Shown here piece by piece: positions 1 to 64,000 of a stretch of 64,000 nucleotides of DNA. The DNA lies in NCBI GenBank assembly GCA_963718575.1, contig OY970358.1:322172-386171 (forward strand). The letters are read 5' to 3'. Origin of the DNA: an uncultured bacterium. Its GTDB lineage: Bacteria; Patescibacteriota; Minisyncoccia; UBA6257; 2-01-FULL-56-20. The translations under genes were made by a program, and so were the position numbers. The notes beneath the pieces are model-generated. The model did no database searches and had not been told where the DNA came from. It worked only from the letters and a program-made list of their open reading frames with translations. The first letter of the stretch is position 1. Every line of letters begins with the position of its first letter.

Positions 1-260
1 GTGCTCTTCCAGTTGATGATCGCGATCGCGACGATGATCACCGCCGGGATCGCCCACCACACGAGCTGACGCCACGCGCTGCCGACATGTTCCGGATCGT
101 ACTTTGCTTTTTTATTCCCCGCGCGGTATTTCCATGCAAACGTATAAAGCAAGATGAGCATCGGGACCGCCACAATAAGCATGATCGATACCACGAGGAT
201 GATCACGTTCCGTTCCTGCAATGCTATCGGGCCTTGGGGATCGAATACGCCGCCGGTCAT
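1..260 (-). CDS. Cytochrome o/aa3-type quinol oxidase subunit II-like, N-terminal part. The gene continues past the left edge of the window.
   Basis: Minus-strand translation from ATG at 258-260 reads MTGGVFDPQGPIALQERNVIILVVSIMLIVAVPMLILLYTFAWKYRAGNKKAKYDPEH...WWAIPAVIIVAIAIINWKS. This closely parallels the CyoA N-terminus (LDPKGQIGLEQRS...FAWKYRASNKDAKYSPNW...VVWTVPILIII) with its two TM helices. It is absent from the ORF track because it runs off the window. Confidence 0.6.
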   Translation of the reverse strand, partial: MTGGVFDPQGPIALQERNVIILVVSIMLIVAVPMLILLYTFAWKYRAGNKKAKYDPEHVGSAWRQLVWWAIPAVIIVAIAIINWKS

Positions 261-659
261 TCTTTGATTGTACCACGGGCATCATTTTGACTTATGGGAA
301 AAAGGATGATTATATGTGTTCAGATAGCGAAGCGGAAAGGAGGAAATAGATGCCGCTTCCACATTGCTCTCACAAGCGTGGTTCGACCAGTGAAAAACGC
401 GTGACGCTCTGCCCTGAATGCCGCCAACCCCAGATGACAGGACGCAACGGAAAATGTGGCGAGTGTGGAATATTGCTCGTCATACGCAACCCCGATCCCA
501 TTCAGCCACAGCAGATTCAATTGGCTTGGGATCTCGCCCTGGGATGGCCGCCAAGCGAAGGATGTTTCGCTTAGCCATTCCGCCCATAGCGCCCCGGATG
601 AACCATCCCGGCTCAGCGCTATTTTTTTATCCTGATGGTGTATACTGAATGGCAATCCT

Positions 660-1334
660 ATGAGGATCCTCGTGGTCGAAGACCAAAAAGAAACTGCGGC
701 GGTTTTAAAGCGCAAGCTCGAAGCCGAGTGTTATGCGGTGGACGTGGAGCACGACGGCGAACGCGGATTCTATAAAGCCCGCACGAACGATTACGATCTC
801 ATTTTGTTGGACAAAGGCCTGCCGGGAAAAGACGGTTATGAGATCTGTTCCGAACTTCGTGAATATAAAACGAACACGCCGATCATGATCCTGAGCGTCG
901 CGGCGGAGATCGAGGATAAGGTAAATCTTCTCAACTGCGGCGCGGACGATTATCTCACCAAGCCGTATTCGTTCAACGAGCTCTCGGCGCGCGTGAAGGC
1001 GTTGTTGCGCCGCCCGGCGCAGACCGAAGGGAAATCGCTCACGGTCGGCGATATGTCACTTGATCGCGAAACCTATTCTTTCACCTTTCATAACCATACG
1101 GGATATCTCACTCCGAAAGAATTCATGTTGCTTGAATATCTCATGAAGAACGCCGGCAAGGTCGTCTCGCGCGGAACATTGCTGGAACACGTCTGGGACG
1201 ACAGCGCCGACCAATTTTCAAAGAGCATCGAAACGCACATCATGAATCTCCGCAAAAAGATCGATCCGCGGGACAGGGACGCGTTCATCCGCGCCGTCCC
1301 CGGACGCGGCTATATCGTCGGCGGCGGCGCTTAA
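660..1334 (+). CDS. OmpR-family response regulator (receiver domain plus winged-helix DNA-binding domain)
   Basis: MRILVVEDQ...DLILLD (receiver domain with phospho-acceptor Asp). C-terminal trans_reg_C-like segment LTPKEFMLLEYLMKNAGKVVSRGTLLEHVWD...RGYIV. Confidence 0.9.
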   Translation: MRILVVEDQKETAAVLKRKLEAECYAVDVEHDGERGFYKARTNDYDLILLDKGLPGKDGYEICSELREYKTNTPIMILSVAAEIEDKVNLLNCGADDYLTKPYSFNELSARVKALLRRPAQTEGKSLTVGDMSLDRETYSFTFHNHTGYLTPKEFMLLEYLMKNAGKVVSRGTLLEHVWDDSADQFSKSIETHIMNLRKKIDPRDRDAFIRAVPGRGYIVGGGA

Positions 1335-1508
1335 CGGATATTTAATGTGAGCTGAGTATAATATGCGGGAAAGGTCGAAAAAATCCCACACAAATGATAT
1401 GAATACGTTATTGGAAAAGGTGCTTACCGAGACATCCGCGCGCGAGCCGGAAGAAGCGGAGACGCTCGCTATGGAGCAAGATGCGTTTGAGATCTGGGAT
1501 TGATCGCG

Positions 1509-2879
1509 ATGAACGAAGACCTCCTGAGAAGAAAACATATCCTCGAGATCCTTCTCATCGGATCGGTGGGAATGCTGGTAGTCCTCGACGCTTTTGTCCT
1601 TTTTCATTCCTTACAGGACGGCGCCGCGTATCCGGGCATCACGTTCGGGGTGTTCTCGATACTACCAGCATTCTTCATCATCCTGTACGTCCTCTCCCGC
1701 CGCGGATTCTCTGAATCGGTTTCCTATCTTTTGATATGGATCTATCTTGCAAGCGATAGTTATGTCGCATACCGGTGGGGTGTCAGAGTGCAGGTGGTGC
1801 TCATTGCATATGCGCTCATCATCGTCATGGCGACCATCCTTCGCGGGACGAAATTCGGATTTTTCATCACCGGTGCGATCGCCGCGTATATCACACCGCT
1901 ATGGTATCTCCAAATGCACGGCATCGTCCTCATGCCGACGGAACGCCCGAGCGGTGACGATGCCGTCGTTCTCTCGGTGCTCTATTTCCTCATCATGATC
2001 GTCGCATGGCTTTACGATCGCGAGATCCAGCAATCACTGCGCCGGGCAAAAGACTCCGAGGCTGCGCTCAAAGAAGAGCGCAATTCGCTGGAAATAAAAG
2101 TCACGGAACGCACTGACGAATTGCGACGGACCCAGCTGGAAAAAGTGCAACAATTGAACCGTCTCGCCGAACTCGGACAGCTTTCATCCGGACTCTTCCA
2201 TGACCTGCTCAACCTCCTCAACGCGCTTTCGCTCCGTTCGGAAGATGTCGGGGATCCGTCCCTTACAAGCGCATTCAACACCGCGAGGCAGATCGAAAAT
2301 TTCATGAAGGCGGTCCGGAAGCAGATCGGCGGGGTGAACACAAGCGAACTATTTTCTCTTATCGAAGGCATCGATCATGTCGTCCAGCTCGTCAATTATC
2401 AGGCCAATAAGGGACTTGTCCGCATCGATTTCCGTCACGAACCGGATGCGGACATCCGATACGCCGGCGTCCCGTTCAAATTTCAGGAAATCGTGATCAA
2501 TCTGCTCTTGAACGCCATCGAATCGTATGAAAATCTGCCGCGCAACGATACCCGCGCGCGGACCATCGGGGTGACGATCGGGGAACGGTCCGGGCTCGTG
2601 ACATTCTGCGTCCGGGATAACGGATGCGGCATGACGCCCGCGGTCCGCGCGCGGGTATTTGAACCGTTCTTCACCACAAAGGACGCATCAAAAGGGATCG
2701 GGATAGGCCTTGCAACGATAAAGAAAATAATCGAAGAGGATTTTTCCGGCACGATCGCAGCAGAAAGCGAGCCGGGACGAGGATCCGTATTCACTGTCAC
2801 ATTTCCCATACATCATGAAGGATCATCAGAGAACGATCGACCGCGCGCTCACGCGCATCAGGGGCCAACAATCCCCTGA
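1509..2879 (+). CDS. Membrane sensor histidine kinase
   Basis: About 170 aa of N-terminal TM helices and a coiled-coil linker. H-box LSSGLFHDLLNLLN. HATPase_c motifs NLLLNAIES, RDNGCGM and GIGIGL. Lies immediately downstream of the response regulator. ATG at 1509 is preferred over the TTG at 1500 used in the ORF track. Confidence 0.85.
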   Translation: MNEDLLRRKHILEILLIGSVGMLVVLDAFVLFHSLQDGAAYPGITFGVFSILPAFFIILYVLSRRGFSESVSYLLIWIYLASDSYVAYRWGVRVQVVLIAYALIIVMATILRGTKFGFFITGAIAAYITPLWYLQMHGIVLMPTERPSGDDAVVLSVLYFLIMIVAWLYDREIQQSLRRAKDSEAALKEERNSLEIKVTERTDELRRTQLEKVQQLNRLAELGQLSSGLFHDLLNLLNALSLRSEDVGDPSLTSAFNTARQIENFMKAVRKQIGGVNTSELFSLIEGIDHVVQLVNYQANKGLVRIDFRHEPDADIRYAGVPFKFQEIVINLLLNAIESYENLPRNDTRARTIGVTIGERSGLVTFCVRDNGCGMTPAVRARVFEPFFTTKDASKGIGIGLATIKKIIEEDFSGTIAAESEPGRGSVFTVTFPIHHEGSSENDRPRAHAHQGPTIP

Positions 2880-4818
2880 CGGAAGCTTCATAAGCCTCTC
2901 GGGTTTTTCTCCCGATGATTTTTCCGATGCGATTCCCCGCCGGACGACATTCTTTACCGCAACCATCCTGGCGTGTCTGCACACTATCAGAAAACAAACC
3001 CCCGAGATCCATAACCGGGCGGCGGAATTCTTGCGGAAGGAAAAGAGCGAGCGATGCTCTTTCAATTATTGGGCGCGGCATGAATACGGACAAACCAACC
3101 CTCCTCATCCACCCTATCCGGACGATCTCGATGATACATTTGCCGCACTGATAGCGCTCGCAGGACATGATCGAAAGAGCATTGATGCCCGCTCGCTCGC
3201 CGCGGTGGCGAGACTGCTGACCGCCAGTGAAATTCACGCGGGCGGCCCGTATCGAACCTGGCTTGTGCCGAACAATGCCCCGGGGGCATGGCAGGATATC
3301 GACCTCGTGGTCAATTCCACGATCGGGTATTTTCTCTCGCTTATGGAAGTACATCTCCCGCGCCTGGAATATTTTATAAACGACGCGGTGAATAAAAATG
3401 AGCTCGCCTCCCCCTACTATCCCGGGATATTCCATGTTGGTTATTTTCTCTCACGATTTTATGAGAGCGTGAGCAGCAATGCGAAAAATGGTTGTGCCGA
3501 TGCCCGGATGAAATTGGCGGATATCGTCATCGGCCGCCTATACAAAACCGACGGCAGAACCATCACAACACTCGAACAATCAATGGCCATTTCATCGCTC
3601 ATCGCCCTTGGATGCGCAGAGCGGGACGTCGCCCCGGCGGCCAATCTGCTCGTGGAGCGCATAGAGCACGAAGGGTTCCGGCCTTACGCTTTCTGCATTG
3701 ATCCCGCACGTGAGGGCAGGCGATGCTACGCCGGCGCGTCCGCGCTGACCGCCGCTTTTTCCGCCGAAGCGCTCACGCGCCGTGCCGCTTTTCGCGATGC
3801 GGCGACGCCAGCGTGTGCGCCGCCGCCCGACGATCACATTCATGGCCTCGCCCGCACGGCATGCAGGGAGCTGAGCCACGACCTGCAGGGCATGGCCCTC
3901 GCAGAAATAGAAAAGGTTTCCGACGAGAAGATCACGACCCTCGCCTATGACTTCCGAGAGGTACTCTCTAAAAGCGGGATTATTATTCCGCTCGAGATCA
4001 CCGAACAACTTTCGCTCGCAAATCTTTATGGCTGGATGGCATACACGATCTACGATGACACCCTCGACGGCGAGTGCGATCGCGCGCTGATCCCCTGCGC
4101 GAACTTCTTCCTTAGGATGCTCACGGAACTATATCTTTCGCTCGAGCCGCAGATCCCCGGCGCGAAATGCCTTTTTTTAAAAACTACAAATCAAATTGAC
4201 GCCGCCGCCGTGTGGGAGCAAGCTCATTGCCGCATCGATCCGGAGCCGGGCGGCCTTCTCCCGTCGCCATTGCCATCGTTCGGCGATCATCAAACTCTTG
4301 CCGACCGGAGCATCGGACACGCGATGGGACCGCTCGCGGAAATGCTCTTTGCCGGATTTACCACGGACTCCGAAGAGTATCGAAATGTCGAATGCTTTTT
4401 CCGACACTATCTTATTGTCCGTCAGCTCCACGACGATGCACATGACTGGGCGGAAGACCTTCTCCATGGCCGCATAAATAGCGCGGGAACCATCGTTATG
4501 TATAAATTTCAAAAGAAATATCCTGACAGGGCGGAGGCTAAACCGATCCCCGTGATACTTCCCGAGCTGAAGGGAGTATTCTGGCAGGAAGTCATCGATG
4601 AGGTCGTAGGCCTTATACTCTCGCACGCTGCCGCCGCGAGGAACTTCAGAAAAGCGTCCGCTATGTTAAGCGATAGCGACTTCATGGAACATACGCTCCG
4701 AAAGCTCGAATCAGGCGCCATACGGGCGCTCAAAGAGCGAAACGATGCGCTTGTTTTTCTTAAGGATTATGGCAGTTCCCGGCCACCTGGCGTGACACCA
4801 GGAAAACCATTAAGCTAA
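2815..4818 (+). CDS. Two-domain terpene-synthase-like protein: an N-terminal class II cyclase-like alpha/alpha toroid and a C-terminal class I prenyl-synthase-like domain with two DDxxD motifs
   Basis: QW-like QQSPDGSF and a DxDDTA-type motif (PDDLDDTFAALIA) in the N-terminal half. IYDDTLDGE and about 130 aa later LHDDAHDWAED in the C-terminal half, spaced like FARM/SARM. The start overlaps the kinase gene by about 65 nt. Confidence 0.55.
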   Translation: MKDHQRTIDRALTRIRGQQSPDGSFISLSGFSPDDFSDAIPRRTTFFTATILACLHTIRKQTPEIHNRAAEFLRKEKSERCSFNYWARHEYGQTNPPHPPYPDDLDDTFAALIALAGHDRKSIDARSLAAVARLLTASEIHAGGPYRTWLVPNNAPGAWQDIDLVVNSTIGYFLSLMEVHLPRLEYFINDAVNKNELASPYYPGIFHVGYFLSRFYESVSSNAKNGCADARMKLADIVIGRLYKTDGRTITTLEQSMAISSLIALGCAERDVAPAANLLVERIEHEGFRPYAFCIDPAREGRRCYAGASALTAAFSAEALTRRAAFRDAATPACAPPPDDHIHGLARTACRELSHDLQGMALAEIEKVSDEKITTLAYDFREVLSKSGIIIPLEITEQLSLANLYGWMAYTIYDDTLDGECDRALIPCANFFLRMLTELYLSLEPQIPGAKCLFLKTTNQIDAAAVWEQAHCRIDPEPGGLLPSPLPSFGDHQTLADRSIGHAMGPLAEMLFAGFTTDSEEYRNVECFFRHYLIVRQLHDDAHDWAEDLLHGRINSAGTIVMYKFQKKYPDRAEAKPIPVILPELKGVFWQEVIDEVVGLILSHAAAARNFRKASAMLSDSDFMEHTLRKLESGAIRALKERNDALVFLKDYGSSRPPGVTPGKPLS

Positions 4819-4834
4819 AGGGAGGTCATTTCAA

Positions 4835-5185
4835 ATGACGGAAGGGGGGTGGAATATGGTCATCGAAGGCTGCGAAGAAAAAGCGTCGACCTTCACGTCG
4901 GAAGAAGATCTGCACGGAAAGATCGAGATCATCCAGGCAGAGCTCGAGCGTATGACGAAAGAAAAGAAGCCCGGCAAAGCAGGGGCTCAGGCATGGGTGA
5001 ACGAGGCTGATCATAAGATCAATAAAGCTTTCAATCTCCTTAAGCTCAAAGGGCAATATCCTGAGGAAGAATATCCCCGGTTGAAAGAGGTCTTCGCACA
5101 ACTCGAGGCGGTCGCCAAGAAGGCCGACGAAGACCGATTCCGCTATGGGACAAATATGAGACTTCCCGAATTCACCGTCGGCTGA
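4835..5185 (+). CDS. Hypothetical protein (116 aa, charged, predicted helical)
   Basis: ORF with a good RBS (AGGGAGG) about 8 nt upstream. No recognisable motifs. Confidence 0.5.
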   Translation: MTEGGWNMVIEGCEEKASTFTSEEDLHGKIEIIQAELERMTKEKKPGKAGAQAWVNEADHKINKAFNLLKLKGQYPEEEYPRLKEVFAQLEAVAKKADEDRFRYGTNMRLPEFTVG

Positions 5186-5247
5186 GTGCGCTTCACACTC
5201 ACAGCGCCTGAACACTCAGACAGGCGCTGTTATTTTTTGAAAAATAT

Positions 5248-6117
5248 CTATCCCTTAACACAAACAAGGCACAAGAACAGCGGAATCTCCTTTCGTGCCA
5301 GGTCCTCCGCAATAGCCCGCGGGCCGTCCTGGCTCTTTTTATGCGAGTTCCATTCTTCTATAAGGGATACCGCGAACCCCGCTTTATTGAGCGCTTTAAA
5401 ATAATACTGGAGCGGCCGATGGAACGACGTCGTGTACTGGCCCGGCTTGTCGCCCGGATGCATTTGGATCGGCACTTTCAGCTCGGAAAGATAGCGATCA
5501 ACGCGACGATACTGCACCTTCTCTCTTTCGTCCCACCCCCAGGCACTCGCCTTCGGCACGCGAAACGCGGGATGGTTGAGCACGATATATACCTTGCCGT
5601 CTTTTTTAAGGACACGCGCGCATTCGCGCACGACCGCCCCGACGTTCTCCATATTTTGCAACGCGAGCACGATCGCGGCCTTATCCACGCTTGCATTTTT
5701 TATGAACGGCAGCGCATCACCGGCTGCAACGTGAAATAGCGCTGATGGCACATTTTTTTGCGCGATCCCGATGAGCGCCTTGGAGGCATCAACGCCCGTC
5801 ACGATGGCACCGCGTGCGGCGAACTCGCGCGTGAAGAATCCCGGCCCGCAGGCGAGGTCAAGCACGGCATCGCCGCGACGAACATCCATTAACCGCAAAA
5901 GGTTCGGCAGGATCAGCTCCTTCTGATACGTCCCCTCTCCATTAAGCAACTTGTCGTACCATTCCGCGACGTTCTCCCAGGAAGTGCTCCTGGGCGCGGG
6001 CTTCGCCTTCGATCTCGGCTTTGGTCTTTGCGTCGGCATCCATCCATTATGCCATGATTCCGCAAAAGTGAAATAAACCGGCCCGTCGACCGGTATATAT
6101 ACGTAACAATGGCTCAA
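5248..6117 (-). CDS. Class I SAM-dependent methyltransferase
   Basis: Motif I VLDLACGPGFFTREFA followed by D-ASK. Rossmann-like methyltransferase fold pattern. Confidence 0.8.
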   Translation of the reverse strand: MSHCYVYIPVDGPVYFTFAESWHNGWMPTQRPKPRSKAKPAPRSTSWENVAEWYDKLLNGEGTYQKELILPNLLRLMDVRRGDAVLDLACGPGFFTREFAARGAIVTGVDASKALIGIAQKNVPSALFHVAAGDALPFIKNASVDKAAIVLALQNMENVGAVVRECARVLKKDGKVYIVLNHPAFRVPKASAWGWDEREKVQYRRVDRYLSELKVPIQMHPGDKPGQYTTSFHRPLQYYFKALNKAGFAVSLIEEWNSHKKSQDGPRAIAEDLARKEIPLFLCLVCVKG

Positions 6118-6160
6118 GGTCGATCAATATAAACCAATAATCATTGACCACCCATTATCT

Positions 6161-6250
6161 ATGGCCGATATGGATGACGATCGATGCCCGGAGTGCAAAC
6201 ACGAGCACACCGCAGAGGACGGTAGCTGCCGGTGCGGATGCCAGGCATAG
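6161..6250 (+). CDS. Tiny Cys-rich ORF (29 aa): MADMDDDRCPECKHEHTAEDGSCRCGCQA
   Basis: CxxC...CxCxC pattern, followed directly by a strong terminator. Below the size cut-off of the ORF track. May not be expressed. Confidence 0.25.
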   Translation: MADMDDDRCPECKHEHTAEDGSCRCGCQA

Positions 6251-6256
6251 GAATAT

Positions 6257-6292
6257 ATAAAACCCCCTTTGGTATTTTTACCAAAGGGGGTT
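6257..6292. terminator. Bidirectional rho-independent terminator (16-bp perfect stem, T/A runs on both sides)
   Basis: aaaaccccctttggta-tttt-taccaaagggggtttt. Confidence 0.8.
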
Positions 6293-6707
6293 TTATATGA
6301 CTGATACTGACGGGGGCGTTACTGTCGTTTTTTATTTTTCAAAAATTCCACCAGCTTCTCCTCTATTATTTTTTTGTTAATGCCAACGTCATCCTCGCGC
6401 TCTATAAGCTTGTTTAATTGTTCAAAATCCATCGATCCCTCCCCTCCTTCCTGGATCAGCTTGCTCTCTTCATCCAGAAGTTGGTGCATCTCCGCGCTTA
6501 AATCAAAGTGTTCCCTTTTTAATCGGGCAATTTCCTGCTCGACAGACGCCTCCGACTCTCGCTCGGCGAATTCCGGAGGCGCTCCCCGCTCCTGAATTTA
6601 CGAAGCCCTTTCATCCAGCTCCTCTTTCCATGGTTCATCTTTCTTAAAGCTTTCTTTCATACGATAAATATACCATGGATACCCAGCCAAGCAATCCCCT
6701 AGGGTTG

Positions 6708-7895
6708 TCAGTTCAGCGAATTCCAGATCGCCGGATCGATATCCCCGTCCGCCTTGAAGAACATCACGCCGCGCAGGCCGTACTGCTTTGCGAGGGCAAC
6801 TTTCTGCAACTCCGACGTGGCGTCGGGGAAAGAAACGAAGAACGTTGTGGATGCGTTCGGATCGACGGTGTCGAGCACCGCAGGCTCCGTGGAGGAGACG
6901 TAATTGGTGAGGTCGATCGGCGCCTGAATGTACGTACTCGACGTGAAGGTATAGCTCAACTCTCCCGCGTTGTCGCGCACCGGATTGATGCCGAGCGAGT
7001 CCGCGCGATCCATCGCGCCAAAGTAGTCCCACGCGCGCACTTCCTGATAGGTCGTCACATTGTTGCTCCACGAGACCTCGTACTCATAGCCATACGTCGG
7101 GATGCCCAACATGATCTTGCGCGGATTGATGTACTGGATCGCGTACTGGATGATCTTCGTCACCCACGCCGGATCCGCCGTCGGCGAGTAAAGCGTGCCA
7201 TCGCCGCCCTTGCTCGCATCGAGCTTAAGGTCCGTCGTCCCCTGATCGTACGCCATCAACCGCACTTCATCGCAATACTGATTGAGCACGGTATAATTTT
7301 CGGGATAGGTGATGTTCGCCGGAACGACGACATATACATTGCTTGGCGGTTCGCGTGGAACAACAGTGCACGTAAGCACCTTGTTCTCCGCATGGAGACG
7401 TTGCGAAAGCCCCTCTATAAATAGAGAATAGTACGGGCGCGTAGATGTGGACATCGCTTCAAAATCAATATCGATGCCGTCAAAACTATTTGCCTTTGCG
7501 AGCTGGGCAATGCTCGTCTCCTCCGCCTGCCGCGCCTTCGCGACGGAAAGCAGATTATAGATGCCATTCGTGTCGAACCATGCGATCGTCGGGATCACCT
7601 TGACGCCGCCCGACTGCACCGCCGACATCCATCCGGTCCAAAGACCCTGGCTGATCCCAAGATCGTCTTTTATGGTCCCGGGAGCTACGATCTCATACGA
7701 AAACGGGCTCACTTCTTGCAATGAGTTAAGGTTGACCGCAATCTGCTGCTCCCCCGCAGAGCCGGTCCAGTACGGCACCCATGCGCCGTAATAGAAGGGC
7801 AACCTGGAGGCGGTCGTCGCCGCGGACGCAAAAAACGGCACCATGCCCAACGCAAGCGCAACCAACCCGGCCTTGATGATAATAGTTCCCCGCAT
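6708..7895 (-). CDS. Secreted glycoside hydrolase family 18 (chitinase-like) protein
   Basis: Signal peptide MRGTIIIKAGLVALALGMVPFFASAA. GH18 catalytic motif DGIDIDFE. The start is chosen at the signal-peptide Met; the upstream in-frame extension overlaps the neighbouring gene. Confidence 0.8.
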   Translation of the reverse strand: MRGTIIIKAGLVALALGMVPFFASAATTASRLPFYYGAWVPYWTGSAGEQQIAVNLNSLQEVSPFSYEIVAPGTIKDDLGISQGLWTGWMSAVQSGGVKVIPTIAWFDTNGIYNLLSVAKARQAEETSIAQLAKANSFDGIDIDFEAMSTSTRPYYSLFIEGLSQRLHAENKVLTCTVVPREPPSNVYVVVPANITYPENYTVLNQYCDEVRLMAYDQGTTDLKLDASKGGDGTLYSPTADPAWVTKIIQYAIQYINPRKIMLGIPTYGYEYEVSWSNNVTTYQEVRAWDYFGAMDRADSLGINPVRDNAGELSYTFTSSTYIQAPIDLTNYVSSTEPAVLDTVDPNASTTFFVSFPDATSELQKVALAKQYGLRGVMFFKADGDIDPAIWNSLN

Positions 7896-7899
7896 TGTC

Positions 7900-8781
7900 T
7901 TATTTAATACAAATATAATTTCCTTTCCTAACGATAAAACCTTCTTTTTCCAGACCGGCGATGATCTTTTTAAATCTTGTCGCGGGAATTGCAAGTTTCT
8001 TTTGAAGCCGCGCCGCGCTTATTTTACTCCCCTCGATAGAAAGCGTCGAACGCAGGATTTTTCCGCGAAGCTCACGATCGGATCCGGCAAATGCTGATTG
8101 CTTTTTATAATGCGCACTGCGACGGTTGGGATTAGAAGCCTTTGCCACCGCTCGCCGTCCGGGCATCGCCGCGCCCGCAGTATTCATTGCTGCTCCGTAA
8201 TCCATCAACGCCCAATACCATTCACGCGGATTCTTTTTGTCGACACTACTTTCGATATAACGTTCCAGCTCCACATCGGTTACCCTGCGCCGGCGCGGAA
8301 AGAAAAAATGGATGAACACGCGCCGGATGTTCGTCTCAATGAACACTTCCGGCTTGTTGAACGCAAACGCCATGAGCGATCCCGACGTCCCCTTCCCGAT
8401 GCCGGGCAGCAGCTCCAACGCCTCTCTATCATCAGGAAGCCGACCGTCAAAGTCTCTTGTTACTATCTCCGCCGTGCGTTTTAGGAACACCGCGCGGCGA
8501 TTGTAGCCGAGCCCCTGCCATGCGGCGAGCACATCGCTCGTTCTCGCGCCCGCGAGGGCACGAACATTCGGAAACTGCTCGAGAAATTTTTTGTAATACT
8601 CCGCGACCCGCGTTACCTGCGTCTGTTGAAGCATGACCTCCGAGATCAGGATCGCGTAGGGATCACGCGTGCGCCGCCATGGCAGGCTCGTACGGCCTTC
8701 GCGACGGTAATATGCCCAGATGATCTTTTTAAAATCGGCAATCGTCGGCTTTTGAGACATTAAATCTATATTAACCGCCAT
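7900..8781 (-). CDS. HhH-GPD DNA glycosylase (MutY/Nth-like) with no Fe-S cysteine cluster and a C-terminal winged-helix-like tail
   Basis: PWRRTRDPYAILISEVMLQQTQV...LPGIGKGTSGSLMAFAFNKPEVFIETNIRRV. No Cys-x6-Cys-x2-Cys-x5-Cys motif. Confidence 0.75.
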   Translation of the reverse strand: MAVNIDLMSQKPTIADFKKIIWAYYRREGRTSLPWRRTRDPYAILISEVMLQQTQVTRVAEYYKKFLEQFPNVRALAGARTSDVLAAWQGLGYNRRAVFLKRTAEIVTRDFDGRLPDDREALELLPGIGKGTSGSLMAFAFNKPEVFIETNIRRVFIHFFFPRRRRVTDVELERYIESSVDKKNPREWYWALMDYGAAMNTAGAAMPGRRAVAKASNPNRRSAHYKKQSAFAGSDRELRGKILRSTLSIEGSKISAARLQKKLAIPATRFKKIIAGLEKEGFIVRKGNYICIK

Positions 8782-8912
8782 TTGCGCTTTTGGGAAAGGT
8801 TATGGCATAATAAGAGCGATGTAAGTGTTCTTAGTAAGTTTCCACTGGCCGCACTAATGTGGCGCAGAAGCAGAGGAGAAGGAGGTCGCCTTACACATCA
8901 TATAGCAATTGA

Positions 8913-9236
8913 ATGGCTACAAAATTATATATAGGAGGTTTACCGTACTCGACGACGCAGGATGAACTCCAGGAGGCATTCGCGAAGGCTGGCGCAGTCG
9001 TGTCCACGAGCATTATCATGGACAAGATGACCGGTCGCTCACGCGGCTTCGGCTTCGTCGAAATGGGTTCCGATGAAGACGCTCAGAAGGCGATCGAAAT
9101 GTGGAACGGCCAAGATTTCGACGGGCGCAAGCTCACCGTCAACGAGGCAAAACCTTTGGAGGCTCGCCCTCCGCGCCGTGAAGGCGGCGGAAGCCGCTTC
9201 GGCGGTGGCAATGGCGGCGGACGCGACTGGCAGTAA
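8913..9236 (+). CDS. RRM-type RNA-binding protein with a Gly/Arg-rich tail
   Basis: RNP2 KLYIGGL and RNP1 RGFGFVEM. Tail GGGSRFGGGNGGGRDWQ. Confidence 0.9.
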   Translation: MATKLYIGGLPYSTTQDELQEAFAKAGAVVSTSIIMDKMTGRSRGFGFVEMGSDEDAQKAIEMWNGQDFDGRKLTVNEAKPLEARPPRREGGGSRFGGGNGGGRDWQ

Positions 9237-9309
9237 ATCGCCAGTTCGTCAGCTCCTCAAAAATACCCCGAAAGGGGTATTTTTGTTTCTGTGATAAAGT
9301 CGTAAATAG

Positions 9310-10392
9310 GTGATAAAATACGTCTATATGGAAATCGCGCTTCTCATCATCATAGCCATCCTCTTTGCCGCGATTGCGTGGCGGCTTTGGCGGCCGCAAG
9401 CGCCAGTGGAAAAGAAAGAAGACCCACAGTCGTTGCTGCTCCTCCAAAACCAGATCGCGGAGCTGAACCGAACAATCGAGGCCAAGCTCGGCGAGTCGGC
9501 AAAGGCCATCAATGATTCCACGAGCAAGGCGTTCACACAGGCCACGGAGAGCACGCGCCTCATTCGCGAGATCACGCAGGAGCTCGCAAAGGTGGGCGAG
9601 GGCCAGCGCCAGGTGGTGAGCATCGCGGACAATCTTAAGAATCTGCAGGATATTTTAAAGAATCCGAAACAGCGCGGCGTGCTCGGCGAATATTATTTGG
9701 AAACGGTTTTGAAAAATGTGCTTCCGCCGAACGCGTACCAGATGCAGTACCCTTTTAAGGATGGCACGATCGTGGACGCGGCCGTGATCACGAAAGACGG
9801 CATCATCCCGGTGGACTCAAAGTTCTCGCTTGAAAACTATAACCGCATTCTCGAATCGTCCGACAAGACCGAGCGCGAGCGCTTTGAAAACGCATTTGCA
9901 AACGACCTCAAGATCCGCATCGACGAGACATCGAAATATATAAAGCCGGAGGAAGGCACGCTCGGCTTTGCGTTCATGTTCATCCCGTCCGAGGCAGTCT
10001 ACTACGATCTGCTCGTCAACAAAGTCGGTGCCCTCAAGTCGAACAATGTCAACCTCATCGAATACGCGAGCGGCAAGAAGAAAGTGATCATCGTCTCCCC
10101 CACCACCTTCCACGCCTACCTGCTCACCGTTTTGCAGGGGCTCAAAGCCCTGCGCATCGAAGAGAGCGCCAAGAAGATCGGCGAGCGCGTGGGCGAACTC
10201 GGCAAACACTTGTTGAGCTACGAAGAATATTTTGGCAAAGTCGGCAAGAACCTGACGACCACCGTCTCCGCCTATAACTCCGCCGGCCGCGAATTTGGGA
10301 AGATCAATAAAGATATTTTGCGCATCACGGGCGAACAGCTTGAGCTCGAATCGCCGATTGTGGAGAAACCGGAGGAGATAGGAGGAGAATAG
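9310..10392 (+). CDS. rmuC: DNA recombination protein RmuC
   Basis: N-terminal TM helix plus coiled coil. RmuC-family core ...GFAFMFIPSEAVYYDLL...VIIVSPTTFHAYLLTV. Confidence 0.8.
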   Translation: MIKYVYMEIALLIIIAILFAAIAWRLWRPQAPVEKKEDPQSLLLLQNQIAELNRTIEAKLGESAKAINDSTSKAFTQATESTRLIREITQELAKVGEGQRQVVSIADNLKNLQDILKNPKQRGVLGEYYLETVLKNVLPPNAYQMQYPFKDGTIVDAAVITKDGIIPVDSKFSLENYNRILESSDKTERERFENAFANDLKIRIDETSKYIKPEEGTLGFAFMFIPSEAVYYDLLVNKVGALKSNNVNLIEYASGKKKVIIVSPTTFHAYLLTVLQGLKALRIEESAKKIGERVGELGKHLLSYEEYFGKVGKNLTTTVSAYNSAGREFGKINKDILRITGEQLELESPIVEKPEEIGGE

Positions 10393-10395
10393 ATT

Positions 10396-10782
10396 ATGAA
10401 TAGTCATTCGGTAAATATCATTCCCGAACAATATCGCAACGATTGGTCTCCCTATAAAACCGATAAATTTCTCATCCATTGCACAAAAAAAGAAAACTGG
10501 GATGAAATTCAAAAGACCGGCTTCATCGAGCCGCGGGATCCATCGCCACACCACTGGGCCGGCATGAAGGCGATATATTTTTTTAATGAAGATAATGCGC
10601 TATCTCCCGAAAATCTACAGAAGATGCAGGCGCATGAAGAAAAAAACCACGAAGGTCTCGTTCGTCTATATATAAAAACCCAAAACAAACTTTATAAATC
10701 AAACGAAGCGGGCAGAAGTTTTCACATTATGACGCTTGATCCGATTCCGCTCTCGGAAATTGTAAAATCAGAAAAAATCTAG
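10396..10782 (+). CDS. Hypothetical protein (128 aa), AT-richer than its surroundings
   Basis: ORF starts 4 nt after rmuC. No motifs recognised. Confidence 0.4.
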   Translation: MNSHSVNIIPEQYRNDWSPYKTDKFLIHCTKKENWDEIQKTGFIEPRDPSPHHWAGMKAIYFFNEDNALSPENLQKMQAHEEKNHEGLVRLYIKTQNKLYKSNEAGRSFHIMTLDPIPLSEIVKSEKI

Positions 10783-12122
10783 CGCTTCCTCCGTCGCAAA
10801 AACGCCGGAATGTCCCATGCGTCGCTTTCCTTTTCCTTGCCTGCCGGCTTATTGATAGGGGCGTTCGGCGGGGTTGGCATCTTTTCGAAAGCATTCGGCG
10901 CGAGGGATTTCTGGGCCATCATCTCGTCCGCCGATTCCTCGCCGCGGGCGTGGACGACGGGGTTCTTGGAGCTCGTGCCAGGCTCGCCGATGCGCATGGG
11001 TGTTGACTGCTTGTTCACGAGCGCTGTGCCGTTGCCACCCACCGAACCATCATTCCCTGGACGGCCGGTGCTGAACATCGAGGTGCCGCCCTGTCGGCCT
11101 TCGAAGTGCGTACCAAAGAGCGATCCCGGCTGGCTGCCGTTGAAGCCCGCGGCCACGATCGTCACTTTCAATTCGCCCGGTTTCATCGTCCTGTCGTAGT
11201 ACGCGCCGAAGATGATGCGCGCGCCCGGGTCGGCGGTCTGCGCGACGATCTTCGCCGCGTCGTTCACTTCCGTCATCTTAAGATCGCGGCTGCCGGTGAT
11301 GCCAAGCAACACCGCCTTCGCGCCTTCGGGGCTTGTCTCGAGTAATGGCGAATGGAGCGCGGCGTTGACCGCCTTCACTGCGCGGTCGGCGCCCGTTGCG
11401 CGACCGACGCCCACGATCGCGATCCCGGCGTCCTGCATGATATTTTTTACATCCGCGAAATCAACATTGATGATGCCCGGCATCGCAATGATCTCCACGA
11501 GCCCCTTCAACGCGTTGCGCAAGATCTCGTCGATCGCTTCGAACGCTTTGATGATCGGTGTGTCCTTGCTGATCACGGTAAAGATCCGATCGTTCGGCAC
11601 GATGATGATCGCGTCCACTTTGTCACGCAATTTTATGAGCGCTTCGTTTGCGATGCGCTCCCGCTGGCTGCCTTCGAAGGTGAACGGCCGGGTGACGACC
11701 GCGATCGTGAGTGCGCCGGACTGCTTTGCCGCCTCGGCGACGATCGGCGTCGCGCCGGAGCCGGTGCCGCCGCCAAGTCCTGCCGCGAGAAACACAAGAT
11801 CCGCGCCCTGCACCGCCTCGGAAATCTCAGAGCGATTCTCTTCCGCCGCCTGGCGGCCGAGATCCGGATTCATGCCGGTGCCGAGTCCCCGCGTCAAACT
11901 TTTTCCAATATATAACTTCGTCTTTACCTCGCATTCATCAAGATCCTGATGATCGGTGTTGATCGCGATGAAGTCCACGCCCCGCGTGAAATCCTTCGCC
12001 ATACGCGCAACCGCATTGCCGCCTCCGCCACCGATGCCGATCACTTTTACGTTCGCCGACAACGGTTGAAACTTTTCGCCCTGCTTCTTTGCGTGGTGCG
12101 CTTTGCGCTTAGTTTTTTTCAT
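10779..12122 (-). CDS. ftsZ: Cell division GTPase FtsZ
   Basis: Tubulin signature GGGTGSGATP. 447 aa with a long disordered C-terminal tail. Confidence 0.95.
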   Translation of the reverse strand: MKKTKRKAHHAKKQGEKFQPLSANVKVIGIGGGGGNAVARMAKDFTRGVDFIAINTDHQDLDECEVKTKLYIGKSLTRGLGTGMNPDLGRQAAEENRSEISEAVQGADLVFLAAGLGGGTGSGATPIVAEAAKQSGALTIAVVTRPFTFEGSQRERIANEALIKLRDKVDAIIIVPNDRIFTVISKDTPIIKAFEAIDEILRNALKGLVEIIAMPGIINVDFADVKNIMQDAGIAIVGVGRATGADRAVKAVNAALHSPLLETSPEGAKAVLLGITGSRDLKMTEVNDAAKIVAQTADPGARIIFGAYYDRTMKPGELKVTIVAAGFNGSQPGSLFGTHFEGRQGGTSMFSTGRPGNDGSVGGNGTALVNKQSTPMRIGEPGTSSKNPVVHARGEESADEMMAQKSLAPNAFEKMPTPPNAPINKPAGKEKESDAWDIPAFLRRRKR

Positions 12123-12193
12123 GGAGATTTAATGAATGTTTCTACTATATTAGCAGAAAACGAACGGGAATAATACTGCGTTAAAAGGGCTTT

Positions 12194-13441
12194 CTACGGG
12201 GCGAAATAGCGGAAGAACTTCTTGAGCCCGGCGCCGCTCGGGGCCTTATCCCCGCCCTTGCCTTCGCTGTCCATACCCCACAAAACAAGGCCAAACGCGC
12301 CCACGAACTCAGGGTCTTCAAGATACTCCTTGAATCCGCCGCCGCGGCCTTCCCACTCATCGGCCAATGTGAACCCGATCTGCGCGGCGAGCTTCATCTC
12401 CTGTTTGACGAGATCGGTCAGCCCGGGCAATTTCGCACCGCCGCCGACGAGCACCACCCCTCCCGGCAACTGTCCATATTTTTCCATCAGCTTCAGCTCG
12501 TTATTCACGAGATCGAAAATTTCCTCCAGCCGCGACTCCACGATTTCCGCGATGAACTTGCGCGAGACGGAACCCTTCGCGTCCTCCGCGAATTTTTTCA
12601 TATCCACCGATTCCTTCTGCGGCACTTCTTTTGAATATGCATATCCGTAATGGATCTTCACTTCCTCGGCCGCATCCACCGGCACCTTCAATCCGACGGC
12701 AAGGTCGTTCGAAATATTTCCCGCGCCGACCGGGAATTTGCAGACGCCGGTCAAACGATTTTCTTCGTATACGCAGAGTCCCGTCGTGCCGAAGCCGAGG
12801 TCGACGATCGCGGTGCCGAGGTCGCGCTGCCGCTTGGAAAGCGCCGCGCGCGCCGCAACGAGCGGACCGTACACAAGGCCGCTCACGTCGCCGCCGGAAA
12901 GTTCCACCGCGCGGATGAGCGTCTTGATGTGCGGCGAGAACGCGTCGATGATCAAACTTTGCACTTCAAGGCGGCTGCCGGAAAGTCCGAGCGGATCGAT
13001 GATGTCGCCGACGCCGTCCACCATGAATTCCTTCGTGAGCGTATGGATGATCGTCCGGTTCTGCGGAAGGTTCACCGCCTGGCTCGCGCGCACGGCGCGA
13101 TCCATATCGTCCTGCGCGATCTCCGCGTCGGCGCGCGAGACGGCGACGATGCCGCGCGACGCCTGGATCTTCGCCTGCGGCGTGCCGATGCTCACATAGA
13201 TATTGCGCAACGCCGCCTTGGAGATTTTCTTAACTTCCGACAACGCGCGATTGATCGCCTGCGATGCCTCGCCGAGATCGATGACAGCGCCTTTCCGGAT
13301 GCCGAACGACGGCTCCTCGCGCGCATACAGGATCGTCGGCTTCGAATTCCGACATTCCGCAACCACGATTTTGAGCGACGAGGTTCCCACGTCCAATCCC
13401 GTGATGAAATCCCCGCCTCCGCCAAGTCCCTTGAGCTTCAT
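12194..13441 (-). CDS. ftsA: Cell division protein FtsA (actin-like ATPase)
   Basis: ITGLDVGTSSLKIVVAE...VDLGFGTTGLCVYE. Sits upstream of ftsZ. Confidence 0.9.
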   Translation of the reverse strand: MKLKGLGGGGDFITGLDVGTSSLKIVVAECRNSKPTILYAREEPSFGIRKGAVIDLGEASQAINRALSEVKKISKAALRNIYVSIGTPQAKIQASRGIVAVSRADAEIAQDDMDRAVRASQAVNLPQNRTIIHTLTKEFMVDGVGDIIDPLGLSGSRLEVQSLIIDAFSPHIKTLIRAVELSGGDVSGLVYGPLVAARAALSKRQRDLGTAIVDLGFGTTGLCVYEENRLTGVCKFPVGAGNISNDLAVGLKVPVDAAEEVKIHYGYAYSKEVPQKESVDMKKFAEDAKGSVSRKFIAEIVESRLEEIFDLVNNELKLMEKYGQLPGGVVLVGGGAKLPGLTDLVKQEMKLAAQIGFTLADEWEGRGGGFKEYLEDPEFVGAFGLVLWGMDSEGKGGDKAPSGAGLKKFFRYFAP

Positions 13442-13711
13442 ATGCTCTCATTCTATCAAGAAAACTGGGCGAAAGGAACTGTGCGTTTCTCTTTAAGATA
13501 GTTTTAATTGGTCGTATGTTATGGTGGCAAGGCCAACGGCCGAAAGGGCCGGTGGTGAAACGGTATCATGGCGAGGTCGCCACTTGGCAGTTTGGGGTTC
13601 GACTCCACACCAGTCGACGTTGGCGCGAACCCGAACTTGACGCTCATAGAAATCCGAGTACTGTGGACATCAAGGTGGCGACCTGGCGTGGTGCCGTAAG
13701 CACCATCAAAC

Positions 13712-13745
13712 AAAAAACCGCTCTCTCGAGCGGTTTTTTGTTTTT
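13712..13745. terminator. Rho-independent terminator downstream of ybeY, bidirectional by sequence
   Basis: aaaaaaccgctc-tctc-gagcggttttttgttttt. Confidence 0.8.
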
Positions 13746-13747
13746 AC

Positions 13748-14122
13748 TTATTTCAACTTCTTCAAAATCTTCGCCTCCAACCCTTCCATGTTCGCGATGT
13801 CCGCCTTCTTTATATGATCATATCCAAGCAGATGCAACACGCCGTGCAAGAGCAGCGCTTTCGCCCGCTCCGGTGACTTCTTTAAAATATCGCGGTTCAA
13901 ATAGATCTCGCCGAGGTAACGCTTCTTTGTTTCCGGATGGGGAAAATGCGCGGGTTCGGGAAACGAGAGCACATTCGGCTCCGTCTTCTTCTTTATAAAT
14001 CGTGCCTTAAGCTTGGTGATGCTCTTATTGTCGAGCAAAATGATATCCATCGCTGCATCGCGGACACCAAGCGCCTTCAACATCTTCTGCGCCAACCGCG
14101 CAAGCTTAGCTTCGTTCCACAT
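13748..14122 (-). CDS. ybeY: rRNA maturation endoribonuclease YbeY
   Basis: HGVLHLLGYDH metal-binding motif. The internal Met start (MWNEAKL...) is chosen to avoid a 50-nt overlap with the upstream gene. Confidence 0.85.
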   Translation of the reverse strand: MWNEAKLARLAQKMLKALGVRDAAMDIILLDNKSITKLKARFIKKKTEPNVLSFPEPAHFPHPETKKRYLGEIYLNRDILKKSPERAKALLLHGVLHLLGYDHIKKADIANMEGLEAKILKKLK

Positions 14123-14570
14123 CGCGGATGACATCTCCCACCGTCTTCCCGTCAGCACGTCCCTTTGCCAGCTTCATCACTTCTTTCATAATAGAACTAA
14201 AATCGGTTGCGCCGTTTGATTTGGCTGCCGCGACCATCGCCACAATCTCCTCGCGCGAAAGTTCGGCGGGAAGATATTCATAGAGCACCTTGAGGTCGCC
14301 TTCCTCTTTTGCAACGAGGTCGTCGCGCTTGCCCTGCTTGAAAAGTTCGATCGAATCCTTGCGCTTCTTCGCCTCCTTTTGGAGGATCGTTATCACTTCT
14401 TCATCGCTCAACATCGCCTGCGGATCCTTGAGCGCTTTTTCCTTCTGCGCCGGATTCAACGACGCGAGCGTAAAGCGAAGCACCTCAAGGCGTGCTTTAT
14501 CACCGCTTTTCATCGCGGTCTTCATGTCGTCACTGATTTTTTTAAAAAGGGGCATTGTGGGAAATCCCAA
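14106..14570 (-). CDS. GatB/YqeY-domain protein
   Basis: MPLFKKISDDMKTAMKSGDKARLEVLRFTLASL... Typical YqeY N-terminus. Confidence 0.75.
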   Translation of the reverse strand: MGFPTMPLFKKISDDMKTAMKSGDKARLEVLRFTLASLNPAQKEKALKDPQAMLSDEEVITILQKEAKKRKDSIELFKQGKRDDLVAKEEGDLKVLYEYLPAELSREEIVAMVAAAKSNGATDFSSIMKEVMKLAKGRADGKTVGDVIRDVERS

Positions 14571-14581
14571 GCGATAGCTAT

Positions 14582-14797
14582 CTAGATAAGGCCGAGCTTC
14601 TTCTGACGCTCAACGTCGGCTTTCTTCTCCTCGCGATGGATCGCAGACGAGCGGCGCTTAATACGGCTGATCACGCGGGTGTGAAACTTGCGATGACGAA
14701 CCTCCTTGACGATGCCGCTCCGCTTCACTTTGCGCGTGAAGGTATACAAAAGCGACTGCGCCGATTCCCCCTCCTTTTTCCTTGCTTCTATTGCCAT
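14582..14797 (-). CDS. rpsU: 30S ribosomal protein S21
   Basis: MAIEARKKEGESAQSLLYTFTRKVKRSGIVKEVRHRKFHTRVISRIKRRSSAIHREEKKADVERQKKLGLI. Start is at the internal Met of the longer track ORF. Confidence 0.85.
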   Translation of the reverse strand: MAIEARKKEGESAQSLLYTFTRKVKRSGIVKEVRHRKFHTRVISRIKRRSSAIHREEKKADVERQKKLGLI

Positions 14798-15169
14798 AGG
14801 AGACAGTATATATGAGGAATGGCGGTTTTGCAAGATACTGGCAGCGAGGATGGCGCGCAGTGTCTTGCGAGTGCGACGTTCCGGTCTGCTGACCGGCCGC
14901 CTCGACTCTCGGCACCTTCGTGCCTCCGAGACGCCCCGCAAGACACTGTACGCCATCCTCGCTGCCCTGATTTCTACAAAACCAATGTTCCTTCTAATAG
15001 ACTTTACTAATGATTTTTCCTTTAGGCCAAAGGCAATCTTTGAGACGGTCGCGCTGTATTGGAGAGACCTCCTGTCTTCATATTACAAATTCACCATCAC
15101 TCGTTTAAAAATGTTAAATAAAGATTAAAAAGTTTTTGACTTCCTTTTTGCGCGACGTATGATTGTTGC

Positions 15170-15523
15170 ATGATAAAAACAAAAAACGACGATGCCGAAG
15201 TGATGACGAAAGGATGGTTCCGCGAAGCCATGCGTGAATCAATAGATGAATTTGCGAGGATCGTGAATAAAAGCTTTGTCGAGATGGAGTCGCGTATGGA
15301 TGCGCGTTTTGGAAAAATAGAATCCACTATGGCAACAAAAGAAGATATTCTTACGCTCACGCAGCGCATAGATAAACTGGAAAAATATGTCAATAATCGT
15401 TTTGACAGTATCTCGCGTGAATTAAAAGAAATCCGTAAAGAGATAAAAGCAATCGACGTCCGCGCCGATATATTCGAACTCCGATCTCGCGTAACCAAAC
15501 TAGAACAAAAAGCCGGTATGTAA
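15170..15523 (+). CDS. Hypothetical coiled-coil protein (117 aa)
   Basis: ORF with charged heptad-like repeats. No known motifs. Confidence 0.45.
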   Translation: MIKTKNDDAEVMTKGWFREAMRESIDEFARIVNKSFVEMESRMDARFGKIESTMATKEDILTLTQRIDKLEKYVNNRFDSISRELKEIRKEIKAIDVRADIFELRSRVTKLEQKAGM

Positions 15524-15549
15524 GTTACTCCTCCTCATCAATATCAGTT

Positions 15550-15632
15550 CGGCAGAAATAGAAATAAGGCATGCGTTTGAAGACCGCTGGATTAATGGTC
15601 TTCAAACGCATGCCTTATTTCTATTTCTGCCG
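15550..15632. repeat. 36-bp perfect inverted repeat with an 11-nt loop between convergent genes. Probable bidirectional terminator, but unusually long.
   Basis: cggcagaaatagaaataaggcatgcgtttgaagacc / gctggattaat / ggtcttcaaacgcatgccttatttctatttctgccg. The right arm overlaps the last 12 nt of hisS. Confidence 0.8.
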
Positions 15633-16936
15633 CTTCTTTATCTCCTCCACTAATTTCTCCAGCGGCACCGCTTCCTGCAATCCGTTTGTAAGGTCACGGA
15701 CAATAATGCTGTTCTCGTAGATTTCCTTTTGGCCAAGGATCAACGCAAGCGCGATCCCCTCGCGATCGGCAACTTTCAGCTGCGCCGCGAGCGATTCCTT
15801 GGAAAGCGATTCGGCGACCAAAAATCCGCGGCCGCGAAGGTCTTTCAATATGGCAAATGCTTTCTTCTTTGCCAGGTCGCCGGCGTGCGCGAGGAATACG
15901 CGTTTGCCGGATTTTCCGCTGATCGCGATCTCTTTTGCGCGCATGACGGCGATCAGCCGCTCCACGCCGCATGCGCCGCCGACGGCGGGCGTCAGGTGCC
16001 CCCCGATCGTTTCCATCAGATAGTCGTAGCGGCCGCCGGCGGGCAGCGCGCCGATCTGCGCCTCATTTCCCTCGGCATACATCTCGAACACCGTGCGGCT
16101 GTAGTAATCCAACCCGCGCACGAGGTGATGGTCAAGCTCATACGGGATATTCACCTCGTCCAGATATTCCAATACGGATTTAAAGTGCGCGCTGCACATC
16201 ACGCAAAGCTTATCGAGGAAGTTCGGCGCCTTATCTTTGAGCGCGACGCATTCGGGCTCTTTGCAATCAAGCAGCTTGAGCGGATTTGCCTTTAGCCGGC
16301 GCACACAATCCTCGCACAATTCGCTCTCATGATTCTTATAATAGCTGGTGAGTTGTTTCTTATAGATCGGGCGACAGATGCGGCACCCGATGGAATTGAT
16401 CTTTACGAGGGAGCCCTTGATCTTGAGCTCGTTCAACAGATCCCAAAAGAGCGCAATGATCTCCGCATCATAGATGGGATCGTTCACGCCGCCGAGCGTC
16501 TCAAAGTCGATCTGCGTGAACTGCCGCGCGCGGCCGAGCTGAGGACGCTCGTGCCGGAAGATCGGCCCCATCGCAAACAAGCTTTTGCGGCTGACCCGAG
16601 GCGCGAAAGCCCGTGCTGCATGTACGCGCGGGAAATCCCCGGCGTATATTCCGGCCGGAGCGCCAGAAAATCGCCGCCCTTCGTTTTTAGCGTATACATT
16701 TCCTTCTGCACCACATCGCTCTCCTCGCCGGACGTCTTATTATAGAGGTCGGCAAATTCCAGGACCGGCGGCTCGATCCGCGAAAATCCGTACGCGGAAG
16801 CAAGCGAATGCACAACATCTTCTATTTTTTCCCAATACGGCTCATCGGAAGGCAATACGTCATGCATCCCCTTTGCGGATTGAAAAGTGCGCACAACTTC
16901 CTTTGGCTTTTCTTTTTCCTGTTTAGGCGAAGGCAT
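15621..16936 (-). pseudogene. hisS: Histidyl-tRNA synthetase split by a single-nt frameshift into N-terminal (16484-16936) and C-terminal (15621-16580) ORFs
   Basis: N-terminal ORF carries GMHDVLP...KEMY. C-terminal ORF carries FAMGPIFRHERPQLGRARQF (motif 2). The frames switch near an A4 run around 16565-16590 (...MQHGLSRLGS | RKSLFAMGPIF...). Confidence 0.85.
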
Positions 16937-16944
16937 AGTGCTGA

Positions 16945-17542
16945 TTACGAAGAGGTTGATGAAGAGACCGCATTGTACTGCGGAGCGCTAAAGATCTGTA
17001 TCGCATTAAGGGGCCAGAGGCGGAATCGTACGAGGCCCACGATATTGCTTGCGGGCAACGGGCCCCAACTGCGCGAATCATAACTCACCGCGCGATTGTC
17101 CCCCATCATAAAATATGAACTTGACGATAAGTGTAATGTCTTCATTCCCCGCAGTGATCGTGCCCGCGGGCAAGTACGATTCGTTCAGCACAAACCCGTT
17201 GGGATTCTGCTTGTTGTAAATCGTGACGGTATTGTTATTGATGACCACACGCTCGCCCGGCAGACCGATGACACGCTTGATGAGATAGGTCGACACATCG
17301 CTCACATCATGGAAAACGACGACTTCGCCGCGCTCCGGAGGCCGGATGCGATAGGTCAGTTCATCGGTCAGCACATAATCGCCGTTCGAGAACGTCGGGA
17401 ACATGCTCGTGCCACTCACGAGGAACGGCTGAACAAGGAACGTCCGCACGATGAACACCGCCGCAACGGCAATGACCGCGATCTCGATGACCTCAAGCAG
17501 TGATGCAAGGAACTTTCTCATAATTTCGTAATGTGTACTCAT
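16945..17542 (-). pseudogene. lepB: Signal peptidase I split by a frameshift (N-terminal 17078-17542, C-terminal 16945-17145)
   Basis: N-terminal ORF has a TM helix and GTSMFPTF...IKRVIGLPGE. C-terminal ORF has YFMMGDNRAVSYDSRSWGPLP. The frame change lies near 17110-17125. Confidence 0.8.
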
Positions 17543-17572
17543 TATATAGAAGATGCAATATAATAATCAAGC

Positions 17573-18112
17573 ATGGACAAGACGCTCATTATTGGATTAG
17601 GGAACCCTGACCCGGCGCTCGAAGCGACTTACCACAACGTGGGGGCGCTTGCGGTGCAGTGGATCGCAGAACATGCGGCAGAAGACGCTGCCGATACGAC
17701 GGGCAAACCAACCTTTCGCGCTCATAAGGACAGCTTTGCATATATAAAGACCGGGTCATATATATTCGTCCGTCCGCTCACCTATATGAATGAGTCGGGC
17801 CGCGCGGTGCATGACGCAATGCGCGTCTTTGACGCAAAGCCGGAGGATATCATTGTCATCCATGACGACAGCGATATCCCCGTTGGCGAATTTAAACGCA
17901 CGACCGGCGGCGGCTCCGCAGGACACAACGGCATCAGGTCCGTCATCGATCATCTCCACACCCAAGACTTTGCGCGCATCCGCATCGGCATTCGCGCGCC
18001 GGACGAGGCGCATCGCAAAAAAGCCGGCGACTTCGTGCTATCCCCCATCACTCCCGCCGACAAAAAAGTCTTCGAGAACGTATTTGAAAAAATCTTCGCT
18101 TCCTTCTTCTAG
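17573..18112 (+). CDS. pth: Peptidyl-tRNA hydrolase
   Basis: LIIGLGNPDPALEATYHNVGALAV...HNGIRS. Confidence 0.9.
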   Translation: MDKTLIIGLGNPDPALEATYHNVGALAVQWIAEHAAEDAADTTGKPTFRAHKDSFAYIKTGSYIFVRPLTYMNESGRAVHDAMRVFDAKPEDIIVIHDDSDIPVGEFKRTTGGGSAGHNGIRSVIDHLHTQDFARIRIGIRAPDEAHRKKAGDFVLSPITPADKKVFENVFEKIFASFF

Positions 18113-19626
18113 AAGCCCGACGGTGACAGCGGAAAGGTCATGGAGAACGTGTATGCCCCGGTCGTACCCTGGATGTTGAGCAACGGCAACGTTACCGTGC
18201 CGAAATGCGGATCGCTCTGGATCGCGTTTCTGAACGCTGCGATTTGATCCTCCGATTGCGCGGTGCCGGCGACAAGAATGGGAGTATTCGCCGCCTGGAA
18301 GGAAATGTTGTCCACGGTGACGCCGTTCGCCGCGGCAGTCGCGTTGATATCGGTGATCATCAGATAATCATTATTGATCTGCGATTCTGCGTTGGCGATG
18401 AGCGAGACCGACTGGTTGAATGCGGTGGAAGACGCCTCGAGCGCACCGATCTCTGCGGACTCATTCCGCTGCCCTGCAAACGCCACGGACGATTCGAGGC
18501 TGCTCGCCGTAATGCTCAGGAAATTATTTGCAAAGGCATACATGACGATAAGGCATCCAAGTACCACGGGGATCAATACGCGCCAGAGCGCAAAAAAATC
18601 AAGCAGGCGTTCGTCGTGGTACGTATCCACCGCACCGGAGCCCGAGAGATTGATCTCTTTATCCTTCGGGTCCGCATGAATTCCCCGCAGGCCGCAACCG
18701 AACGCCACGAACCATTCCGGAGGAACCTCCTCGCCCATAGTGAGCGTAAGCGGGATGACCGGCAACGCCATGGCCGATCCGGCGATGGCCGGCTCGGCCT
18801 CCTCCTCGAATGCCACGGCGGAAAGCAATATGCCGGCAAGCGGTTCCGGCCAATGCTGGGAATAGAAATTAAGCACCTGCCGCGTGTTTGCCGCGAGCAT
18901 CTCTTTGAATTTCGCCACTAAGACCTGCCCTTTATCGTCGCTGATATCGGCCCACGCATTCGGATATTCAAAATATAATTTCCCGGCCCGGACAACCAGA
19001 AAATCTATGCCGGAATTATCAATGTCGACCACCAGATATGATCTTCCCGGATCGATGCCGCCCCCCTTCTCGCGTAATGCCCGGACGAGTGCGAGCGCCC
19101 GCGACTCGAGCCCTACCGTGATGAATCCTGCCGCGTAGAGCGCCTGGATCATTCCATCCACGATCACCTTGTCCGCAAACGCCGCGGCGATCTCCGAACG
19201 TAAGCTTTTTTCATCACGGCCAATGAGCTGCCAGCCATAATACGCCTGTGAAATGTCCATAGGAGAAAGCATCTGGACGTTGAGATCGATCGCCCTATCC
19301 AGATCGCTTCCTTCCATGGAAGGAAGAGCGAATACCTGGCTATACATGTTGACCGAACTCAGCGCAACAACGACATTCAGTTTCTCTTTTCCTCTTGTAG
19401 GCACCTTTGCCCTCAATTCACGGAGCGCGGCGTAGAACGCCGCCGCGTCCTTTATCTTTCCTTTTTCCAAGACCCCCGGCAAAAGACGGACAGCTTCTCT
19501 CTTCCAGACGCCTCCTTCAATATAGACGAAGCGCAGCACCTGATCGCTTATCTCAAGACCCTCCGCGTGGGCGCGAAGGCGCAGGAGGGAAAGTATCTTT
19601 TGATAATATGCTTTTAATAATTCCAT
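18109..19626 (-). CDS. pilM: Type IV pilus assembly protein PilM (actin-like) fused to a TM plus PilN-like C-terminal region
   Basis: About 350 aa of actin-like fold, then TM helix VLIPVVLGCLIVMYAFA, then about 130 aa periplasmic. Sits in the pilus locus. Confidence 0.6.
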   Translation of the reverse strand: MELLKAYYQKILSLLRLRAHAEGLEISDQVLRFVYIEGGVWKREAVRLLPGVLEKGKIKDAAAFYAALRELRAKVPTRGKEKLNVVVALSSVNMYSQVFALPSMEGSDLDRAIDLNVQMLSPMDISQAYYGWQLIGRDEKSLRSEIAAAFADKVIVDGMIQALYAAGFITVGLESRALALVRALREKGGGIDPGRSYLVVDIDNSGIDFLVVRAGKLYFEYPNAWADISDDKGQVLVAKFKEMLAANTRQVLNFYSQHWPEPLAGILLSAVAFEEEAEPAIAGSAMALPVIPLTLTMGEEVPPEWFVAFGCGLRGIHADPKDKEINLSGSGAVDTYHDERLLDFFALWRVLIPVVLGCLIVMYAFANNFLSITASSLESSVAFAGQRNESAEIGALEASSTAFNQSVSLIANAESQINNDYLMITDINATAAANGVTVDNISFQAANTPILVAGTAQSEDQIAAFRNAIQSDPHFGTVTLPLLNIQGTTGAYTFSMTFPLSPSGF

Positions 19627-19639
19627 ATATGGAGATCGA

Positions 19640-20056
19640 TCATTGCACGTCCGCCCATGAAACGACGCTTATCTGGCCGGTGATGGCGTTCTCCGAAACG
19701 ACGACGCTGATCTTTTTCGTATGGCCCGAGACCGTTGCCACGGAAAGGATGGTCGCCTGGCCGGAAGCGGGACTTCCCTGGGTGACGGTGACGGTCGCCG
19801 TCGTGGAGCTGGCCGCCGAGACGGTATATCCCCCGCTTGAGAATTGCGTGCCGGCGCGATCGAGTTGAAGAACCCCGTCTTCTGCCCCCGCCGTCGCTGC
19901 CGCCTCGGCCTTGAACTCCTCCGCGACGCCATATCCAGTATTTACATATGATAGCGTAAGAAACGCGATTAAAATGCCGGCAACCGCCAGAATTCCTCCG
20001 ATAAAGAATGTGAGCGCCAGGAATGCTTGTCCATTGCGCGACTGATAGTAATGCAC
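19640..20056 (-). CDS. Membrane-anchored hypothetical protein (possible PilO/PilP-like pilus component)
   Basis: N-terminal TM helix. Downstream of pilM/N in the same orientation. Confidence 0.4.
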   Translation of the reverse strand: MHYYQSRNGQAFLALTFFIGGILAVAGILIAFLTLSYVNTGYGVAEEFKAEAAATAGAEDGVLQLDRAGTQFSSGGYTVSAASSTTATVTVTQGSPASGQATILSVATVSGHTKKISVVVSENAITGQISVVSWADVQ

Positions 20057-20190
20057 TCTATTATTGTACTACACTCCCGATATTGGAACCTGATATGGTG
20101 GTTCATAAAGGTGTCAAATAACCCGCAATACTGCAATAACTTGGAATAATCGCGGTTTTTTATCCAAGTTCTTACCCCATTGCGCACTAC

Positions 20191-20218
20191 TTGACAAATT
20201 TTGTCTTAATAGTATACT
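20191..20218 (+). promoter_or_regulatory. Near-consensus sigma70-type promoter (TTGACA, 16-nt spacer, TATACT) with a leader of about 100 nt and an AGGAGG RBS
   Basis: cTTGACAaattttgtcttaatagTATACTaa upstream of the 20321 lipoprotein gene. Confidence 0.5.
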
Positions 20219-20320
20219 AATTGCAGAACCAAAACTGGTGGGCAATCTTGCCTGCCGGACCAAAAACTCAACATTTAACGCAGGTGACGGCCATGGAAGG
20301 CCGGCCTAGGAGGAATCACC

Positions 20321-21499
20321 ATGAAGAATCAGTCTCGTTTTTCACTGGCCGGCTTCGCTATTCTGTTCGGCCTCACCATGGCCTCAACCGGATGCGGCAG
20401 CGGTGGAAGCACCGGCGGCAATCCGCCACCACCGCCTCCGCCGACACTCGCGTGGAGCAATAACACCAACCCGAGCAATCTTCAAAACTGCGGTGGGGCG
20501 ACATACTCGTACCCCGCAACTGGAAGCAGCGGAAGTGTTACCTACACGTTGGATAACTCTGCATTGGGAACAATCAACGCCGACACTGGGCTCGTAACAG
20601 CAAACTGCTCCAAGAACTTCGTGGCGGCCAGCGGCCATGTCGTCGCAACCGACGGATCCACATCCATCAATTGGCCGGTGGCGTTGGTCAACCAGATCGC
20701 TTACACCAAAAGCGGCTCTGCGGGCGATAGCTTCACTGACACGTTCGTCGTAAACAGCGACGGAACATCACCAACGAAGATCATCGCGAGTGGTTGCATC
20801 AACCCAAGTTATTCCGAAGGCCATGTGAGTCTCGCCTGCATTGCGAGCGTCAATCCGCAGGATCAGGTGCAGATTTATAAGACCGACGGCATGACAACGC
20901 CGACCTTGACCACAACACTCACCTTCGCGTCACTCAAGCAAATTCTCTTCGTCTCGCTATCCCCCGATGGCAAGACGCTGTTGCTCACCGCTGAAGCCCC
21001 CGGCACTTTCGGGGTCTACAGCGCAAGCGCAATCGACGGAAGCGCACTAAAATCCCTTTACCAGGAAACGTGCTCAGGGAGTTTCTGCGTAGGTACTGGC
21101 GCGGCAAGCTGGAGTCACGATGGCAAAACCATCGCGTTCACCAACGTCGTGAATGGCCAGGGTACTATCTGGACGATGAACGCCGACGGCACCGACCAAG
21201 CCGCTTGGTTGCCTGCAGGAGTCCCAGGGGACGAAGCTCTATTCGCTGTTGGCGATCAGGAGATCTTCTTCACCTCGTCGTCAGGAGCGCCTGGTATTTA
21301 TACCGACGGCCTTGACGAAGCTCCATCCGCGAACCCCGTTATCCCTAACGGCAATAACTTCGCATTGTCACCTGACGGTGGATCCATCGTCTACAATCTT
21401 CCGGGCGCTAACGGATCCACGAGCATCTACGTCGCCAACGCGGCAGACGGAAGCGACGCAAAACTGATCAGCGCCGCTCCAGGCTCCATCGCGTGGTAA
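20321..21499 (+). CDS. Lipoprotein with a Big_2-like Ig domain and TolB-like (PD40) beta-propeller repeats
   Basis: Lipobox ...LTMASTGC. Repeated SPDGKTL/SHDGKTIAF/SPDGGSIVY blades. Confidence 0.6.
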   Translation: MKNQSRFSLAGFAILFGLTMASTGCGSGGSTGGNPPPPPPPTLAWSNNTNPSNLQNCGGATYSYPATGSSGSVTYTLDNSALGTINADTGLVTANCSKNFVAASGHVVATDGSTSINWPVALVNQIAYTKSGSAGDSFTDTFVVNSDGTSPTKIIASGCINPSYSEGHVSLACIASVNPQDQVQIYKTDGMTTPTLTTTLTFASLKQILFVSLSPDGKTLLLTAEAPGTFGVYSASAIDGSALKSLYQETCSGSFCVGTGAASWSHDGKTIAFTNVVNGQGTIWTMNADGTDQAAWLPAGVPGDEALFAVGDQEIFFTSSSGAPGIYTDGLDEAPSANPVIPNGNNFALSPDGGSIVYNLPGANGSTSIYVANAADGSDAKLISAAPGSIAW

Positions 21500-21573
21500 T
21501 TCTAATTCGGGGCGGCAACCACCGCCCCACAGCACAGCCTGTCCTCTCACGGATGGGCTGTTTTTTTATTTTT

Positions 21574-22962
21574 TTAGTTGCACGCCTGTATTGTTGTAGA
21601 GGTGGTATTTGCCCAAACATCGCAATGCTGGCCGGTTGGAACACCATTATTTAGACATGCGGCTATGTCTCCCTCATCCACAACTTCCGGCAATGCTGAG
21701 CCGCACGAAGGAATTCCTTCAATGCCAAGCGTACCTACCGGGCTGTTACACGTGCTGGGACCGCTACAATTCCCCGGACTGGTTAACTGTCCGCTCCCGC
21801 TGTATTCACTATTGATGCTCGCGGAACAATTGTAATTGAAATTCACCGAGCCAGCGCCACCGACATTTGTGGTGGTAGCAGTCGTAAACCATGCGGTCTG
21901 GCCCGGAAAAACATTTGCATTACTATCATTGCAATCGTTAAAGCCGATCGTGGGGGTAGTATCTGACGAACGAGCCGGTCCGGCCGACGAACTAGTAGAC
22001 CAACTAGAACCGGCAAGATATCCGTCATGATCGGCATCGGTTCCGTACATCTGGCCCGTTGCTATTTCGCCACCGGCAGCAATGGTTACTTGGCCGCTCC
22101 CAGAAAACGTCATCGTACTCCCGGGTGTTAGCACAAAGGTATAGCCGTTCCCTATGGTCACCCCTTCATCAACCACAATCAATGCATTCTCGGGACCGTC
22201 AATCGGATCGGAAGATCCAAACGAACACCCTCCTGAACCATATGCACTACCGGTAAAGTTAGAGCCTGAGCTGACGTTCCACTGCGCTCCATTGTAATTA
22301 TTGACGCTCCACCCACACTGGGCATCCGTCCAAGCAATCTTCGCCGAGTTCACATTTCCCTGATTGTCGGTCGCAGTGAAGGTGGTAAAATACCGCGCAA
22401 CGTGCGTGTCCTTAACCGTCCACGTGACTGAATACTTCTCATCCCCTTCCGCCGCCTGTGCGACATTGTTTGAGCCGGTGCTATTGTTCGGACCGGCGAG
22501 CATCAGCTGATTCTGCGTGTTCACGGAATATCTTTGGGGCAGAATATCGTCCGATGCGGCAGGGCCGACGAGCATGAGCGGCACCGTCGTCGTGCCGTTG
22601 TCCGTCTGGATATTCGCGACGACCGAAGTGACCGGGTTGGGATCGGAAACAATGACGGTCAACGTCTGCGTGTCACCCACGTGGACATCGACGGGATTCA
22701 CGGTCGCCTGAACGATCTTCGGGGTCACGCCCGCAGCTTGCATGATCTGATAGGTCTGCGACCCGTGCGGGATCGGCGCCATCTTTATGGGTGTGGTGCT
22801 CGTGGCAACCGCCGCGATCTGATTGCCGGGCTGAGGATTCACCGCCTGCTGGGTCGGTGCCAATGATCGTTTTGGCAAAAGGATGACCACGACAGCGATC
22901 ACTGCGGCAACGATGATGATGCCGACACCGAGCATGATTGTTTTTTTACTTGAGGACTTCAT
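21574..22962 (-). CDS. Secreted/membrane-anchored hypothetical protein (462 aa) with a Cys-rich C-terminal region
   Basis: N-terminal TM/signal IMLGVGIIIVAAVIAVVVILL. Thr/Ser/Gly-rich composition. Confidence 0.5.
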   Translation of the reverse strand: MKSSSKKTIMLGVGIIIVAAVIAVVVILLPKRSLAPTQQAVNPQPGNQIAAVATSTTPIKMAPIPHGSQTYQIMQAAGVTPKIVQATVNPVDVHVGDTQTLTVIVSDPNPVTSVVANIQTDNGTTTVPLMLVGPAASDDILPQRYSVNTQNQLMLAGPNNSTGSNNVAQAAEGDEKYSVTWTVKDTHVARYFTTFTATDNQGNVNSAKIAWTDAQCGWSVNNYNGAQWNVSSGSNFTGSAYGSGGCSFGSSDPIDGPENALIVVDEGVTIGNGYTFVLTPGSTMTFSGSGQVTIAAGGEIATGQMYGTDADHDGYLAGSSWSTSSSAGPARSSDTTPTIGFNDCNDSNANVFPGQTAWFTTATTTNVGGAGSVNFNYNCSASINSEYSGSGQLTSPGNCSGPSTCNSPVGTLGIEGIPSCGSALPEVVDEGDIAACLNNGVPTGQHCDVWANTTSTTIQACN

Positions 22963-22986
22963 GGTGTGAAGGATTAAAAATAGTTA

Positions 22987-25900
22987 TTAATTTATGGTGA
23001 AGTTCGGCGCTTCACTTGTCGGTGCGGTGTTGGACCATTGGCTCGCATCAAAGCGCGGCGCGCTCAAGCGATATGAGACCTCGCCAGCCTGATCGCCGAA
23101 GATAGTGAGCGTGCCGGCCGCCGCATCTTTGGTATACCACGTATTCCCGTCGAACGACGGCGTGAGGATCACGATCATGCTATCGAGCTGAGCCGGAAGG
23201 TTCGTTGCCTTGCCAAAAAGCCAGAGGTCCGAACCCTGCGCGAGCGTATTGAAGTCGATCGTCGTTGAGCACGTCGCGCCGGGACCCTTCGCGCACGTAA
23301 GGTCGAGCAATCCCGTCGTCTCTTCTTTCTCGCCCGTCATCGCCGGATTGTATGTTGCGTAATTTTTTCCGTCGATCGAATAGACAGGGTCGATCGTCCC
23401 GACGGTAAGCTTCCCGGCAATATTCACGTTACCGGAAGAATTCAATGTAAGACCCCAGCCGCTGTTATATAACCCTATGAGACCGCCGTCATTTCCCATA
23501 AATTCCGTGTCGCCGTTATTGACCCATACGCCGCCGTTACTACTACCGTCTCCGGTCTGTATGCGTCCATTGACCGCAAGATCGACGTTGCTACCCCCAA
23601 GGCCACCGATGGTAAGCTTGCTCGTCGGCCCTGATGTCCCGATGCCGACGTTGCCGCTCCCCGTGATCAAAGCATACCCGCCGCCGCTATTGGTAAAGTA
23701 CCCGCCGAAGCCGCTCGCATTAGTTGCTAATCCATAAGCCCCGACGCCATTCGACGCAGTCGACTGTCCCGCAGTACCGGCCCAATATTGGCCGCTCTCC
23801 TGCCCCGCCAGGAAGCCGGTCGTTCCACCGCCACCCGTGGCAGTTACCGAACCGATCCATGAAGAATTAGGTCCCGAAGTGAACGTTTGAGTGCCCGTCC
23901 ACGTATTCGCACTGCCAAGATTCAGGGAAATGGCATTGAATGTGCCGCCAGTGCCAACAGCAATCGATCCACCACCGCCCGAAAGACCCGTCCCGGCGGA
24001 GGGGCCGGTAATGGTAACGTTGCCCATGGCCGCTTGATTGCTCCCCGAGCCATAGTTTACGGAAATAGTACCCGAACCCGTGATGGTTCCGCCGGAAAGT
24101 CCCGTACCCGCCGTGACGCTCGTCACCGTACCCGCGTTGCCCGTCGGCCATGACGAGATGCAGTTTGCGCCGCTAAAGCAATAACTTGCGGCACTCGCCT
24201 GTCCGTTCACGGTCAAATTATCCCAAATGCCGACATTTCGCGTGCTGCCGCCGGCAGAATTATTCCCGACGATCATCAACGTTTTAAATGTGTTGTTGTC
24301 GTTATAGATTCCGGCGCCTCCGTCGCCCGTGCCATACGCAGCCCAAGATGCATAATTCGGAGTAAGGCCATAATTCCCCCCGATCGATCCTCCGGTCACT
24401 GTCAATTTATATCCCGGGCTCGTCGTCCCGATGCCGACGTCGCCGCCATTGAAATATGAGTTTCCGCTCACCGCCAGATCGTCCACGTTTGTACCGGCAT
24501 AGTTTTGAAGAAGGAGACCACCATTACCCGACCCTATCTTTACGACCGTGTTATTGAGATCGCCGTAAATGAGGGGACCGCCCGTTCCATTGACGCTCCC
24601 CGAGCCGCCGCCGAGGTAAAGATAATTTCCATCAACCTCTATGTTTCCGTTCACTTCCAATGCCTGGCCAGGCGACCCCGTCCCGATGCCGACATCGCCG
24701 CCATTCTCATTGATCAACGTATTACCGGTAGAACTATAATTTATATATAACGGGGAGGATCCTCCGTTGTTCAACGACCAAATTTGGTTACCATTAATAC
24801 CGATATTAGTTCCTGTCGTAGGGCCGACGTTAATTTGTACTGGGAATACATAATTTCCCCCGCCAGTATTGGAGCCGAACTGGCCGGAAGAGACATTGCC
24901 GGCAGAAATGGCGGAGACAACACACGTCCCCGCGATCAACTGACCTCCCGAATTGGTCCCGACGCAATTCTGACTCGTAAGGCCGGAATCAATGAGGGTC
25001 GTTGCCCGTGCAGTGCCGGCGACGTCAAGTAGATACGCCGGACTCGTCGTCCCGATGCCGACGTCGCCGTGAACGTTCAATCCGCCAGCGAGTCCCAAAT
25101 CTCCAGAAGTATCGAGTGCGTAAACCCACGCAACTCCCTGTTGGGCAATACCAAGAAGACTGGTATTGATACCGGAAACAGAAGTACCGGGATTATTTTG
25201 TAGCTGCGCACCATTGCTACTAGTTCCCAAAAGGAGAGCTACACTTGTATGGATATTCCCATTCACATCGAGTGGATAGGCAGGGGTCGTCGTCCCGATG
25301 CCGACGCTGCCGGGGAAGCTGTAATTTCCCCCGCCGGTGCCGGAGCCGAACTGGCCGGAAGAGACATTGCCGGCAGAAATGGCGGAGACAACACACGTCC
25401 CCGCGATCAACTGACCTCCCGAATTGGTCCCGACGCAATTCTGACTCGTAAGGCCGGAATCAATGAGGGTCGTTGCCCGTGCAGTGCCGGCGACGTCAAG
25501 TAGATACGCCGGACTCGTCGTCCCGATGCCGACGTCGCCGCCGGAATCTTGAAGGACCAATGAATTTGTGCCATTGGTGACCCCAACGGCCATATACGCA
25601 TTCGCGGGAGTAGCATTATAGTCCCACATAATTCGCCCACGGTTAGTACTGGCCTGCCCAACTTCAACATATGAGTTAGCTCCCGGATTTGCTGCCATAA
25701 TAGTACTCGCGGGTACGCCGGATGCCGCCCCGACATCAGTTCCAACAACCAAAGCATCCGACGGCGACGCTGTCCCGATGCCGACGTCGCCATTATCTAA
25801 TACCTCCATCCTATTCGCCCCGGCGGTTACGTCGTATATTCCAAATCCATTGGAGGCTGACGCACCCCCATAAAGATAGAACTCATCAGCGCCATCAGCA

Positions 25901-26493
25901 GCATCAAACACCATTCCATTTTGTGAACTGCCTCCGGTCAGTAATAGTTTCTCATTACCCGTGGCTGAAACAACAAGGGGTTGACTTGGTGTCGACGTCC
26001 CGATGCCGATGTTGCCAGGGAAGCTGTAATTTCCCCCGCCGGTGCCGGAGCCGAACTGGCCGGAAGAGACATTGCCGGCAGAAATGGTGGAGGCACCGAG
26101 ACCGCTTGCGTTGAGCGTTCCACCGACGATGAGATTATCGCCAATGATGGTGTCCCCCGCGGTGACGGTGCTGGTCGCGATGGAGACCGCCCCGTCGTCA
26201 CGAAGTAAAAGAATGGGGGTCGTGTTGTTCTCTAGAAACTTTCCGGCATAGGTGGTGTTGTCGCTCGTTCCGCCAAGGCTCAGAAATTTATCCCCGGATA
26301 TCGTCGTTGGGGTGCCGACAGCGACGTTGTTCGAGCTGTCACTGCCGATCGCGCCGGATCCGCTTGGCGGCGCCTGGGTCGGTCCAACGAATGCAAATGC
26401 CTCGAGCGCGAACGCAAAGACCATTCCCGCAACCAAAGCCCCCGCCGCGATGGCGAGGACACTCGGCGTCTTGAGCAATGGATTTTTCTTCAT
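22987..26493 (-). CDS. Giant (1168 aa) secreted repetitive fibre/adhesin-like protein with about 160-aa tandem repeats carrying GDVGIGT(T/A)SP motifs
   Basis: Signal peptide, then Gly/Ser/Thr-rich sequence. Repeated DVGIGTTSPAYLLDVAGTARATTLIDSGLTSQNCVGTNSGGQLIAGTCVVSAISAGNVSSGQFGS. The DNA repeats are near-identical. Confidence 0.7.
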   Translation of the reverse strand: MKKNPLLKTPSVLAIAAGALVAGMVFAFALEAFAFVGPTQAPPSGSGAIGSDSSNNVAVGTPTTISGDKFLSLGGTSDNTTYAGKFLENNTTPILLLRDDGAVSIATSTVTAGDTIIGDNLIVGGTLNASGLGASTISAGNVSSGQFGSGTGGGNYSFPGNIGIGTSTPSQPLVVSATGNEKLLLTGGSSQNGMVFDAADGADEFYLYGGASASNGFGIYDVTAGANRMEVLDNGDVGIGTASPSDALVVGTDVGAASGVPASTIMAANPGANSYVEVGQASTNRGRIMWDYNATPANAYMAVGVTNGTNSLVLQDSGGDVGIGTTSPAYLLDVAGTARATTLIDSGLTSQNCVGTNSGGQLIAGTCVVSAISAGNVSSGQFGSGTGGGNYSFPGSVGIGTTTPAYPLDVNGNIHTSVALLLGTSSNGAQLQNNPGTSVSGINTSLLGIAQQGVAWVYALDTSGDLGLAGGLNVHGDVGIGTTSPAYLLDVAGTARATTLIDSGLTSQNCVGTNSGGQLIAGTCVVSAISAGNVSSGQFGSNTGGGNYVFPVQINVGPTTGTNIGINGNQIWSLNNGGSSPLYINYSSTGNTLINENGGDVGIGTGSPGQALEVNGNIEVDGNYLYLGGGSGSVNGTGGPLIYGDLNNTVVKIGSGNGGLLLQNYAGTNVDDLAVSGNSYFNGGDVGIGTTSPGYKLTVTGGSIGGNYGLTPNYASWAAYGTGDGGAGIYNDNNTFKTLMIVGNNSAGGSTRNVGIWDNLTVNGQASAASYCFSGANCISSWPTGNAGTVTSVTAGTGLSGGTITGSGTISVNYGSGSNQAAMGNVTITGPSAGTGLSGGGGSIAVGTGGTFNAISLNLGSANTWTGTQTFTSGPNSSWIGSVTATGGGGTTGFLAGQESGQYWAGTAGQSTASNGVGAYGLATNASGFGGYFTNSGGGYALITGSGNVGIGTSGPTSKLTIGGLGGSNVDLAVNGRIQTGDGSSNGGVWVNNGDTEFMGNDGGLIGLYNSGWGLTLNSSGNVNIAGKLTVGTIDPVYSIDGKNYATYNPAMTGEKEETTGLLDLTCAKGPGATCSTTIDFNTLAQGSDLWLFGKATNLPAQLDSMIVILTPSFDGNTWYTKDAAAGTLTIFGDQAGEVSYRLSAPRFDASQWSNTAPTSEAPNFTIN
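24863..25546. repeat. Two near-identical direct repeats of about 200 bp (about 24863-25076 and 25337-25546) inside the giant gene. A third partial copy lies near 26035-26095. The 23-mer gtcgtcccgatgccgacgtcgcc recurs seven or more times.
   Basis: Visible identical stretches ...gccgaactggccggaagagacattgccggcagaaatggcggagacaacacacgtccccgcgatcaactgacc... Confidence 0.85.
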
Positions 26494-26505
26494 CGTGCGA
26501 CTTGA

Positions 26506-26955
26506 TTACTGCGCGGTGCTTGACGTCGTGGGGGTTGGGATCTGCGTGCCGGCAGTTTCCTGTTGCGCCGCCGCTTCGGCCGCACCCGGATTCTCTATGG
26601 CCTGTGCCACACTGCTTGTGGCCGCGAGCCGCGTCCATAAAATAATTTGTTTTGCGTTAAGATAAACATCGCCGGCGGGTCCCCACGCTATCTGACTGAA
26701 AGGATACACACCAACAGTCGGATTCCCTTTTGCGTCGGTGCTGCGCTCAAGGAACCACGCATCCTGGATGTGCGGCGTCGGGAACCAGTCAAGCGTACCA
26801 AAATAGACATCGCCGGTTGAAAGATACACCGCGGAGTACGGTGAAAGCGCCACGCCCGGCTTTCCCCCGCTCAAATTTAATCCGACCCAGACGCCAACAG
26901 CGACAAAAATCACGGCAACGACGATGATAAGGATGATAGTAAAATTTTTTTTCAT
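26506..26955 (-). CDS. Membrane-anchored hypothetical protein (149 aa)
   Basis: N-terminal TM helix. Sits in the pilus operon. Confidence 0.45.
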   Translation of the reverse strand: MKKNFTIILIIVVAVIFVAVGVWVGLNLSGGKPGVALSPYSAVYLSTGDVYFGTLDWFPTPHIQDAWFLERSTDAKGNPTVGVYPFSQIAWGPAGDVYLNAKQIILWTRLAATSSVAQAIENPGAAEAAAQQETAGTQIPTPTTSSTAQ

Positions 26956-26967
26956 AGTATGAGTGTG

Positions 26968-27531
26968 TTAATTCTTTGCAACGACGATAAGGTGTCCCAT
27001 GGGACCGCTCGACGGCCCTCCGCAGGAACTACAATAGAAGAGGAAGTTTCCGCTTTGAAGCGCCTGGAACTGGATGCGCTGGGTTTTACCTTTTGCGATC
27101 GGCGCATTGAAGCCATAATCAGGCTGAGTAAAGGAATAGTTCGCATCCACGGCAGTGATCTCAAGGTCGACGGTATCGCCCTGGTTCACGATCACCGTAT
27201 CGGGCACAAACGCGTTACTCTGGATGTTGATGCTGAAACTGCGGTATTGCACATTTCCCGCCGGATCGCCCACGCTTTGAACCGCAGGAACCGCAACGCC
27301 CGACGAAGTGCTTGTAGCACCTTTATTGGGAACCGTGACATTCGCCGGAACCGCAGTACGAGTGGTGGATGACGGCGTGATCGGAGCCACAGGATTCGTT
27401 GATGCGGTACCCGACGATCCCGGCGCGCCGGGTGCCGGAACACTTATAGGATGCTCGTACCAAACCACAGCAACTATGGCGATCACGACCACTATTATGA
27501 CAACGCCCACGATCTTCTTAGTGTTGCTCAT
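26968..27531 (-). CDS. Membrane-anchored protein with a C-terminal cupredoxin-like domain
   Basis: TM helix, Pro/Thr linker, then FVPDTVIVNQGDTVDLEI...GNFLFYCSSCGGPSSGPMGHLIVV (Cys/Met/His cluster). Confidence 0.5.
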   Translation of the reverse strand: MSNTKKIVGVVIIVVVIAIVAVVWYEHPISVPAPGAPGSSGTASTNPVAPITPSSTTRTAVPANVTVPNKGATSTSSGVAVPAVQSVGDPAGNVQYRSFSINIQSNAFVPDTVIVNQGDTVDLEITAVDANYSFTQPDYGFNAPIAKGKTQRIQFQALQSGNFLFYCSSCGGPSSGPMGHLIVVAKN

Positions 27532-27562
27532 AAAAATATTATAGCATAATGATATGTTTCTA

Positions 27563-28363
27563 CTAATAGATATTCACCCACGCGAGCGTCCCCGTTGCGC
27601 TCGCGGCGCAGAGATAGAGCGAATCCTTGGTTGAACCGCCGGGGGAATAGAAATCGAGGGTTCCCCGGTTGGTGGCGTTGCACGTCCCCTGCGGAGTGTT
27701 TAATAATTGCACCGCACCCTGCACCGAAAGAGGCTGGGCGGGGTTCAGCACTCCTATACCGACATTACTCCCGCTGAAATACATATCGCCGTTGATCGGG
27801 CTCCACATGTTGGTCGAGTTTCCGAGCGGCTCCGGATTTGACGATGCGTAAAGTCCCGTATCAAATGTCGCCGCCGAGACCTGCTCTATTGAAGTTTGGA
27901 AAAGCTGGCTGAATGATTGCGCAATATTCTTGGTGTTATAGGCGATCGTATACGAAATACTTACCGCATCATGTCCGGGAGGATTCGCGTTGCGCGTAAA
28001 GGAAAGATTGGAAACAGTGACCATGCCGGAAGTGAGCGGTTGCAGCGTCCCGGTGGCCGTTTGTTGGATATACACCGTACCGCTTGCAAGCGTTATATAG
28101 GTCGGGTCAAGCGAGGAGCTTGCCATTTCCAGCTTGAGCGTCGATGTCGGCGTGGAAGTAGGGATGTCGACCAGGCTCGCCGTTTGAACATAATACTGAA
28201 GTTTTTGTAAAAGAAACTGGCTTTCCTGGTTCACCGCAGCGCCCGACGATGATTGTACCTGCACCTGCGTGACCGTGGAAAGAATACCGATGAATGCAAT
28301 GACAATGACCGTGAAGATGCTTATTGCAATAAGCATCTCAATGAGCGTAAATCCTTTTCTCAT
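27563..28363 (-). CDS. Type IV pilin/pseudopilin (prepilin-type N-terminal cleavage/methylation domain)
   Basis: MRKGFTLIEMLIAISIFTVIVIAFIGIL. Confidence 0.8.
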   Translation of the reverse strand: MRKGFTLIEMLIAISIFTVIVIAFIGILSTVTQVQVQSSSGAAVNQESQFLLQKLQYYVQTASLVDIPTSTPTSTLKLEMASSSLDPTYITLASGTVYIQQTATGTLQPLTSGMVTVSNLSFTRNANPPGHDAVSISYTIAYNTKNIAQSFSQLFQTSIEQVSAATFDTGLYASSNPEPLGNSTNMWSPINGDMYFSGSNVGIGVLNPAQPLSVQGAVQLLNTPQGTCNATNRGTLDFYSPGGSTKDSLYLCAASATGTLAWVNIY

Positions 28364-28385
28364 GCTTTTTATTATAGCATGTGCC

Positions 28386-29288
28386 CTACGGACTCCAGTT
28401 GACGATGATACTGTTCACGCTGGGGCTGAGCGATCTCGCCGTGTTCGACAAAAGGATGACGCGATAGCGGAAATAGCGGCCGGCGAGCGATGTGTAGTTG
28501 CCCAGCCGGATCGGGGCGCCGGAGACGCTGGCCAGGTAACTGCTCCCCGATGTGCCGTCGGGACCGATAAAGTTCCATGGGCCGCTCGAACTATTGCTCA
28601 CGGCGATCTGGAAACCGACCGATGTCCCCGCCGGCAGATTTCCTTTCCACGTGATCGAATTGAGCTCTGCGCCGCTCGTCACGCCGGTATCGAAAGTTTG
28701 GGAGTCGAGCGTTCCCGAGGCTGACGTTGCAACCCACGACGTCGCCACCTCAAAATTGGAACCAGAGCATGAAATATTGCCGCAATTAAAAGATATCCAT
28801 CCTACAGTATCATTCCACGCCCAGCCGGAGAACACGCCCGTCGCCGCATTTATTTGCACGCCGCAATAACCGGAATAGGAAGAGCATGCCGAGGTCGTCG
28901 AACCCGTGACCGGATATGTGGAAGATGCGTCGCCCCAGTAAAACGATATCCAACCAATTTCATCGTTCCACGCCCACCCCGAAAGGTCTCCGTTGCCGTC
29001 ATTCGCAACCATATAATTACTGGTGCCGCAAATATTGCCACTCGGGCTCGTGGCACAATCCAGCGAGACGGAACCCGCCGATGAACTTGCATATCCCTGA
29101 AGCTGCGACGCCGTCACATTCACATTGCCGGTGCTGTAGAAATCGATCCAGCCGATCTCGTCGTTCCATGCAAAATGCTGTGATGTTGTCGCGTTGATAT
29201 TCGTCGCCGCGAACGCGTGCGGCGAAAGGAACATAAATGCCGCGAAAGTTCCTGCGACGATCCAGCTATATAAGAAAATTTTCTTCAT
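28386..29288 (-). CDS. Secreted repeat protein with three copies of W(A/N)WNDEIGWI(D/S)FY
   Basis: Signal peptide. FAWNDEIGWIDFY, WAWNDEIGWISFY and WAWNDTVGWISFN repeats. Confidence 0.55.
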   Translation of the reverse strand: MKKIFLYSWIVAGTFAAFMFLSPHAFAATNINATTSQHFAWNDEIGWIDFYSTGNVNVTASQLQGYASSSAGSVSLDCATSPSGNICGTSNYMVANDGNGDLSGWAWNDEIGWISFYWGDASSTYPVTGSTTSACSSYSGYCGVQINAATGVFSGWAWNDTVGWISFNCGNISCSGSNFEVATSWVATSASGTLDSQTFDTGVTSGAELNSITWKGNLPAGTSVGFQIAVSNSSSGPWNFIGPDGTSGSSYLASVSGAPIRLGNYTSLAGRYFRYRVILLSNTARSLSPSVNSIIVNWSP

Positions 29289-29303
29289 AATGACAAATTC
29301 ACA

Positions 29304-29933
29304 TCAATATCCCGGAATGGAGACGTAGAGTGCGCCGGTCGTCGTTGAATAATCAATATTGGATGATGTGGCGAATTGGCTGCTGGCGGAGGTTGCCACA
29401 CCACTCGCGCCGGGACCGCCGGACCAGTCAGTTTGATCGATCACGGCATCGTCATTACGGGTGAGGTATGTGCTTATCGTGCTCGTCTGCCCATGTGTCC
29501 AATTATACACCACAAAGATCTGCTTGGTGGACGGATCATAGGCGTTGCCGGACGCTGTCGAGGTGGCATTCCCCCCGCTCGTGCGGTATACATCGGAAAG
29601 ATAAAAATAACGGGTGAAGGTTGTCGTGCCGAGAACGAGCGATTGGATGCCCGACGTGGCGGTATAGGGAGATGACGATGTGATTAAATAGTATTGATGG
29701 CTCGTGCCGGTCGCGAGGGCCATGACGTTGTTCCATCCCGCCTCAGAGAATACGCGCACGTTATTAAGGAGATCCTGTCCGACCGTCGCTCCCTGCTGTA
29801 CGTTCACCGCCTGGGTATTTTCCTGAAGCGCCGGCGCAATGATCGTCGCGGCGGCCACCATGAATATGGTGCCTACTGCGATCGCAAGAAGAAGCTCGGT
29901 GATCGACTGTCCGGATCGGAGCGCTTTCATCAC
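29304..29933 (-). CDS. Pseudopilin-like protein (prepilin N-terminal motif)
   Basis: MMKALRSGQSITELLLAIAVGTIFMVAAATII. Confidence 0.65.
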   Translation of the reverse strand: MMKALRSGQSITELLLAIAVGTIFMVAAATIIAPALQENTQAVNVQQGATVGQDLLNNVRVFSEAGWNNVMALATGTSHQYYLITSSSPYTATSGIQSLVLGTTTFTRYFYLSDVYRTSGGNATSTASGNAYDPSTKQIFVVYNWTHGQTSTISTYLTRNDDAVIDQTDWSGGPGASGVATSASSQFATSSNIDYSTTTGALYVSIPGY

Positions 29934-29947
29934 TTCATTTTATCACA

Positions 29948-30436
29948 CTAATAGCTTATCTCTCCGGATGAAGCCACCGATATCGTGGACGAGAATATCG
30001 TGCTCTGCTTTGGCATATATAATTTGATACTCGTCGAAGCGGAGGCAGTGCCGGCGATCGGAGCAAAAACGATGTCGAGCGTGGCGCCCGTGGCAAGCGT
30101 GGAGGTCTGATATGCCACGGTCAGCGGCAACGGATAATAACCGACGGTGCCGGTCGCGCTATAGGCAGCTCCCGTGAACAACGCGTAGAACGGCACCACG
30201 GACGTGGAATTTGAAAAATGGACCCCCCACGAAACGCTCACCCCCTGCACCGCGCCGTTCTGCTGTGCGATCGCATCGCTCTGCGCCTGGCGCAAGAGCG
30301 TCGCGATCTGCTCAGTGGTGGCCGTCAGATCCGCGTTGGTCCGCCGCGATGCGAGCGTGGCGAAAACGACCGCGCCGAGCGCGATCATGACCCCGAAGAC
30401 CACGAGAAGCTCGACAAGGGTGAATCCTTTGCGCAT
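29948..30436 (-). CDS. Type IV pilin
   Basis: MRKGFTLVELLVVFGVMIALGAVVFATL. Confidence 0.8.
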   Translation of the reverse strand: MRKGFTLVELLVVFGVMIALGAVVFATLASRRTNADLTATTEQIATLLRQAQSDAIAQQNGAVQGVSVSWGVHFSNSTSVVPFYALFTGAAYSATGTVGYYPLPLTVAYQTSTLATGATLDIVFAPIAGTASASTSIKLYMPKQSTIFSSTISVASSGEISY

Positions 30437-30439
30437 GGA

Positions 30440-31651
30440 TCAGAATGATGTAGTCAGCTGATAGATCGGGACAATGATGGAAAGGGCGATGACGCCGACC
30501 ATGACACCCATCACGAGGAGCATTCCCGGCTCAAGGAGCGAGACGAGCGCTTTGATATTCGCGTCGATATTCGATTCATAAAATTCCGAGAGGGTGTCCA
30601 GCACTTCCTCAAGGTGTCCCGCTTTTTCGGAAATGGCAACGAGGTTGATCACCATTTTGGGGAACACCGTCTCGCGACGGAACGCTTCGCCGATCGTCAG
30701 CCCTTTTGACAATCCCTCGTTCGCGACGCGAAGGAGCGCGGTGCGGTATGAATCGAGCCCTACCGTTTCCGCTGCGATCGTGATCGTATCCACGATGGGC
30801 AATCCTGCGCGCATGAGCGAGCTCATCGTGGAGGCCATGCGCTGAACGGCGATCTCGCGATACACCGTACTCACGAGCGGAAGGCTTGTCAGCACCCGGC
30901 TAAAGACACGCGCACCCACTTCCGTCTTGGTCACCACCCACACGGTGATCCCGACGAGTATCACGAGACCGGGAAGAATGATGAGGATATTCGCCCCGAG
31001 AAAAAGGCCGACGGTGAACACGATCTGGGAGAACCACGGTGGATTGATACCGCTCTGCGCGAACACATTTGCCACCTTGGGCAATGCAAACGTCACGAGA
31101 AAGGTCAGGATTCCGACGGCCATGCAAAGCAATACGATCGGGTATATCATCGCCGACTTCACCTTGCTTCGTATCTCCGCTTCTTTTTCCAGAGAGACGC
31201 TCAGGTCCTCGAATGTCTTCTGGAGTGTCCCCGAAGCTTCCGCCGCCTTTACGAGGTTGATGATCGTTGAAGAAAACTCTTTCGGGTGCCGTGCGAACGA
31301 ACTATAGAACGGGCGGCCTTTGCTCAGGTCATCCCGCACCTCAAGGAGAAAATTGCGCATCGCCGGCTTGTCAAAATCGAGGATGAGAATGTTGATCGCG
31401 GAAAGCAAATCGGTGCCCACGCGCAACATCAATGCCAGATATTTCGTGAGGAATACCTTGTCCGATGTGTTGATGCCGCCGCCGAAAAATCCCTGGACCA
31501 CCCCTACTTTTACTTTCTCCATCGGTTTCACCGAAATCGGGCGAAGTTGTTTGCTTCCAAGAAAGCGCAGTGCGTCGTTCAGGCTATCAGCCTCGTAATC
31601 CCCTTCCGTCATCTTTCCCGCCTCGTCCGCAGCGACGTAATGAAACAGCAT
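30440..31651 (-). CDS. pilC: Type IV pilus inner-membrane platform protein PilC (GspF family)
   Basis: Two T2SS_F repeats, three TM segments, 403 aa. Confidence 0.85.
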   Translation of the reverse strand: MLFHYVAADEAGKMTEGDYEADSLNDALRFLGSKQLRPISVKPMEKVKVGVVQGFFGGGINTSDKVFLTKYLALMLRVGTDLLSAINILILDFDKPAMRNFLLEVRDDLSKGRPFYSSFARHPKEFSSTIINLVKAAEASGTLQKTFEDLSVSLEKEAEIRSKVKSAMIYPIVLLCMAVGILTFLVTFALPKVANVFAQSGINPPWFSQIVFTVGLFLGANILIILPGLVILVGITVWVVTKTEVGARVFSRVLTSLPLVSTVYREIAVQRMASTMSSLMRAGLPIVDTITIAAETVGLDSYRTALLRVANEGLSKGLTIGEAFRRETVFPKMVINLVAISEKAGHLEEVLDTLSEFYESNIDANIKALVSLLEPGMLLVMGVMVGVIALSIIVPIYQLTTSF

Positions 31652-31739
31652 ATGTAAATAATACCACAGGCATTCTTTTGTATGAGCTGTCCCGCGAGTG
31701 GACGTCCCTACGTTGGAGCGAGACAGAGGGGAATTCTTT

Positions 31740-33455
31740 TTATTCCCGGATCACGCGCAAGACTTCCTCGAGCGTCGTCTGTGCAAGCTCCGCTTTCCGA
31801 AGCCCATCCTCAAACATCGTTTTCATTCCCGATTTGGTCGCCTCTGCGCGAACGGATTCCAGGCTGAACTGCGGAGCGACGATCAGCTCTTTTATCGGTT
31901 CGGTCACCTCCAATGCCTCGAAAATAGCGAGGCGTCCGCGATAGCCTGTCATGCCGCATGCCGAGCATCCCTTGCCGGAGTACAATGTTTTTGGAATACG
32001 TACTTTTTCCGGATCGAGACCGTTTCCCTCTATTTGTTTTTTTAATATTGCTACGACTGCGGGATCGGTATCGTAAGAATAGATGCACGACTGGCAGACC
32101 TTACGCACAAGACGCTGGGCAAGTACCAGATTGAGCACTGAACTTACGAGGAACGGCGGGATCTTCATATCGAAAAAACGCGGGATGGCCGTCGGCGCGT
32201 CGTTCGTGTGGAGCGAAGAAAGCAGTAAGTGGCCGGTAAGCGCCGCCTGTACGGCGATGTCAGCGGTCTCGTCGTCGCGGATCTCACCGACCATGATCAC
32301 GTTCGGGTCCTGGCGAAGCAGTGCGCGAAGCCCTGAGGCAAAGGTCATCCCCGCCTGGGGATTGATCTGCGTCTGATTGACGTAGCGCATGTTGTACTCG
32401 ATCGGATCTTCAACGGTCGTCATATTGACCTCGGGGCGGTTCAATATATTCATAAGCGCGTAGAGCGTCGTCGTCTTTCCTGAACCGGTCGGTCCGCACG
32501 AGATGAGCATTCCATAGGATTTTTTAAGATTGTCGGCGACGATCTTCGCCACGTCCGGCGCCATGCCAAGTTCTTCGAGCGAGAGCGGCTTCTGCGATGA
32601 TTCGAGCAGACGCATCTCAACTTTTTCGCCAAAAAACGTCGGCATCGTAGAGACGCGGACATCGACCTCCTGATTCCCCAGCTGATACCGGAAACGCCCG
32701 TCCTGCGGAGCGTAATGCTCGTCGATCTTAAGCCCCGCGAGCAGTTTGATGCGCGCGACGATCCCCGGATGCACCGCCTTTGTGATATCCATCACTTGAT
32801 AAAGAATGCCGTCGATACGGTAACGCACGAACGTCGATTCCTCCAATATCTCTATGTGAATGTCGGAAGCACGCGACGCGAGCGCATAGGAAAGGATATT
32901 GTCCACGATGCCGACGATCGGAAGGTCTCCCGCCGCCTCCTTTGCGTCCTTTGATTGGCTGACAAGCGACGCGCGGACGTTATCGTCAATGATTTTTTTG
33001 AAATCCTGTCCGAGTTCGTAGCCATAGACGGAAAATCCGCGATTCAGATCGCCCGGCGATGCAAGGAACGGGTGAATCTTTGCCCCCAGCCGCTGTTCCA
33101 AAAATTCCCGCGTCTCGAGATCGGACGGGTCCACCATCGCGACATCAAACGTGCCGTCATCCTCTTTATTAAAAACAACGGACTGCCGCGAACGCGCAAC
33201 GTCCTCGGCAAGCAGCTTTACTATATCTTTATTGAGCGCCTGGACGCTGAAATCCGCGCGTGGCACGCCGAGGAGCGACGCGATAAGGTTGCTCAGATAA
33301 TTTTCCTCAACGATCTTTTCGGAAACAAGAACGTCGATCACGCTTTGATTCTTACGTTCGGCCTCCTGATAGAGTTCATCAAACCGCTCCGATGTTACGA
33401 GCCCTTGTTCGATCAGCATCTGCTTCAGCTGATCCGGAGAAATAGGAAGTTTCAT
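31740..33455 (-). CDS. pilB: Type IV pilus assembly ATPase PilB (GspE family)
   Basis: Walker A ISCGPTGSGKTTTLYA. His/Asp boxes. 571 aa. Confidence 0.9.
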   Translation of the reverse strand: MKLPISPDQLKQMLIEQGLVTSERFDELYQEAERKNQSVIDVLVSEKIVEENYLSNLIASLLGVPRADFSVQALNKDIVKLLAEDVARSRQSVVFNKEDDGTFDVAMVDPSDLETREFLEQRLGAKIHPFLASPGDLNRGFSVYGYELGQDFKKIIDDNVRASLVSQSKDAKEAAGDLPIVGIVDNILSYALASRASDIHIEILEESTFVRYRIDGILYQVMDITKAVHPGIVARIKLLAGLKIDEHYAPQDGRFRYQLGNQEVDVRVSTMPTFFGEKVEMRLLESSQKPLSLEELGMAPDVAKIVADNLKKSYGMLISCGPTGSGKTTTLYALMNILNRPEVNMTTVEDPIEYNMRYVNQTQINPQAGMTFASGLRALLRQDPNVIMVGEIRDDETADIAVQAALTGHLLLSSLHTNDAPTAIPRFFDMKIPPFLVSSVLNLVLAQRLVRKVCQSCIYSYDTDPAVVAILKKQIEGNGLDPEKVRIPKTLYSGKGCSACGMTGYRGRLAIFEALEVTEPIKELIVAPQFSLESVRAEATKSGMKTMFEDGLRKAELAQTTLEEVLRVIRE

Positions 33456-33547
33456 GGGTGTTGGTCAGTTAATCATAGCAGAGCGCCGGACAAAATAAAA
33501 AGCGCCGGAAATGTCCGGTGCTTTTTATACTTACAAAAACAAATCGA

Positions 33548-34201
33548 CTAGAAAGTCAGATTAGTTCCTGACTCCAAAGTGCAGAGAGAAGTCCCGCCGT
33601 CAGTCGACTCAACGTCACCAGAGCCACCATCGCTATACTTCAAGCTCTCCGTCTTTGTAGCGAGCTTATAGGTGGTCTGTCCGCCCACAAACATATAGAG
33701 ATTCGTTCCGGTGTTAACAGGATCGACCGGCAAAGCACTGATCGGAGCACCCGAGCTTATCGCGGTGAAGTTGACAGGGATCCATCCTGTCCCGTTTACC
33801 GCCCGCGACGCCGCAGTACCCGCTCCACTGCTCGCAACGTTCTCCCCTCCCGTAAATCCCCAACCACCGATCACACTGGGAGTTGAAGTAACACAGCCAG
33901 TTGTAGCTGTCTCGCTAGCGTTGCTAATAGAACTGCCACTTGGACCAGAGATAAATATCGTGCTGGTAGTGCTTGTGCTCGAGCCGCTCATCCACGTTGT
34001 CGTCGAAACGTCCGTCGCATACAAGGATAATGAGCTCTTGAGTGTGGCGAAATCAGAGACACGATTTGAGTCCCTCGCTTGGCGCAAAAGTTCCGCGGGG
34101 TTCAAGGTCAAAATGACCACAACCGCCAAGATTGCGATGATCGCGATAACGACGAGAAGTTCGATGAGGGTAAATCCCTTCTGCTTTTTATTATTTTTCA
34201 T
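33548..34201 (-). CDS. Type IV pilin (probable major pilin)
   Basis: MKNNKKQKGFTLIELLVVIAIIAILAVVVILTLNPAELLRQARDSNRVSD. Confidence 0.85.
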   Translation of the reverse strand: MKNNKKQKGFTLIELLVVIAIIAILAVVVILTLNPAELLRQARDSNRVSDFATLKSSLSLYATDVSTTTWMSGSSTSTTSTIFISGPSGSSISNASETATTGCVTSTPSVIGGWGFTGGENVASSGAGTAASRAVNGTGWIPVNFTAISSGAPISALPVDPVNTGTNLYMFVGGQTTYKLATKTESLKYSDGGSGDVESTDGGTSLCTLESGTNLTF

Positions 34202-34278
34202 AACAATGTATTTGCGTTTTTAGAGAAACTCGACCTTTCTGCTCTTCTCTTGTATTCAGTATACGATACTGGGGGGAA

Positions 34279-34992
34279 TTAGCCCTGTGGATAAGTAAAA
34301 TCGGGCGGTAATGGAGCCTCAAATTCGAAACTATTCCCATTATCGTCCGAAAACGCGATAGCGGCGGCGTGCAGCATAAGGCGCGGCGCGGAAGCGATTT
34401 TTCTTCCGTAAAGCGTGTCGCCCACGATCGGATTGCCGATGCTCGCAAGATGCACCCGGATCTGGTGCGTGCGACCGGTCTTTGGATGTATCTTTAATAG
34501 TGCGCACGCTTCATTGCCCTCCCCGGCGACCTTCTTCACAACGGCGTATTCCGTCACCGCAGATTTCGCCATTTTAGAGGAGTGGATACTTCGTTTGAGC
34601 GATCCGTTCTTAATTCCGATCGGGGCGTCGATGGTTCCCTGTTTATTTTTCGGCACACCGTGCACGATGGCAAAATAGGTTTTTTTCATGCGGTGCTCCT
34701 GGAATAGTTTTTTTAGGCGCTCGAATGCTATTTGCGTCTTCGCAACGATCATTACGCCGGATGTTGCTTTATCAAGTCGATGCACGATCCCCGGTCGCAG
34801 AAACGGATCATCTCCCACGTTCTTTATTTTTGGATAACGCGCGGACAGCCAGTCCACAAGCGTCGATTCCGCCGCGCGCGACGTGTCCTCACGACGCCGT
34901 TCGCTTACCCGCGCGGCGTGTACCATCAGCCCCGCCGGCTTGTTCAAAACAATAAAGTCGTCGTTTTCAAAAATGACCTCCGGCTCTTTCAT
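34279..34992 (-). CDS. RluA-family pseudouridine synthase
   Basis: HRLDKATSGVMIVAKT catalytic-Asp motif. Confidence 0.85.
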   Translation of the reverse strand: MKEPEVIFENDDFIVLNKPAGLMVHAARVSERRREDTSRAAESTLVDWLSARYPKIKNVGDDPFLRPGIVHRLDKATSGVMIVAKTQIAFERLKKLFQEHRMKKTYFAIVHGVPKNKQGTIDAPIGIKNGSLKRSIHSSKMAKSAVTEYAVVKKVAGEGNEACALLKIHPKTGRTHQIRVHLASIGNPIVGDTLYGRKIASAPRLMLHAAAIAFSDDNGNSFEFEAPLPPDFTYPQG

Positions 34993-35101
34993 TCATTCAT
35001 CTTACCCTCTTTTATTATTCGCACAAAACAAAAGACCCGTACCCGTTAAGCGAGTGGACGTTCTTACGCCGGAGCGAACCGGGTGCGGGTCTTTTGTTTT
35101 G

Positions 35102-35173
35102 TGCGCGCAGAAGGAATCGAACCTTCGACCTTTTCATTATCAGTGAAATGCTCTACCACTGAGCTACGCGCGC
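35102..35173 (-). tRNA. tRNA-Ile (anticodon GAT)
   Basis: rc: GCGCGCGTAGCTCAGTGGTAGAGCATTTCACTGATAATGAAAAGGTCGAAGGTTCGATTCCTTCTGCGCGCA. Clean cloverleaf. CCA not encoded. Confidence 0.9.
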
Positions 35174-35181
35174 GCTGGCCG

Positions 35182-35253
35182 CCGAAGCGGTGTGCGCGAT
35201 GGAGGGATCGGACCTCCGGCCTTCACAATGTCAATGTGACGCTCTACCACTGA
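35182..35253 (-). tRNA. tRNA-Val (anticodon GAC)
   Basis: rc: GCGCGATTAGCTCAGTGGTAGAGCGTCACATTGACATTGTGAAGGCCGGAGGTCCGATCCCTCCATCGCGCA. Confidence 0.9.
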
Positions 35254-35314
35254 GCTAATCGCGCTTACGGGATCGCGCAGGCATGGTTCATCATACGGCC
35301 TCGCCATATTTTTT

Positions 35315-35611
35315 TCAAGGCTTGGTGGTCGTCGTTGTCGTGCCGACGGCGGGAGTCGGAGCGACCGGCGCGATGGGGATCACCGACGCCGCAGAGGATG
35401 TCTCATTCACCAGACCATGGAGGTCGAGCTTTGCCGCATCCGCAAGGTCAAATCCTTCAATAGGCTGGGCAGGAGGAGTGACAAGCGCAAGGTGAAGCTG
35501 GATAAAGATATCGTTGACAGCCCAAAGATAAAACCCCAAAAGGATGCCGAGGAACAGTACGGCAAACGTGCCGATAATAAGATTGGGATATGAATGTAAG
35601 AATTTTTTCAT
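35315..35611 (-). CDS. Small membrane protein (98 aa)
   Basis: Single TM helix and Ala/Pro/Thr-rich tail. Confidence 0.4.
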   Translation of the reverse strand: MKKFLHSYPNLIIGTFAVLFLGILLGFYLWAVNDIFIQLHLALVTPPAQPIEGFDLADAAKLDLHGLVNETSSAASVIPIAPVAPTPAVGTTTTTTKP

Positions 35612-35624
35612 AAAAATGGTTTTG

Positions 35625-36161
35625 TCATTGTTGGAAGAACAAGACCCCCTGCCCCGTCACCTTTTCGTTTGTTCCGTCGGCTGATACATCGAACGACGAA
35701 AGCGAGAGGAGAAATTCCGCCGACTTGGCATCCATATCATCCAGAAACGAAGCAATGTCGCCGGGCGTGCCTTCGGCGCTGAAAGAAAACTGCGCGCTTC
35801 CCGGCGTGACCCCCGTTGGCGGCGTGATAGAACCCTGGAACGCCGCATCGGCCGTGACGTTATACTTTTCCCCCAACTGGGTCAGCCATTGCGTAAAAGT
35901 TACAAGCCCATACTGGCTGGGAAGAAGCTGATCGATCGCCGCTTGATATTGCATCGCCTGCGATGCATCTGCCCCAAGCTGGGCAAGGTTGGCCACGGTA
36001 TTGGTATCCTGCTGTATTGTCATACGATCATTCGCGATCACCAAAGCCTGGGCGGAGATGCTGCTGGAAAAGAAAAACAAGGCGCCTCCCGCGATGATGA
36101 TGCTTGCAACGATGATTCCCCCGCTTATCAATAATTGCCTCGTGAATCGATCCTTGACCAT
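35625..36161 (-). CDS. Membrane-anchored protein, possibly PilO-like
   Basis: N-terminal TM helix and Gln-rich coiled segment. Pilus-locus context. Confidence 0.4.
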   Translation of the reverse strand: MVKDRFTRQLLISGGIIVASIIIAGGALFFFSSSISAQALVIANDRMTIQQDTNTVANLAQLGADASQAMQYQAAIDQLLPSQYGLVTFTQWLTQLGEKYNVTADAAFQGSITPPTGVTPGSAQFSFSAEGTPGDIASFLDDMDAKSAEFLLSLSSFDVSADGTNEKVTGQGVLFFQQ

Positions 36162-36258
36162 TGTCCTTCTATTATAGCTAAAATGGGGAATTAAATCACG
36201 ATGAAATCATATTTCTTGATATTCAAAAAAACTGTTAGGCTCAAAAAAAACAATTCCA

Positions 36259-37380
36259 ATGAACGAATCCCATTACTATCACGCGGTCGCAGTCGCAACC
36301 CATGGCGGTTATGCCACAATGAAAAAATATCGCGCGGCGGGAGGCGACGGCTGGGAAGCGGCATATTACGCACTTCAAAAAGACATTGAAATGGCGAACA
36401 ACGCATTACTGATCGGAGAAACCATCATCGCCCCGCCGCCCGATCCCCAAAGGGCATATGAGGAGATGGAGCGCCTCGGCGTGCGCCTGGTGCTCAGCTC
36501 GCAAAAAAAATTCCCTGAGGCGCTCCGCAATATTCCCCATCCTCCGTTCGGCATCTATCTCCGCGGCGAAGAACTTATAGACACATCTATATCCGGCACG
36601 CCTATACGAACCGCACACCCGCCGACGATTGCCGTCGTCGGAACCCGGCGCGCGAGCGCGGATGGCAAGAAGACTGCGCGCTCTTTCGCACGCGAGCTTG
36701 CCGCCGCAGGATGCACGATCGCGAGCGGCCTCGCTTTTGGCATAGACGCGGCGGCGCATGAGGGCGCGCTTGACGCTGCTGCCGATGGCGGACGCGGCAC
36801 GACCATCGCGGTCCTCGCCGGAGGCCTCGACGCCGTCTACCCGCACTCGCATCGCGCGCTCGCAGAAAAGATCCTCGCGAGCGGAGGCACGCTCATCTCC
36901 GAATATCCGCCGGGCGAGACACCGTTCGCCTACCGCTTCATCGAGCGCAACCGGATTATGAGCGGCCTCTCGCGCGGCGTGCTCATCGTGGAAGCGCCCG
37001 AGTCTTCCGGCGCGCTCGCCACCGCGCGTTATGCCGTGGAACAGAACCGCGAGGTATTCGTCGTGCCCGGCGCGGTGAGCGCGAACAACTTCAAAGGCTC
37101 GCACACGCTCATTCGTCAAGGGGCGGAGCTCGTCACATCGCCTGGCGATATTCTTGAAGCGTATGAGCTAGACAAAAAGGCAGCCGTGGCAGCCGCGAAC
37201 GCCGCGGCGACACCCGAACAAATCCTTATCCTAAAAGCGCTCAGAGAGATATCGTCACCTGCCGATGTTGACAAATTAGCAGGAATCACTAGACTTGAAC
37301 CCCGCGTAGTCAATCAGATGCTAAGCCTCCTTTTAATAAGAGGAATCATCAAGGAATCGGAAACTGGGTATACAATATAA
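36259..37380 (+). CDS. dprA: DNA processing protein DprA (Smf)
   Basis: TIAVVGTRRASADGKKTARSFARELAAAGCTIASGLAFGIDAAAHEGAL. Confidence 0.9.
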   Translation: MNESHYYHAVAVATHGGYATMKKYRAAGGDGWEAAYYALQKDIEMANNALLIGETIIAPPPDPQRAYEEMERLGVRLVLSSQKKFPEALRNIPHPPFGIYLRGEELIDTSISGTPIRTAHPPTIAVVGTRRASADGKKTARSFARELAAAGCTIASGLAFGIDAAAHEGALDAAADGGRGTTIAVLAGGLDAVYPHSHRALAEKILASGGTLISEYPPGETPFAYRFIERNRIMSGLSRGVLIVEAPESSGALATARYAVEQNREVFVVPGAVSANNFKGSHTLIRQGAELVTSPGDILEAYELDKKAAVAAANAAATPEQILILKALREISSPADVDKLAGITRLEPRVVNQMLSLLLIRGIIKESETGYTI

Positions 37381-37398
37381 ATAATTCACTCTCTATAT

Positions 37399-39660
37399 AT
37401 GGATCTCATCATCGTCGAATCCCCCACCAAGGCAAAGACCATCGGCAAATTTGTCGGCAAAGGGTTTGCCGTCGAGTCGTCATACGGCCACATCCGCGAT
37501 CTTCCCAAGAGCAAGATCGGTATTGACGTCGCCCACGATTTTGCGCCGAGCTACATGATTCCCAAGAAGGCGGAGCCTGTCGTCGCCAATTTAAAGGCGC
37601 TCGCAAAGAAGGCGGACCGCGTCATTCTCGCGACTGACGAGGACCGCGAAGGAGAAGCGATCGCGTGGCACCTCGTGAACGCGCTCGGGCTTGATGAAAA
37701 AAAGACCGCACGACCGTACGAGCGCATCGCATTCCATGAGATCACAAAGAACGCGATCATGGAGGCGCTCGAACATCCGCGCGCGCTCGACGTCAATCTC
37801 GTGGATGCCCAGCAGGCCCGCCGGGTGCTCGACCGCCTCGTCGGCTACGAGCTCTCGCCATTCTTATGGCGCAAGATCCGGTATGGACTTTCAGCGGGGC
37901 GCGTACAAAGCGTGGCGGTGCGGCTCGTCGTAGAACGCGAGCGGCTGATCCAGGCATTTAATAAGGAGGAATACTGGACGATCGAGGCGTCATTTTTGCC
38001 GCCTAAAGGAAAGACCGCATTCCCTGCAGTGCTCAATTCTATCAATGGCAAAGCGGTCGGAAAGATGGGCATCAAAAATGCCGCCGGAGCGGTCTCTATT
38101 ATAGAGGGGCTAAAAAGCGCCGACTATCACGTTTCGGCTATCGCAGTGAAGGAAGTCCGCCGGAATCCGTCGGCGCCATTCACGACCTCCACGCTCCAGC
38201 AGGAAGCGGCGCGCAAGCTCGGCTTCAGTGCAAAACAGACGATGATGATTGCCCAGCATCTCTATGAGAACGGGCACATCACCTATATGAGGACCGACAG
38301 CACAAACCTTGCGGCATCCGCGCTCGCAACGGCACATGCCGTGATCGGGAAAGAATTCGGAAAAGAATATCAACTCCCCGCTCCGCGCATCTATTCCACC
38401 AAGAGCAAGGGCGCGCAGGAGGCGCACGAGGCGATCCGCCCCGCGAACATCGAGATGATCCCCGGCGTCGGCTCCGGCTTGAAAGATCGCGGCGAGATCC
38501 GTTTGTATGATCTTATCTGGAAACGCACGATCGCATCACAGATGAAGGAGGCCGTACTCGAACAAACGTCCGTGGACGTCGAAGCGAACACGCCGCGTCG
38601 GGAGATATTCCGCGCGAACGGCCAGACCGTCGTCTTCGACGGATTCATCCGTGTCTACACCGAAGGAAAAGATGACGATGTAAGCGATGAAATCGAGGGC
38701 GGCTTGCCAAAACTCGAGAAAGAAATGGCACTCACGCTCGCCGACCTGAAGAGCGAGGCCGACGACGACGGCAAAGAAAACCCCGCGGGCGTTCAGCACT
38801 TCACCGAACCTCCGGCGCGCTATACCGACGCGACGCTCGTAAAAGCGCTCGAGGCGGAAGGGGTGGGCCGTCCGTCGACGTATGCACCAACCCTCTCGAC
38901 CATCCAGGAGCGCGGGTACGTGGAAAAAGTTGATAAAAAATACGCACCAACGGAGATCGGGACGCTCGTGAACGACCTCCTCGTGGAAAATTTTCCGGAG
39001 ATCGTGGACATTAAATTCACTTCGCACATCGAAGAAGAGTTCGATGACATCGCCGACGGCAAAATAAAATGGACGGAGGTGTGCCGTGAATTCTACGGCC
39101 CGTTCAAAAAAAATCTTGCAGAGAAGGAGGCAAGCGTGGAAAAACAGGTGGAAGTGTCCACTACGCCGTGCCCGCACTGCGGAAAGCCGATGCTCATCAA
39201 ATTCGGCCGCATGGGAAAATTCCTTGCCTGCCCGGAACCGGGCGTGAAGGTCACGCTCCCGATGCCGGAAGAAGCGGCGCAGATCAAAGCGCTCGAGGAG
39301 AAAACGAAGGACGAACGCTGCCCGATCTGCGGAAAACCGATGAAGGTGACGCGCGGCCGCTTCGGCTTCTTCCTCGGTTGCACCGATTATCCGAAGTGCA
39401 AGGGCATCATGAAGATCTGGAACAAGACCGGATTCAAATGCCCGAACTGCCTTGCATCGCCTGATCGCCGCGACAAGCCCGGTGACATCGTGGAGAAGAA
39501 ATCGCGCGGGCGCGGAAAACCGTTCTTCGCCTGCACGCGCTATCCCGACTGCACGTTCGTGATGAATAAAAAACCGGAGTCGGAAGAAGAACTCCGGGCG
39601 GCGCTCAATTATTGGATCGAAAATCCGCCAAAACCAAAAGCGGCAAAGAAGAAAGAATAG
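37399..39660 (+). CDS. topA: DNA topoisomerase I with C-terminal Zn-ribbon repeats
   Basis: TOPRIM MDLIIVESPTKAKTI. Active-site Tyr region. Three or more CxxC...CxxC zinc ribbons. Confidence 0.95.
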   Translation: MDLIIVESPTKAKTIGKFVGKGFAVESSYGHIRDLPKSKIGIDVAHDFAPSYMIPKKAEPVVANLKALAKKADRVILATDEDREGEAIAWHLVNALGLDEKKTARPYERIAFHEITKNAIMEALEHPRALDVNLVDAQQARRVLDRLVGYELSPFLWRKIRYGLSAGRVQSVAVRLVVERERLIQAFNKEEYWTIEASFLPPKGKTAFPAVLNSINGKAVGKMGIKNAAGAVSIIEGLKSADYHVSAIAVKEVRRNPSAPFTTSTLQQEAARKLGFSAKQTMMIAQHLYENGHITYMRTDSTNLAASALATAHAVIGKEFGKEYQLPAPRIYSTKSKGAQEAHEAIRPANIEMIPGVGSGLKDRGEIRLYDLIWKRTIASQMKEAVLEQTSVDVEANTPRREIFRANGQTVVFDGFIRVYTEGKDDDVSDEIEGGLPKLEKEMALTLADLKSEADDDGKENPAGVQHFTEPPARYTDATLVKALEAEGVGRPSTYAPTLSTIQERGYVEKVDKKYAPTEIGTLVNDLLVENFPEIVDIKFTSHIEEEFDDIADGKIKWTEVCREFYGPFKKNLAEKEASVEKQVEVSTTPCPHCGKPMLIKFGRMGKFLACPEPGVKVTLPMPEEAAQIKALEEKTKDERCPICGKPMKVTRGRFGFFLGCTDYPKCKGIMKIWNKTGFKCPNCLASPDRRDKPGDIVEKKSRGRGKPFFACTRYPDCTFVMNKKPESEEELRAALNYWIENPPKPKAAKKKE

Positions 39661-39706
39661 CCCGGAGCTGGCGATGCTATACTAAAGGGACATCCATAGC
39701 AACGTC

Positions 39707-40930
39707 ATGAAAAAAGGATTTACGCTCGTTGAGATTCTTATCGCCGTTGCGATCATCTCGATCCTCGGGGTGGTCGTCATCCTCACCATCAATCCCGCCG
39801 AATTGCTCCGGCAGGGACGTGATGTCACGCGCATATCCGACATGAGCACACTCAACAAGGCGATATCGCTCTATTACCAGGATGCCATGAGTAATCCGAA
39901 CACTCTTTTCATGGGGACGTCGTCCGTGATCTACGTCTCGGTTCCCGATCCCTCTGCGACCTCCACCGCCGGAGATCAATGCCAGGGGCTCGGACTCCCC
40001 TCCCTTGCCTCCTCCACTCTTTCCTACCATTGCGCTGAAACTTCCACCTATACGAGGACCGATGGCACCGGATGGATCCCTATCAATTTCAACTCTTATC
40101 TATCAGGACAGGGCGGATCGGTGATCTCAAAAATTCCCGTCGATCCAACGAACGCCACCTCCACGAATTTCTACTATACCTATGAAACCGACGGACTAGC
40201 AGGATACAAAGTCACCTCGTTCCTTGAATCCCAAAAATATGCATCGCAGATGGCAAACGACAGCGGGGACGATCCGGAGCTTTATGAAAAAGGCACCAAC
40301 CTCCTACTCGCATCAGGGCGAGGCCTCGTCGCTTATTGGCCCGTGGACGAGGGAACGGGAAGCTCGACCATCGATTATTCCGGCAACAATGCCACGGGGA
40401 CATGGCACGGCACCGCGGCAGGGACCAGCGGCTACTACTCTGCCGGCAAGGTGTGGTCATGGGCAGGGTTTTTCAATGGGAGCAACGATTATGCCCTCAC
40501 TGCCAGCAATATAAATGTCGGGAGTTCGTTTTCCATTGTGGCGTGGGTCAACCCGAGCGCCAGCACGACCGTCGATGCCCGTATCGTTGAGAGCAATTAC
40601 TCAACGGGGTTCTATCTTGGGAGCGGCGCGCTTGCCACTGAATATCAAATCATTGTGGATGGAACTGGTTGTAATGGCGGGATACTGACCACGGGGACAT
40701 GGCAGCAAGTGGTGGGAGTCTATAATGGTTCGGTTGAATCCCTCTATGTGAACGGCGTCTTGGCTAATAGCTGCAGCGCTCCTACGCCGACGAGCACGCT
40801 CCCCGTCTATATCGGGATCGAACACGGCGGCGTGGGTGGCCCCTGGAAGGGTTCCATTAGCGATGTTCGAATCTACAACACCGCCCTCCCGGCGACGGAG
40901 ATCCAGGAAATGTATAACGCCACAAAATGA
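39707..40930 (+). CDS. Type IV pilin fused to a C-terminal LamG/concanavalin-like lectin domain
   Basis: MKKGFTLVEILIAVAIISILGVVVILTINPAELLRQGRDVTRISD, then ...YWPVDEGTGSSTIDYSGNNATGT...FFNGSNDYAL...LYVNGVLANS...GSISDVRIYNTALPATEIQEMY. Confidence 0.75.
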   Translation: MKKGFTLVEILIAVAIISILGVVVILTINPAELLRQGRDVTRISDMSTLNKAISLYYQDAMSNPNTLFMGTSSVIYVSVPDPSATSTAGDQCQGLGLPSLASSTLSYHCAETSTYTRTDGTGWIPINFNSYLSGQGGSVISKIPVDPTNATSTNFYYTYETDGLAGYKVTSFLESQKYASQMANDSGDDPELYEKGTNLLLASGRGLVAYWPVDEGTGSSTIDYSGNNATGTWHGTAAGTSGYYSAGKVWSWAGFFNGSNDYALTASNINVGSSFSIVAWVNPSASTTVDARIVESNYSTGFYLGSGALATEYQIIVDGTGCNGGILTTGTWQQVVGVYNGSVESLYVNGVLANSCSAPTPTSTLPVYIGIEHGGVGGPWKGSISDVRIYNTALPATEIQEMYNATK

Positions 40931-40940
40931 TCCTCTCTTG

Positions 40941-42698
40941 ATGACCATTAAAGAGATCATTAAAAAAAGACCGGACGGTTTGATCGCGCGCGCATACGCA
41001 TTCGCGGAAAAGGCGCATGCCGGCCAAAAACGGAAAAGCGGCGAACCATATTTTAACCATCCGCTCGCCACGGGGGAAGTCCTCCAATCCTGGCACTTGG
41101 ACGACGCGACCATCGCCGCAGGCATCCTGCACGATACCGTGGAAGACACGGGCGTGCCGCTCGATACCATAGAAAAAGAATTTGGTCCGGAGGTGGCGTT
41201 CCTTGTGGACGGAGTCACCAAACTCGGACACATCAAGTATCGCGAAGCGCCCGGCGCGACCGACGGCAAGACCTTCTCTAAAAAAGGCACAGTAAAACAA
41301 ACCGCCGAAGAGAATAAAGCGGAAAACCTCCGCAAGATGGTGCTCGCGCTCAGCCAGGACCTGCGCGTGGTATTCATCAAGCTCGCCGACCGTCTGCACA
41401 ATATGCAGACGCTCTCTTCTTTGCCGCCCGCAAAACAAAAACGGATCGCGCTCGAGACGGACGAGATCTATGCCTCGCTCGCCTATCGTCTTGGCATGCA
41501 CAACGTGAGCGGCGAACTCCAGGACCTCGCATTCCCCTATCTCCATCCGCGCGAGTACGAATGGCTGCTCTCCATCGCAAAGGAACGATTTGCCGAACGC
41601 GAAAAATATCTGGAAAAGATAAAACCGCAGGTAAAAAAAGTGCTCGAAGACCATGACATCAAGCCGCTCGACATCGAGATCCGCGCAAAGCGCTACAGCA
41701 GCCTGTATAAAAAATTATTGAAGCGCGATATGGACATCGAGCGCGTGCACGATCTCGTGGCGATGCGCATCATCGTCGCCACGATGCCCGAGTGCTACGC
41801 CGCGCTCGGCGTGATCCACGAGGCGTGGCCGCCGCTTCCGCGCCGCATCAAGGATTACATCGCCATGCCGAAGCCGAACGCGTACCGCAGTCTGCACACG
41901 ACCGTCATCGGCCCGGACGGCAAGCGCGTGGAAATCCAGATCCGCACGCAGGAGATGCACGATGAGAACGAATACGGAGTTGCGGCCCACTGGCTCTATA
42001 AACAGAAACAGGGCGGCGTGAATGTTTCCGGAAAGAAATTGGCGCAGGAGATCGCATGGGTGCAACAGCTCAAGAACTGGCAGGAACATTTTGGGGGCAA
42101 CGCCGAAGACCCGGAGGAATTCGTCCGTGCAATGAAAATTGATTTCTTCACCGACCGGATCTTTGCCGTCACGCCGCGCGGCGACGTGATCGACCTCCCC
42201 GTCGGTTCCACCCCGATCGATTTCGCCTATCATGTGCATTCCGAGGTGGGCAACTCGGCGACGGGGGCGAAAGTGAACGGGGTCATGAGCACGCTCGATC
42301 ACGTTTTAAAATCCGGCGACGTCGTCGAAATCATCACGCAAAAAGGAAAGAAGCCGTCCGAGGACTGGCTTCGCTTTGCAAAGACGACGATCGCCCGCGA
42401 TCATATCCGCATGGCCCTCCGGAAGAAAGGAGTGTTCGCCCGCGCGCTCAGTCTGCCCACGCACGCAGAACTCCGGCTGACCGTCGAGGACCGCGTCGGC
42501 CTTATCAAGGACATCTCCGGTTCGATCGCGGAATCACATATCGGCATCATGAGCTTCCACACCGAACCGTCTCCGGGGAAACGATTTCACCTCAATAAAG
42601 TGGACATCAACTCGACCGACAAAAAGAAGATCGATAAATTGATCGAAAAGTTGCGGAAAGTGAAAGGAGTGAAAGACCTTGGCTATCGGTTGATCTAG
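40941..42698 (+). CDS. rel: (p)ppGpp synthetase/hydrolase, RelA/SpoT (RSH) family
   Basis: HD domain HDTVEDT. Synthetase domain. TGS and ACT domains. ATG at 40941 is chosen so as not to overlap the pilin gene. Confidence 0.9.
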   Translation: MTIKEIIKKRPDGLIARAYAFAEKAHAGQKRKSGEPYFNHPLATGEVLQSWHLDDATIAAGILHDTVEDTGVPLDTIEKEFGPEVAFLVDGVTKLGHIKYREAPGATDGKTFSKKGTVKQTAEENKAENLRKMVLALSQDLRVVFIKLADRLHNMQTLSSLPPAKQKRIALETDEIYASLAYRLGMHNVSGELQDLAFPYLHPREYEWLLSIAKERFAEREKYLEKIKPQVKKVLEDHDIKPLDIEIRAKRYSSLYKKLLKRDMDIERVHDLVAMRIIVATMPECYAALGVIHEAWPPLPRRIKDYIAMPKPNAYRSLHTTVIGPDGKRVEIQIRTQEMHDENEYGVAAHWLYKQKQGGVNVSGKKLAQEIAWVQQLKNWQEHFGGNAEDPEEFVRAMKIDFFTDRIFAVTPRGDVIDLPVGSTPIDFAYHVHSEVGNSATGAKVNGVMSTLDHVLKSGDVVEIITQKGKKPSEDWLRFAKTTIARDHIRMALRKKGVFARALSLPTHAELRLTVEDRVGLIKDISGSIAESHIGIMSFHTEPSPGKRFHLNKVDINSTDKKKIDKLIEKLRKVKGVKDLGYRLI

Positions 42699-43864
42699 AA
42701 GCGCCCCATCCCTCCTTCGTTCTTTAATTTTTCAAGAATATTCTTAAGCTCCTCTTCGGAGAAGAAGGTGATGGTGATCTTTCCGTTGTTCGCATTCTTG
42801 CTAATCTCCACGGGCGCGCCAAGCGATGAGCTCAGTTCATCCTGCATGGCCTTCACTTCCGGAGCGAGGTGGACCTGTTGCAGCGGCGGACGGCCGCGGC
42901 GCCGTGCGGCGTCCACTCCCCCGCCCGCAACGCCCGCGGCGCGCTGGATGCGCTCTTTCACATCGCGCGTGGTGAGCTTGTTCTGAATGATATCTTCGAG
43001 CATCGCCTTCTGCGCGACCGGATCTTCGATCGCGATCAAAAGCCGCGCGTTGCTTTCCGAAAGCTGGCCGTCTTCCACCGCGCGCTGTACGTATTCCGGA
43101 AGGTCGAGAAGGCGCACCGCGTTCGCCACCACTTCGCGGCTTTTGCCGAGCTTGGCCGCGATCTCGCGCTGGGTCATGCGGAATTCTTCCTGCAGGCGCT
43201 GGAACGCGCGCGCCATTTCGATGGGGTTCAGATTTTCTCTCTGAATGTTCTCGATGACGCCCAGCTCCAATTTTTCGCGTTCCAAATTGATGTTGCGGAC
43301 GATCGCAGGAACACGCGGCAATCCGAGCAACTTCGCCGCCATGAAACGCCGCTCACCGGCGATGATCTGATATTCCACCGCGATGCCGGTCGCCGTTTCT
43401 TTCTCCACTTTCGAAACCACAAGCGGCTGAAGGAAGCCGAACTCTCGTATCGAACTCGCAAGCTCATGCAATGCGTCCTGGTCGAAATGCCTGCGCGGCT
43501 GGTCCGGATTCGGCGTGATCTTTTCGATCTCGATGTGATAGATGGATTCCTGCGCGAGGTCGTCGCGCTTTTGCGGCTGCACTGCCGGCTGAACCGGCTG
43601 CGCGACCGGCTGAGGCCGTTGCTCCATTCTTATCGGCTCCGATTGTCGATCCGGCAATTGCGTCACGGGTTGCACCGGCGGAACAAAGCTCGGACGAGGC
43701 TGCGGCTGGGAATGAACAGGCTGTATTGGCGAAGAAGCTGGCTGATACTGCGCTGGCGGCTGTGACAGCGGCCGCTCCCCCGGCGGGCGCGTGTTGTTAT
43801 CATCGGCGCCGCGGCCCTGAGTATTATTCTTTGGTATCAACGATTCGAGTCCTTTGCCTAACAT
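42695..43864 (-). CDS. parB: Chromosome partitioning protein ParB with an N-terminal Pro/Gln-rich low-complexity extension of about 130 aa
   Basis: GERRFMAAKLLGLPRVPAIVRNI ParB box. Confidence 0.9.
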   Translation of the reverse strand: MLGKGLESLIPKNNTQGRGADDNNTRPPGERPLSQPPAQYQPASSPIQPVHSQPQPRPSFVPPVQPVTQLPDRQSEPIRMEQRPQPVAQPVQPAVQPQKRDDLAQESIYHIEIEKITPNPDQPRRHFDQDALHELASSIREFGFLQPLVVSKVEKETATGIAVEYQIIAGERRFMAAKLLGLPRVPAIVRNINLEREKLELGVIENIQRENLNPIEMARAFQRLQEEFRMTQREIAAKLGKSREVVANAVRLLDLPEYVQRAVEDGQLSESNARLLIAIEDPVAQKAMLEDIIQNKLTTRDVKERIQRAAGVAGGGVDAARRRGRPPLQQVHLAPEVKAMQDELSSSLGAPVEISKNANNGKITITFFSEEELKNILEKLKNEGGMGRF

Positions 43865-43879
43865 GATGGTGCGTAAAAT

Positions 43880-44702
43880 TTAAATATTAAAATTTCCAAA
43901 ATTCTCTGCGGCGACCGGCGTGGCGGCCTCGGCCTGTGCCACCTCTTGTGCGATCACCTCGCGCGCGAGCCGTTCATACGCCTGCGCCCCCGGCGAATCG
44001 GGGCGGTACAAGATGATCGGCTTCGAGAAGCTCGGCGCCTCGGCGAGCGCGACCGCGCGCGGTACCTCCACCTCGAACACATGATGCGGGAAATGCCTCC
44101 GGATATTTTTGGAAACCTCGCGGCTTAAGATGCTCGCGCTTGTCGTACATCGTGATGACCGCACCCGCAATCGAAATCGGATGCGCCAAATTGTCCCTGA
44201 TCAAATTTATCGTCTCGAGCAGCTGACCAATGCCTTCGAGCGAATAATATTCCGTCTGCACCGGAATCAATACCTCATCCGCGGCAACCATGCCGTTCAC
44301 GGTGAGCAGGCTGAGCGACGGCGGAAGATCGATCAAAATATAATCGTAGCCGTGCCGCACGCGGTTCACGAACTTTCGCAAAAAATATTCGCGTTCCGGA
44401 ACATTCACGAGCTCCACGAGCGCGCCCGCCAAGTGCGGCGCCGACGGCACGTAGTGATAATTATAGATGACGCTCGGCTTGATGATCTGCTCCGGCGTCA
44501 GTTGCTCGAGGATGCCGTGATAGACGCTCCCCTCGCCCGCCATCTGGTTGTGACCGAGCGCCGAGCTCGCGTTTGCCTGCGGATCAAAATCAACGAGCAG
44601 CACGCGCTTCCCTGCGGCGGCAAGATACGCGCCGAGATTTACCGCGGTCGTCGTCTTTCCAACGCCTCCCTTTTGATTGCAGATCGCGATGACACGTGCC
44701 AT
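43880..44702 (-). pseudogene. parA: ParA/Soj ATPase split by a single-nt frameshift (43974-44702 plus 43880-44170)
   Basis: KGGVGKTTTAVNLGAYLA in the N-terminal ORF. ...SILSREVSKNIRRHFPHHVFEVEVPRAVALAEAPSFSKPIILY in the C-terminal ORF. The frames meet at ...MYDKR|SILSREV near 44125-44135. Confidence 0.85.
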
Positions 44703-44736
44703 GTTACCTTGATTTTACCTTTATAAATGGCTAATA

Positions 44737-46317
44737 TCAATTGTGCTGAAGGCTCGGGTGGCGAAATGGCAACCGCAGCGGACTCAAAATCCGCCGATCG
44801 CAAGGTCTTGAGGGTTCGACTCCCTCCCCGAGCACCATACAAGAGACAAGGTTAGTTTCAGAAAAATTCAGCCGCGCTTCGCGGAGCGAAGCGTAAGGTG
44901 GAGTGGGGGTAAATTCAATACGACGATTTTTAAGAACTGCGTTCGAGCCGGAAATTTTTTGGGCAAGGGATTTTTTGAGGGTAAGATCGGTCGAAACGGC
45001 AGTTTCGCCAATGTTTGCCGCATCATCTATCCAACCGCGTAGCTGTTCGAGCCACGCTAGATACCCTCGGTTCAGTCCGGCCATTTTCTCCTCCAGCGAC
45101 CTTTTGTGCAGGAGAAGCTTCGCTTTCTCCAAGCGGTAGGCATTCCGCTCAATATCTTGCTCAAGATAGGCATCGAAAAGTCGCTGGAGTTTTTCGGTAA
45201 CGGATGCTATCTCGCTACGGAGGGCTTGGTTCTCGCGTATGGGAGATCGGGCGGCGTCCTGCTCGTCCTTGTCTGCAAGTTTATAGAGTTCGGCCGCCCA
45301 ATCGGATGGCAAGGCAAATTCTTTGAAGATGCTGGAAAGTTGATCAGATAAAACTTCTTCTCTGATATAGGGCTGGGAACACACAACGCCTTTTTTACTG
45401 CAACGATAGTAGGTGCGGCCTTTCTGAAATTCTGCAGTGATCATCCGTCCGCACTCGCCGCACCGAAACAGCCCGCAAAGCGGCTTTGGTTGTTTGGTTT
45501 TTATCTGCGGTTTGCTCCGCTCTTTAAGGACAGCTTGGACTTTATCGAACAGTTGTTTGGAAATTATCGGTTTATGTTTGCCCTCGTATAGTTCTCCGGC
45601 GTAGCGGAACAGGCCGCAGTAAAAAGGGTTGGAGAGAAACCACGTTATCTGATCGCGCTTCCACGCTCTCCCGCCCTCGCTCATCCATCGGTTGCTCGCC
45701 TTGGTTTTAACGCCCTTATCGAAAAGAAATTTAGAAATGTCCTCGAGGCGGGACTGGTTCTTGGAATACAACTCAAACGCCTCGCGGACGATGGCCGCTT
45801 CCTTCTCATCAACAACTATCTGTTTCCTTCGCACATCATTGATATAGCCCAATGGCGCAACGCTCGGATACTCGCCGCGCTTCGCTTTCTCGTGGAGGCC
45901 TCGTTTCGTGTTCGCGGAAAGATCGCGGATATACTGGTTCGCCATCCCAAACTCGACGCCGATCATAAGGACGTTATCGGAAGGATAGTAACTCCGGTCG
46001 CTCGTGAGGATGCGCTTTATGACATCCTGCTGAAGCAACCACTGGACACGGGCGGCATCCATCGGATTACGGGCGAGACGATCCAGTTTCCAGCACAAGA
46101 CACCCTGTGCCTCTCCTTGCTCAATCCGTTGCATCATCCCGTTAAAGACAGAACGGCCGGGCATCTTAGCCGATTGCTTTTCAATGAACTCTCCGATGAT
46201 ATGGAGCTTCTCTTGCCTAGCCAAAGCACGCAAAACGGAAAGCTGGTCTTCGATAGAGCGTACTTGTTTGTCTTCGACATCGGTTGATTTGCGGGCGTAG
46301 AGGAAATAGTTAGGCAT
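44737..46317 (-). CDS. Large serine recombinase (resolvase catalytic domain, recombinase domain and zinc ribbon). Its 3' end reads antisense through tRNA-Leu.
   Basis: YARKSTDVEDKQVRSIEDQ...WKLDRLARN. C-terminal CxxC...C ribbon. About 526 aa. Confidence 0.85.
   Translation of the reverse strand: MPNYFLYARKSTDVEDKQVRSIEDQLSVLRALARQEKLHIIGEFIEKQSAKMPGRSVFNGMMQRIEQGEAQGVLCWKLDRLARNPMDAARVQWLLQQDVIKRILTSDRSYYPSDNVLMIGVEFGMANQYIRDLSANTKRGLHEKAKRGEYPSVAPLGYINDVRRKQIVVDEKEAAIVREAFELYSKNQSRLEDISKFLFDKGVKTKASNRWMSEGGRAWKRDQITWFLSNPFYCGLFRYAGELYEGKHKPIISKQLFDKVQAVLKERSKPQIKTKQPKPLCGLFRCGECGRMITAEFQKGRTYYRCSKKGVVCSQPYIREEVLSDQLSSIFKEFALPSDWAAELYKLADKDEQDAARSPIRENQALRSEIASVTEKLQRLFDAYLEQDIERNAYRLEKAKLLLHKRSLEEKMAGLNRGYLAWLEQLRGWIDDAANIGETAVSTDLTLKKSLAQKISGSNAVLKNRRIEFTPTPPYASLREARLNFSETNLVSCMVLGEGVEPSRPCDRRILSPLRLPFRHPSLQHN
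44752..44837 (+). tRNA. tRNA-Leu (anticodon CAA), CCA encoded
   Basis: GCTCGGGTGGCGAAATGGCAACCGCAGCGGACTCAAAATCCGCCGATCGCAAGGTCTTGAGGGTTCGACTCCCTCCCCGAGCACCA, type II with a long variable arm. Confidence 0.9.
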
Positions 46318-46367
46318 AGTATTACATTATATTGTAATACTACCATATAATATAACAAGCGATATAC

Positions 46368-46583
46368 TTGTGGGTAATGAGAAGTGAAGCCTCAAAACTC
46401 GGCGAGAATTTAAAACGTATTAGAACAGCCAAGGGCATAACGCAAGGAGATATAGTCCGCAGGCTAAAAGTGGGGCGAGGATTTATCAGTAATATTGAGA
46501 ACGGAAAAGCCAACCCTACACTGTCGACGATTGCAAAAATAGCAAAAGCAATTGGAGTATCGGTCGGAGAATTGATGAAATAA
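46368..46583 (+). CDS. XRE-family HTH transcriptional regulator
   Basis: LKRIRTAKGITQGDIVRRLKVGRGFISNIENGKANPTLSTIAKIAKAIGVSVGEL. Confidence 0.85.
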   Translation: MWVMRSEASKLGENLKRIRTAKGITQGDIVRRLKVGRGFISNIENGKANPTLSTIAKIAKAIGVSVGELMK

Positions 46584-46591
46584 GTTCTAAA

Positions 46592-46999
46592 ATGACTAAG
46601 AATGGATTTATAAGAATCTGCAATGATAAAGAATTTTGGCGACAGATAAAACAGTCCTCCTATCCAGAGTTCGAGGATTATATTGCCAAACTATTTTTTA
46701 AATTAGGCTACAGATCAGAAGTGGTTGGCGGAGAAAATGACGGCGGCATCGATGTAGTTTTGTCGAAGGATGGCGTCCGATACTATGTTCAATGCAAAAG
46801 GTATAGGGGTGCCAGCGTATCTGCCGCCGAGGTGCGCGAATTTTATGGTGCATTGACGCACTATGGCACTAAGAGTGCGGGCTTCTTTGTTACAACCACC
46901 AAATTTAGCCAACAGGCAGAATCATTTGCCGAGGGGAAGCCAATTATATTGATCGACGGGCAGAAGTTGGTGGAATACGTTAGACGTGTCGAAAAGTGA
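46592..46999 (+). CDS. Stand-alone Mrr-cat-type restriction-endonuclease-fold protein (PD-(D/E)xK)
   Basis: FEDYIAKLFFKLGYRSEVVGGENDGGIDVVLSKDGVRYYVQCKRY... Confidence 0.7.
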   Translation: MTKNGFIRICNDKEFWRQIKQSSYPEFEDYIAKLFFKLGYRSEVVGGENDGGIDVVLSKDGVRYYVQCKRYRGASVSAAEVREFYGALTHYGTKSAGFFVTTTKFSQQAESFAEGKPIILIDGQKLVEYVRRVEK

Positions 47000-47331
47000 G
47001 CCACTACCACCTCTTAGCGCGCCCCAAAGGAGGGGTTGGGGGAGGAATTTGGGCGCGCCATACGCGAAGCCCCGAAGCCAGCAGGCTGAGGGGCTGAGCA
47101 CACCATCTCGGAGGGGGTCTAGCGGAGTGAAGTAGGACTTGTGATTTTCGGAGACGACCCTCAAAAAGATCAACAATATCAGGTCAATCCGGACTTGCCA
47201 CCCCTTCATTCCGAGCATACCCGAGTGAAGGGGTGAATGAAGGGGTAAACAGGTAGCCAATGTAGGGGTAAAATGGTTAGGTCTGACCCTCGAAGAACCC
47301 TCGAGCGGAGGTATATAACGCCACCACACTT

Positions 47332-48279
47332 TTATATCTCTATCCTCCACGCGCCATACGTTCCGCCGTCGGCGCCCCGTTGTGCTGCGCTAAATTTCTC
47401 CAAAAGCGTTTTCGTGATCGGCCCGGACGTGCCGCCGGCGATCGGTCGCTTGTCCACCGATAATATTGGAATGACGCGCGCGGAACTGCCGGAGAGAAAT
47501 GCCTCCTCGGCGATGTAGAGCTCCGTGCGATCCACCGCGCGCTCCTCTACCGGAATCCCCGCATCGCGTGCGATCGCGATCACGCTCGCACGCGTGATGC
47601 CTTCCAAAAGATCGGCGCTCACACTGGGCGTGATCAAAACGCCGTTCCGCACGATAAAGATATTCGACACTGTCCCCTCCGCGACGTGGCCGCTCGCGTC
47701 GAGCACGATCGCATCATCGTAGCCGTTCAAGATCGCTTCGTTCTTGATGAGCGAATTGTTGGCATAGCCGCCATTCACCTTCGCGCGCGGCGGGATCACG
47801 TTGTCACTGCCGTGCGTCCAGCTCGAGACGCACACGTTCACGCCCGCGCGCGGCAGGATCGCTCCCATCGGATAGATGTATGCGGAAAGCGCTTGCGGCA
47901 GGTCGTGGATCTTCGTTCCCGCGATGAGCGCGTCGACGAACACCGTGGCCCGCACGAGCACATCCTCGTTCCCGATGGCGTCGGCGTTCCGCGCGATCAA
48001 TTCGCGCATCGTCGCCTCGAACTTTTCATACGGCCACGCCGGTGCGAATTTATTGAAGTCCATGATCGCCGCGGAGTTCACTAGCCGCTTATAATGATCT
48101 TTCAATCGAAAGGCGTAGTGCTTTTTATCCGCCTCATTCCAGTTGACACTGAACACCGTGTAAATGCTTAGACCATAGAGCACCGGCGAACTCGCGATGC
48201 TCACATTCGCGGACGCGAACGGCACGAACGCATCGCGCATAAACGCCTGACCCTGCGTGTAATCAAACGGAGATGCCAT
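47332..48279 (-). CDS. Class IV aminotransferase (branched-chain/D-amino-acid aminotransferase family)
   Basis: Fold-type IV PLP pattern ...EGTVSNIFIVRNGVLITP... Confidence 0.75.
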   Translation of the reverse strand: MASPFDYTQGQAFMRDAFVPFASANVSIASSPVLYGLSIYTVFSVNWNEADKKHYAFRLKDHYKRLVNSAAIMDFNKFAPAWPYEKFEATMRELIARNADAIGNEDVLVRATVFVDALIAGTKIHDLPQALSAYIYPMGAILPRAGVNVCVSSWTHGSDNVIPPRAKVNGGYANNSLIKNEAILNGYDDAIVLDASGHVAEGTVSNIFIVRNGVLITPSVSADLLEGITRASVIAIARDAGIPVEERAVDRTELYIAEEAFLSGSSARVIPILSVDKRPIAGGTSGPITKTLLEKFSAAQRGADGGTYGAWRIEI

Positions 48280-48339
48280 AATGGTTTTATTATATACCTG
48301 TTGGTGATAGGATTACATCCGGAACAAGAAAGAGGGGGT

Positions 48340-48447
48340 ATGTTCAAATCGCCCGCGCGCAGCCTCACATATGTGTTCATAGCGATGATCCTGTTCCTTA
48401 TTATGGCAGGATCGGTCGCCCATCATCTTCATCTCAACCTCCAGTGA
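48340..48447 (+). CDS. Candidate small hydrophobic peptide (35 aa): MFKSPARSLTYVFIAMILFLIMAGSVAHHLHLNLQ
   Basis: AGAGG-like RBS about 4 nt upstream. Single TM helix. A terminator follows immediately. Not in the ORF track because it is below the size cut-off. Confidence 0.3.
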   Translation: MFKSPARSLTYVFIAMILFLIMAGSVAHHLHLNLQ

Positions 48448-48468
48448 AGCAATCGCTCCTGACATACC

Positions 48469-48506
48469 AAAGGCGCATATCCCGAGGGATATGCGCCTTT
48501 TTTCTT
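48469..48506 (+). terminator. Rho-independent terminator
   Basis: aaaggcgcatatccc-gag-ggatatgcgccttttttc. Confidence 0.75.
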
Positions 48507-48634
48507 TCGTGCGGAAGGCGGAATAACGTTCGAAGGATTTTGTGGTCTGATAAGGAGAAATAAATCTTATTTCTTCATATTTGACAACTATTCATATTCT
48601 ATGTTAGAATACTCACAGCGTTTAGGAGGGCGCA

Positions 48635-49009
48635 ATGAAGAAGATTTGTTCTTTCTGCTGGATTCTCTTGTTTGCAACTCAAACAGCAGTAGGGCTCGTA
48701 AGCACGTACGTGGCGTCTTGTGTTGTTTTATTCCTCGTTCGTTTCTTATGTCAACTCTTCGATCTCCATCCGCAAGTTCCACAAATTCTTCTGCGGATTC
48801 CGCAAGTTCTGGATTTCTTCTACAATATGGAATGGGATATTAATCCCGGCAGGACACTTCTTGGAGTAGTAGCGATTTACTTCATAGTGTTCCAACTCTT
48901 GGGACTTACGGCCACGATTTTCCTCCGCTATTACCTCGGGAAGGAAGCTTACTGGAAGAAACGGAGAAACTTCGTACATAGCAGATGGGATGATGACTGC
49001 GGGTATTAA
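48635..49009 (+). CDS. Hypothetical membrane protein (124 aa), AT-rich
   Basis: Three predicted TM helices. Followed by the terminator at 49046-49077. Confidence 0.45.
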   Translation: MKKICSFCWILLFATQTAVGLVSTYVASCVVLFLVRFLCQLFDLHPQVPQILLRIPQVLDFFYNMEWDINPGRTLLGVVAIYFIVFQLLGLTATIFLRYYLGKEAYWKKRRNFVHSRWDDDCGY

Positions 49010-49045
49010 GACGAGTGCCCGGAATACACCCTCCCATAACGAGAG

Positions 49046-49077
49046 AAGGGCTGTTATGAAAACGGCCCTTTTTATTT
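49046..49077 (+). terminator. Rho-independent terminator
   Basis: aagggctg-ttatgaaaa-cggccctttttattt. Confidence 0.6.
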
Positions 49078-49240
49078 AGACATTTTTCTTTGTGGCTCTG
49101 TACCGCTCAGCGACGATGCTCTCTAGATAGGAAAATACATCTTCCAACACTGACATCTGACCCTGACTCTACGTGACATTGATAAACCGTGTAGCCAATC
49201 AGAAAAACCGACAGAATAAATTCGCCAATAATTAAAATCG

Positions 49241-49326
49241 TGGTACCCGGGGCCGGACTCGAACCGGCAAGACCTTACGGTCACGACATTTTAAGTGTCG
49301 CGCGTATACCATTCCGCCACCCGGGC
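49241..49326 (-). tRNA. tRNA-Leu (anticodon TAA), CCA encoded. Carries a G1·U72 wobble at the top of the acceptor stem.
   Basis: rc: GCCCGGGTGGCGGAATGGTATACGCGCGACACTTAAAATGTCGTGACCGTAAGGTCTTGCCGGTTCGAGTCCGGCCCCGGGTACCA. Confidence 0.8.
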
Positions 49327-49500
49327 TTTTCTCCGATTTCTGCCTCTATGAGTCGGCTTCAGACTGTGACAATTCGGGCAAAGAGCCCGCAAATTCTCAA
49401 TCCGATTATCATGCCTATCGCCATTAATGTGGTCGAGTTCTAAAGAAATCGGAAAGAATCCGACCATCGTCGGACTTTTTAGCCCATCCACACTCTTCAC
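49291..49500 (-). CDS. Small HNH endonuclease. The track ORF tail overlaps the tRNA-Leu(TAA) 5' end.
   Basis: ELDHINGDRHDNRIENLRALCPNCHS. Confidence 0.65.
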   Translation of the reverse strand: MKSVDGLKSPTMVGFFPISLELDHINGDRHDNRIENLRALCPNCHSLKPTHRGRNRRKARVAEWYTRDT

Positions 49501-49784
49501 AATATGGCAATTTTAATCCAACTGCAAATCATAATTTCCCCCGGCTTCACGGAGATGGAGCTTGCTTAATACCTGTCGATAGCTAAGAGAATTAGCTACT
49601 GCCTCTTTGAGTTGTTCGTCGGTCCAGGTTCTTTTCTTCATTAAGAAAAGGATATAACACCGACATTAAAACTATATTAAATTTTTAGAACTTGATTGAG
49701 GCCACGGCGGGAATTGCACCCGCGCATCGCCCTTTTGCAGAGGGCTGTGTTACTGCTTCACCACGTGGCCATGGTTCGCGAGCG

Positions 49785-50147
49785 CTATTCCTCCGGCTCG
49801 CCTTCCTCCTCCCGAGCCTTAATAGTATCCTGCCCTAATAATTTTTCAACCAGCGCCGCGTTCTCGAAGCCGTGGTCGATCTCGAAGAAGATGCGCGGCA
49901 TCGGCTTGATGTTTATTTTTTTGAGCAGAAGGTGCTGGAGATATCCCGCATTCTTTGCGAGCTCTTCGATCACTTGCTTCTCCGCCGACGCCGGGATCAC
50001 ACTCACCTCCACGCGCGCGCCTTCCAGTTTTTTATCCACCTTCACTTCCGTGATCGTCGCGAGCGCGGGAAGCTCCACTTCGCGAAGGATCATCTTCGAA
50101 AGCTCCTCGCGTATCAGCTTTCCCACCCGCTCGGAACGAAAGTTCAT
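49785..50147 (-). CDS. rbfA: Ribosome-binding factor A
   Basis: MNFRSERVGKLIREELSKMILREVELPALATITEVKV... Confidence 0.85.
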   Translation of the reverse strand: MNFRSERVGKLIREELSKMILREVELPALATITEVKVDKKLEGARVEVSVIPASAEKQVIEELAKNAGYLQHLLLKKINIKPMPRIFFEIDHGFENAALVEKLLGQDTIKAREEEGEPEE

Positions 50148-50183
50148 GTGATTTTAATGTTTGATGCGCGGCGCGCACGGGAG

Positions 50184-51683
50184 TTATTTTCTGATCAATA
50201 ATTTATCCCCCACTTGGACGAGCATTGTCGAATCGATCAGCACGCCGATCTCCTTGCCTTTGTCCGCCTGGAAGATCTCGCTCTTTTTTTCGCGCAAGCC
50301 CAACACTTTTCCATTGCCCACCGGCGTCGAGCCGACGTGGCCGCGCACGATGTCGAACGATGCCTTTCCATGGAACGTGCCGCCGATCACGCGTCCGCCC
50401 ACCAGTTGCTTCTGCGGCTTCTCCTGATTGAAGAGCGCGAGCACCTCGAGCTCGCCCGCTCCCGCCGGGCCGCGCGCGCCGCTAAAGTATTCCTCCACTG
50501 CGGTCGAAAGATCGTACACGATCTCCGACGTGATCACCGTCACCGACTGCGCATCGGCGAGCACCTTCGCGCCTTTCTCCACGCGATTTTTGAAACCGAT
50601 GATCGTCGCCTTCGTCGCGATCGCGTGGCGAATGTCTCCGTCCGTGATATCGCCTACGCCTTCCTCTACTATGTTGATCTCCTTGCCGCCCTTCTGGTCG
50701 ATGCCGCGCAGAACAACAGAGAGCGCTTCGAGTGATCCCGCGTCGCCGGCCTTAAGAATTAAGTTCAACGTATTCGGCTTGGACTTTGCGATCTGATTCG
50801 TCACAGTAGCAGAAGCGCCACTTGCACCCGACGCTTTCGCCCCCGGCGTTGCCTGCTCCGATAATTCCCCCACCGCAAATTCCTCGCCAACCTTCGGGAT
50901 TGTTTCCAAACCAATGATAAGCGCGGGCGCGGATGGTTCAAGCGACGAAACGGTTTTGCCCAAAAAGTCTTCCAAGATTTTTACTTTGCCGGATGCCGTG
51001 TGCGTTTTGATCGCATCGCCACGATGCAACGTGCCATTCTTTACGATGACCGTCGCCTCGATGCCGCGCTTCGGATCGCGCTTTGCCTCGAGCACAAAAC
51101 CGGACGCCTCGGCGGATGCATCGTACGTGAGCTCCTCCACATCTGCGGCAAGCAAGATAAGATCGAGCAGATCCGGAACGCCCTCGCCCGTCTTTGCGGA
51201 AACAGCGCAGTAACTCACCTGCCCGCCGTAGCCTTCGAGTAAAACACCCGCGGCCATGAGGTCGTTGCGTGCCTTATCCAAATTGCCGCCGGTCTTATCC
51301 ACTTTATTGATCGCGACGATGAATGGCGTCTTCGCGTCGAGGATGATCTGGATCACCTCCTTCGTCTGGGGCTTTACGCCTTCATCTGCGGCCACGACGA
51401 GGATCGCGAGATCCGCCACCTTCGCTCCGCGCGAACGCATCGCGGTGAACGCCTCGTGTCCGGGCGTATCGATGAAAGTGATCTTTCGGTCGGCATGTAC
51501 TATTTCGTACGCGGCAGTGGCCTGCGTGATCCCGCCCGCCTCGCGCGCGGCGATATTCGCCTTGCGGATGTAATCGAGCAAGGTCGTCTTGCCATGGTCA
51601 ACGTGCCCCATCACGACGACAATCGGCGGGCGGGTTTTGACGGCAGATGCTATAGCGATATTTTTGAGTGTTTCCTTTGGCAT
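50184..51683 (-). CDS. infB: Translation initiation factor IF-2 (short form without the N-terminal extension)
   Basis: [34 protein letters not shown]. Upstream of rbfA. Confidence 0.9.
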
Positions 51684-51835
51684 AAATAGAGGTAAATCGG
51701 AAATATTAAAACAATATTAACTTCCAAACTCGCATAAATTATAGCAAAAATCGGCCAATAATACAAGCATTGAAGGAGCATTGTCCGCCGTTACTTGAGA
51801 AAACCCGCGTAATCATCTACACTCTACCAGTAAGT

Positions 51836-51922
51836 GGAGACGTGGCCGAGTGGCTGAAGGCAGCATCCTGCTAAGATGTTAGGGGAGAAATCCCCTCGAA
51901 GGTTCGAATCCTTCCGTCTCCG
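51836..51922 (+). tRNA. tRNA-Ser (anticodon GCT)
   Basis: GGAGACGTGGCCGAGTGGCTGAAGGCAGCATCCTGCTAAGATGTTAGGGGAGAAATCCCCTCGAAGGTTCGAATCCTTCCGTCTCCG. Long variable arm. Confidence 0.85.
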
Positions 51923-52038
51923 CAGACAAGGCGATTGTATCGTAGCGATCGTCTTATATAGGTTTTTAGTGCGACCGACATATATGAGGGCACCAGGACG
52001 CCCGAACTTTTTGGTGTTAAAATGAAACTGCTACGCAT

Positions 52039-53073
52039 ATGAAATTAGATGATGTATACGCTGCAGCAGACAAATTGAGGCGATCTGCTGCAGCCATGCA
52101 AAAAGAAGCGAAAGCAGTAAAAACTGCTTGCTTGGATATCAACACATCGTGGAGCCAGTCGGCTCTCACTCGGCACGCAAAATTCTATTTCCGCAACTAT
52201 GAAGAGCCTCCCGCAACTAGTCGGTTCAATATTGAGTGGGGCCTAATTCATGGAATTCCCGACGGCTGGGAAGAAAGATCCAATGAAGAAGTTTGCCAAG
52301 AAATTGAAAAAAGGAGCGGAGCATCTCTCGATGATTTTAAAGAAAAAGTTACGAAGCTCGAAGACGAATTCGAGGCTTTAAAGCGAGACACTTCTCTTGT
52401 GCTGATAGAGGAAGGAATCGCGGACGTTTCGGAGATTGAGGGTTTTAAGTTTGAGAACGCAACGGATTATTTTAATACGTTAAATCCGACTACTTATATG
52501 ACGCGTGACAGTGCGGCCATCACCTCTGGAAGGTATATCGCACCCCACATTTATTTCGAGGCCGTCGCGATGTCAGCTCTAGGGATCGAAGGGCAGCTTG
52601 ATGAATTCATATATAAGATTAAAAAGCTCGGCGTAGGGACTGGCACTCCTCAAAAGAGCAACGATTTCTGGAATACGATCCACCCAGCGATAAGATCAGT
52701 TTCGGAAAAACAATTTAAGAATGGACATTATCTCGATGCCGTTCGTTCTGCGTTCATCGAATTCAATGATAAAGTAAAGCAAAAATACAAAAAAGACGCG
52801 GGTACAGAGGAAGATGGATTCAATTTAATGAAATTAGCTTTCGGCGACTTTTCAGCATCTAATTCAAGCTTCAACGGAACCGTGAAATACAGCCTGGCAG
52901 ATCTATCAACGGATTCAGGAAAGAATTTCCAAAAAGGTTTTTCGCTCATGTCGGCTGGAGCAGTTCTCGGCTTAAGAAATCCACGAGCCCATGCGAACGT
53001 TATGGACGAGAAGGACGAAGCTATTCACTTAATTTTTTTGGCAAGCTGGCTTATGAGAACTGCGTTTCCATAA
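52039..53073 (+). CDS. Two-domain protein: a novel N-terminal region plus a C-terminal HEPN-like domain (Rx4H: LRNPRAH), resembling the TIGR02391 'Abi C-terminal' family
   Basis: C-terminus ...FWNTIHP...NGHYLDAVRSAFIEFNDKV...FSLMSAGAVLGLRNPRAHANVMDEKDEAIHLIFLASWLMR. AT-rich. Confidence 0.55.
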   Translation: MKLDDVYAAADKLRRSAAAMQKEAKAVKTACLDINTSWSQSALTRHAKFYFRNYEEPPATSRFNIEWGLIHGIPDGWEERSNEEVCQEIEKRSGASLDDFKEKVTKLEDEFEALKRDTSLVLIEEGIADVSEIEGFKFENATDYFNTLNPTTYMTRDSAAITSGRYIAPHIYFEAVAMSALGIEGQLDEFIYKIKKLGVGTGTPQKSNDFWNTIHPAIRSVSEKQFKNGHYLDAVRSAFIEFNDKVKQKYKKDAGTEEDGFNLMKLAFGDFSASNSSFNGTVKYSLADLSTDSGKNFQKGFSLMSAGAVLGLRNPRAHANVMDEKDEAIHLIFLASWLMRTAFP

Positions 53074-53179
53074 TTGATATCTGATAACCCTCAGGATTGG
53101 TTTTTTGATGCTCTCTGGCGTAAGATGAAGTTATTAAAAAATCATTAAAAAACAGGGGTATTCTAGCCTCCGTTCAACC

Positions 53180-54250
53180 ATGGCTGTCTCTATTAAAAAT
53201 ATCAATAAGTACGTGCAGGCCATAGCCCAAAGCGGACTCACTATTTATGATCCCATCGAAATCGGCGATCCGAATCTTTGGATTCCATCTCAAGAACTCG
53301 AAGTCCTACTGAATCAAAAACTCAAGGGTATATCTCTCGACGGACTGCCTCTCCGGACGCGATCCAAAGTCGTTAAACAAAAAGTTTGCGAATCTCTTGG
53401 CTATCCCACGCCGGAAACTTTCGAGAAAACACAGCCGCGCTTTCCGGGCCAATGTTTCGACACCTATATTCAAAAATCAAACAATCTACAGATATGGAAT
53501 GAGGAATTATCACCCACAAGAAGGTACGTCCTTATTAAGGTAAGCGAAAAAGATTTGATTGAAAAAGTTCGAGTGGTAAGCGGAGACACGCTTGCCGTCC
53601 TTGATACCACGGGAACCCTCACCCAGAAGTATCAGGCGAGACTTATTGTCGGCCAAAAGATTTCCGAATTGATATCATCGTCAGATACGAGCCGCGTTAA
53701 AGAAATCACCAATGGCTTCGATGAGAAAAAGGTAAACTTGGCCGATCCTACTGATCATGCCGATGGCGAAAATCTTTTACCGATTAAACTTATTCATGAA
53801 CGACTCTCGAAAATTATTGGGAAGACTTTCTCGGATTCAGGCCATGACCAAGAAAGAAATCGCGGAGGTTTCTTACATAAGTTAGTCTGCGAATCCCTTG
53901 GCTATAAAACCTACCATGATAATGGACAGTTTCCTGATGTACCAAATCAGCTTTTAGAGATCAAATTGCAGACCTCGCCAACGATTGATTTAGGACTCGT
54001 GAACCCTGACAGCAAAACTGCTTTGGATACGCCAAAGATCAATGGAAAACAGATACGGCATTGCGATGTTAGGTATGCACTTTTTTATGCCAAAATCGCC
54101 AACAAGCATGTAACGATAACAAATTTTTTCCTCGTCACCGGAGAAGAATTCTTTTCCCGATTCCCGAGATTTGAGGGAAAGATTATTAACAAAAAGATTC
54201 AGATACCCTTACCCGCCGATTTCTTCGAGTTCAATCCGAAAGCCATATAG
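53180..54250 (+). CDS. Candidate restriction endonuclease of the MutH/Sau3AI-like PD-(D/E)xK type with an internal domain duplication
   Basis: D-x6-E-x-K motif (PDVPNQLLEIKLQ) in the C-terminal half. Repeated VCESLGY(P/K)T modules at about aa 70 and about aa 245. Convergent with, and overlapping, the methyltransferase gene. Confidence 0.5.
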   Translation: MAVSIKNINKYVQAIAQSGLTIYDPIEIGDPNLWIPSQELEVLLNQKLKGISLDGLPLRTRSKVVKQKVCESLGYPTPETFEKTQPRFPGQCFDTYIQKSNNLQIWNEELSPTRRYVLIKVSEKDLIEKVRVVSGDTLAVLDTTGTLTQKYQARLIVGQKISELISSSDTSRVKEITNGFDEKKVNLADPTDHADGENLLPIKLIHERLSKIIGKTFSDSGHDQERNRGGFLHKLVCESLGYKTYHDNGQFPDVPNQLLEIKLQTSPTIDLGLVNPDSKTALDTPKINGKQIRHCDVRYALFYAKIANKHVTITNFFLVTGEEFFSRFPRFEGKIINKKIQIPLPADFFEFNPKAI

Positions 54251-55917
54251 ACCCGCGAATTTAATTTCGCCTCAAGATCGTTTGTTTTTGCGCTGGGCGA
54301 GATTTTATACATTTGCCTTGCAATAACAACAATCTCTTTTGAGATTTTTAGATCGGGATTCGGCAACGGAAAATTCTCAACATATTGAGTAATGAAACGA
54401 CGCCGGCCTGAATATAGCTTGTTATTAAAGCTATGATCATAAAATTCTTCGATGAAGCTTGAGTTGGCGACTGCCAAGGCTAGCCAAAGTAAATCAGATT
54501 CTTTTTTATCGCTCAACGAAAGCCAGTAGCAATCGCCATTCACGACGCTCCCGCTTAGGTCCATCCAGAACACTGGCTTTTCCGAGATGTCCCGAAAAAC
54601 GAGCTTGGGCTGCTTCCAGGCATCAGGGTTATGAGGAACCCATATCTCAAACCAGTTGCGATTCGACTCTGCAATATAAGTCCTACTTGCGAGCTGTTTT
54701 TTATGGGACTCGAGATATTTTTTAACGATGGGAAATTTCGCAAGATCAATTGCCTTCCTTACCCCATCTTTTACCTCGTGTGGATAAATCACATACTTGA
54801 TCGGCTCATTGGCCTTAAAACGCCTAGCTACATGATGTGTAATTAATGGCTGCAGGATTTCGGGCAACCGTCCCGAAAATTTTTCCATATCTGCATCGGA
54901 GAGAATAAAAACGTTGTCGGCAGTTGTTTTTATGCCAACCCTTATCTTTCCGATATCCTTAAATGTCAGCTTCGTTTTTGATCTCACTTGCTCGAGCCAA
55001 TCGTCAGCTTGCTGAGTCGCCAATCTCCAGACATCGCCATGTTTCTTTCCATGATCCAAGGTTCCGTGGAGCACCTTAAATAAATCGCCATCGCTTTTCG
55101 CCAGAGCATTGAAGACTAAAGTAGGATTGGGATTTTTAGTTCCTTCCTGAAGATAAATTGAGGTAAATTTTGGCTGGTGAACCTCATCTGGCATGCCTTT
55201 TGCTTTCTCAAGTAATAAAACTGCCGGAAGTACGGCTGCTTCAAACAAGCGGGTGTCACCGAAATCCCAAACATGTAAAATATTAAAACTGGACAATAAA
55301 TTTTTCCTCACCGTAACCCCCGATTTCGTTGTCAAAAATCGGTTCGACACTATGATGCCTAAAATCCCATTTGATTTTAAAATCTTTTCGATGCCCTTAA
55401 GGAACGCATGATAAAGATCTACCCTCCCGGAAAGGTTGAATTGTTTTGCTAATCGCTTTGCCTTTTCAGATCCCATTACCTGGGTTCTTACGTAGGGAGG
55501 GTTTGCAATAACAATATCGAATCGCGAAGCTTCAGTCGCTGGCGAGAATAGTGATTCATTATAGAAGTCTAGAACCCACTCCAGAAAATCTCGCTTCTCG
55601 ATCCTCAGAGAAGTCGAAGGAAAATTCTCACTAATTAACTTTTGTGAGGCATTTACAGCATCCTGACTGATATCACAGCCGAATACCTCTAGATTGTTAA
55701 GGTTTCTATCATGCGCGAGCTTAATCAAACTAAGCAAAAGCTCTCCGTCGCCTACCGCAGGATCAATTATTCTAATCTTGTGCTTTTTATCCAAGATCCT
55801 TGTTTCCAACTGATCCAAAATTTGAGCTGCGACAAAGTCCGCTAAGGAAGTCGGCGTGTAATGAGCCCCCGTATCCTTTCTTAACTGCATATCAAATTGT
55901 GTATCCAAATTTGGCAT
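54199..55917 (-). CDS. N6-adenine DNA methyltransferase (gamma-class, Eco57I/TaqI-like) with a C-terminal target-recognition region
   Basis: TGAHYTP (motif X). IIDPAVGDGELL (motif I). IVIANPPY (motif IV). 572 aa. Confidence 0.85.
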   Translation of the reverse strand: MPNLDTQFDMQLRKDTGAHYTPTSLADFVAAQILDQLETRILDKKHKIRIIDPAVGDGELLLSLIKLAHDRNLNNLEVFGCDISQDAVNASQKLISENFPSTSLRIEKRDFLEWVLDFYNESLFSPATEASRFDIVIANPPYVRTQVMGSEKAKRLAKQFNLSGRVDLYHAFLKGIEKILKSNGILGIIVSNRFLTTKSGVTVRKNLLSSFNILHVWDFGDTRLFEAAVLPAVLLLEKAKGMPDEVHQPKFTSIYLQEGTKNPNPTLVFNALAKSDGDLFKVLHGTLDHGKKHGDVWRLATQQADDWLEQVRSKTKLTFKDIGKIRVGIKTTADNVFILSDADMEKFSGRLPEILQPLITHHVARRFKANEPIKYVIYPHEVKDGVRKAIDLAKFPIVKKYLESHKKQLASRTYIAESNRNWFEIWVPHNPDAWKQPKLVFRDISEKPVFWMDLSGSVVNGDCYWLSLSDKKESDLLWLALAVANSSFIEEFYDHSFNNKLYSGRRRFITQYVENFPLPNPDLKISKEIVVIARQMYKISPSAKTNDLEAKLNSRVYMAFGLNSKKSAGKGI

Positions 55918-55920
55918 TGT

Positions 55921-57285
55921 TTATTCAATCTTACTCTGATTTTTCTGGGTCTCCAAGTTGTCTTTAATGATTTTTTTATCTTTGAATAAAAGCCTGCTTT
56001 TTATGGCCCCCAGCAGCTCTCGTTTCTCAACTATACTTCCTTCACGCAATAAATATTTAGCGTAAATTCGGAGATCGACATCTTGGACTGCTGCCTTGAT
56101 TCCCTGCATTCCGAGAATCCCTTTTTGAAATTTATTGAATCGTTGGACTTCTTCCTCGAATTTGTGCCGCATTCCTATTTCGCTAATATCAAGCTTGTCC
56201 ATGATTTTCACAAGCTGCTCGATTATATCTTCTTCACGCATGTATCCCGCCTTACAGTTCTTATCCCGTGCCCGACTACAGCCATAATAAACGTACCGAG
56301 CCGTCGTGCCATCTTTATGCCTCTTATACTTTTCCTCCGCACTCACACCCGATCCACAAAGGCCACACGTCATCAGCTTTGTGAATGCGAACTCCTTAAT
56401 CTCCGAACGCACGATCTGATCACGCTTCAGCTGCGCCTGTACTTTATCGAACAGTTCCTTGGTAATTAGCGGCTGATGCTTACCGTCATACCACATGCCA
56501 CTCTTTTCTGGATATTCGAATCGTCCGTAATAAAAGTGGTTCTGGAGCGTGATATAAATATTCCCCAGCGAAAGATGGTGATTACTCTTGGTTCGGAAAT
56601 TTAGGTCGAACCGCAGCCAGTGATAAACTTTCCGGCCAGACCAATGTTCATTTGCCACCTTCTCAAAAATTTTCTTTATGATATGTCCGCGTTCGGGGTC
56701 AACGAGCACTTGGCATTTCCGATCCATCCTCTTCTCGTTAAGATATCCAGTGGGCGCAACGCCCGGCCGCAACCCCATTTCACATCGCGTCCGTAATCCG
56801 CGTCGCACGTTTACGCCGCGATTATCGTTTTCTAATTTCGCCTGCGAACCAAGAATCATAAGCAGGAACTTTTCGTTCGGCGAATTACTGAATCGCTGGC
56901 CGTACGTCCGGATATCGACGAGGAGTTGCTCATCCATAAGATCGACGAGCTTCCCCAAATCTCCGGCGTTCCTGCTCAACCTGTCTGCCGCCCACGTCAT
57001 AATGCCGTTGAACTTTCCGGCGCGGATATCGTTAATAATCTCATTGAACACCGGACGCTGGCCTGTCGCTTTAGCCGAATGGCTCTCGCGACGAATCTCG
57101 ACGACTTCCAACTCTTCGCGTTCGGCGAGCTGAAGCATCTCTTTCACCTGCGAATCGATCGATAGAATCTGGCGCTCCTCCGATTCGGTGCTCTTCCTTG
57201 CATACAAGAGGTATTTGACCTTTACTTGGGTCGGGATTTTTGTGGGGGCTCCCGTCCCGCTTGCCCCCATTGTTTGGGTAGTCAT
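55921..57285 (-). CDS. Large serine recombinase (second copy). Its stop lies 3 nt upstream of the methyltransferase start, in the same orientation.
   Basis: YARKSTESEERQILSIDSQ...WAADRLSRN. Recombinase domain. C-terminal Cys ribbon (CGLCGSG...C). Confidence 0.85.
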   Translation of the reverse strand: MTTQTMGASGTGAPTKIPTQVKVKYLLYARKSTESEERQILSIDSQVKEMLQLAEREELEVVEIRRESHSAKATGQRPVFNEIINDIRAGKFNGIMTWAADRLSRNAGDLGKLVDLMDEQLLVDIRTYGQRFSNSPNEKFLLMILGSQAKLENDNRGVNVRRGLRTRCEMGLRPGVAPTGYLNEKRMDRKCQVLVDPERGHIIKKIFEKVANEHWSGRKVYHWLRFDLNFRTKSNHHLSLGNIYITLQNHFYYGRFEYPEKSGMWYDGKHQPLITKELFDKVQAQLKRDQIVRSEIKEFAFTKLMTCGLCGSGVSAEEKYKRHKDGTTARYVYYGCSRARDKNCKAGYMREEDIIEQLVKIMDKLDISEIGMRHKFEEEVQRFNKFQKGILGMQGIKAAVQDVDLRIYAKYLLREGSIVEKRELLGAIKSRLLFKDKKIIKDNLETQKNQSKIE

Positions 57286-57356
57286 ACCTCAATGGATGAC
57301 GCAATGGCGGCAGGAGTCCAGAGCGACCGAAAAGCCCTTAAGGGCTCCTTATCTCC

Positions 57357-57857
57357 TTACGGCAACGAAGCAATGGGTGACGATGTAATCCTTTCGAAAG
57401 CCTTGGAAAATATTTCTCGCTGCCTGTCTATTTCCGGCTGATTTATCTCTGCGATTTTTTCTCCTTCCTTATATTTTCCAAACTCTCTTTCATAATCTCT
57501 CGTTGCGCGACCATCAAGGTGAACAATCGAATTACGAATTAAAAAAATTTCTCGAATCGCGGGGTCATAACACTTTCTTAGCACCTTTTCGGAGCGGTCT
57601 TGAAAGCAAATTTTATGGCGCGCCGGATCAGCTGTTTTAAGATCGCGTACGAATTTCTCCCAAGCCATGCAAAACATTATCGGTATGGACTGGCGAAGGT
57701 ATGCCGCGTACAGCGGAGTGGATCTTGGCCGCGAAGCAGACATGGAATCGCCTTGAGCCAGGTCAGCACTATTAACAATGTCAGCCGATAACGTCGAATC
57801 GACTTTCTCATAATACTCGCGGATACTATCGAGCTCTTCCGAAAACGAGTACGCCAT
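57357..57857 (-). CDS. Hypothetical protein (166 aa) with a HEPN-like Rx4H motif (RNSIVH)
   Basis: ...IREIFLIRNSIVHLDGRATRDYE... Start overlaps the stop of the upstream gene (operon). Confidence 0.4.
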   Translation of the reverse strand: MAYSFSEELDSIREYYEKVDSTLSADIVNSADLAQGDSMSASRPRSTPLYAAYLRQSIPIMFCMAWEKFVRDLKTADPARHKICFQDRSEKVLRKCYDPAIREIFLIRNSIVHLDGRATRDYEREFGKYKEGEKIAEINQPEIDRQREIFSKAFERITSSPIASLP

Positions 57858-59173
57858 TAGAGATTCGGGGGCAAATTGGAGTTCGGGTACCCCCTCTTAA
57901 TCCTCTCGTAGATAGCGGCCGCAGGTGCTTCGAGTTCTTTCCTCCGATCTTCCGGAGCGAGCTTATACGAAGCAAAGATTCTTGGCCAGTCTCCCACATA
58001 AGCTCCGAGGTAAGTTATTTTTTCGACATGAGTTAGTATGTCGATGAGGCTATCTGGGGCAACCTCAGCAATTTTCTCGACGATCTCCTGAATTCCGTTG
58101 AGCCATACGCGCCTCTCTTTTTCAAGATGCGACATCCCACCTTCTAAATATTCCAGCATCTGCCTTGTGAACTGCACGCCGTCTCCCGGCGCTATCCGTA
58201 GAACGGCTTCGACTAAAAATTCAAATTGGCCGACAGGCTCGTATTGGAATTTTCCTTCAAAAAATAAGGGGATATATTTTTTGAACAGTTCATAATTTTC
58301 TCCATTTTCTTCGAGCTGCTTCCATGTTATCCAAATGAGGGTAGTCTTGAGTCGAGGTGCCTGCGGAACATCCGAACTTGAATCTTTGATAAGCTTTTTC
58401 AAAAAATCTCTGAACCATTCTCCGTGAAAAGCAGCATCGAATTTCGGCCTATATTCCGCAAAGAAAAGAGCGTACGGCGTGGCGTGCTCCGTGAGATAGT
58501 CAGGACGAAGGACCCCGCTTGCGTCATAAAAAATCGTGCTCAATAGTTCCTGAGCCTGCGCTTCGGTGAGAGTGATTCTCGGCTTATCGAATACGCCCAC
58601 CACGCTTTCTAAAACGCGGGGATATTTAGTATTATCCCGGAGCATCTTCCACGCGAGAGCCACGGCCCGGGATTTATCGGCATCGGTAAATCCAAATGGC
58701 GTGCCATCTTTGTTCTGCTTGGCATACATATTGATGGTCAAGCCAGAAAGAGCTGCGGGCACTTGCTGGCGAACGTATAGCGATTCATCGCTAGCAAGCT
58801 CTTCGAGGACACTTAATACCCGTTGGTAATATTCTGTTTTAAACGTAGCTACGATTTTTTGAAGCAACCAGGGCACGCTTCCCCGTATGGTGTAGATATT
58901 ATTGATGTCTTCTCCTTTTTCAATTTTTTCGTTGAGATTGTCAAAACCCGGCACAGGATCTGGATCGCGTGCGTAAAGTTCGGCAACCCTTAACGCCTTT
59001 TCCACGAACTGTCCCTCTTGAACCAAATCGGCAAGAATCCAAATTATGTCGAACTTGCTATATTCCTTTTCCAAAAGATTCTCCCAATCGGGATCCTCTA
59101 GCTCCCTTAGAATTCTCTTTTTTAAAATATCTCGGTAGGTCATTACCCTGATGTTACTCCAGAGAGCATGCAA
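57857..59173 (-). CDS. Hypothetical all-helical protein (438 aa), first gene of a two-gene operon
   Basis: No recognisable catalytic motif. Helical repeat-like composition. Confidence 0.45.
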   Translation of the reverse strand: MHALWSNIRVMTYRDILKKRILRELEDPDWENLLEKEYSKFDIIWILADLVQEGQFVEKALRVAELYARDPDPVPGFDNLNEKIEKGEDINNIYTIRGSVPWLLQKIVATFKTEYYQRVLSVLEELASDESLYVRQQVPAALSGLTINMYAKQNKDGTPFGFTDADKSRAVALAWKMLRDNTKYPRVLESVVGVFDKPRITLTEAQAQELLSTIFYDASGVLRPDYLTEHATPYALFFAEYRPKFDAAFHGEWFRDFLKKLIKDSSSDVPQAPRLKTTLIWITWKQLEENGENYELFKKYIPLFFEGKFQYEPVGQFEFLVEAVLRIAPGDGVQFTRQMLEYLEGGMSHLEKERRVWLNGIQEIVEKIAEVAPDSLIDILTHVEKITYLGAYVGDWPRIFASYKLAPEDRRKELEAPAAAIYERIKRGYPNSNLPPNL

Positions 59174-59183
59174 TAGCCAAATA

Positions 59184-59245
59184 TTGCGTTATATGAAAAC
59201 AAGCCCCGAAATTCGGCGGCTTGTTTTCATATAACGCAATGACTC
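59184..59245. terminator. 22-bp perfect inverted repeat (bidirectional terminator-like hairpin)
   Basis: ttgcgttatatgaaaacaagcc-ccgaaattcggc-ggcttgttttcatataacgcaa. Confidence 0.7.
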
Positions 59246-59252
59246 CACCCTA

Positions 59253-59921
59253 CTATTCGAATGCCGGATTCACATAGTCGAGATCCCACACGCCCGGCAG
59301 GATCTGCAGTTCGAGCGTCGCTTTATCGAGGCTCCAGTTGATCTGCGATGCGTCGTCTGTCGTAAGCGTCGCCCGGTACACCATGCCGTCGCTCGTGTTC
59401 CCGTACTTGTCGGTGAGGGGAAGATATCCCGTTACCGTCGCGGTTTCTATCTTCTGGCCGCTCGTATAGACGGCGATGAAAACATCGGCGGTTTCCGATT
59501 CAAGGCCGTCCTTCGTCAGACCGTTCGACAGATTATTGTCGCCGTTGAATTCTACAGTAACGTCCCATCCGCCTTTTACTGCGGGATCCGGTTCGACATC
59601 AACGCTCCTCAGCTTCGGCTCGTTGCTTTGGTTCGTCTGCCCCTGTAGGACGTTCCCCACGATCGCCTTGATCTGCGAAGCGGGATCCTGCGGAACGTTA
59701 TTCGCAACAGTCGTCGGCGCGGTGGTCTGAGGCGCCGTTGTTTGATTGGGCGTTATCCCTATTCCGATTGCAAAGAGGATGAATCCACCGAGTCCGAACG
59801 TCAGCGCGATTTTCGTCCGCGTATTCTCCTTAAAGAGCTTCTTGAGCGGCTCCGGTCTGATCAACGCACCGATCGTGAAGAGCATCGAGATAATTCCCAC
59901 TGTTCCTAATAATGCTCCCAT
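59253..59921 (-). CDS. Membrane-anchored hypothetical protein (222 aa)
   Basis: Two N-terminal TM helices. Extracytoplasmic Thr/Asn-rich region. Confidence 0.45.
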   Translation of the reverse strand: MGALLGTVGIISMLFTIGALIRPEPLKKLFKENTRTKIALTFGLGGFILFAIGIGITPNQTTAPQTTAPTTVANNVPQDPASQIKAIVGNVLQGQTNQSNEPKLRSVDVEPDPAVKGGWDVTVEFNGDNNLSNGLTKDGLESETADVFIAVYTSGQKIETATVTGYLPLTDKYGNTSDGMVYRATLTTDDASQINWSLDKATLELQILPGVWDLDYVNPAFE

Positions 59922-60005
59922 GTTATTTCTCTTTATGGTTGTATTCGACCTTTCAACACAATGAATGACGCGAATACTCGATCAAGTCCAGAGCTTCCAA
60001 ATTTC

Positions 60006-60887
60006 TCACAAACCTTGGCGATACAGCTCGTCCAAGGTCTTGCCATCAGCCGTTTTCCACGTCATCCATCCGTTCGTGGAATAACCGAGAATAAGGTCGC
60101 CCGCCGCACTCGGCGTCGTAAAACTGTAATCACGGGCGAAGGCATATCCATCGCCGCTTTTTTCGACGATACCTTCTGCTAAAAGTTTCGCGATAAGCTT
60201 TTCATTCCGTTCGGCAACCGCAGGTGATTGCTTTCCGCTGATCGTCGATCCTTGGTAGACGATAAATCCCTCATTCGTCATCCGGGCGGTACCTTTCGCG
60301 GTGACGTCTTTGTTCTGAACCATAAACAGCGGATTCTCGTGATCGGCAACCGCTTTCGCTTCGAGCTTCTGGAGTATCGGGTAGCCGACCGTGCCGAGAA
60401 GTAATCCGATATTTTTTACGAATTCCTCCATCACGGGAATATCGGCCTGCGGGAGGTGCGGAATGAGCGATCCCGTGCTGTTCTTAAGCACATAACCGAA
60501 ATGCTTCGCCTCGTTTGCAATCTCGACGCAGCGCGATTCGAGATATTTCACATGCGCCTTCGTCAGGCTCTCGTCGCTTGAGACGAACGCGATGGTGGTA
60601 TACCAAAAATCCTTGCCTTTGTCGTTGTTGTGCGTCGTCAATCTGTCAAAAAGATTTTCCGCTTCGCCGATATAGGCGGATGCGACGAGGTTTTCTTCGA
60701 ATTCGCGGCCAAACAAAAAATACACCGCTGGCTGTCGCGCGACGTCATCGCTACCCATCTCCTTCAATTTGTTGCGGGGGAAAATGAGGCCTTGCCCGGT
60801 CCAGCCCGCGAGCGAGATTATTTTCCTTCCGTCCGGTTCGCCGTCGACCAGAAATAGTGTAATTTTCTTTCCTGAATTTTGAGCCAT
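60006..60887 (-). CDS. GIY-YIG nuclease-domain protein with a C-terminal DUF4357-like region
   Basis: PAVYFLFG...AYIGEAENLFDRLTTH (GIY-YIG). C-terminal GYSTNGWMTWKTADGKTLDELYR. Confidence 0.65.
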   Translation of the reverse strand: MAQNSGKKITLFLVDGEPDGRKIISLAGWTGQGLIFPRNKLKEMGSDDVARQPAVYFLFGREFEENLVASAYIGEAENLFDRLTTHNNDKGKDFWYTTIAFVSSDESLTKAHVKYLESRCVEIANEAKHFGYVLKNSTGSLIPHLPQADIPVMEEFVKNIGLLLGTVGYPILQKLEAKAVADHENPLFMVQNKDVTAKGTARMTNEGFIVYQGSTISGKQSPAVAERNEKLIAKLLAEGIVEKSGDGYAFARDYSFTTPSAAGDLILGYSTNGWMTWKTADGKTLDELYRQGL

Positions 60888-61145
60888 GGCGATTGAGCAA
60901 TTTCATCGCCGACCCGAAGTTCTTAGAAACTCTGAACCCCGTGCCAGCTAGGTCTTGCGACCCCATACCAGTTTCCCGATATGGCCCGATAAAGAGTTGC
61001 TGAACGCGGGGTTCAGAATTCTTTATCGGGGCTTTGGTCCATATCTCCGCTGGAAGCGGAGGGTTAGGCTGGGATTAACCCTATGAAATTGTTGAATTTA
61101 TCATAATCCGTCGGGCAGAATTACACAAACACACACTGAATATCT

Positions 61146-63323
61146 TCATGACCACTTTACGCCATAATAACGATCCTCAATTAATCCCTCATCAATGAAG
61201 CTACGAACTAGGAGTGTAAAACTGTCCGCTTCATCGTCATGAGATTCCACTCCCAGCCCGATCATCTGCGCAATAAGCGTTTCCGCTCCATGCTTGGGGA
61301 ATAGGATGACCCCTGCGTTCATGAGATCGGCGCACGACGCAAGGCGGGAGCGTTTGTCGGTCGTGACCGTCACGCCCTCGACTTTGTAAATGCGGTCGAA
61401 TTTCAGCTGGTCGACGGCCGCTTGCTGGAATTGGACTGTCTCGACGCGGATCTTCGCATCTCGCCATGCGTTACGGAGCGAATAATAACGTTCCTTTATC
61501 TTCGCTATGATTTCGGGGAACGTGAGCCGCTCATTTACGATACTCGGCAATACGTAGGCTTTAAAGTTTTTGCCCGTTCCCTGCGTCACGATGCTCACCA
61601 TGGCGGTGTAGTCGTTCGTCTCCTTCTGTCCGATCGCGAGATCGACGCCGAGGTATGCGGTGATATGCCCTTGATCCGGAGAAGGCAATTTGTCGTAATA
61701 CCGGATCATGTCCCGCGTGACCACCTGATCTTCTTCGGGAACGATCTTCAGCATGAATTCCCGCAGGAATGCGTTCTTGTTTCCTATCTCCCGCTTTTGC
61801 GCTTCAATTGCCGCTTCGGTCGGATATTTATTCGGCCACGCGACCGTGCCGTTCTTGTCTATAAACGGATAGGCCTTGAATACGCCATCAATCGCGCCGC
61901 TGCTTACCTCGCGCTTCAAGCGCATCAAAAGCGAGTCTTCATGGAGCAGGTTGCCCACGATGACGAGGCGCGTTTTCCCGAATTCTCCCGCGCCGATCAC
62001 ATCGAGCTTCAGCCAGCGGTACACTTTGTCGCGGCCTTCCTTCGTTTTCACGGAAGCGGTTGATTCGACATCGTCGCAGATGATGAGATCCGGACGATAT
62101 TTGCCGTGATGGATGCCCCTAATCTTCGATTCAACCGACATCACGAGAATCCGCGCGTTGAAATTCTTGAACACAATGGTATACGCGCCCCATTCCGGGC
62201 TATCATCTTCAAACGGACCCAAGTCATTTTTAAGGAGTTCATCGTCCTCAAGCTTCTGCTTGATGGCATCCATCTGCAGCTTCGCCTGCGGAAGGGTATC
62301 GCAAATGATAACGACGAATTTCTTTTGCGGTTTTCCCATAATCGACCATAACGGAAGCGCCGTCGTGAAGATGGTCGACTTGCCCGATCCGCGGAATGAG
62401 ACGATAAAAAGCTTATGCAGCTCTTCCTGCCCGATCAGGCGAAACATCTCGCGGTGAAATGCCGCCGTGTCGTATTCCACGGCATCCGCAAAATAGAGAT
62501 GGAAGAAAGCGTAGGGACTCTCGCTGCACACGGCCGCGCGGACGCTCCGATCGGTCATAATCTGTTCGAAAAGCTCCGGCGGCATCGCCTCCGTTGCGTA
62601 GGCATCGGGATCGGGAAGCTCCATCTCTTCGTTCTCCGGCAACGCGGCATCATCGCCAACCTCCGCAGCCGCATCTCCTTCGGGAACAACGGGCGACCAG
62701 CCATATGGCTCAATGGAGCCGTTCGAGACATAGGGTTCGGCTATCGCGGGGTCGAGGTCGAAGATATCTTCCTCCGTAAACGATCCGACGATTACCGTAA
62801 GTTCTCCCGTGTTTACCACGCATCTCTTGAACCCTTCGAGATGGACGCGCGGTTCGCCCGGCGGCGGCACGTATGCCTTGATCTTGCCATCGAAAAAAAG
62901 CCTTCCGATATCGCTGCTAGGACCAATATCGACGATATCTCCCCACGTAACGGTTTTCTCGATATCCACATCGCGCGTTGCCTTATATCGCCTGGTTCCT
63001 TCCAGAGGGTCATACGCGGGCGGATACGGCTCTAAGAATTTTCTGTCGACGTATGTCTTGGCGACAGTCGGATCGAGTGTGACGATCTGCCCTTTCTCAA
63101 AATATGGTGATGGCCGAGGAATTCTGTTAAGGATGATCCACCTTCTTTCGCCGCGCGGTTCGCCCGGAGGAGGCACGTACTCCTTTATAACGCCGCGGGC
63201 GAGATACGGCTGGGCTTCCATTACGCCGAGCGAGATAATCTCTCCCTCCTGGTAGTACTCCTGGATGCACATCGGGATCAGTACTTTATATGTTTGCGAT
63301 TCTGCCATGGGCGTGGTTATCAT
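61146..63323 (-). CDS. Phage terminase large subunit-like protein (ATPase plus RNase-H-like nuclease) with an N-terminal duplicated module of about 250 aa
   Basis: Walker A FRGSGKST. Walker B DLIICDDVE. Nuclease segment YLGVDLAIGQKETNDYTAMV. Repeats ...YVPPPGEPR... appear twice. The start is set at the ATGA overlap with the small-subunit gene. Confidence 0.7.
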   Translation of the reverse strand: MITTPMAESQTYKVLIPMCIQEYYQEGEIISLGVMEAQPYLARGVIKEYVPPPGEPRGERRWIILNRIPRPSPYFEKGQIVTLDPTVAKTYVDRKFLEPYPPAYDPLEGTRRYKATRDVDIEKTVTWGDIVDIGPSSDIGRLFFDGKIKAYVPPPGEPRVHLEGFKRCVVNTGELTVIVGSFTEEDIFDLDPAIAEPYVSNGSIEPYGWSPVVPEGDAAAEVGDDAALPENEEMELPDPDAYATEAMPPELFEQIMTDRSVRAAVCSESPYAFFHLYFADAVEYDTAAFHREMFRLIGQEELHKLFIVSFRGSGKSTIFTTALPLWSIMGKPQKKFVVIICDTLPQAKLQMDAIKQKLEDDELLKNDLGPFEDDSPEWGAYTIVFKNFNARILVMSVESKIRGIHHGKYRPDLIICDDVESTASVKTKEGRDKVYRWLKLDVIGAGEFGKTRLVIVGNLLHEDSLLMRLKREVSSGAIDGVFKAYPFIDKNGTVAWPNKYPTEAAIEAQKREIGNKNAFLREFMLKIVPEEDQVVTRDMIRYYDKLPSPDQGHITAYLGVDLAIGQKETNDYTAMVSIVTQGTGKNFKAYVLPSIVNERLTFPEIIAKIKERYYSLRNAWRDAKIRVETVQFQQAAVDQLKFDRIYKVEGVTVTTDKRSRLASCADLMNAGVILFPKHGAETLIAQMIGLGVESHDDEADSFTLLVRSFIDEGLIEDRYYGVKWS

Positions 63324-63724
63324 TCGGTCGGCGTGGGCGTTCCGTCCTTTGGAAGCAATGCTGCATGCTGGAGCGCCTTGCGGACGATCTCTTGCTGCTC
63401 GGGCGTGAGAGACTCTTTTTTCTCGATGCGTGCGGTGATGTCGAGCGTGTTTTTGAATTTCGGATGCCGGCGCGACAGCCAAAACGCTATGGATTGCCAG
63501 TGTTTGTCTTTTATGAGCGAGATGAGTTGCGCTTCTCCTAAATCATTTAGGATTGCTTCGCCCTCGCCGAGCGCCTCATCCACCGCTTTATCGAATGCCG
63601 GATCGGCCTTCCGCCAGTTATGAATGCTCACACGCGAGATATCCAATTTTTCGCAAGCGACTTGGATGATAGGGGCTTTGCGAAGCTGCTCAATAAACAA
63701 TTTTTGGATGCGCTGTTTTTTCAT
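63320..63724 (-). CDS. Terminase small subunit-like HTH protein
   Basis: IQVACEKLDISRVSIHNWRKADPAFDKAVDEA. Directly upstream of, and overlapping, the large-subunit start. Confidence 0.5.
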   Translation of the reverse strand: MKKQRIQKLFIEQLRKAPIIQVACEKLDISRVSIHNWRKADPAFDKAVDEALGEGEAILNDLGEAQLISLIKDKHWQSIAFWLSRRHPKFKNTLDITARIEKKESLTPEQQEIVRKALQHAALLPKDGTPTPTE

Positions 63725-64000
63725 AATGTTACGCGTTCCGCTTTAAGGTTAAAGAGAGCCTCCATCCTTTGTATGATGGTGGCACAATATTCGGCATCGC
63801 GTTCGACCATGATCGCGATGCGCTTTGTCTGCTCGCAGCTTACGCCAAGCGTTCCCGACCCCGTGAACCCGTCATAGACGAGATCGCCGATATCCGTGCT
63901 GTTCAATATCAAGCGGCGGATGAGCGGTATCGGCTTTTGGGTTGGGTGAAGTGGGCTGCTGCTGGGGCGCGGACAGTAAAGCAATGTTTTATCTTTCGCC
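63721..64000 (-). CDS. DNA methyltransferase (N4/N6, PF01555-like), C-terminal part. The gene continues beyond the window.
   Basis: HPTQKPIPLIRRLILNSTDIGDLVYDGFTGSGTLG. Confidence 0.7.
   Translation of the reverse strand, partial: AKDKTLLYCPRPSSSPLHPTQKPIPLIRRLILNSTDIGDLVYDGFTGSGTLGVSCEQTKRIAIMVERDAEYCATIIQRMEALFNLKAERVTL

Follow-up and report, generated by a model that had tools for sequence, protein, structure and literature searches.

What do two overlapping genes of no nameable family do when they neighbour the integrase gene of a phage-like element integrated in the genome of an uncultivated bacterium? The genes lie in a 64,000-nucleotide stretch of DNA (hereafter the window), and an earlier note, made from the sequence alone, had described them as an operon of unknown function, suggesting that the small protein is a HEPN-type RNase partnered with a large sensor or immunity protein and that the two form a candidate for a previously undescribed toxin–antitoxin (TA) or defence pair. 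Here, we examine the layout, distribution, predicted structures and neighbourhood of the pair. The reading that we favour, to which we give an even chance on evidence drawn largely from sequence, is that of a HEPN-based conflict module, in which the small protein would be a metal-independent RNase toxin and the large protein, a predicted HEAT-repeat solenoid, its regulator. The features that define the pair are as follows, in the numbering of the window:

57857..59143, minus strand: large gene, 428 aa, encoding a HEAT-repeat alpha-solenoid protein (predicted) of an uncharacterised family
57357..57857, minus strand: small gene, 166 aa from ATG, encoding a probable divergent HEPN-domain protein, a putative RNase effector
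57855..57859, minus strand: TAATG stop/start overlap, a sequence that points to translational coupling

The minus strand of the window holds two open reading frames here, one at 57857..59173 (438 aa from a TTG) and one at 57357..57857 (166 aa, ATG). The stop/start overlap reported at 57857 is confirmed, the junction ctcTAATGgcg having one base common to the stop of the large gene and the start of the small one. The first product had been described as a 438-aa helical protein; AlphaFold2 agrees that it is helical (see below), but its length has to be revised, since the start codon of the large gene is almost certainly ATG 59143, for a product of 428 aa, and TTG 59173 is probably unused as a start. 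The exact 428-aa product is recorded by public gene callers (P0167), and the equivalent methionine is the first residue in all large-protein homologues. Moreover, the frame upstream of ATG 59143 is not conserved, because a 1-nt indel falls between the TTG and the ATG in the 90%-identical relative L001. Comparison with the same relative yields a dN/dS of 0.049 for the large gene (dS 1.13) and of 0.061 for the small gene (dS 0.74); both genes are real, and purifying selection on them is strong (dN/dS about 0.05).

The partnership seen in the window recurs elsewhere. An initial search returned ten homologues of the large protein, to whose contigs two more distant ones and loci from two contig scans were added; lineages were counted as stand-alone large homologues whose downstream sequence could be read, giving 12 distinct lineages (the window, L001, L002, L004, L021, L005, L007, L009, L010, L012, L025 and L026). 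A gene that matches the small-family HMM lies directly downstream of the large gene, on the same strand, in 12/12 of these, so that the co-localisation of the homologues was borne out, with junctions that vary between 23 nt of overlap and 12 nt of separation. Furthermore, the pairwise identities among the large proteins correlate with those among the small ones (r = 0.83, Mantel p <= 2e-4); of the two, it is the small protein that evolves faster, with a mean identity of 24% as against 41% for the large protein. A third gene shared with the pair was ruled out, as no family of upstream ORFs is found repeatedly from lineage to lineage. What emerges is a single conserved unit of two translationally coupled genes that strictly co-occur. 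This unit is patchy and rare, with 8 loci in two large contig scans and most related elements lacking it. A homologue search from the small protein alone returned only itself, and relatives of the small protein were recovered via the neighbours of the large gene.

As the earlier note had it, neither protein belongs to a family that can be named: there is no housekeeping match, nor a match to any curated family above threshold. For the large protein, Pfam, PADLOC, PHROGs and NCBIfam gave no match, and a profile search gave none among PDB sequences; neither a DNA-binding domain nor a nucleotidyltransferase match was detected, and a STAND or other NTPase domain was found in no member of its family. 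AlphaFold2, run on a 10-sequence alignment, produced a confident all-alpha model (pLDDT 89.9, pTM 0.85), which predicts with high confidence a HEAT-repeat solenoid of stacked antiparallel helix pairs, similar to bona fide HEAT proteins. The best structural neighbours of the model include symplekin and IntS4, both of which are HEAT scaffolds in RNA endonuclease complexes, and a Foldseek search against viral structures returned nothing significant. The partner previously described as a large sensor or immunity protein can thus be given a fold, the model and its structural neighbours identifying it as a HEAT-repeat solenoid.

The HEAT domain is found in more than one protein architecture. When 1.84 billion cluster representatives were searched exhaustively by HMM, 343 HEAT-domain relatives (50% identity clusters) were recovered; the stand-alone proteins among them measure about 400-445 aa, and the domain is also the C-terminal part of two fusion classes. 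The first class (about 700 aa, 53 representatives) has N-termini of roughly 270 aa with an invariant E...(P)D...E-x-K pattern. The second (about 950-1200 aa, 28 representatives) carries, at the extreme N-terminus of its ~1160-1200-aa members, the segment G..F.G...Q...LE....DF.L.....KI(I/V)CE.K (Q...E...D...ExK); the ~950-aa member examined, P0094, is without it. Both N-terminal patterns look like PD-(D/E)xK nuclease motifs. In Pfam, the N-termini of the first class gave isolated weak restriction endonuclease (REase) matches (DpnII-MboI 0.005, Eco47II 0.05) and those of the second class no REase match; a PDB profile search with the N-termini of the ~700-aa class found no match, and neither did PADLOC for the fusion relatives. 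The fused extensions were also compared with the small protein as possible relatives and proved unrelated to it, and a small-family gene is absent from both fusion loci inspected. To judge by these motifs and architectures, the HEAT domain may be a regulatory module paired with interchangeable nucleases. Its reuse with nuclease-like N-termini would fit the modular design of immune systems, a step that rests on the motifs.

These architectures bear on the rival that survives best, a pure addiction (post-segregational killing) TA module, which would stabilise the integrated element without any phage sensing and in which the HEAT protein would be the neutralising partner. The location of the pair beside the serine recombinase of integrative elements, even very small ones such as L026, is what such a module would predict, and the TA-like gene order and tight coupling are in keeping with it. 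We nevertheless consider it unlikely, given that a solenoid of this size and apparent stability (pLDDT 90) does not resemble the labile antitoxins that addiction modules employ and that a HEAT domain fused to nuclease-like N-termini in one polypeptide is a poor fit with toxin/antidote logic. Addiction and conflict roles of the pair are compatible with each other and not mutually exclusive.

The conflict-module reading depends on the nature of the small protein, in which two features stand out:

57519..57536, minus strand: R108-N-S-I-V-H113, an R-x4-H motif within a wider conserved E-x4-R-N-x3-H block
57786..57845, minus strand: N-terminal amphipathic helix F5-x2-E-L-x2-I-x2-Y-Y, conserved, with F5 nearly invariant

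The R-x4-H motif had been put forward from the window alone, where RNSIVH is not significant by itself: 18% of shuffles of the small protein contain R-x4-H, and 45% contain R-x4-6-H, so that the weight of the motif comes from its conservation across relatives. When conservation was checked, the motif held up in 11/12 lineages, in the form R-[NHD]-x3-H (R-N, R-H or R-D), with an invariant His; in the remaining clade (L009 and P0014-17), Thr replaces Arg (T-N-x-L-K-H). H113, E103 and W66 are invariant in the small-family alignment (A4), and the E-x4-R-N-x3-H block is the best-conserved segment of a family whose members share so little sequence overall.

Profile searches point in the same direction. 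The small protein of the window matches HEPN_RiboL-PSP in Pfam with an E-value of 0.0028 and 18 bits (gathering score 28.4), and 5/9 small-family members have the same profile as their top match, the best at 4.2e-5 and 24 bits, below the 28.4 cut-off. HEPN_Cthe2314 is matched by two of nine relatives; the family consensus matches HEPN_RiboL-PSP (3.5e-4) and HEPN_MAE_28990, and the consensus of the Arg-containing subset matches HEPN_Cthe2314, all sub-threshold. Every HEPN Pfam score for the small family lies below the gathering threshold, and the sub-threshold matches from independent members fall repeatedly within the HEPN clan, not at random. These profiles lend the HEPN reading weak support that is independent of the motif, and we regard membership of the HEPN fold as probable. 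The suggestion of a HEPN-type protein is accordingly upheld as to the conserved motif and the identity of the top Pfam matches, but not to the level of any curated cut-off. No match to the small family was found among PDB sequences in a profile search, none to the small protein of the window in PADLOC, PHROGs or NCBIfam, and none to two distant small proteins in PADLOC. The AlphaFold2 model of the small protein, built on a poor alignment, is of low confidence; it places a helix at residues 5-34 and has a low-pLDDT stretch at residues 29-49, and the linker that follows the conserved helix is variable, Ser/Thr-rich and of low confidence. HEAT and ARM solenoids are known to bind tethered docking helices, and the conserved N-terminal helix suggests a putative tethered docking element for the groove of the HEAT protein.

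The same data could be read as describing a non-nuclease helical adaptor, in which Arg and His serve binding or structure and the pair acts non-enzymatically, for example as a complex that regulates or that counters defence. Examples of inactive HEPN domains exist (PMC3710099), Arg is missing from one clade, the model of the small protein is of low confidence, and all HEPN profile matches are sub-threshold, yet the top matches of independent members are repeatedly to the HEPN clan and not random, the His is invariant, and R-[NHD]-x3-H is the most conserved segment in a 24%-identity family. On balance, we hold an adaptor to be improbable, somewhat more so than a pure addiction module.

The surroundings of the pair connect it to mobile elements. 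In the window, which is part of a 0.88-Mb contig, a tRNA-Ser ends at 51923, after which GC content drops from about 0.55 to 0.42 and there follow, in order, a Ymh-type HEPN domain protein (Pfam, 5.7e-21), a type II REase (PADLOC, 1e-147), the MTase of the type II R-M system (PADLOC, 5e-198), a large serine recombinase and the pair. Beyond the pair lie a 222-aa protein whose sole family match is phrog_8263, of unknown function, and which is encoded beside an inverted repeat (see below), then PDC-S14 (1e-91), a LOOT RNA and a terminase-like ORF, so called from its homology, by blastp, to a gene of L007 that Pfam assigns to Terminase_6C; its own Pfam match is negligible (E 0.25). The pair adjoins the integrase of an integrated phage-like element, and its context is one of mobile elements, rich in defence genes.

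Comparable contexts are found at the other loci. A serine recombinase is present in 7/12 loci of the neighbour comparison and additionally in L004, L025 and L026/L027; in most loci it is no more than a few kb from the pair, in the window, L001, L002/L003 and L026/L027 the two are immediate neighbours, and the 17-kb locus of L007 contains none. Terminase, a small ORF beside the terminase, and N6/N4 MTases each recur in 4/12 compared loci. Other neighbours are found at single loci: a KAP NTPase with matches to PDC-S20, QatA and PifA stands directly upstream of the pair in L009; genes for HEPN_Cthe2314, PIN and a diversity-generating retroelement (DGR) adjoin it in L007; and a SocA/Panacea-domain gene is nearby in L025. 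The adjacent Cthe_2314 HEPN protein of L007 was compared with the small family by hhalign, and no relation was found. L026 represents a minimal element, consisting of a tmRNA, the recombinase, the pair, a LOOT RNA and then a few small ORFs. A LOOT RNA occurs at <=6.5 kb from the pair in 8/12 loci, and the pair is placed and oriented differently from locus to locus with respect to both the recombinase and the LOOT RNA. The named relatives come from MAGs assigned to Candidatus Falkowbacteria and Candidatus Nomurabacteria (Patescibacteria group); tblastn against sequenced phages and plasmids and a scan of IMG/VR found no homologue.

A function in the life cycle of the phage or element, whether as an accessory or directionality factor of the serine integrase or as an RNA-processing scaffold–nuclease complex on element transcripts, would account for the nearby, in several loci adjacent, recombinase, for the resemblance to symplekin and IntS4 and for the LOOT RNA, but we think it the least probable reading, considering that L007 lacks a recombinase, that the placement of the pair relative to recombinase and LOOT is variable, that HEAT similarity is generic and that a patchy, rare presence is typical of accessory cargo and not of core functions.

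We return to the HEPN-based conflict module, for which the following course of events can be proposed. The pair would be carried as cargo by temperate phages and by small serine-recombinase integrative elements of uncultivated bacteria. Its 166-aa product, through the conserved R-N-x3-H site, would most likely be a metal-independent RNase and the toxic effector, and the 428-aa HEAT solenoid would most likely bind it and hold the RNase inactive or mis-assembled, with the N-terminal helix of the small protein, on its flexible linker, as a plausible docking element. A trigger, for example a phage protein bound to the solenoid, would then free the RNase, and the ensuing RNA cleavage would lead to growth arrest and thereby to abortive infection or a TA-like outcome. 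The HEAT solenoid would therein act as binding partner and regulator, and possibly as the sensor of the trigger. That the small protein cleaves RNA and is toxic, and that the HEAT protein acts as regulator or sensor, is what we infer here from the evidence assembled above.

In weighing this model, we counted in its favour the strict pairing, the co-divergence, the selection on both genes, the HEPN evidence, the HEAT fold, both contexts and the modularity. The gene order, partner first and small toxin-like gene second, was likewise counted for a conflict module, as many type II TA operons have the partner gene first and the small toxin gene second. Counted against it were the HEPN Pfam scores (best 24 bits versus 28.4), the clade without Arg, the lack of relation to the Cthe_2314 HEPN protein of L007 by hhalign, and the lack of a PADLOC match for either protein. 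Additionally, we counted against it that no homologue was found in sequenced phages, plasmids or IMG/VR, that the nuclease assignment of the fused N-termini is based on motifs, that the closeness of the pair to integrases may reflect no more than a cargo slot, and that type II TA systems do not typically have an antitoxin as long as 428 aa and devoid of a DNA-binding domain.

Several known systems resemble the proposed module in part. By analogy, the pair would function most like the small-HEPN toxin systems, of which HepT/MntA, a type VII TA system, is the example; however, the partner of HepT is an MNT nucleotidyltransferase, whereas that of the window protein is a 428-aa HEAT solenoid without a nucleotidyltransferase match, and neutralisation by AMPylation is therefore not expected. 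HepT moreover has the motif R-x4-H-x-Y with an AMPylated Tyr, where the window sequence RNSIVHLD has, two residues after the His, an Asp at a position that is variable in the small family, and HepT gave no significant sequence match to the small protein. Type II TA modules have adjacency and coupling in common with the pair. Type II antitoxins are usually small, labile and DNA-binding and neutralise the toxin by direct binding, and the upstream partner here is large, with no DNA-binding domain detected.

RiboL-PSP-HEPN has been described as a distant relative of AbiD/AbiF. It is the best-scoring Pfam family (PF18735) for both the small protein of the window and the family consensus, with small-family scores of 18-24 bits, below the 28.4-bit gathering cut-off. 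Its published contexts are fusion to endoRNase L-PSP and an operon with ParB (PMC3710099), and at the loci examined neither an L-PSP domain nor a ParB neighbour accompanies the pair. HEPN proteins with alpha-solenoid partners have been predicted, namely AbiU2 with a Sel1-repeat gene and a LA2681 HEPN with TPR (Anantharaman et al. 2013, PMC3710099). These are the closest architectural precedents, in which a HEPN RNase is found, in a defence or mobile setting, next to the gene for a helical-repeat protein or fused to it (PMC3710099). The window pair differs from AbiU2 and LA2681 in having predicted HEAT repeats and a different HEPN family, neither of the two being among the Pfam matches. Both, to our knowledge, are mechanistically uncharacterised. 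Avs and other STAND NLR-like systems share the idea of a helical-repeat trigger module that controls a swappable nuclease effector, which is a functional analogy only; in the version suggested by the sequences of the present family, the effector would be a HEPN protein acting in trans or a region with PD-(D/E)xK-like motifs acting in cis, and, unlike Avs/STAND proteins, its members have no NTPase domain, of the STAND type or any other.

No description of a system that combines HEAT and HEPN proteins turned up in the literature searched, and Pfam, NCBIfam, PADLOC and PHROGs contain no model for the HEAT-domain family. The candidacy of the pair as a previously undescribed TA or defence pair thus stands, there being no PADLOC match and no such combination in the literature searched, and an undescribed HEPN-based conflict module is a plausible description of it. 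A broader reading, possible though doubtful, takes the HEAT domain as the shared component that senses or regulates in a modular immune system of phages and mini-integrative elements, acting with a HEPN protein in trans or a PD-(D/E)xK domain in cis, and possibly linked to LOOT. In scope, this reading covers an unrecognised HEAT family (343 clusters) and a new HEPN RNase clade in Patescibacteria and other uncultivated bacteria. If the conflict-module reading is true, the pair would be a two-component HEPN system regulated by a HEAT solenoid and not by an MNT, a small antitoxin or an NTPase, and, through reuse of the same solenoid with other nuclease-like domains, bacterial immunity would gain a class of sensors. 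The pair would, in addition, provide a first handle on the conflict systems of phages and integrative elements in Patescibacteria/CPR-type hosts. The orphan LOOT RNA gains a genomic context through the pair.

Two smaller points concern the reading of the DNA itself. At a further locus, L015, the large gene is seemingly disrupted and the small one intact, which was considered as evidence against an antitoxin role and rejected as an assembly error, the sequence differing from the window by three homopolymer indels in 4,958 nt and zero mismatches, as is typical of long-read assembly error. The other concerns the upstream boundary of the pair:

59183..59240, no strand assigned: perfect 23-bp inverted repeat (arms 59183-59205 and 59218-59240), the upstream boundary of the pair

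This repeat, which lies 13 nt past the stop of the preceding 222-aa gene, had been taken for a strong 22-bp hairpin terminator. It is a strong hairpin indeed, folding at -51.9 kcal/mol (z = -9.5), but its arms are 23 bp long, the repeat is without a U-tract and a terminator scan made no call there. In L001, the repeat has one compensatory G-C to U-A change that keeps the pairing, and a different loop.

The HEAT-HEPN pair, formed by a HEAT-repeat large gene and a small gene for a probable divergent HEPN protein, is often found near LOOT RNA (RF03000), an orphan Rfam family. At eight of the 12 distinct pair-bearing loci, a LOOT RNA lies no more than 6.5 kb from the pair, with scores of 62-94 bits. 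The copies, in the window and in relatives' loci (L-numbers), are:

Window 60950..61070, minus strand: LOOT RNA, 71.6 bits
L004 7664-7785: LOOT RNA
L005 5943-6065: LOOT RNA
L007 1601-1722: LOOT RNA
L009 2034-2152: LOOT RNA
L010 4805-4924: LOOT RNA
L025 8941-9057: LOOT RNA
L026 6093-6239 and 10322-10442: LOOT RNA, two copies

The window copy lies 76 nt beyond a terminase-like ORF. Strand and position relative to the pair differ among loci; often the RNA stands on the 5' flank of a block of genes that share its strand. LOOT RNA, counted here among pair-bearing loci, may mark this family of serine-recombinase elements and not the pair itself. At L026 (tmRNA and element array, 1827-10442), a serine recombinase gene overlaps the tmRNA gene; next come the HEAT-HEPN pair and one LOOT RNA, then three small ORFs and a tRNA, and lastly another serine recombinase with the second LOOT RNA. 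The array resembles a tandem of two small integrative elements at the tmRNA. The phage-like contig L001, which carries a 90%-identical pair, also contains a fluoride riboswitch (1048-1109, 54 bits).

Within the window, the pair is accompanied by other genes, several with matches to defence families:

51836..53073: tRNA-Ser(GCT) and gene for a 344-aa protein
53180..54250, plus strand: type II restriction endonuclease (REase_II)
54199..55917, minus strand: type II methyltransferase (MTase_II)
59253..59921, minus strand: 222-aa protein
60006..60887, minus strand: 293-aa protein matching GIY-YIG and DUF4357

GC content falls directly after tRNA-Ser(GCT), the likely integration site and island edge. 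The 344-aa protein ends in a HEPN domain of the Ymh type (Hypoth_Ymh in Pfam, 5.7e-21), making its gene a second HEPN-family gene in the pair's island, and weakly matches Aga_HEPN in PADLOC. The restriction-modification pair is complete (REase_II, E 1e-147; Eco57I/TaqI-type MTase_II, 5e-198), with convergent genes overlapping by 52 nt at their 3' ends in a region of low GC (0.42). Two genes upstream of the HEAT-HEPN pair, the 293-aa protein matches PDC-S14, a candidate defence system in PADLOC (E 1.2e-91), as well as phrog_12629. The intervening 222-aa gene is kept at this place upstream of the pair in the closest relatives only (L001, L014-L017) and therefore falls outside the conserved cassette; its product has a sole family match, phrog_8263 (3e-8, unknown function), and, judged by eye, an N-terminal hydrophobic stretch.

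Beyond the pair, the large protein's HEAT domain is fused to two mutually unrelated N-terminal extensions (proteins P0040-P0164, from an HMM search), inspected at two loci:

L018 6001-8103: HEAT-domain fusion
L019 6001-9501: HEAT-domain fusion

Neither extension has a curated family, and both types carry PD-(D/E)xK-like motifs, as read from their sequences. At L019, the 1166-aa fusion is preceded and overlapped by a gene of 276 aa, which weakly matches an AHJR-like REase (E 0.011).

Seeming frameshifts interrupt the large gene, the small gene and the recombinase in L015 and L010. These are probably long-read homopolymer errors: L015, the locus compared with the window, differs from it by three indels and no mismatches across 4,958 nt. 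L010 stems from a long-read assembly of the same kind.
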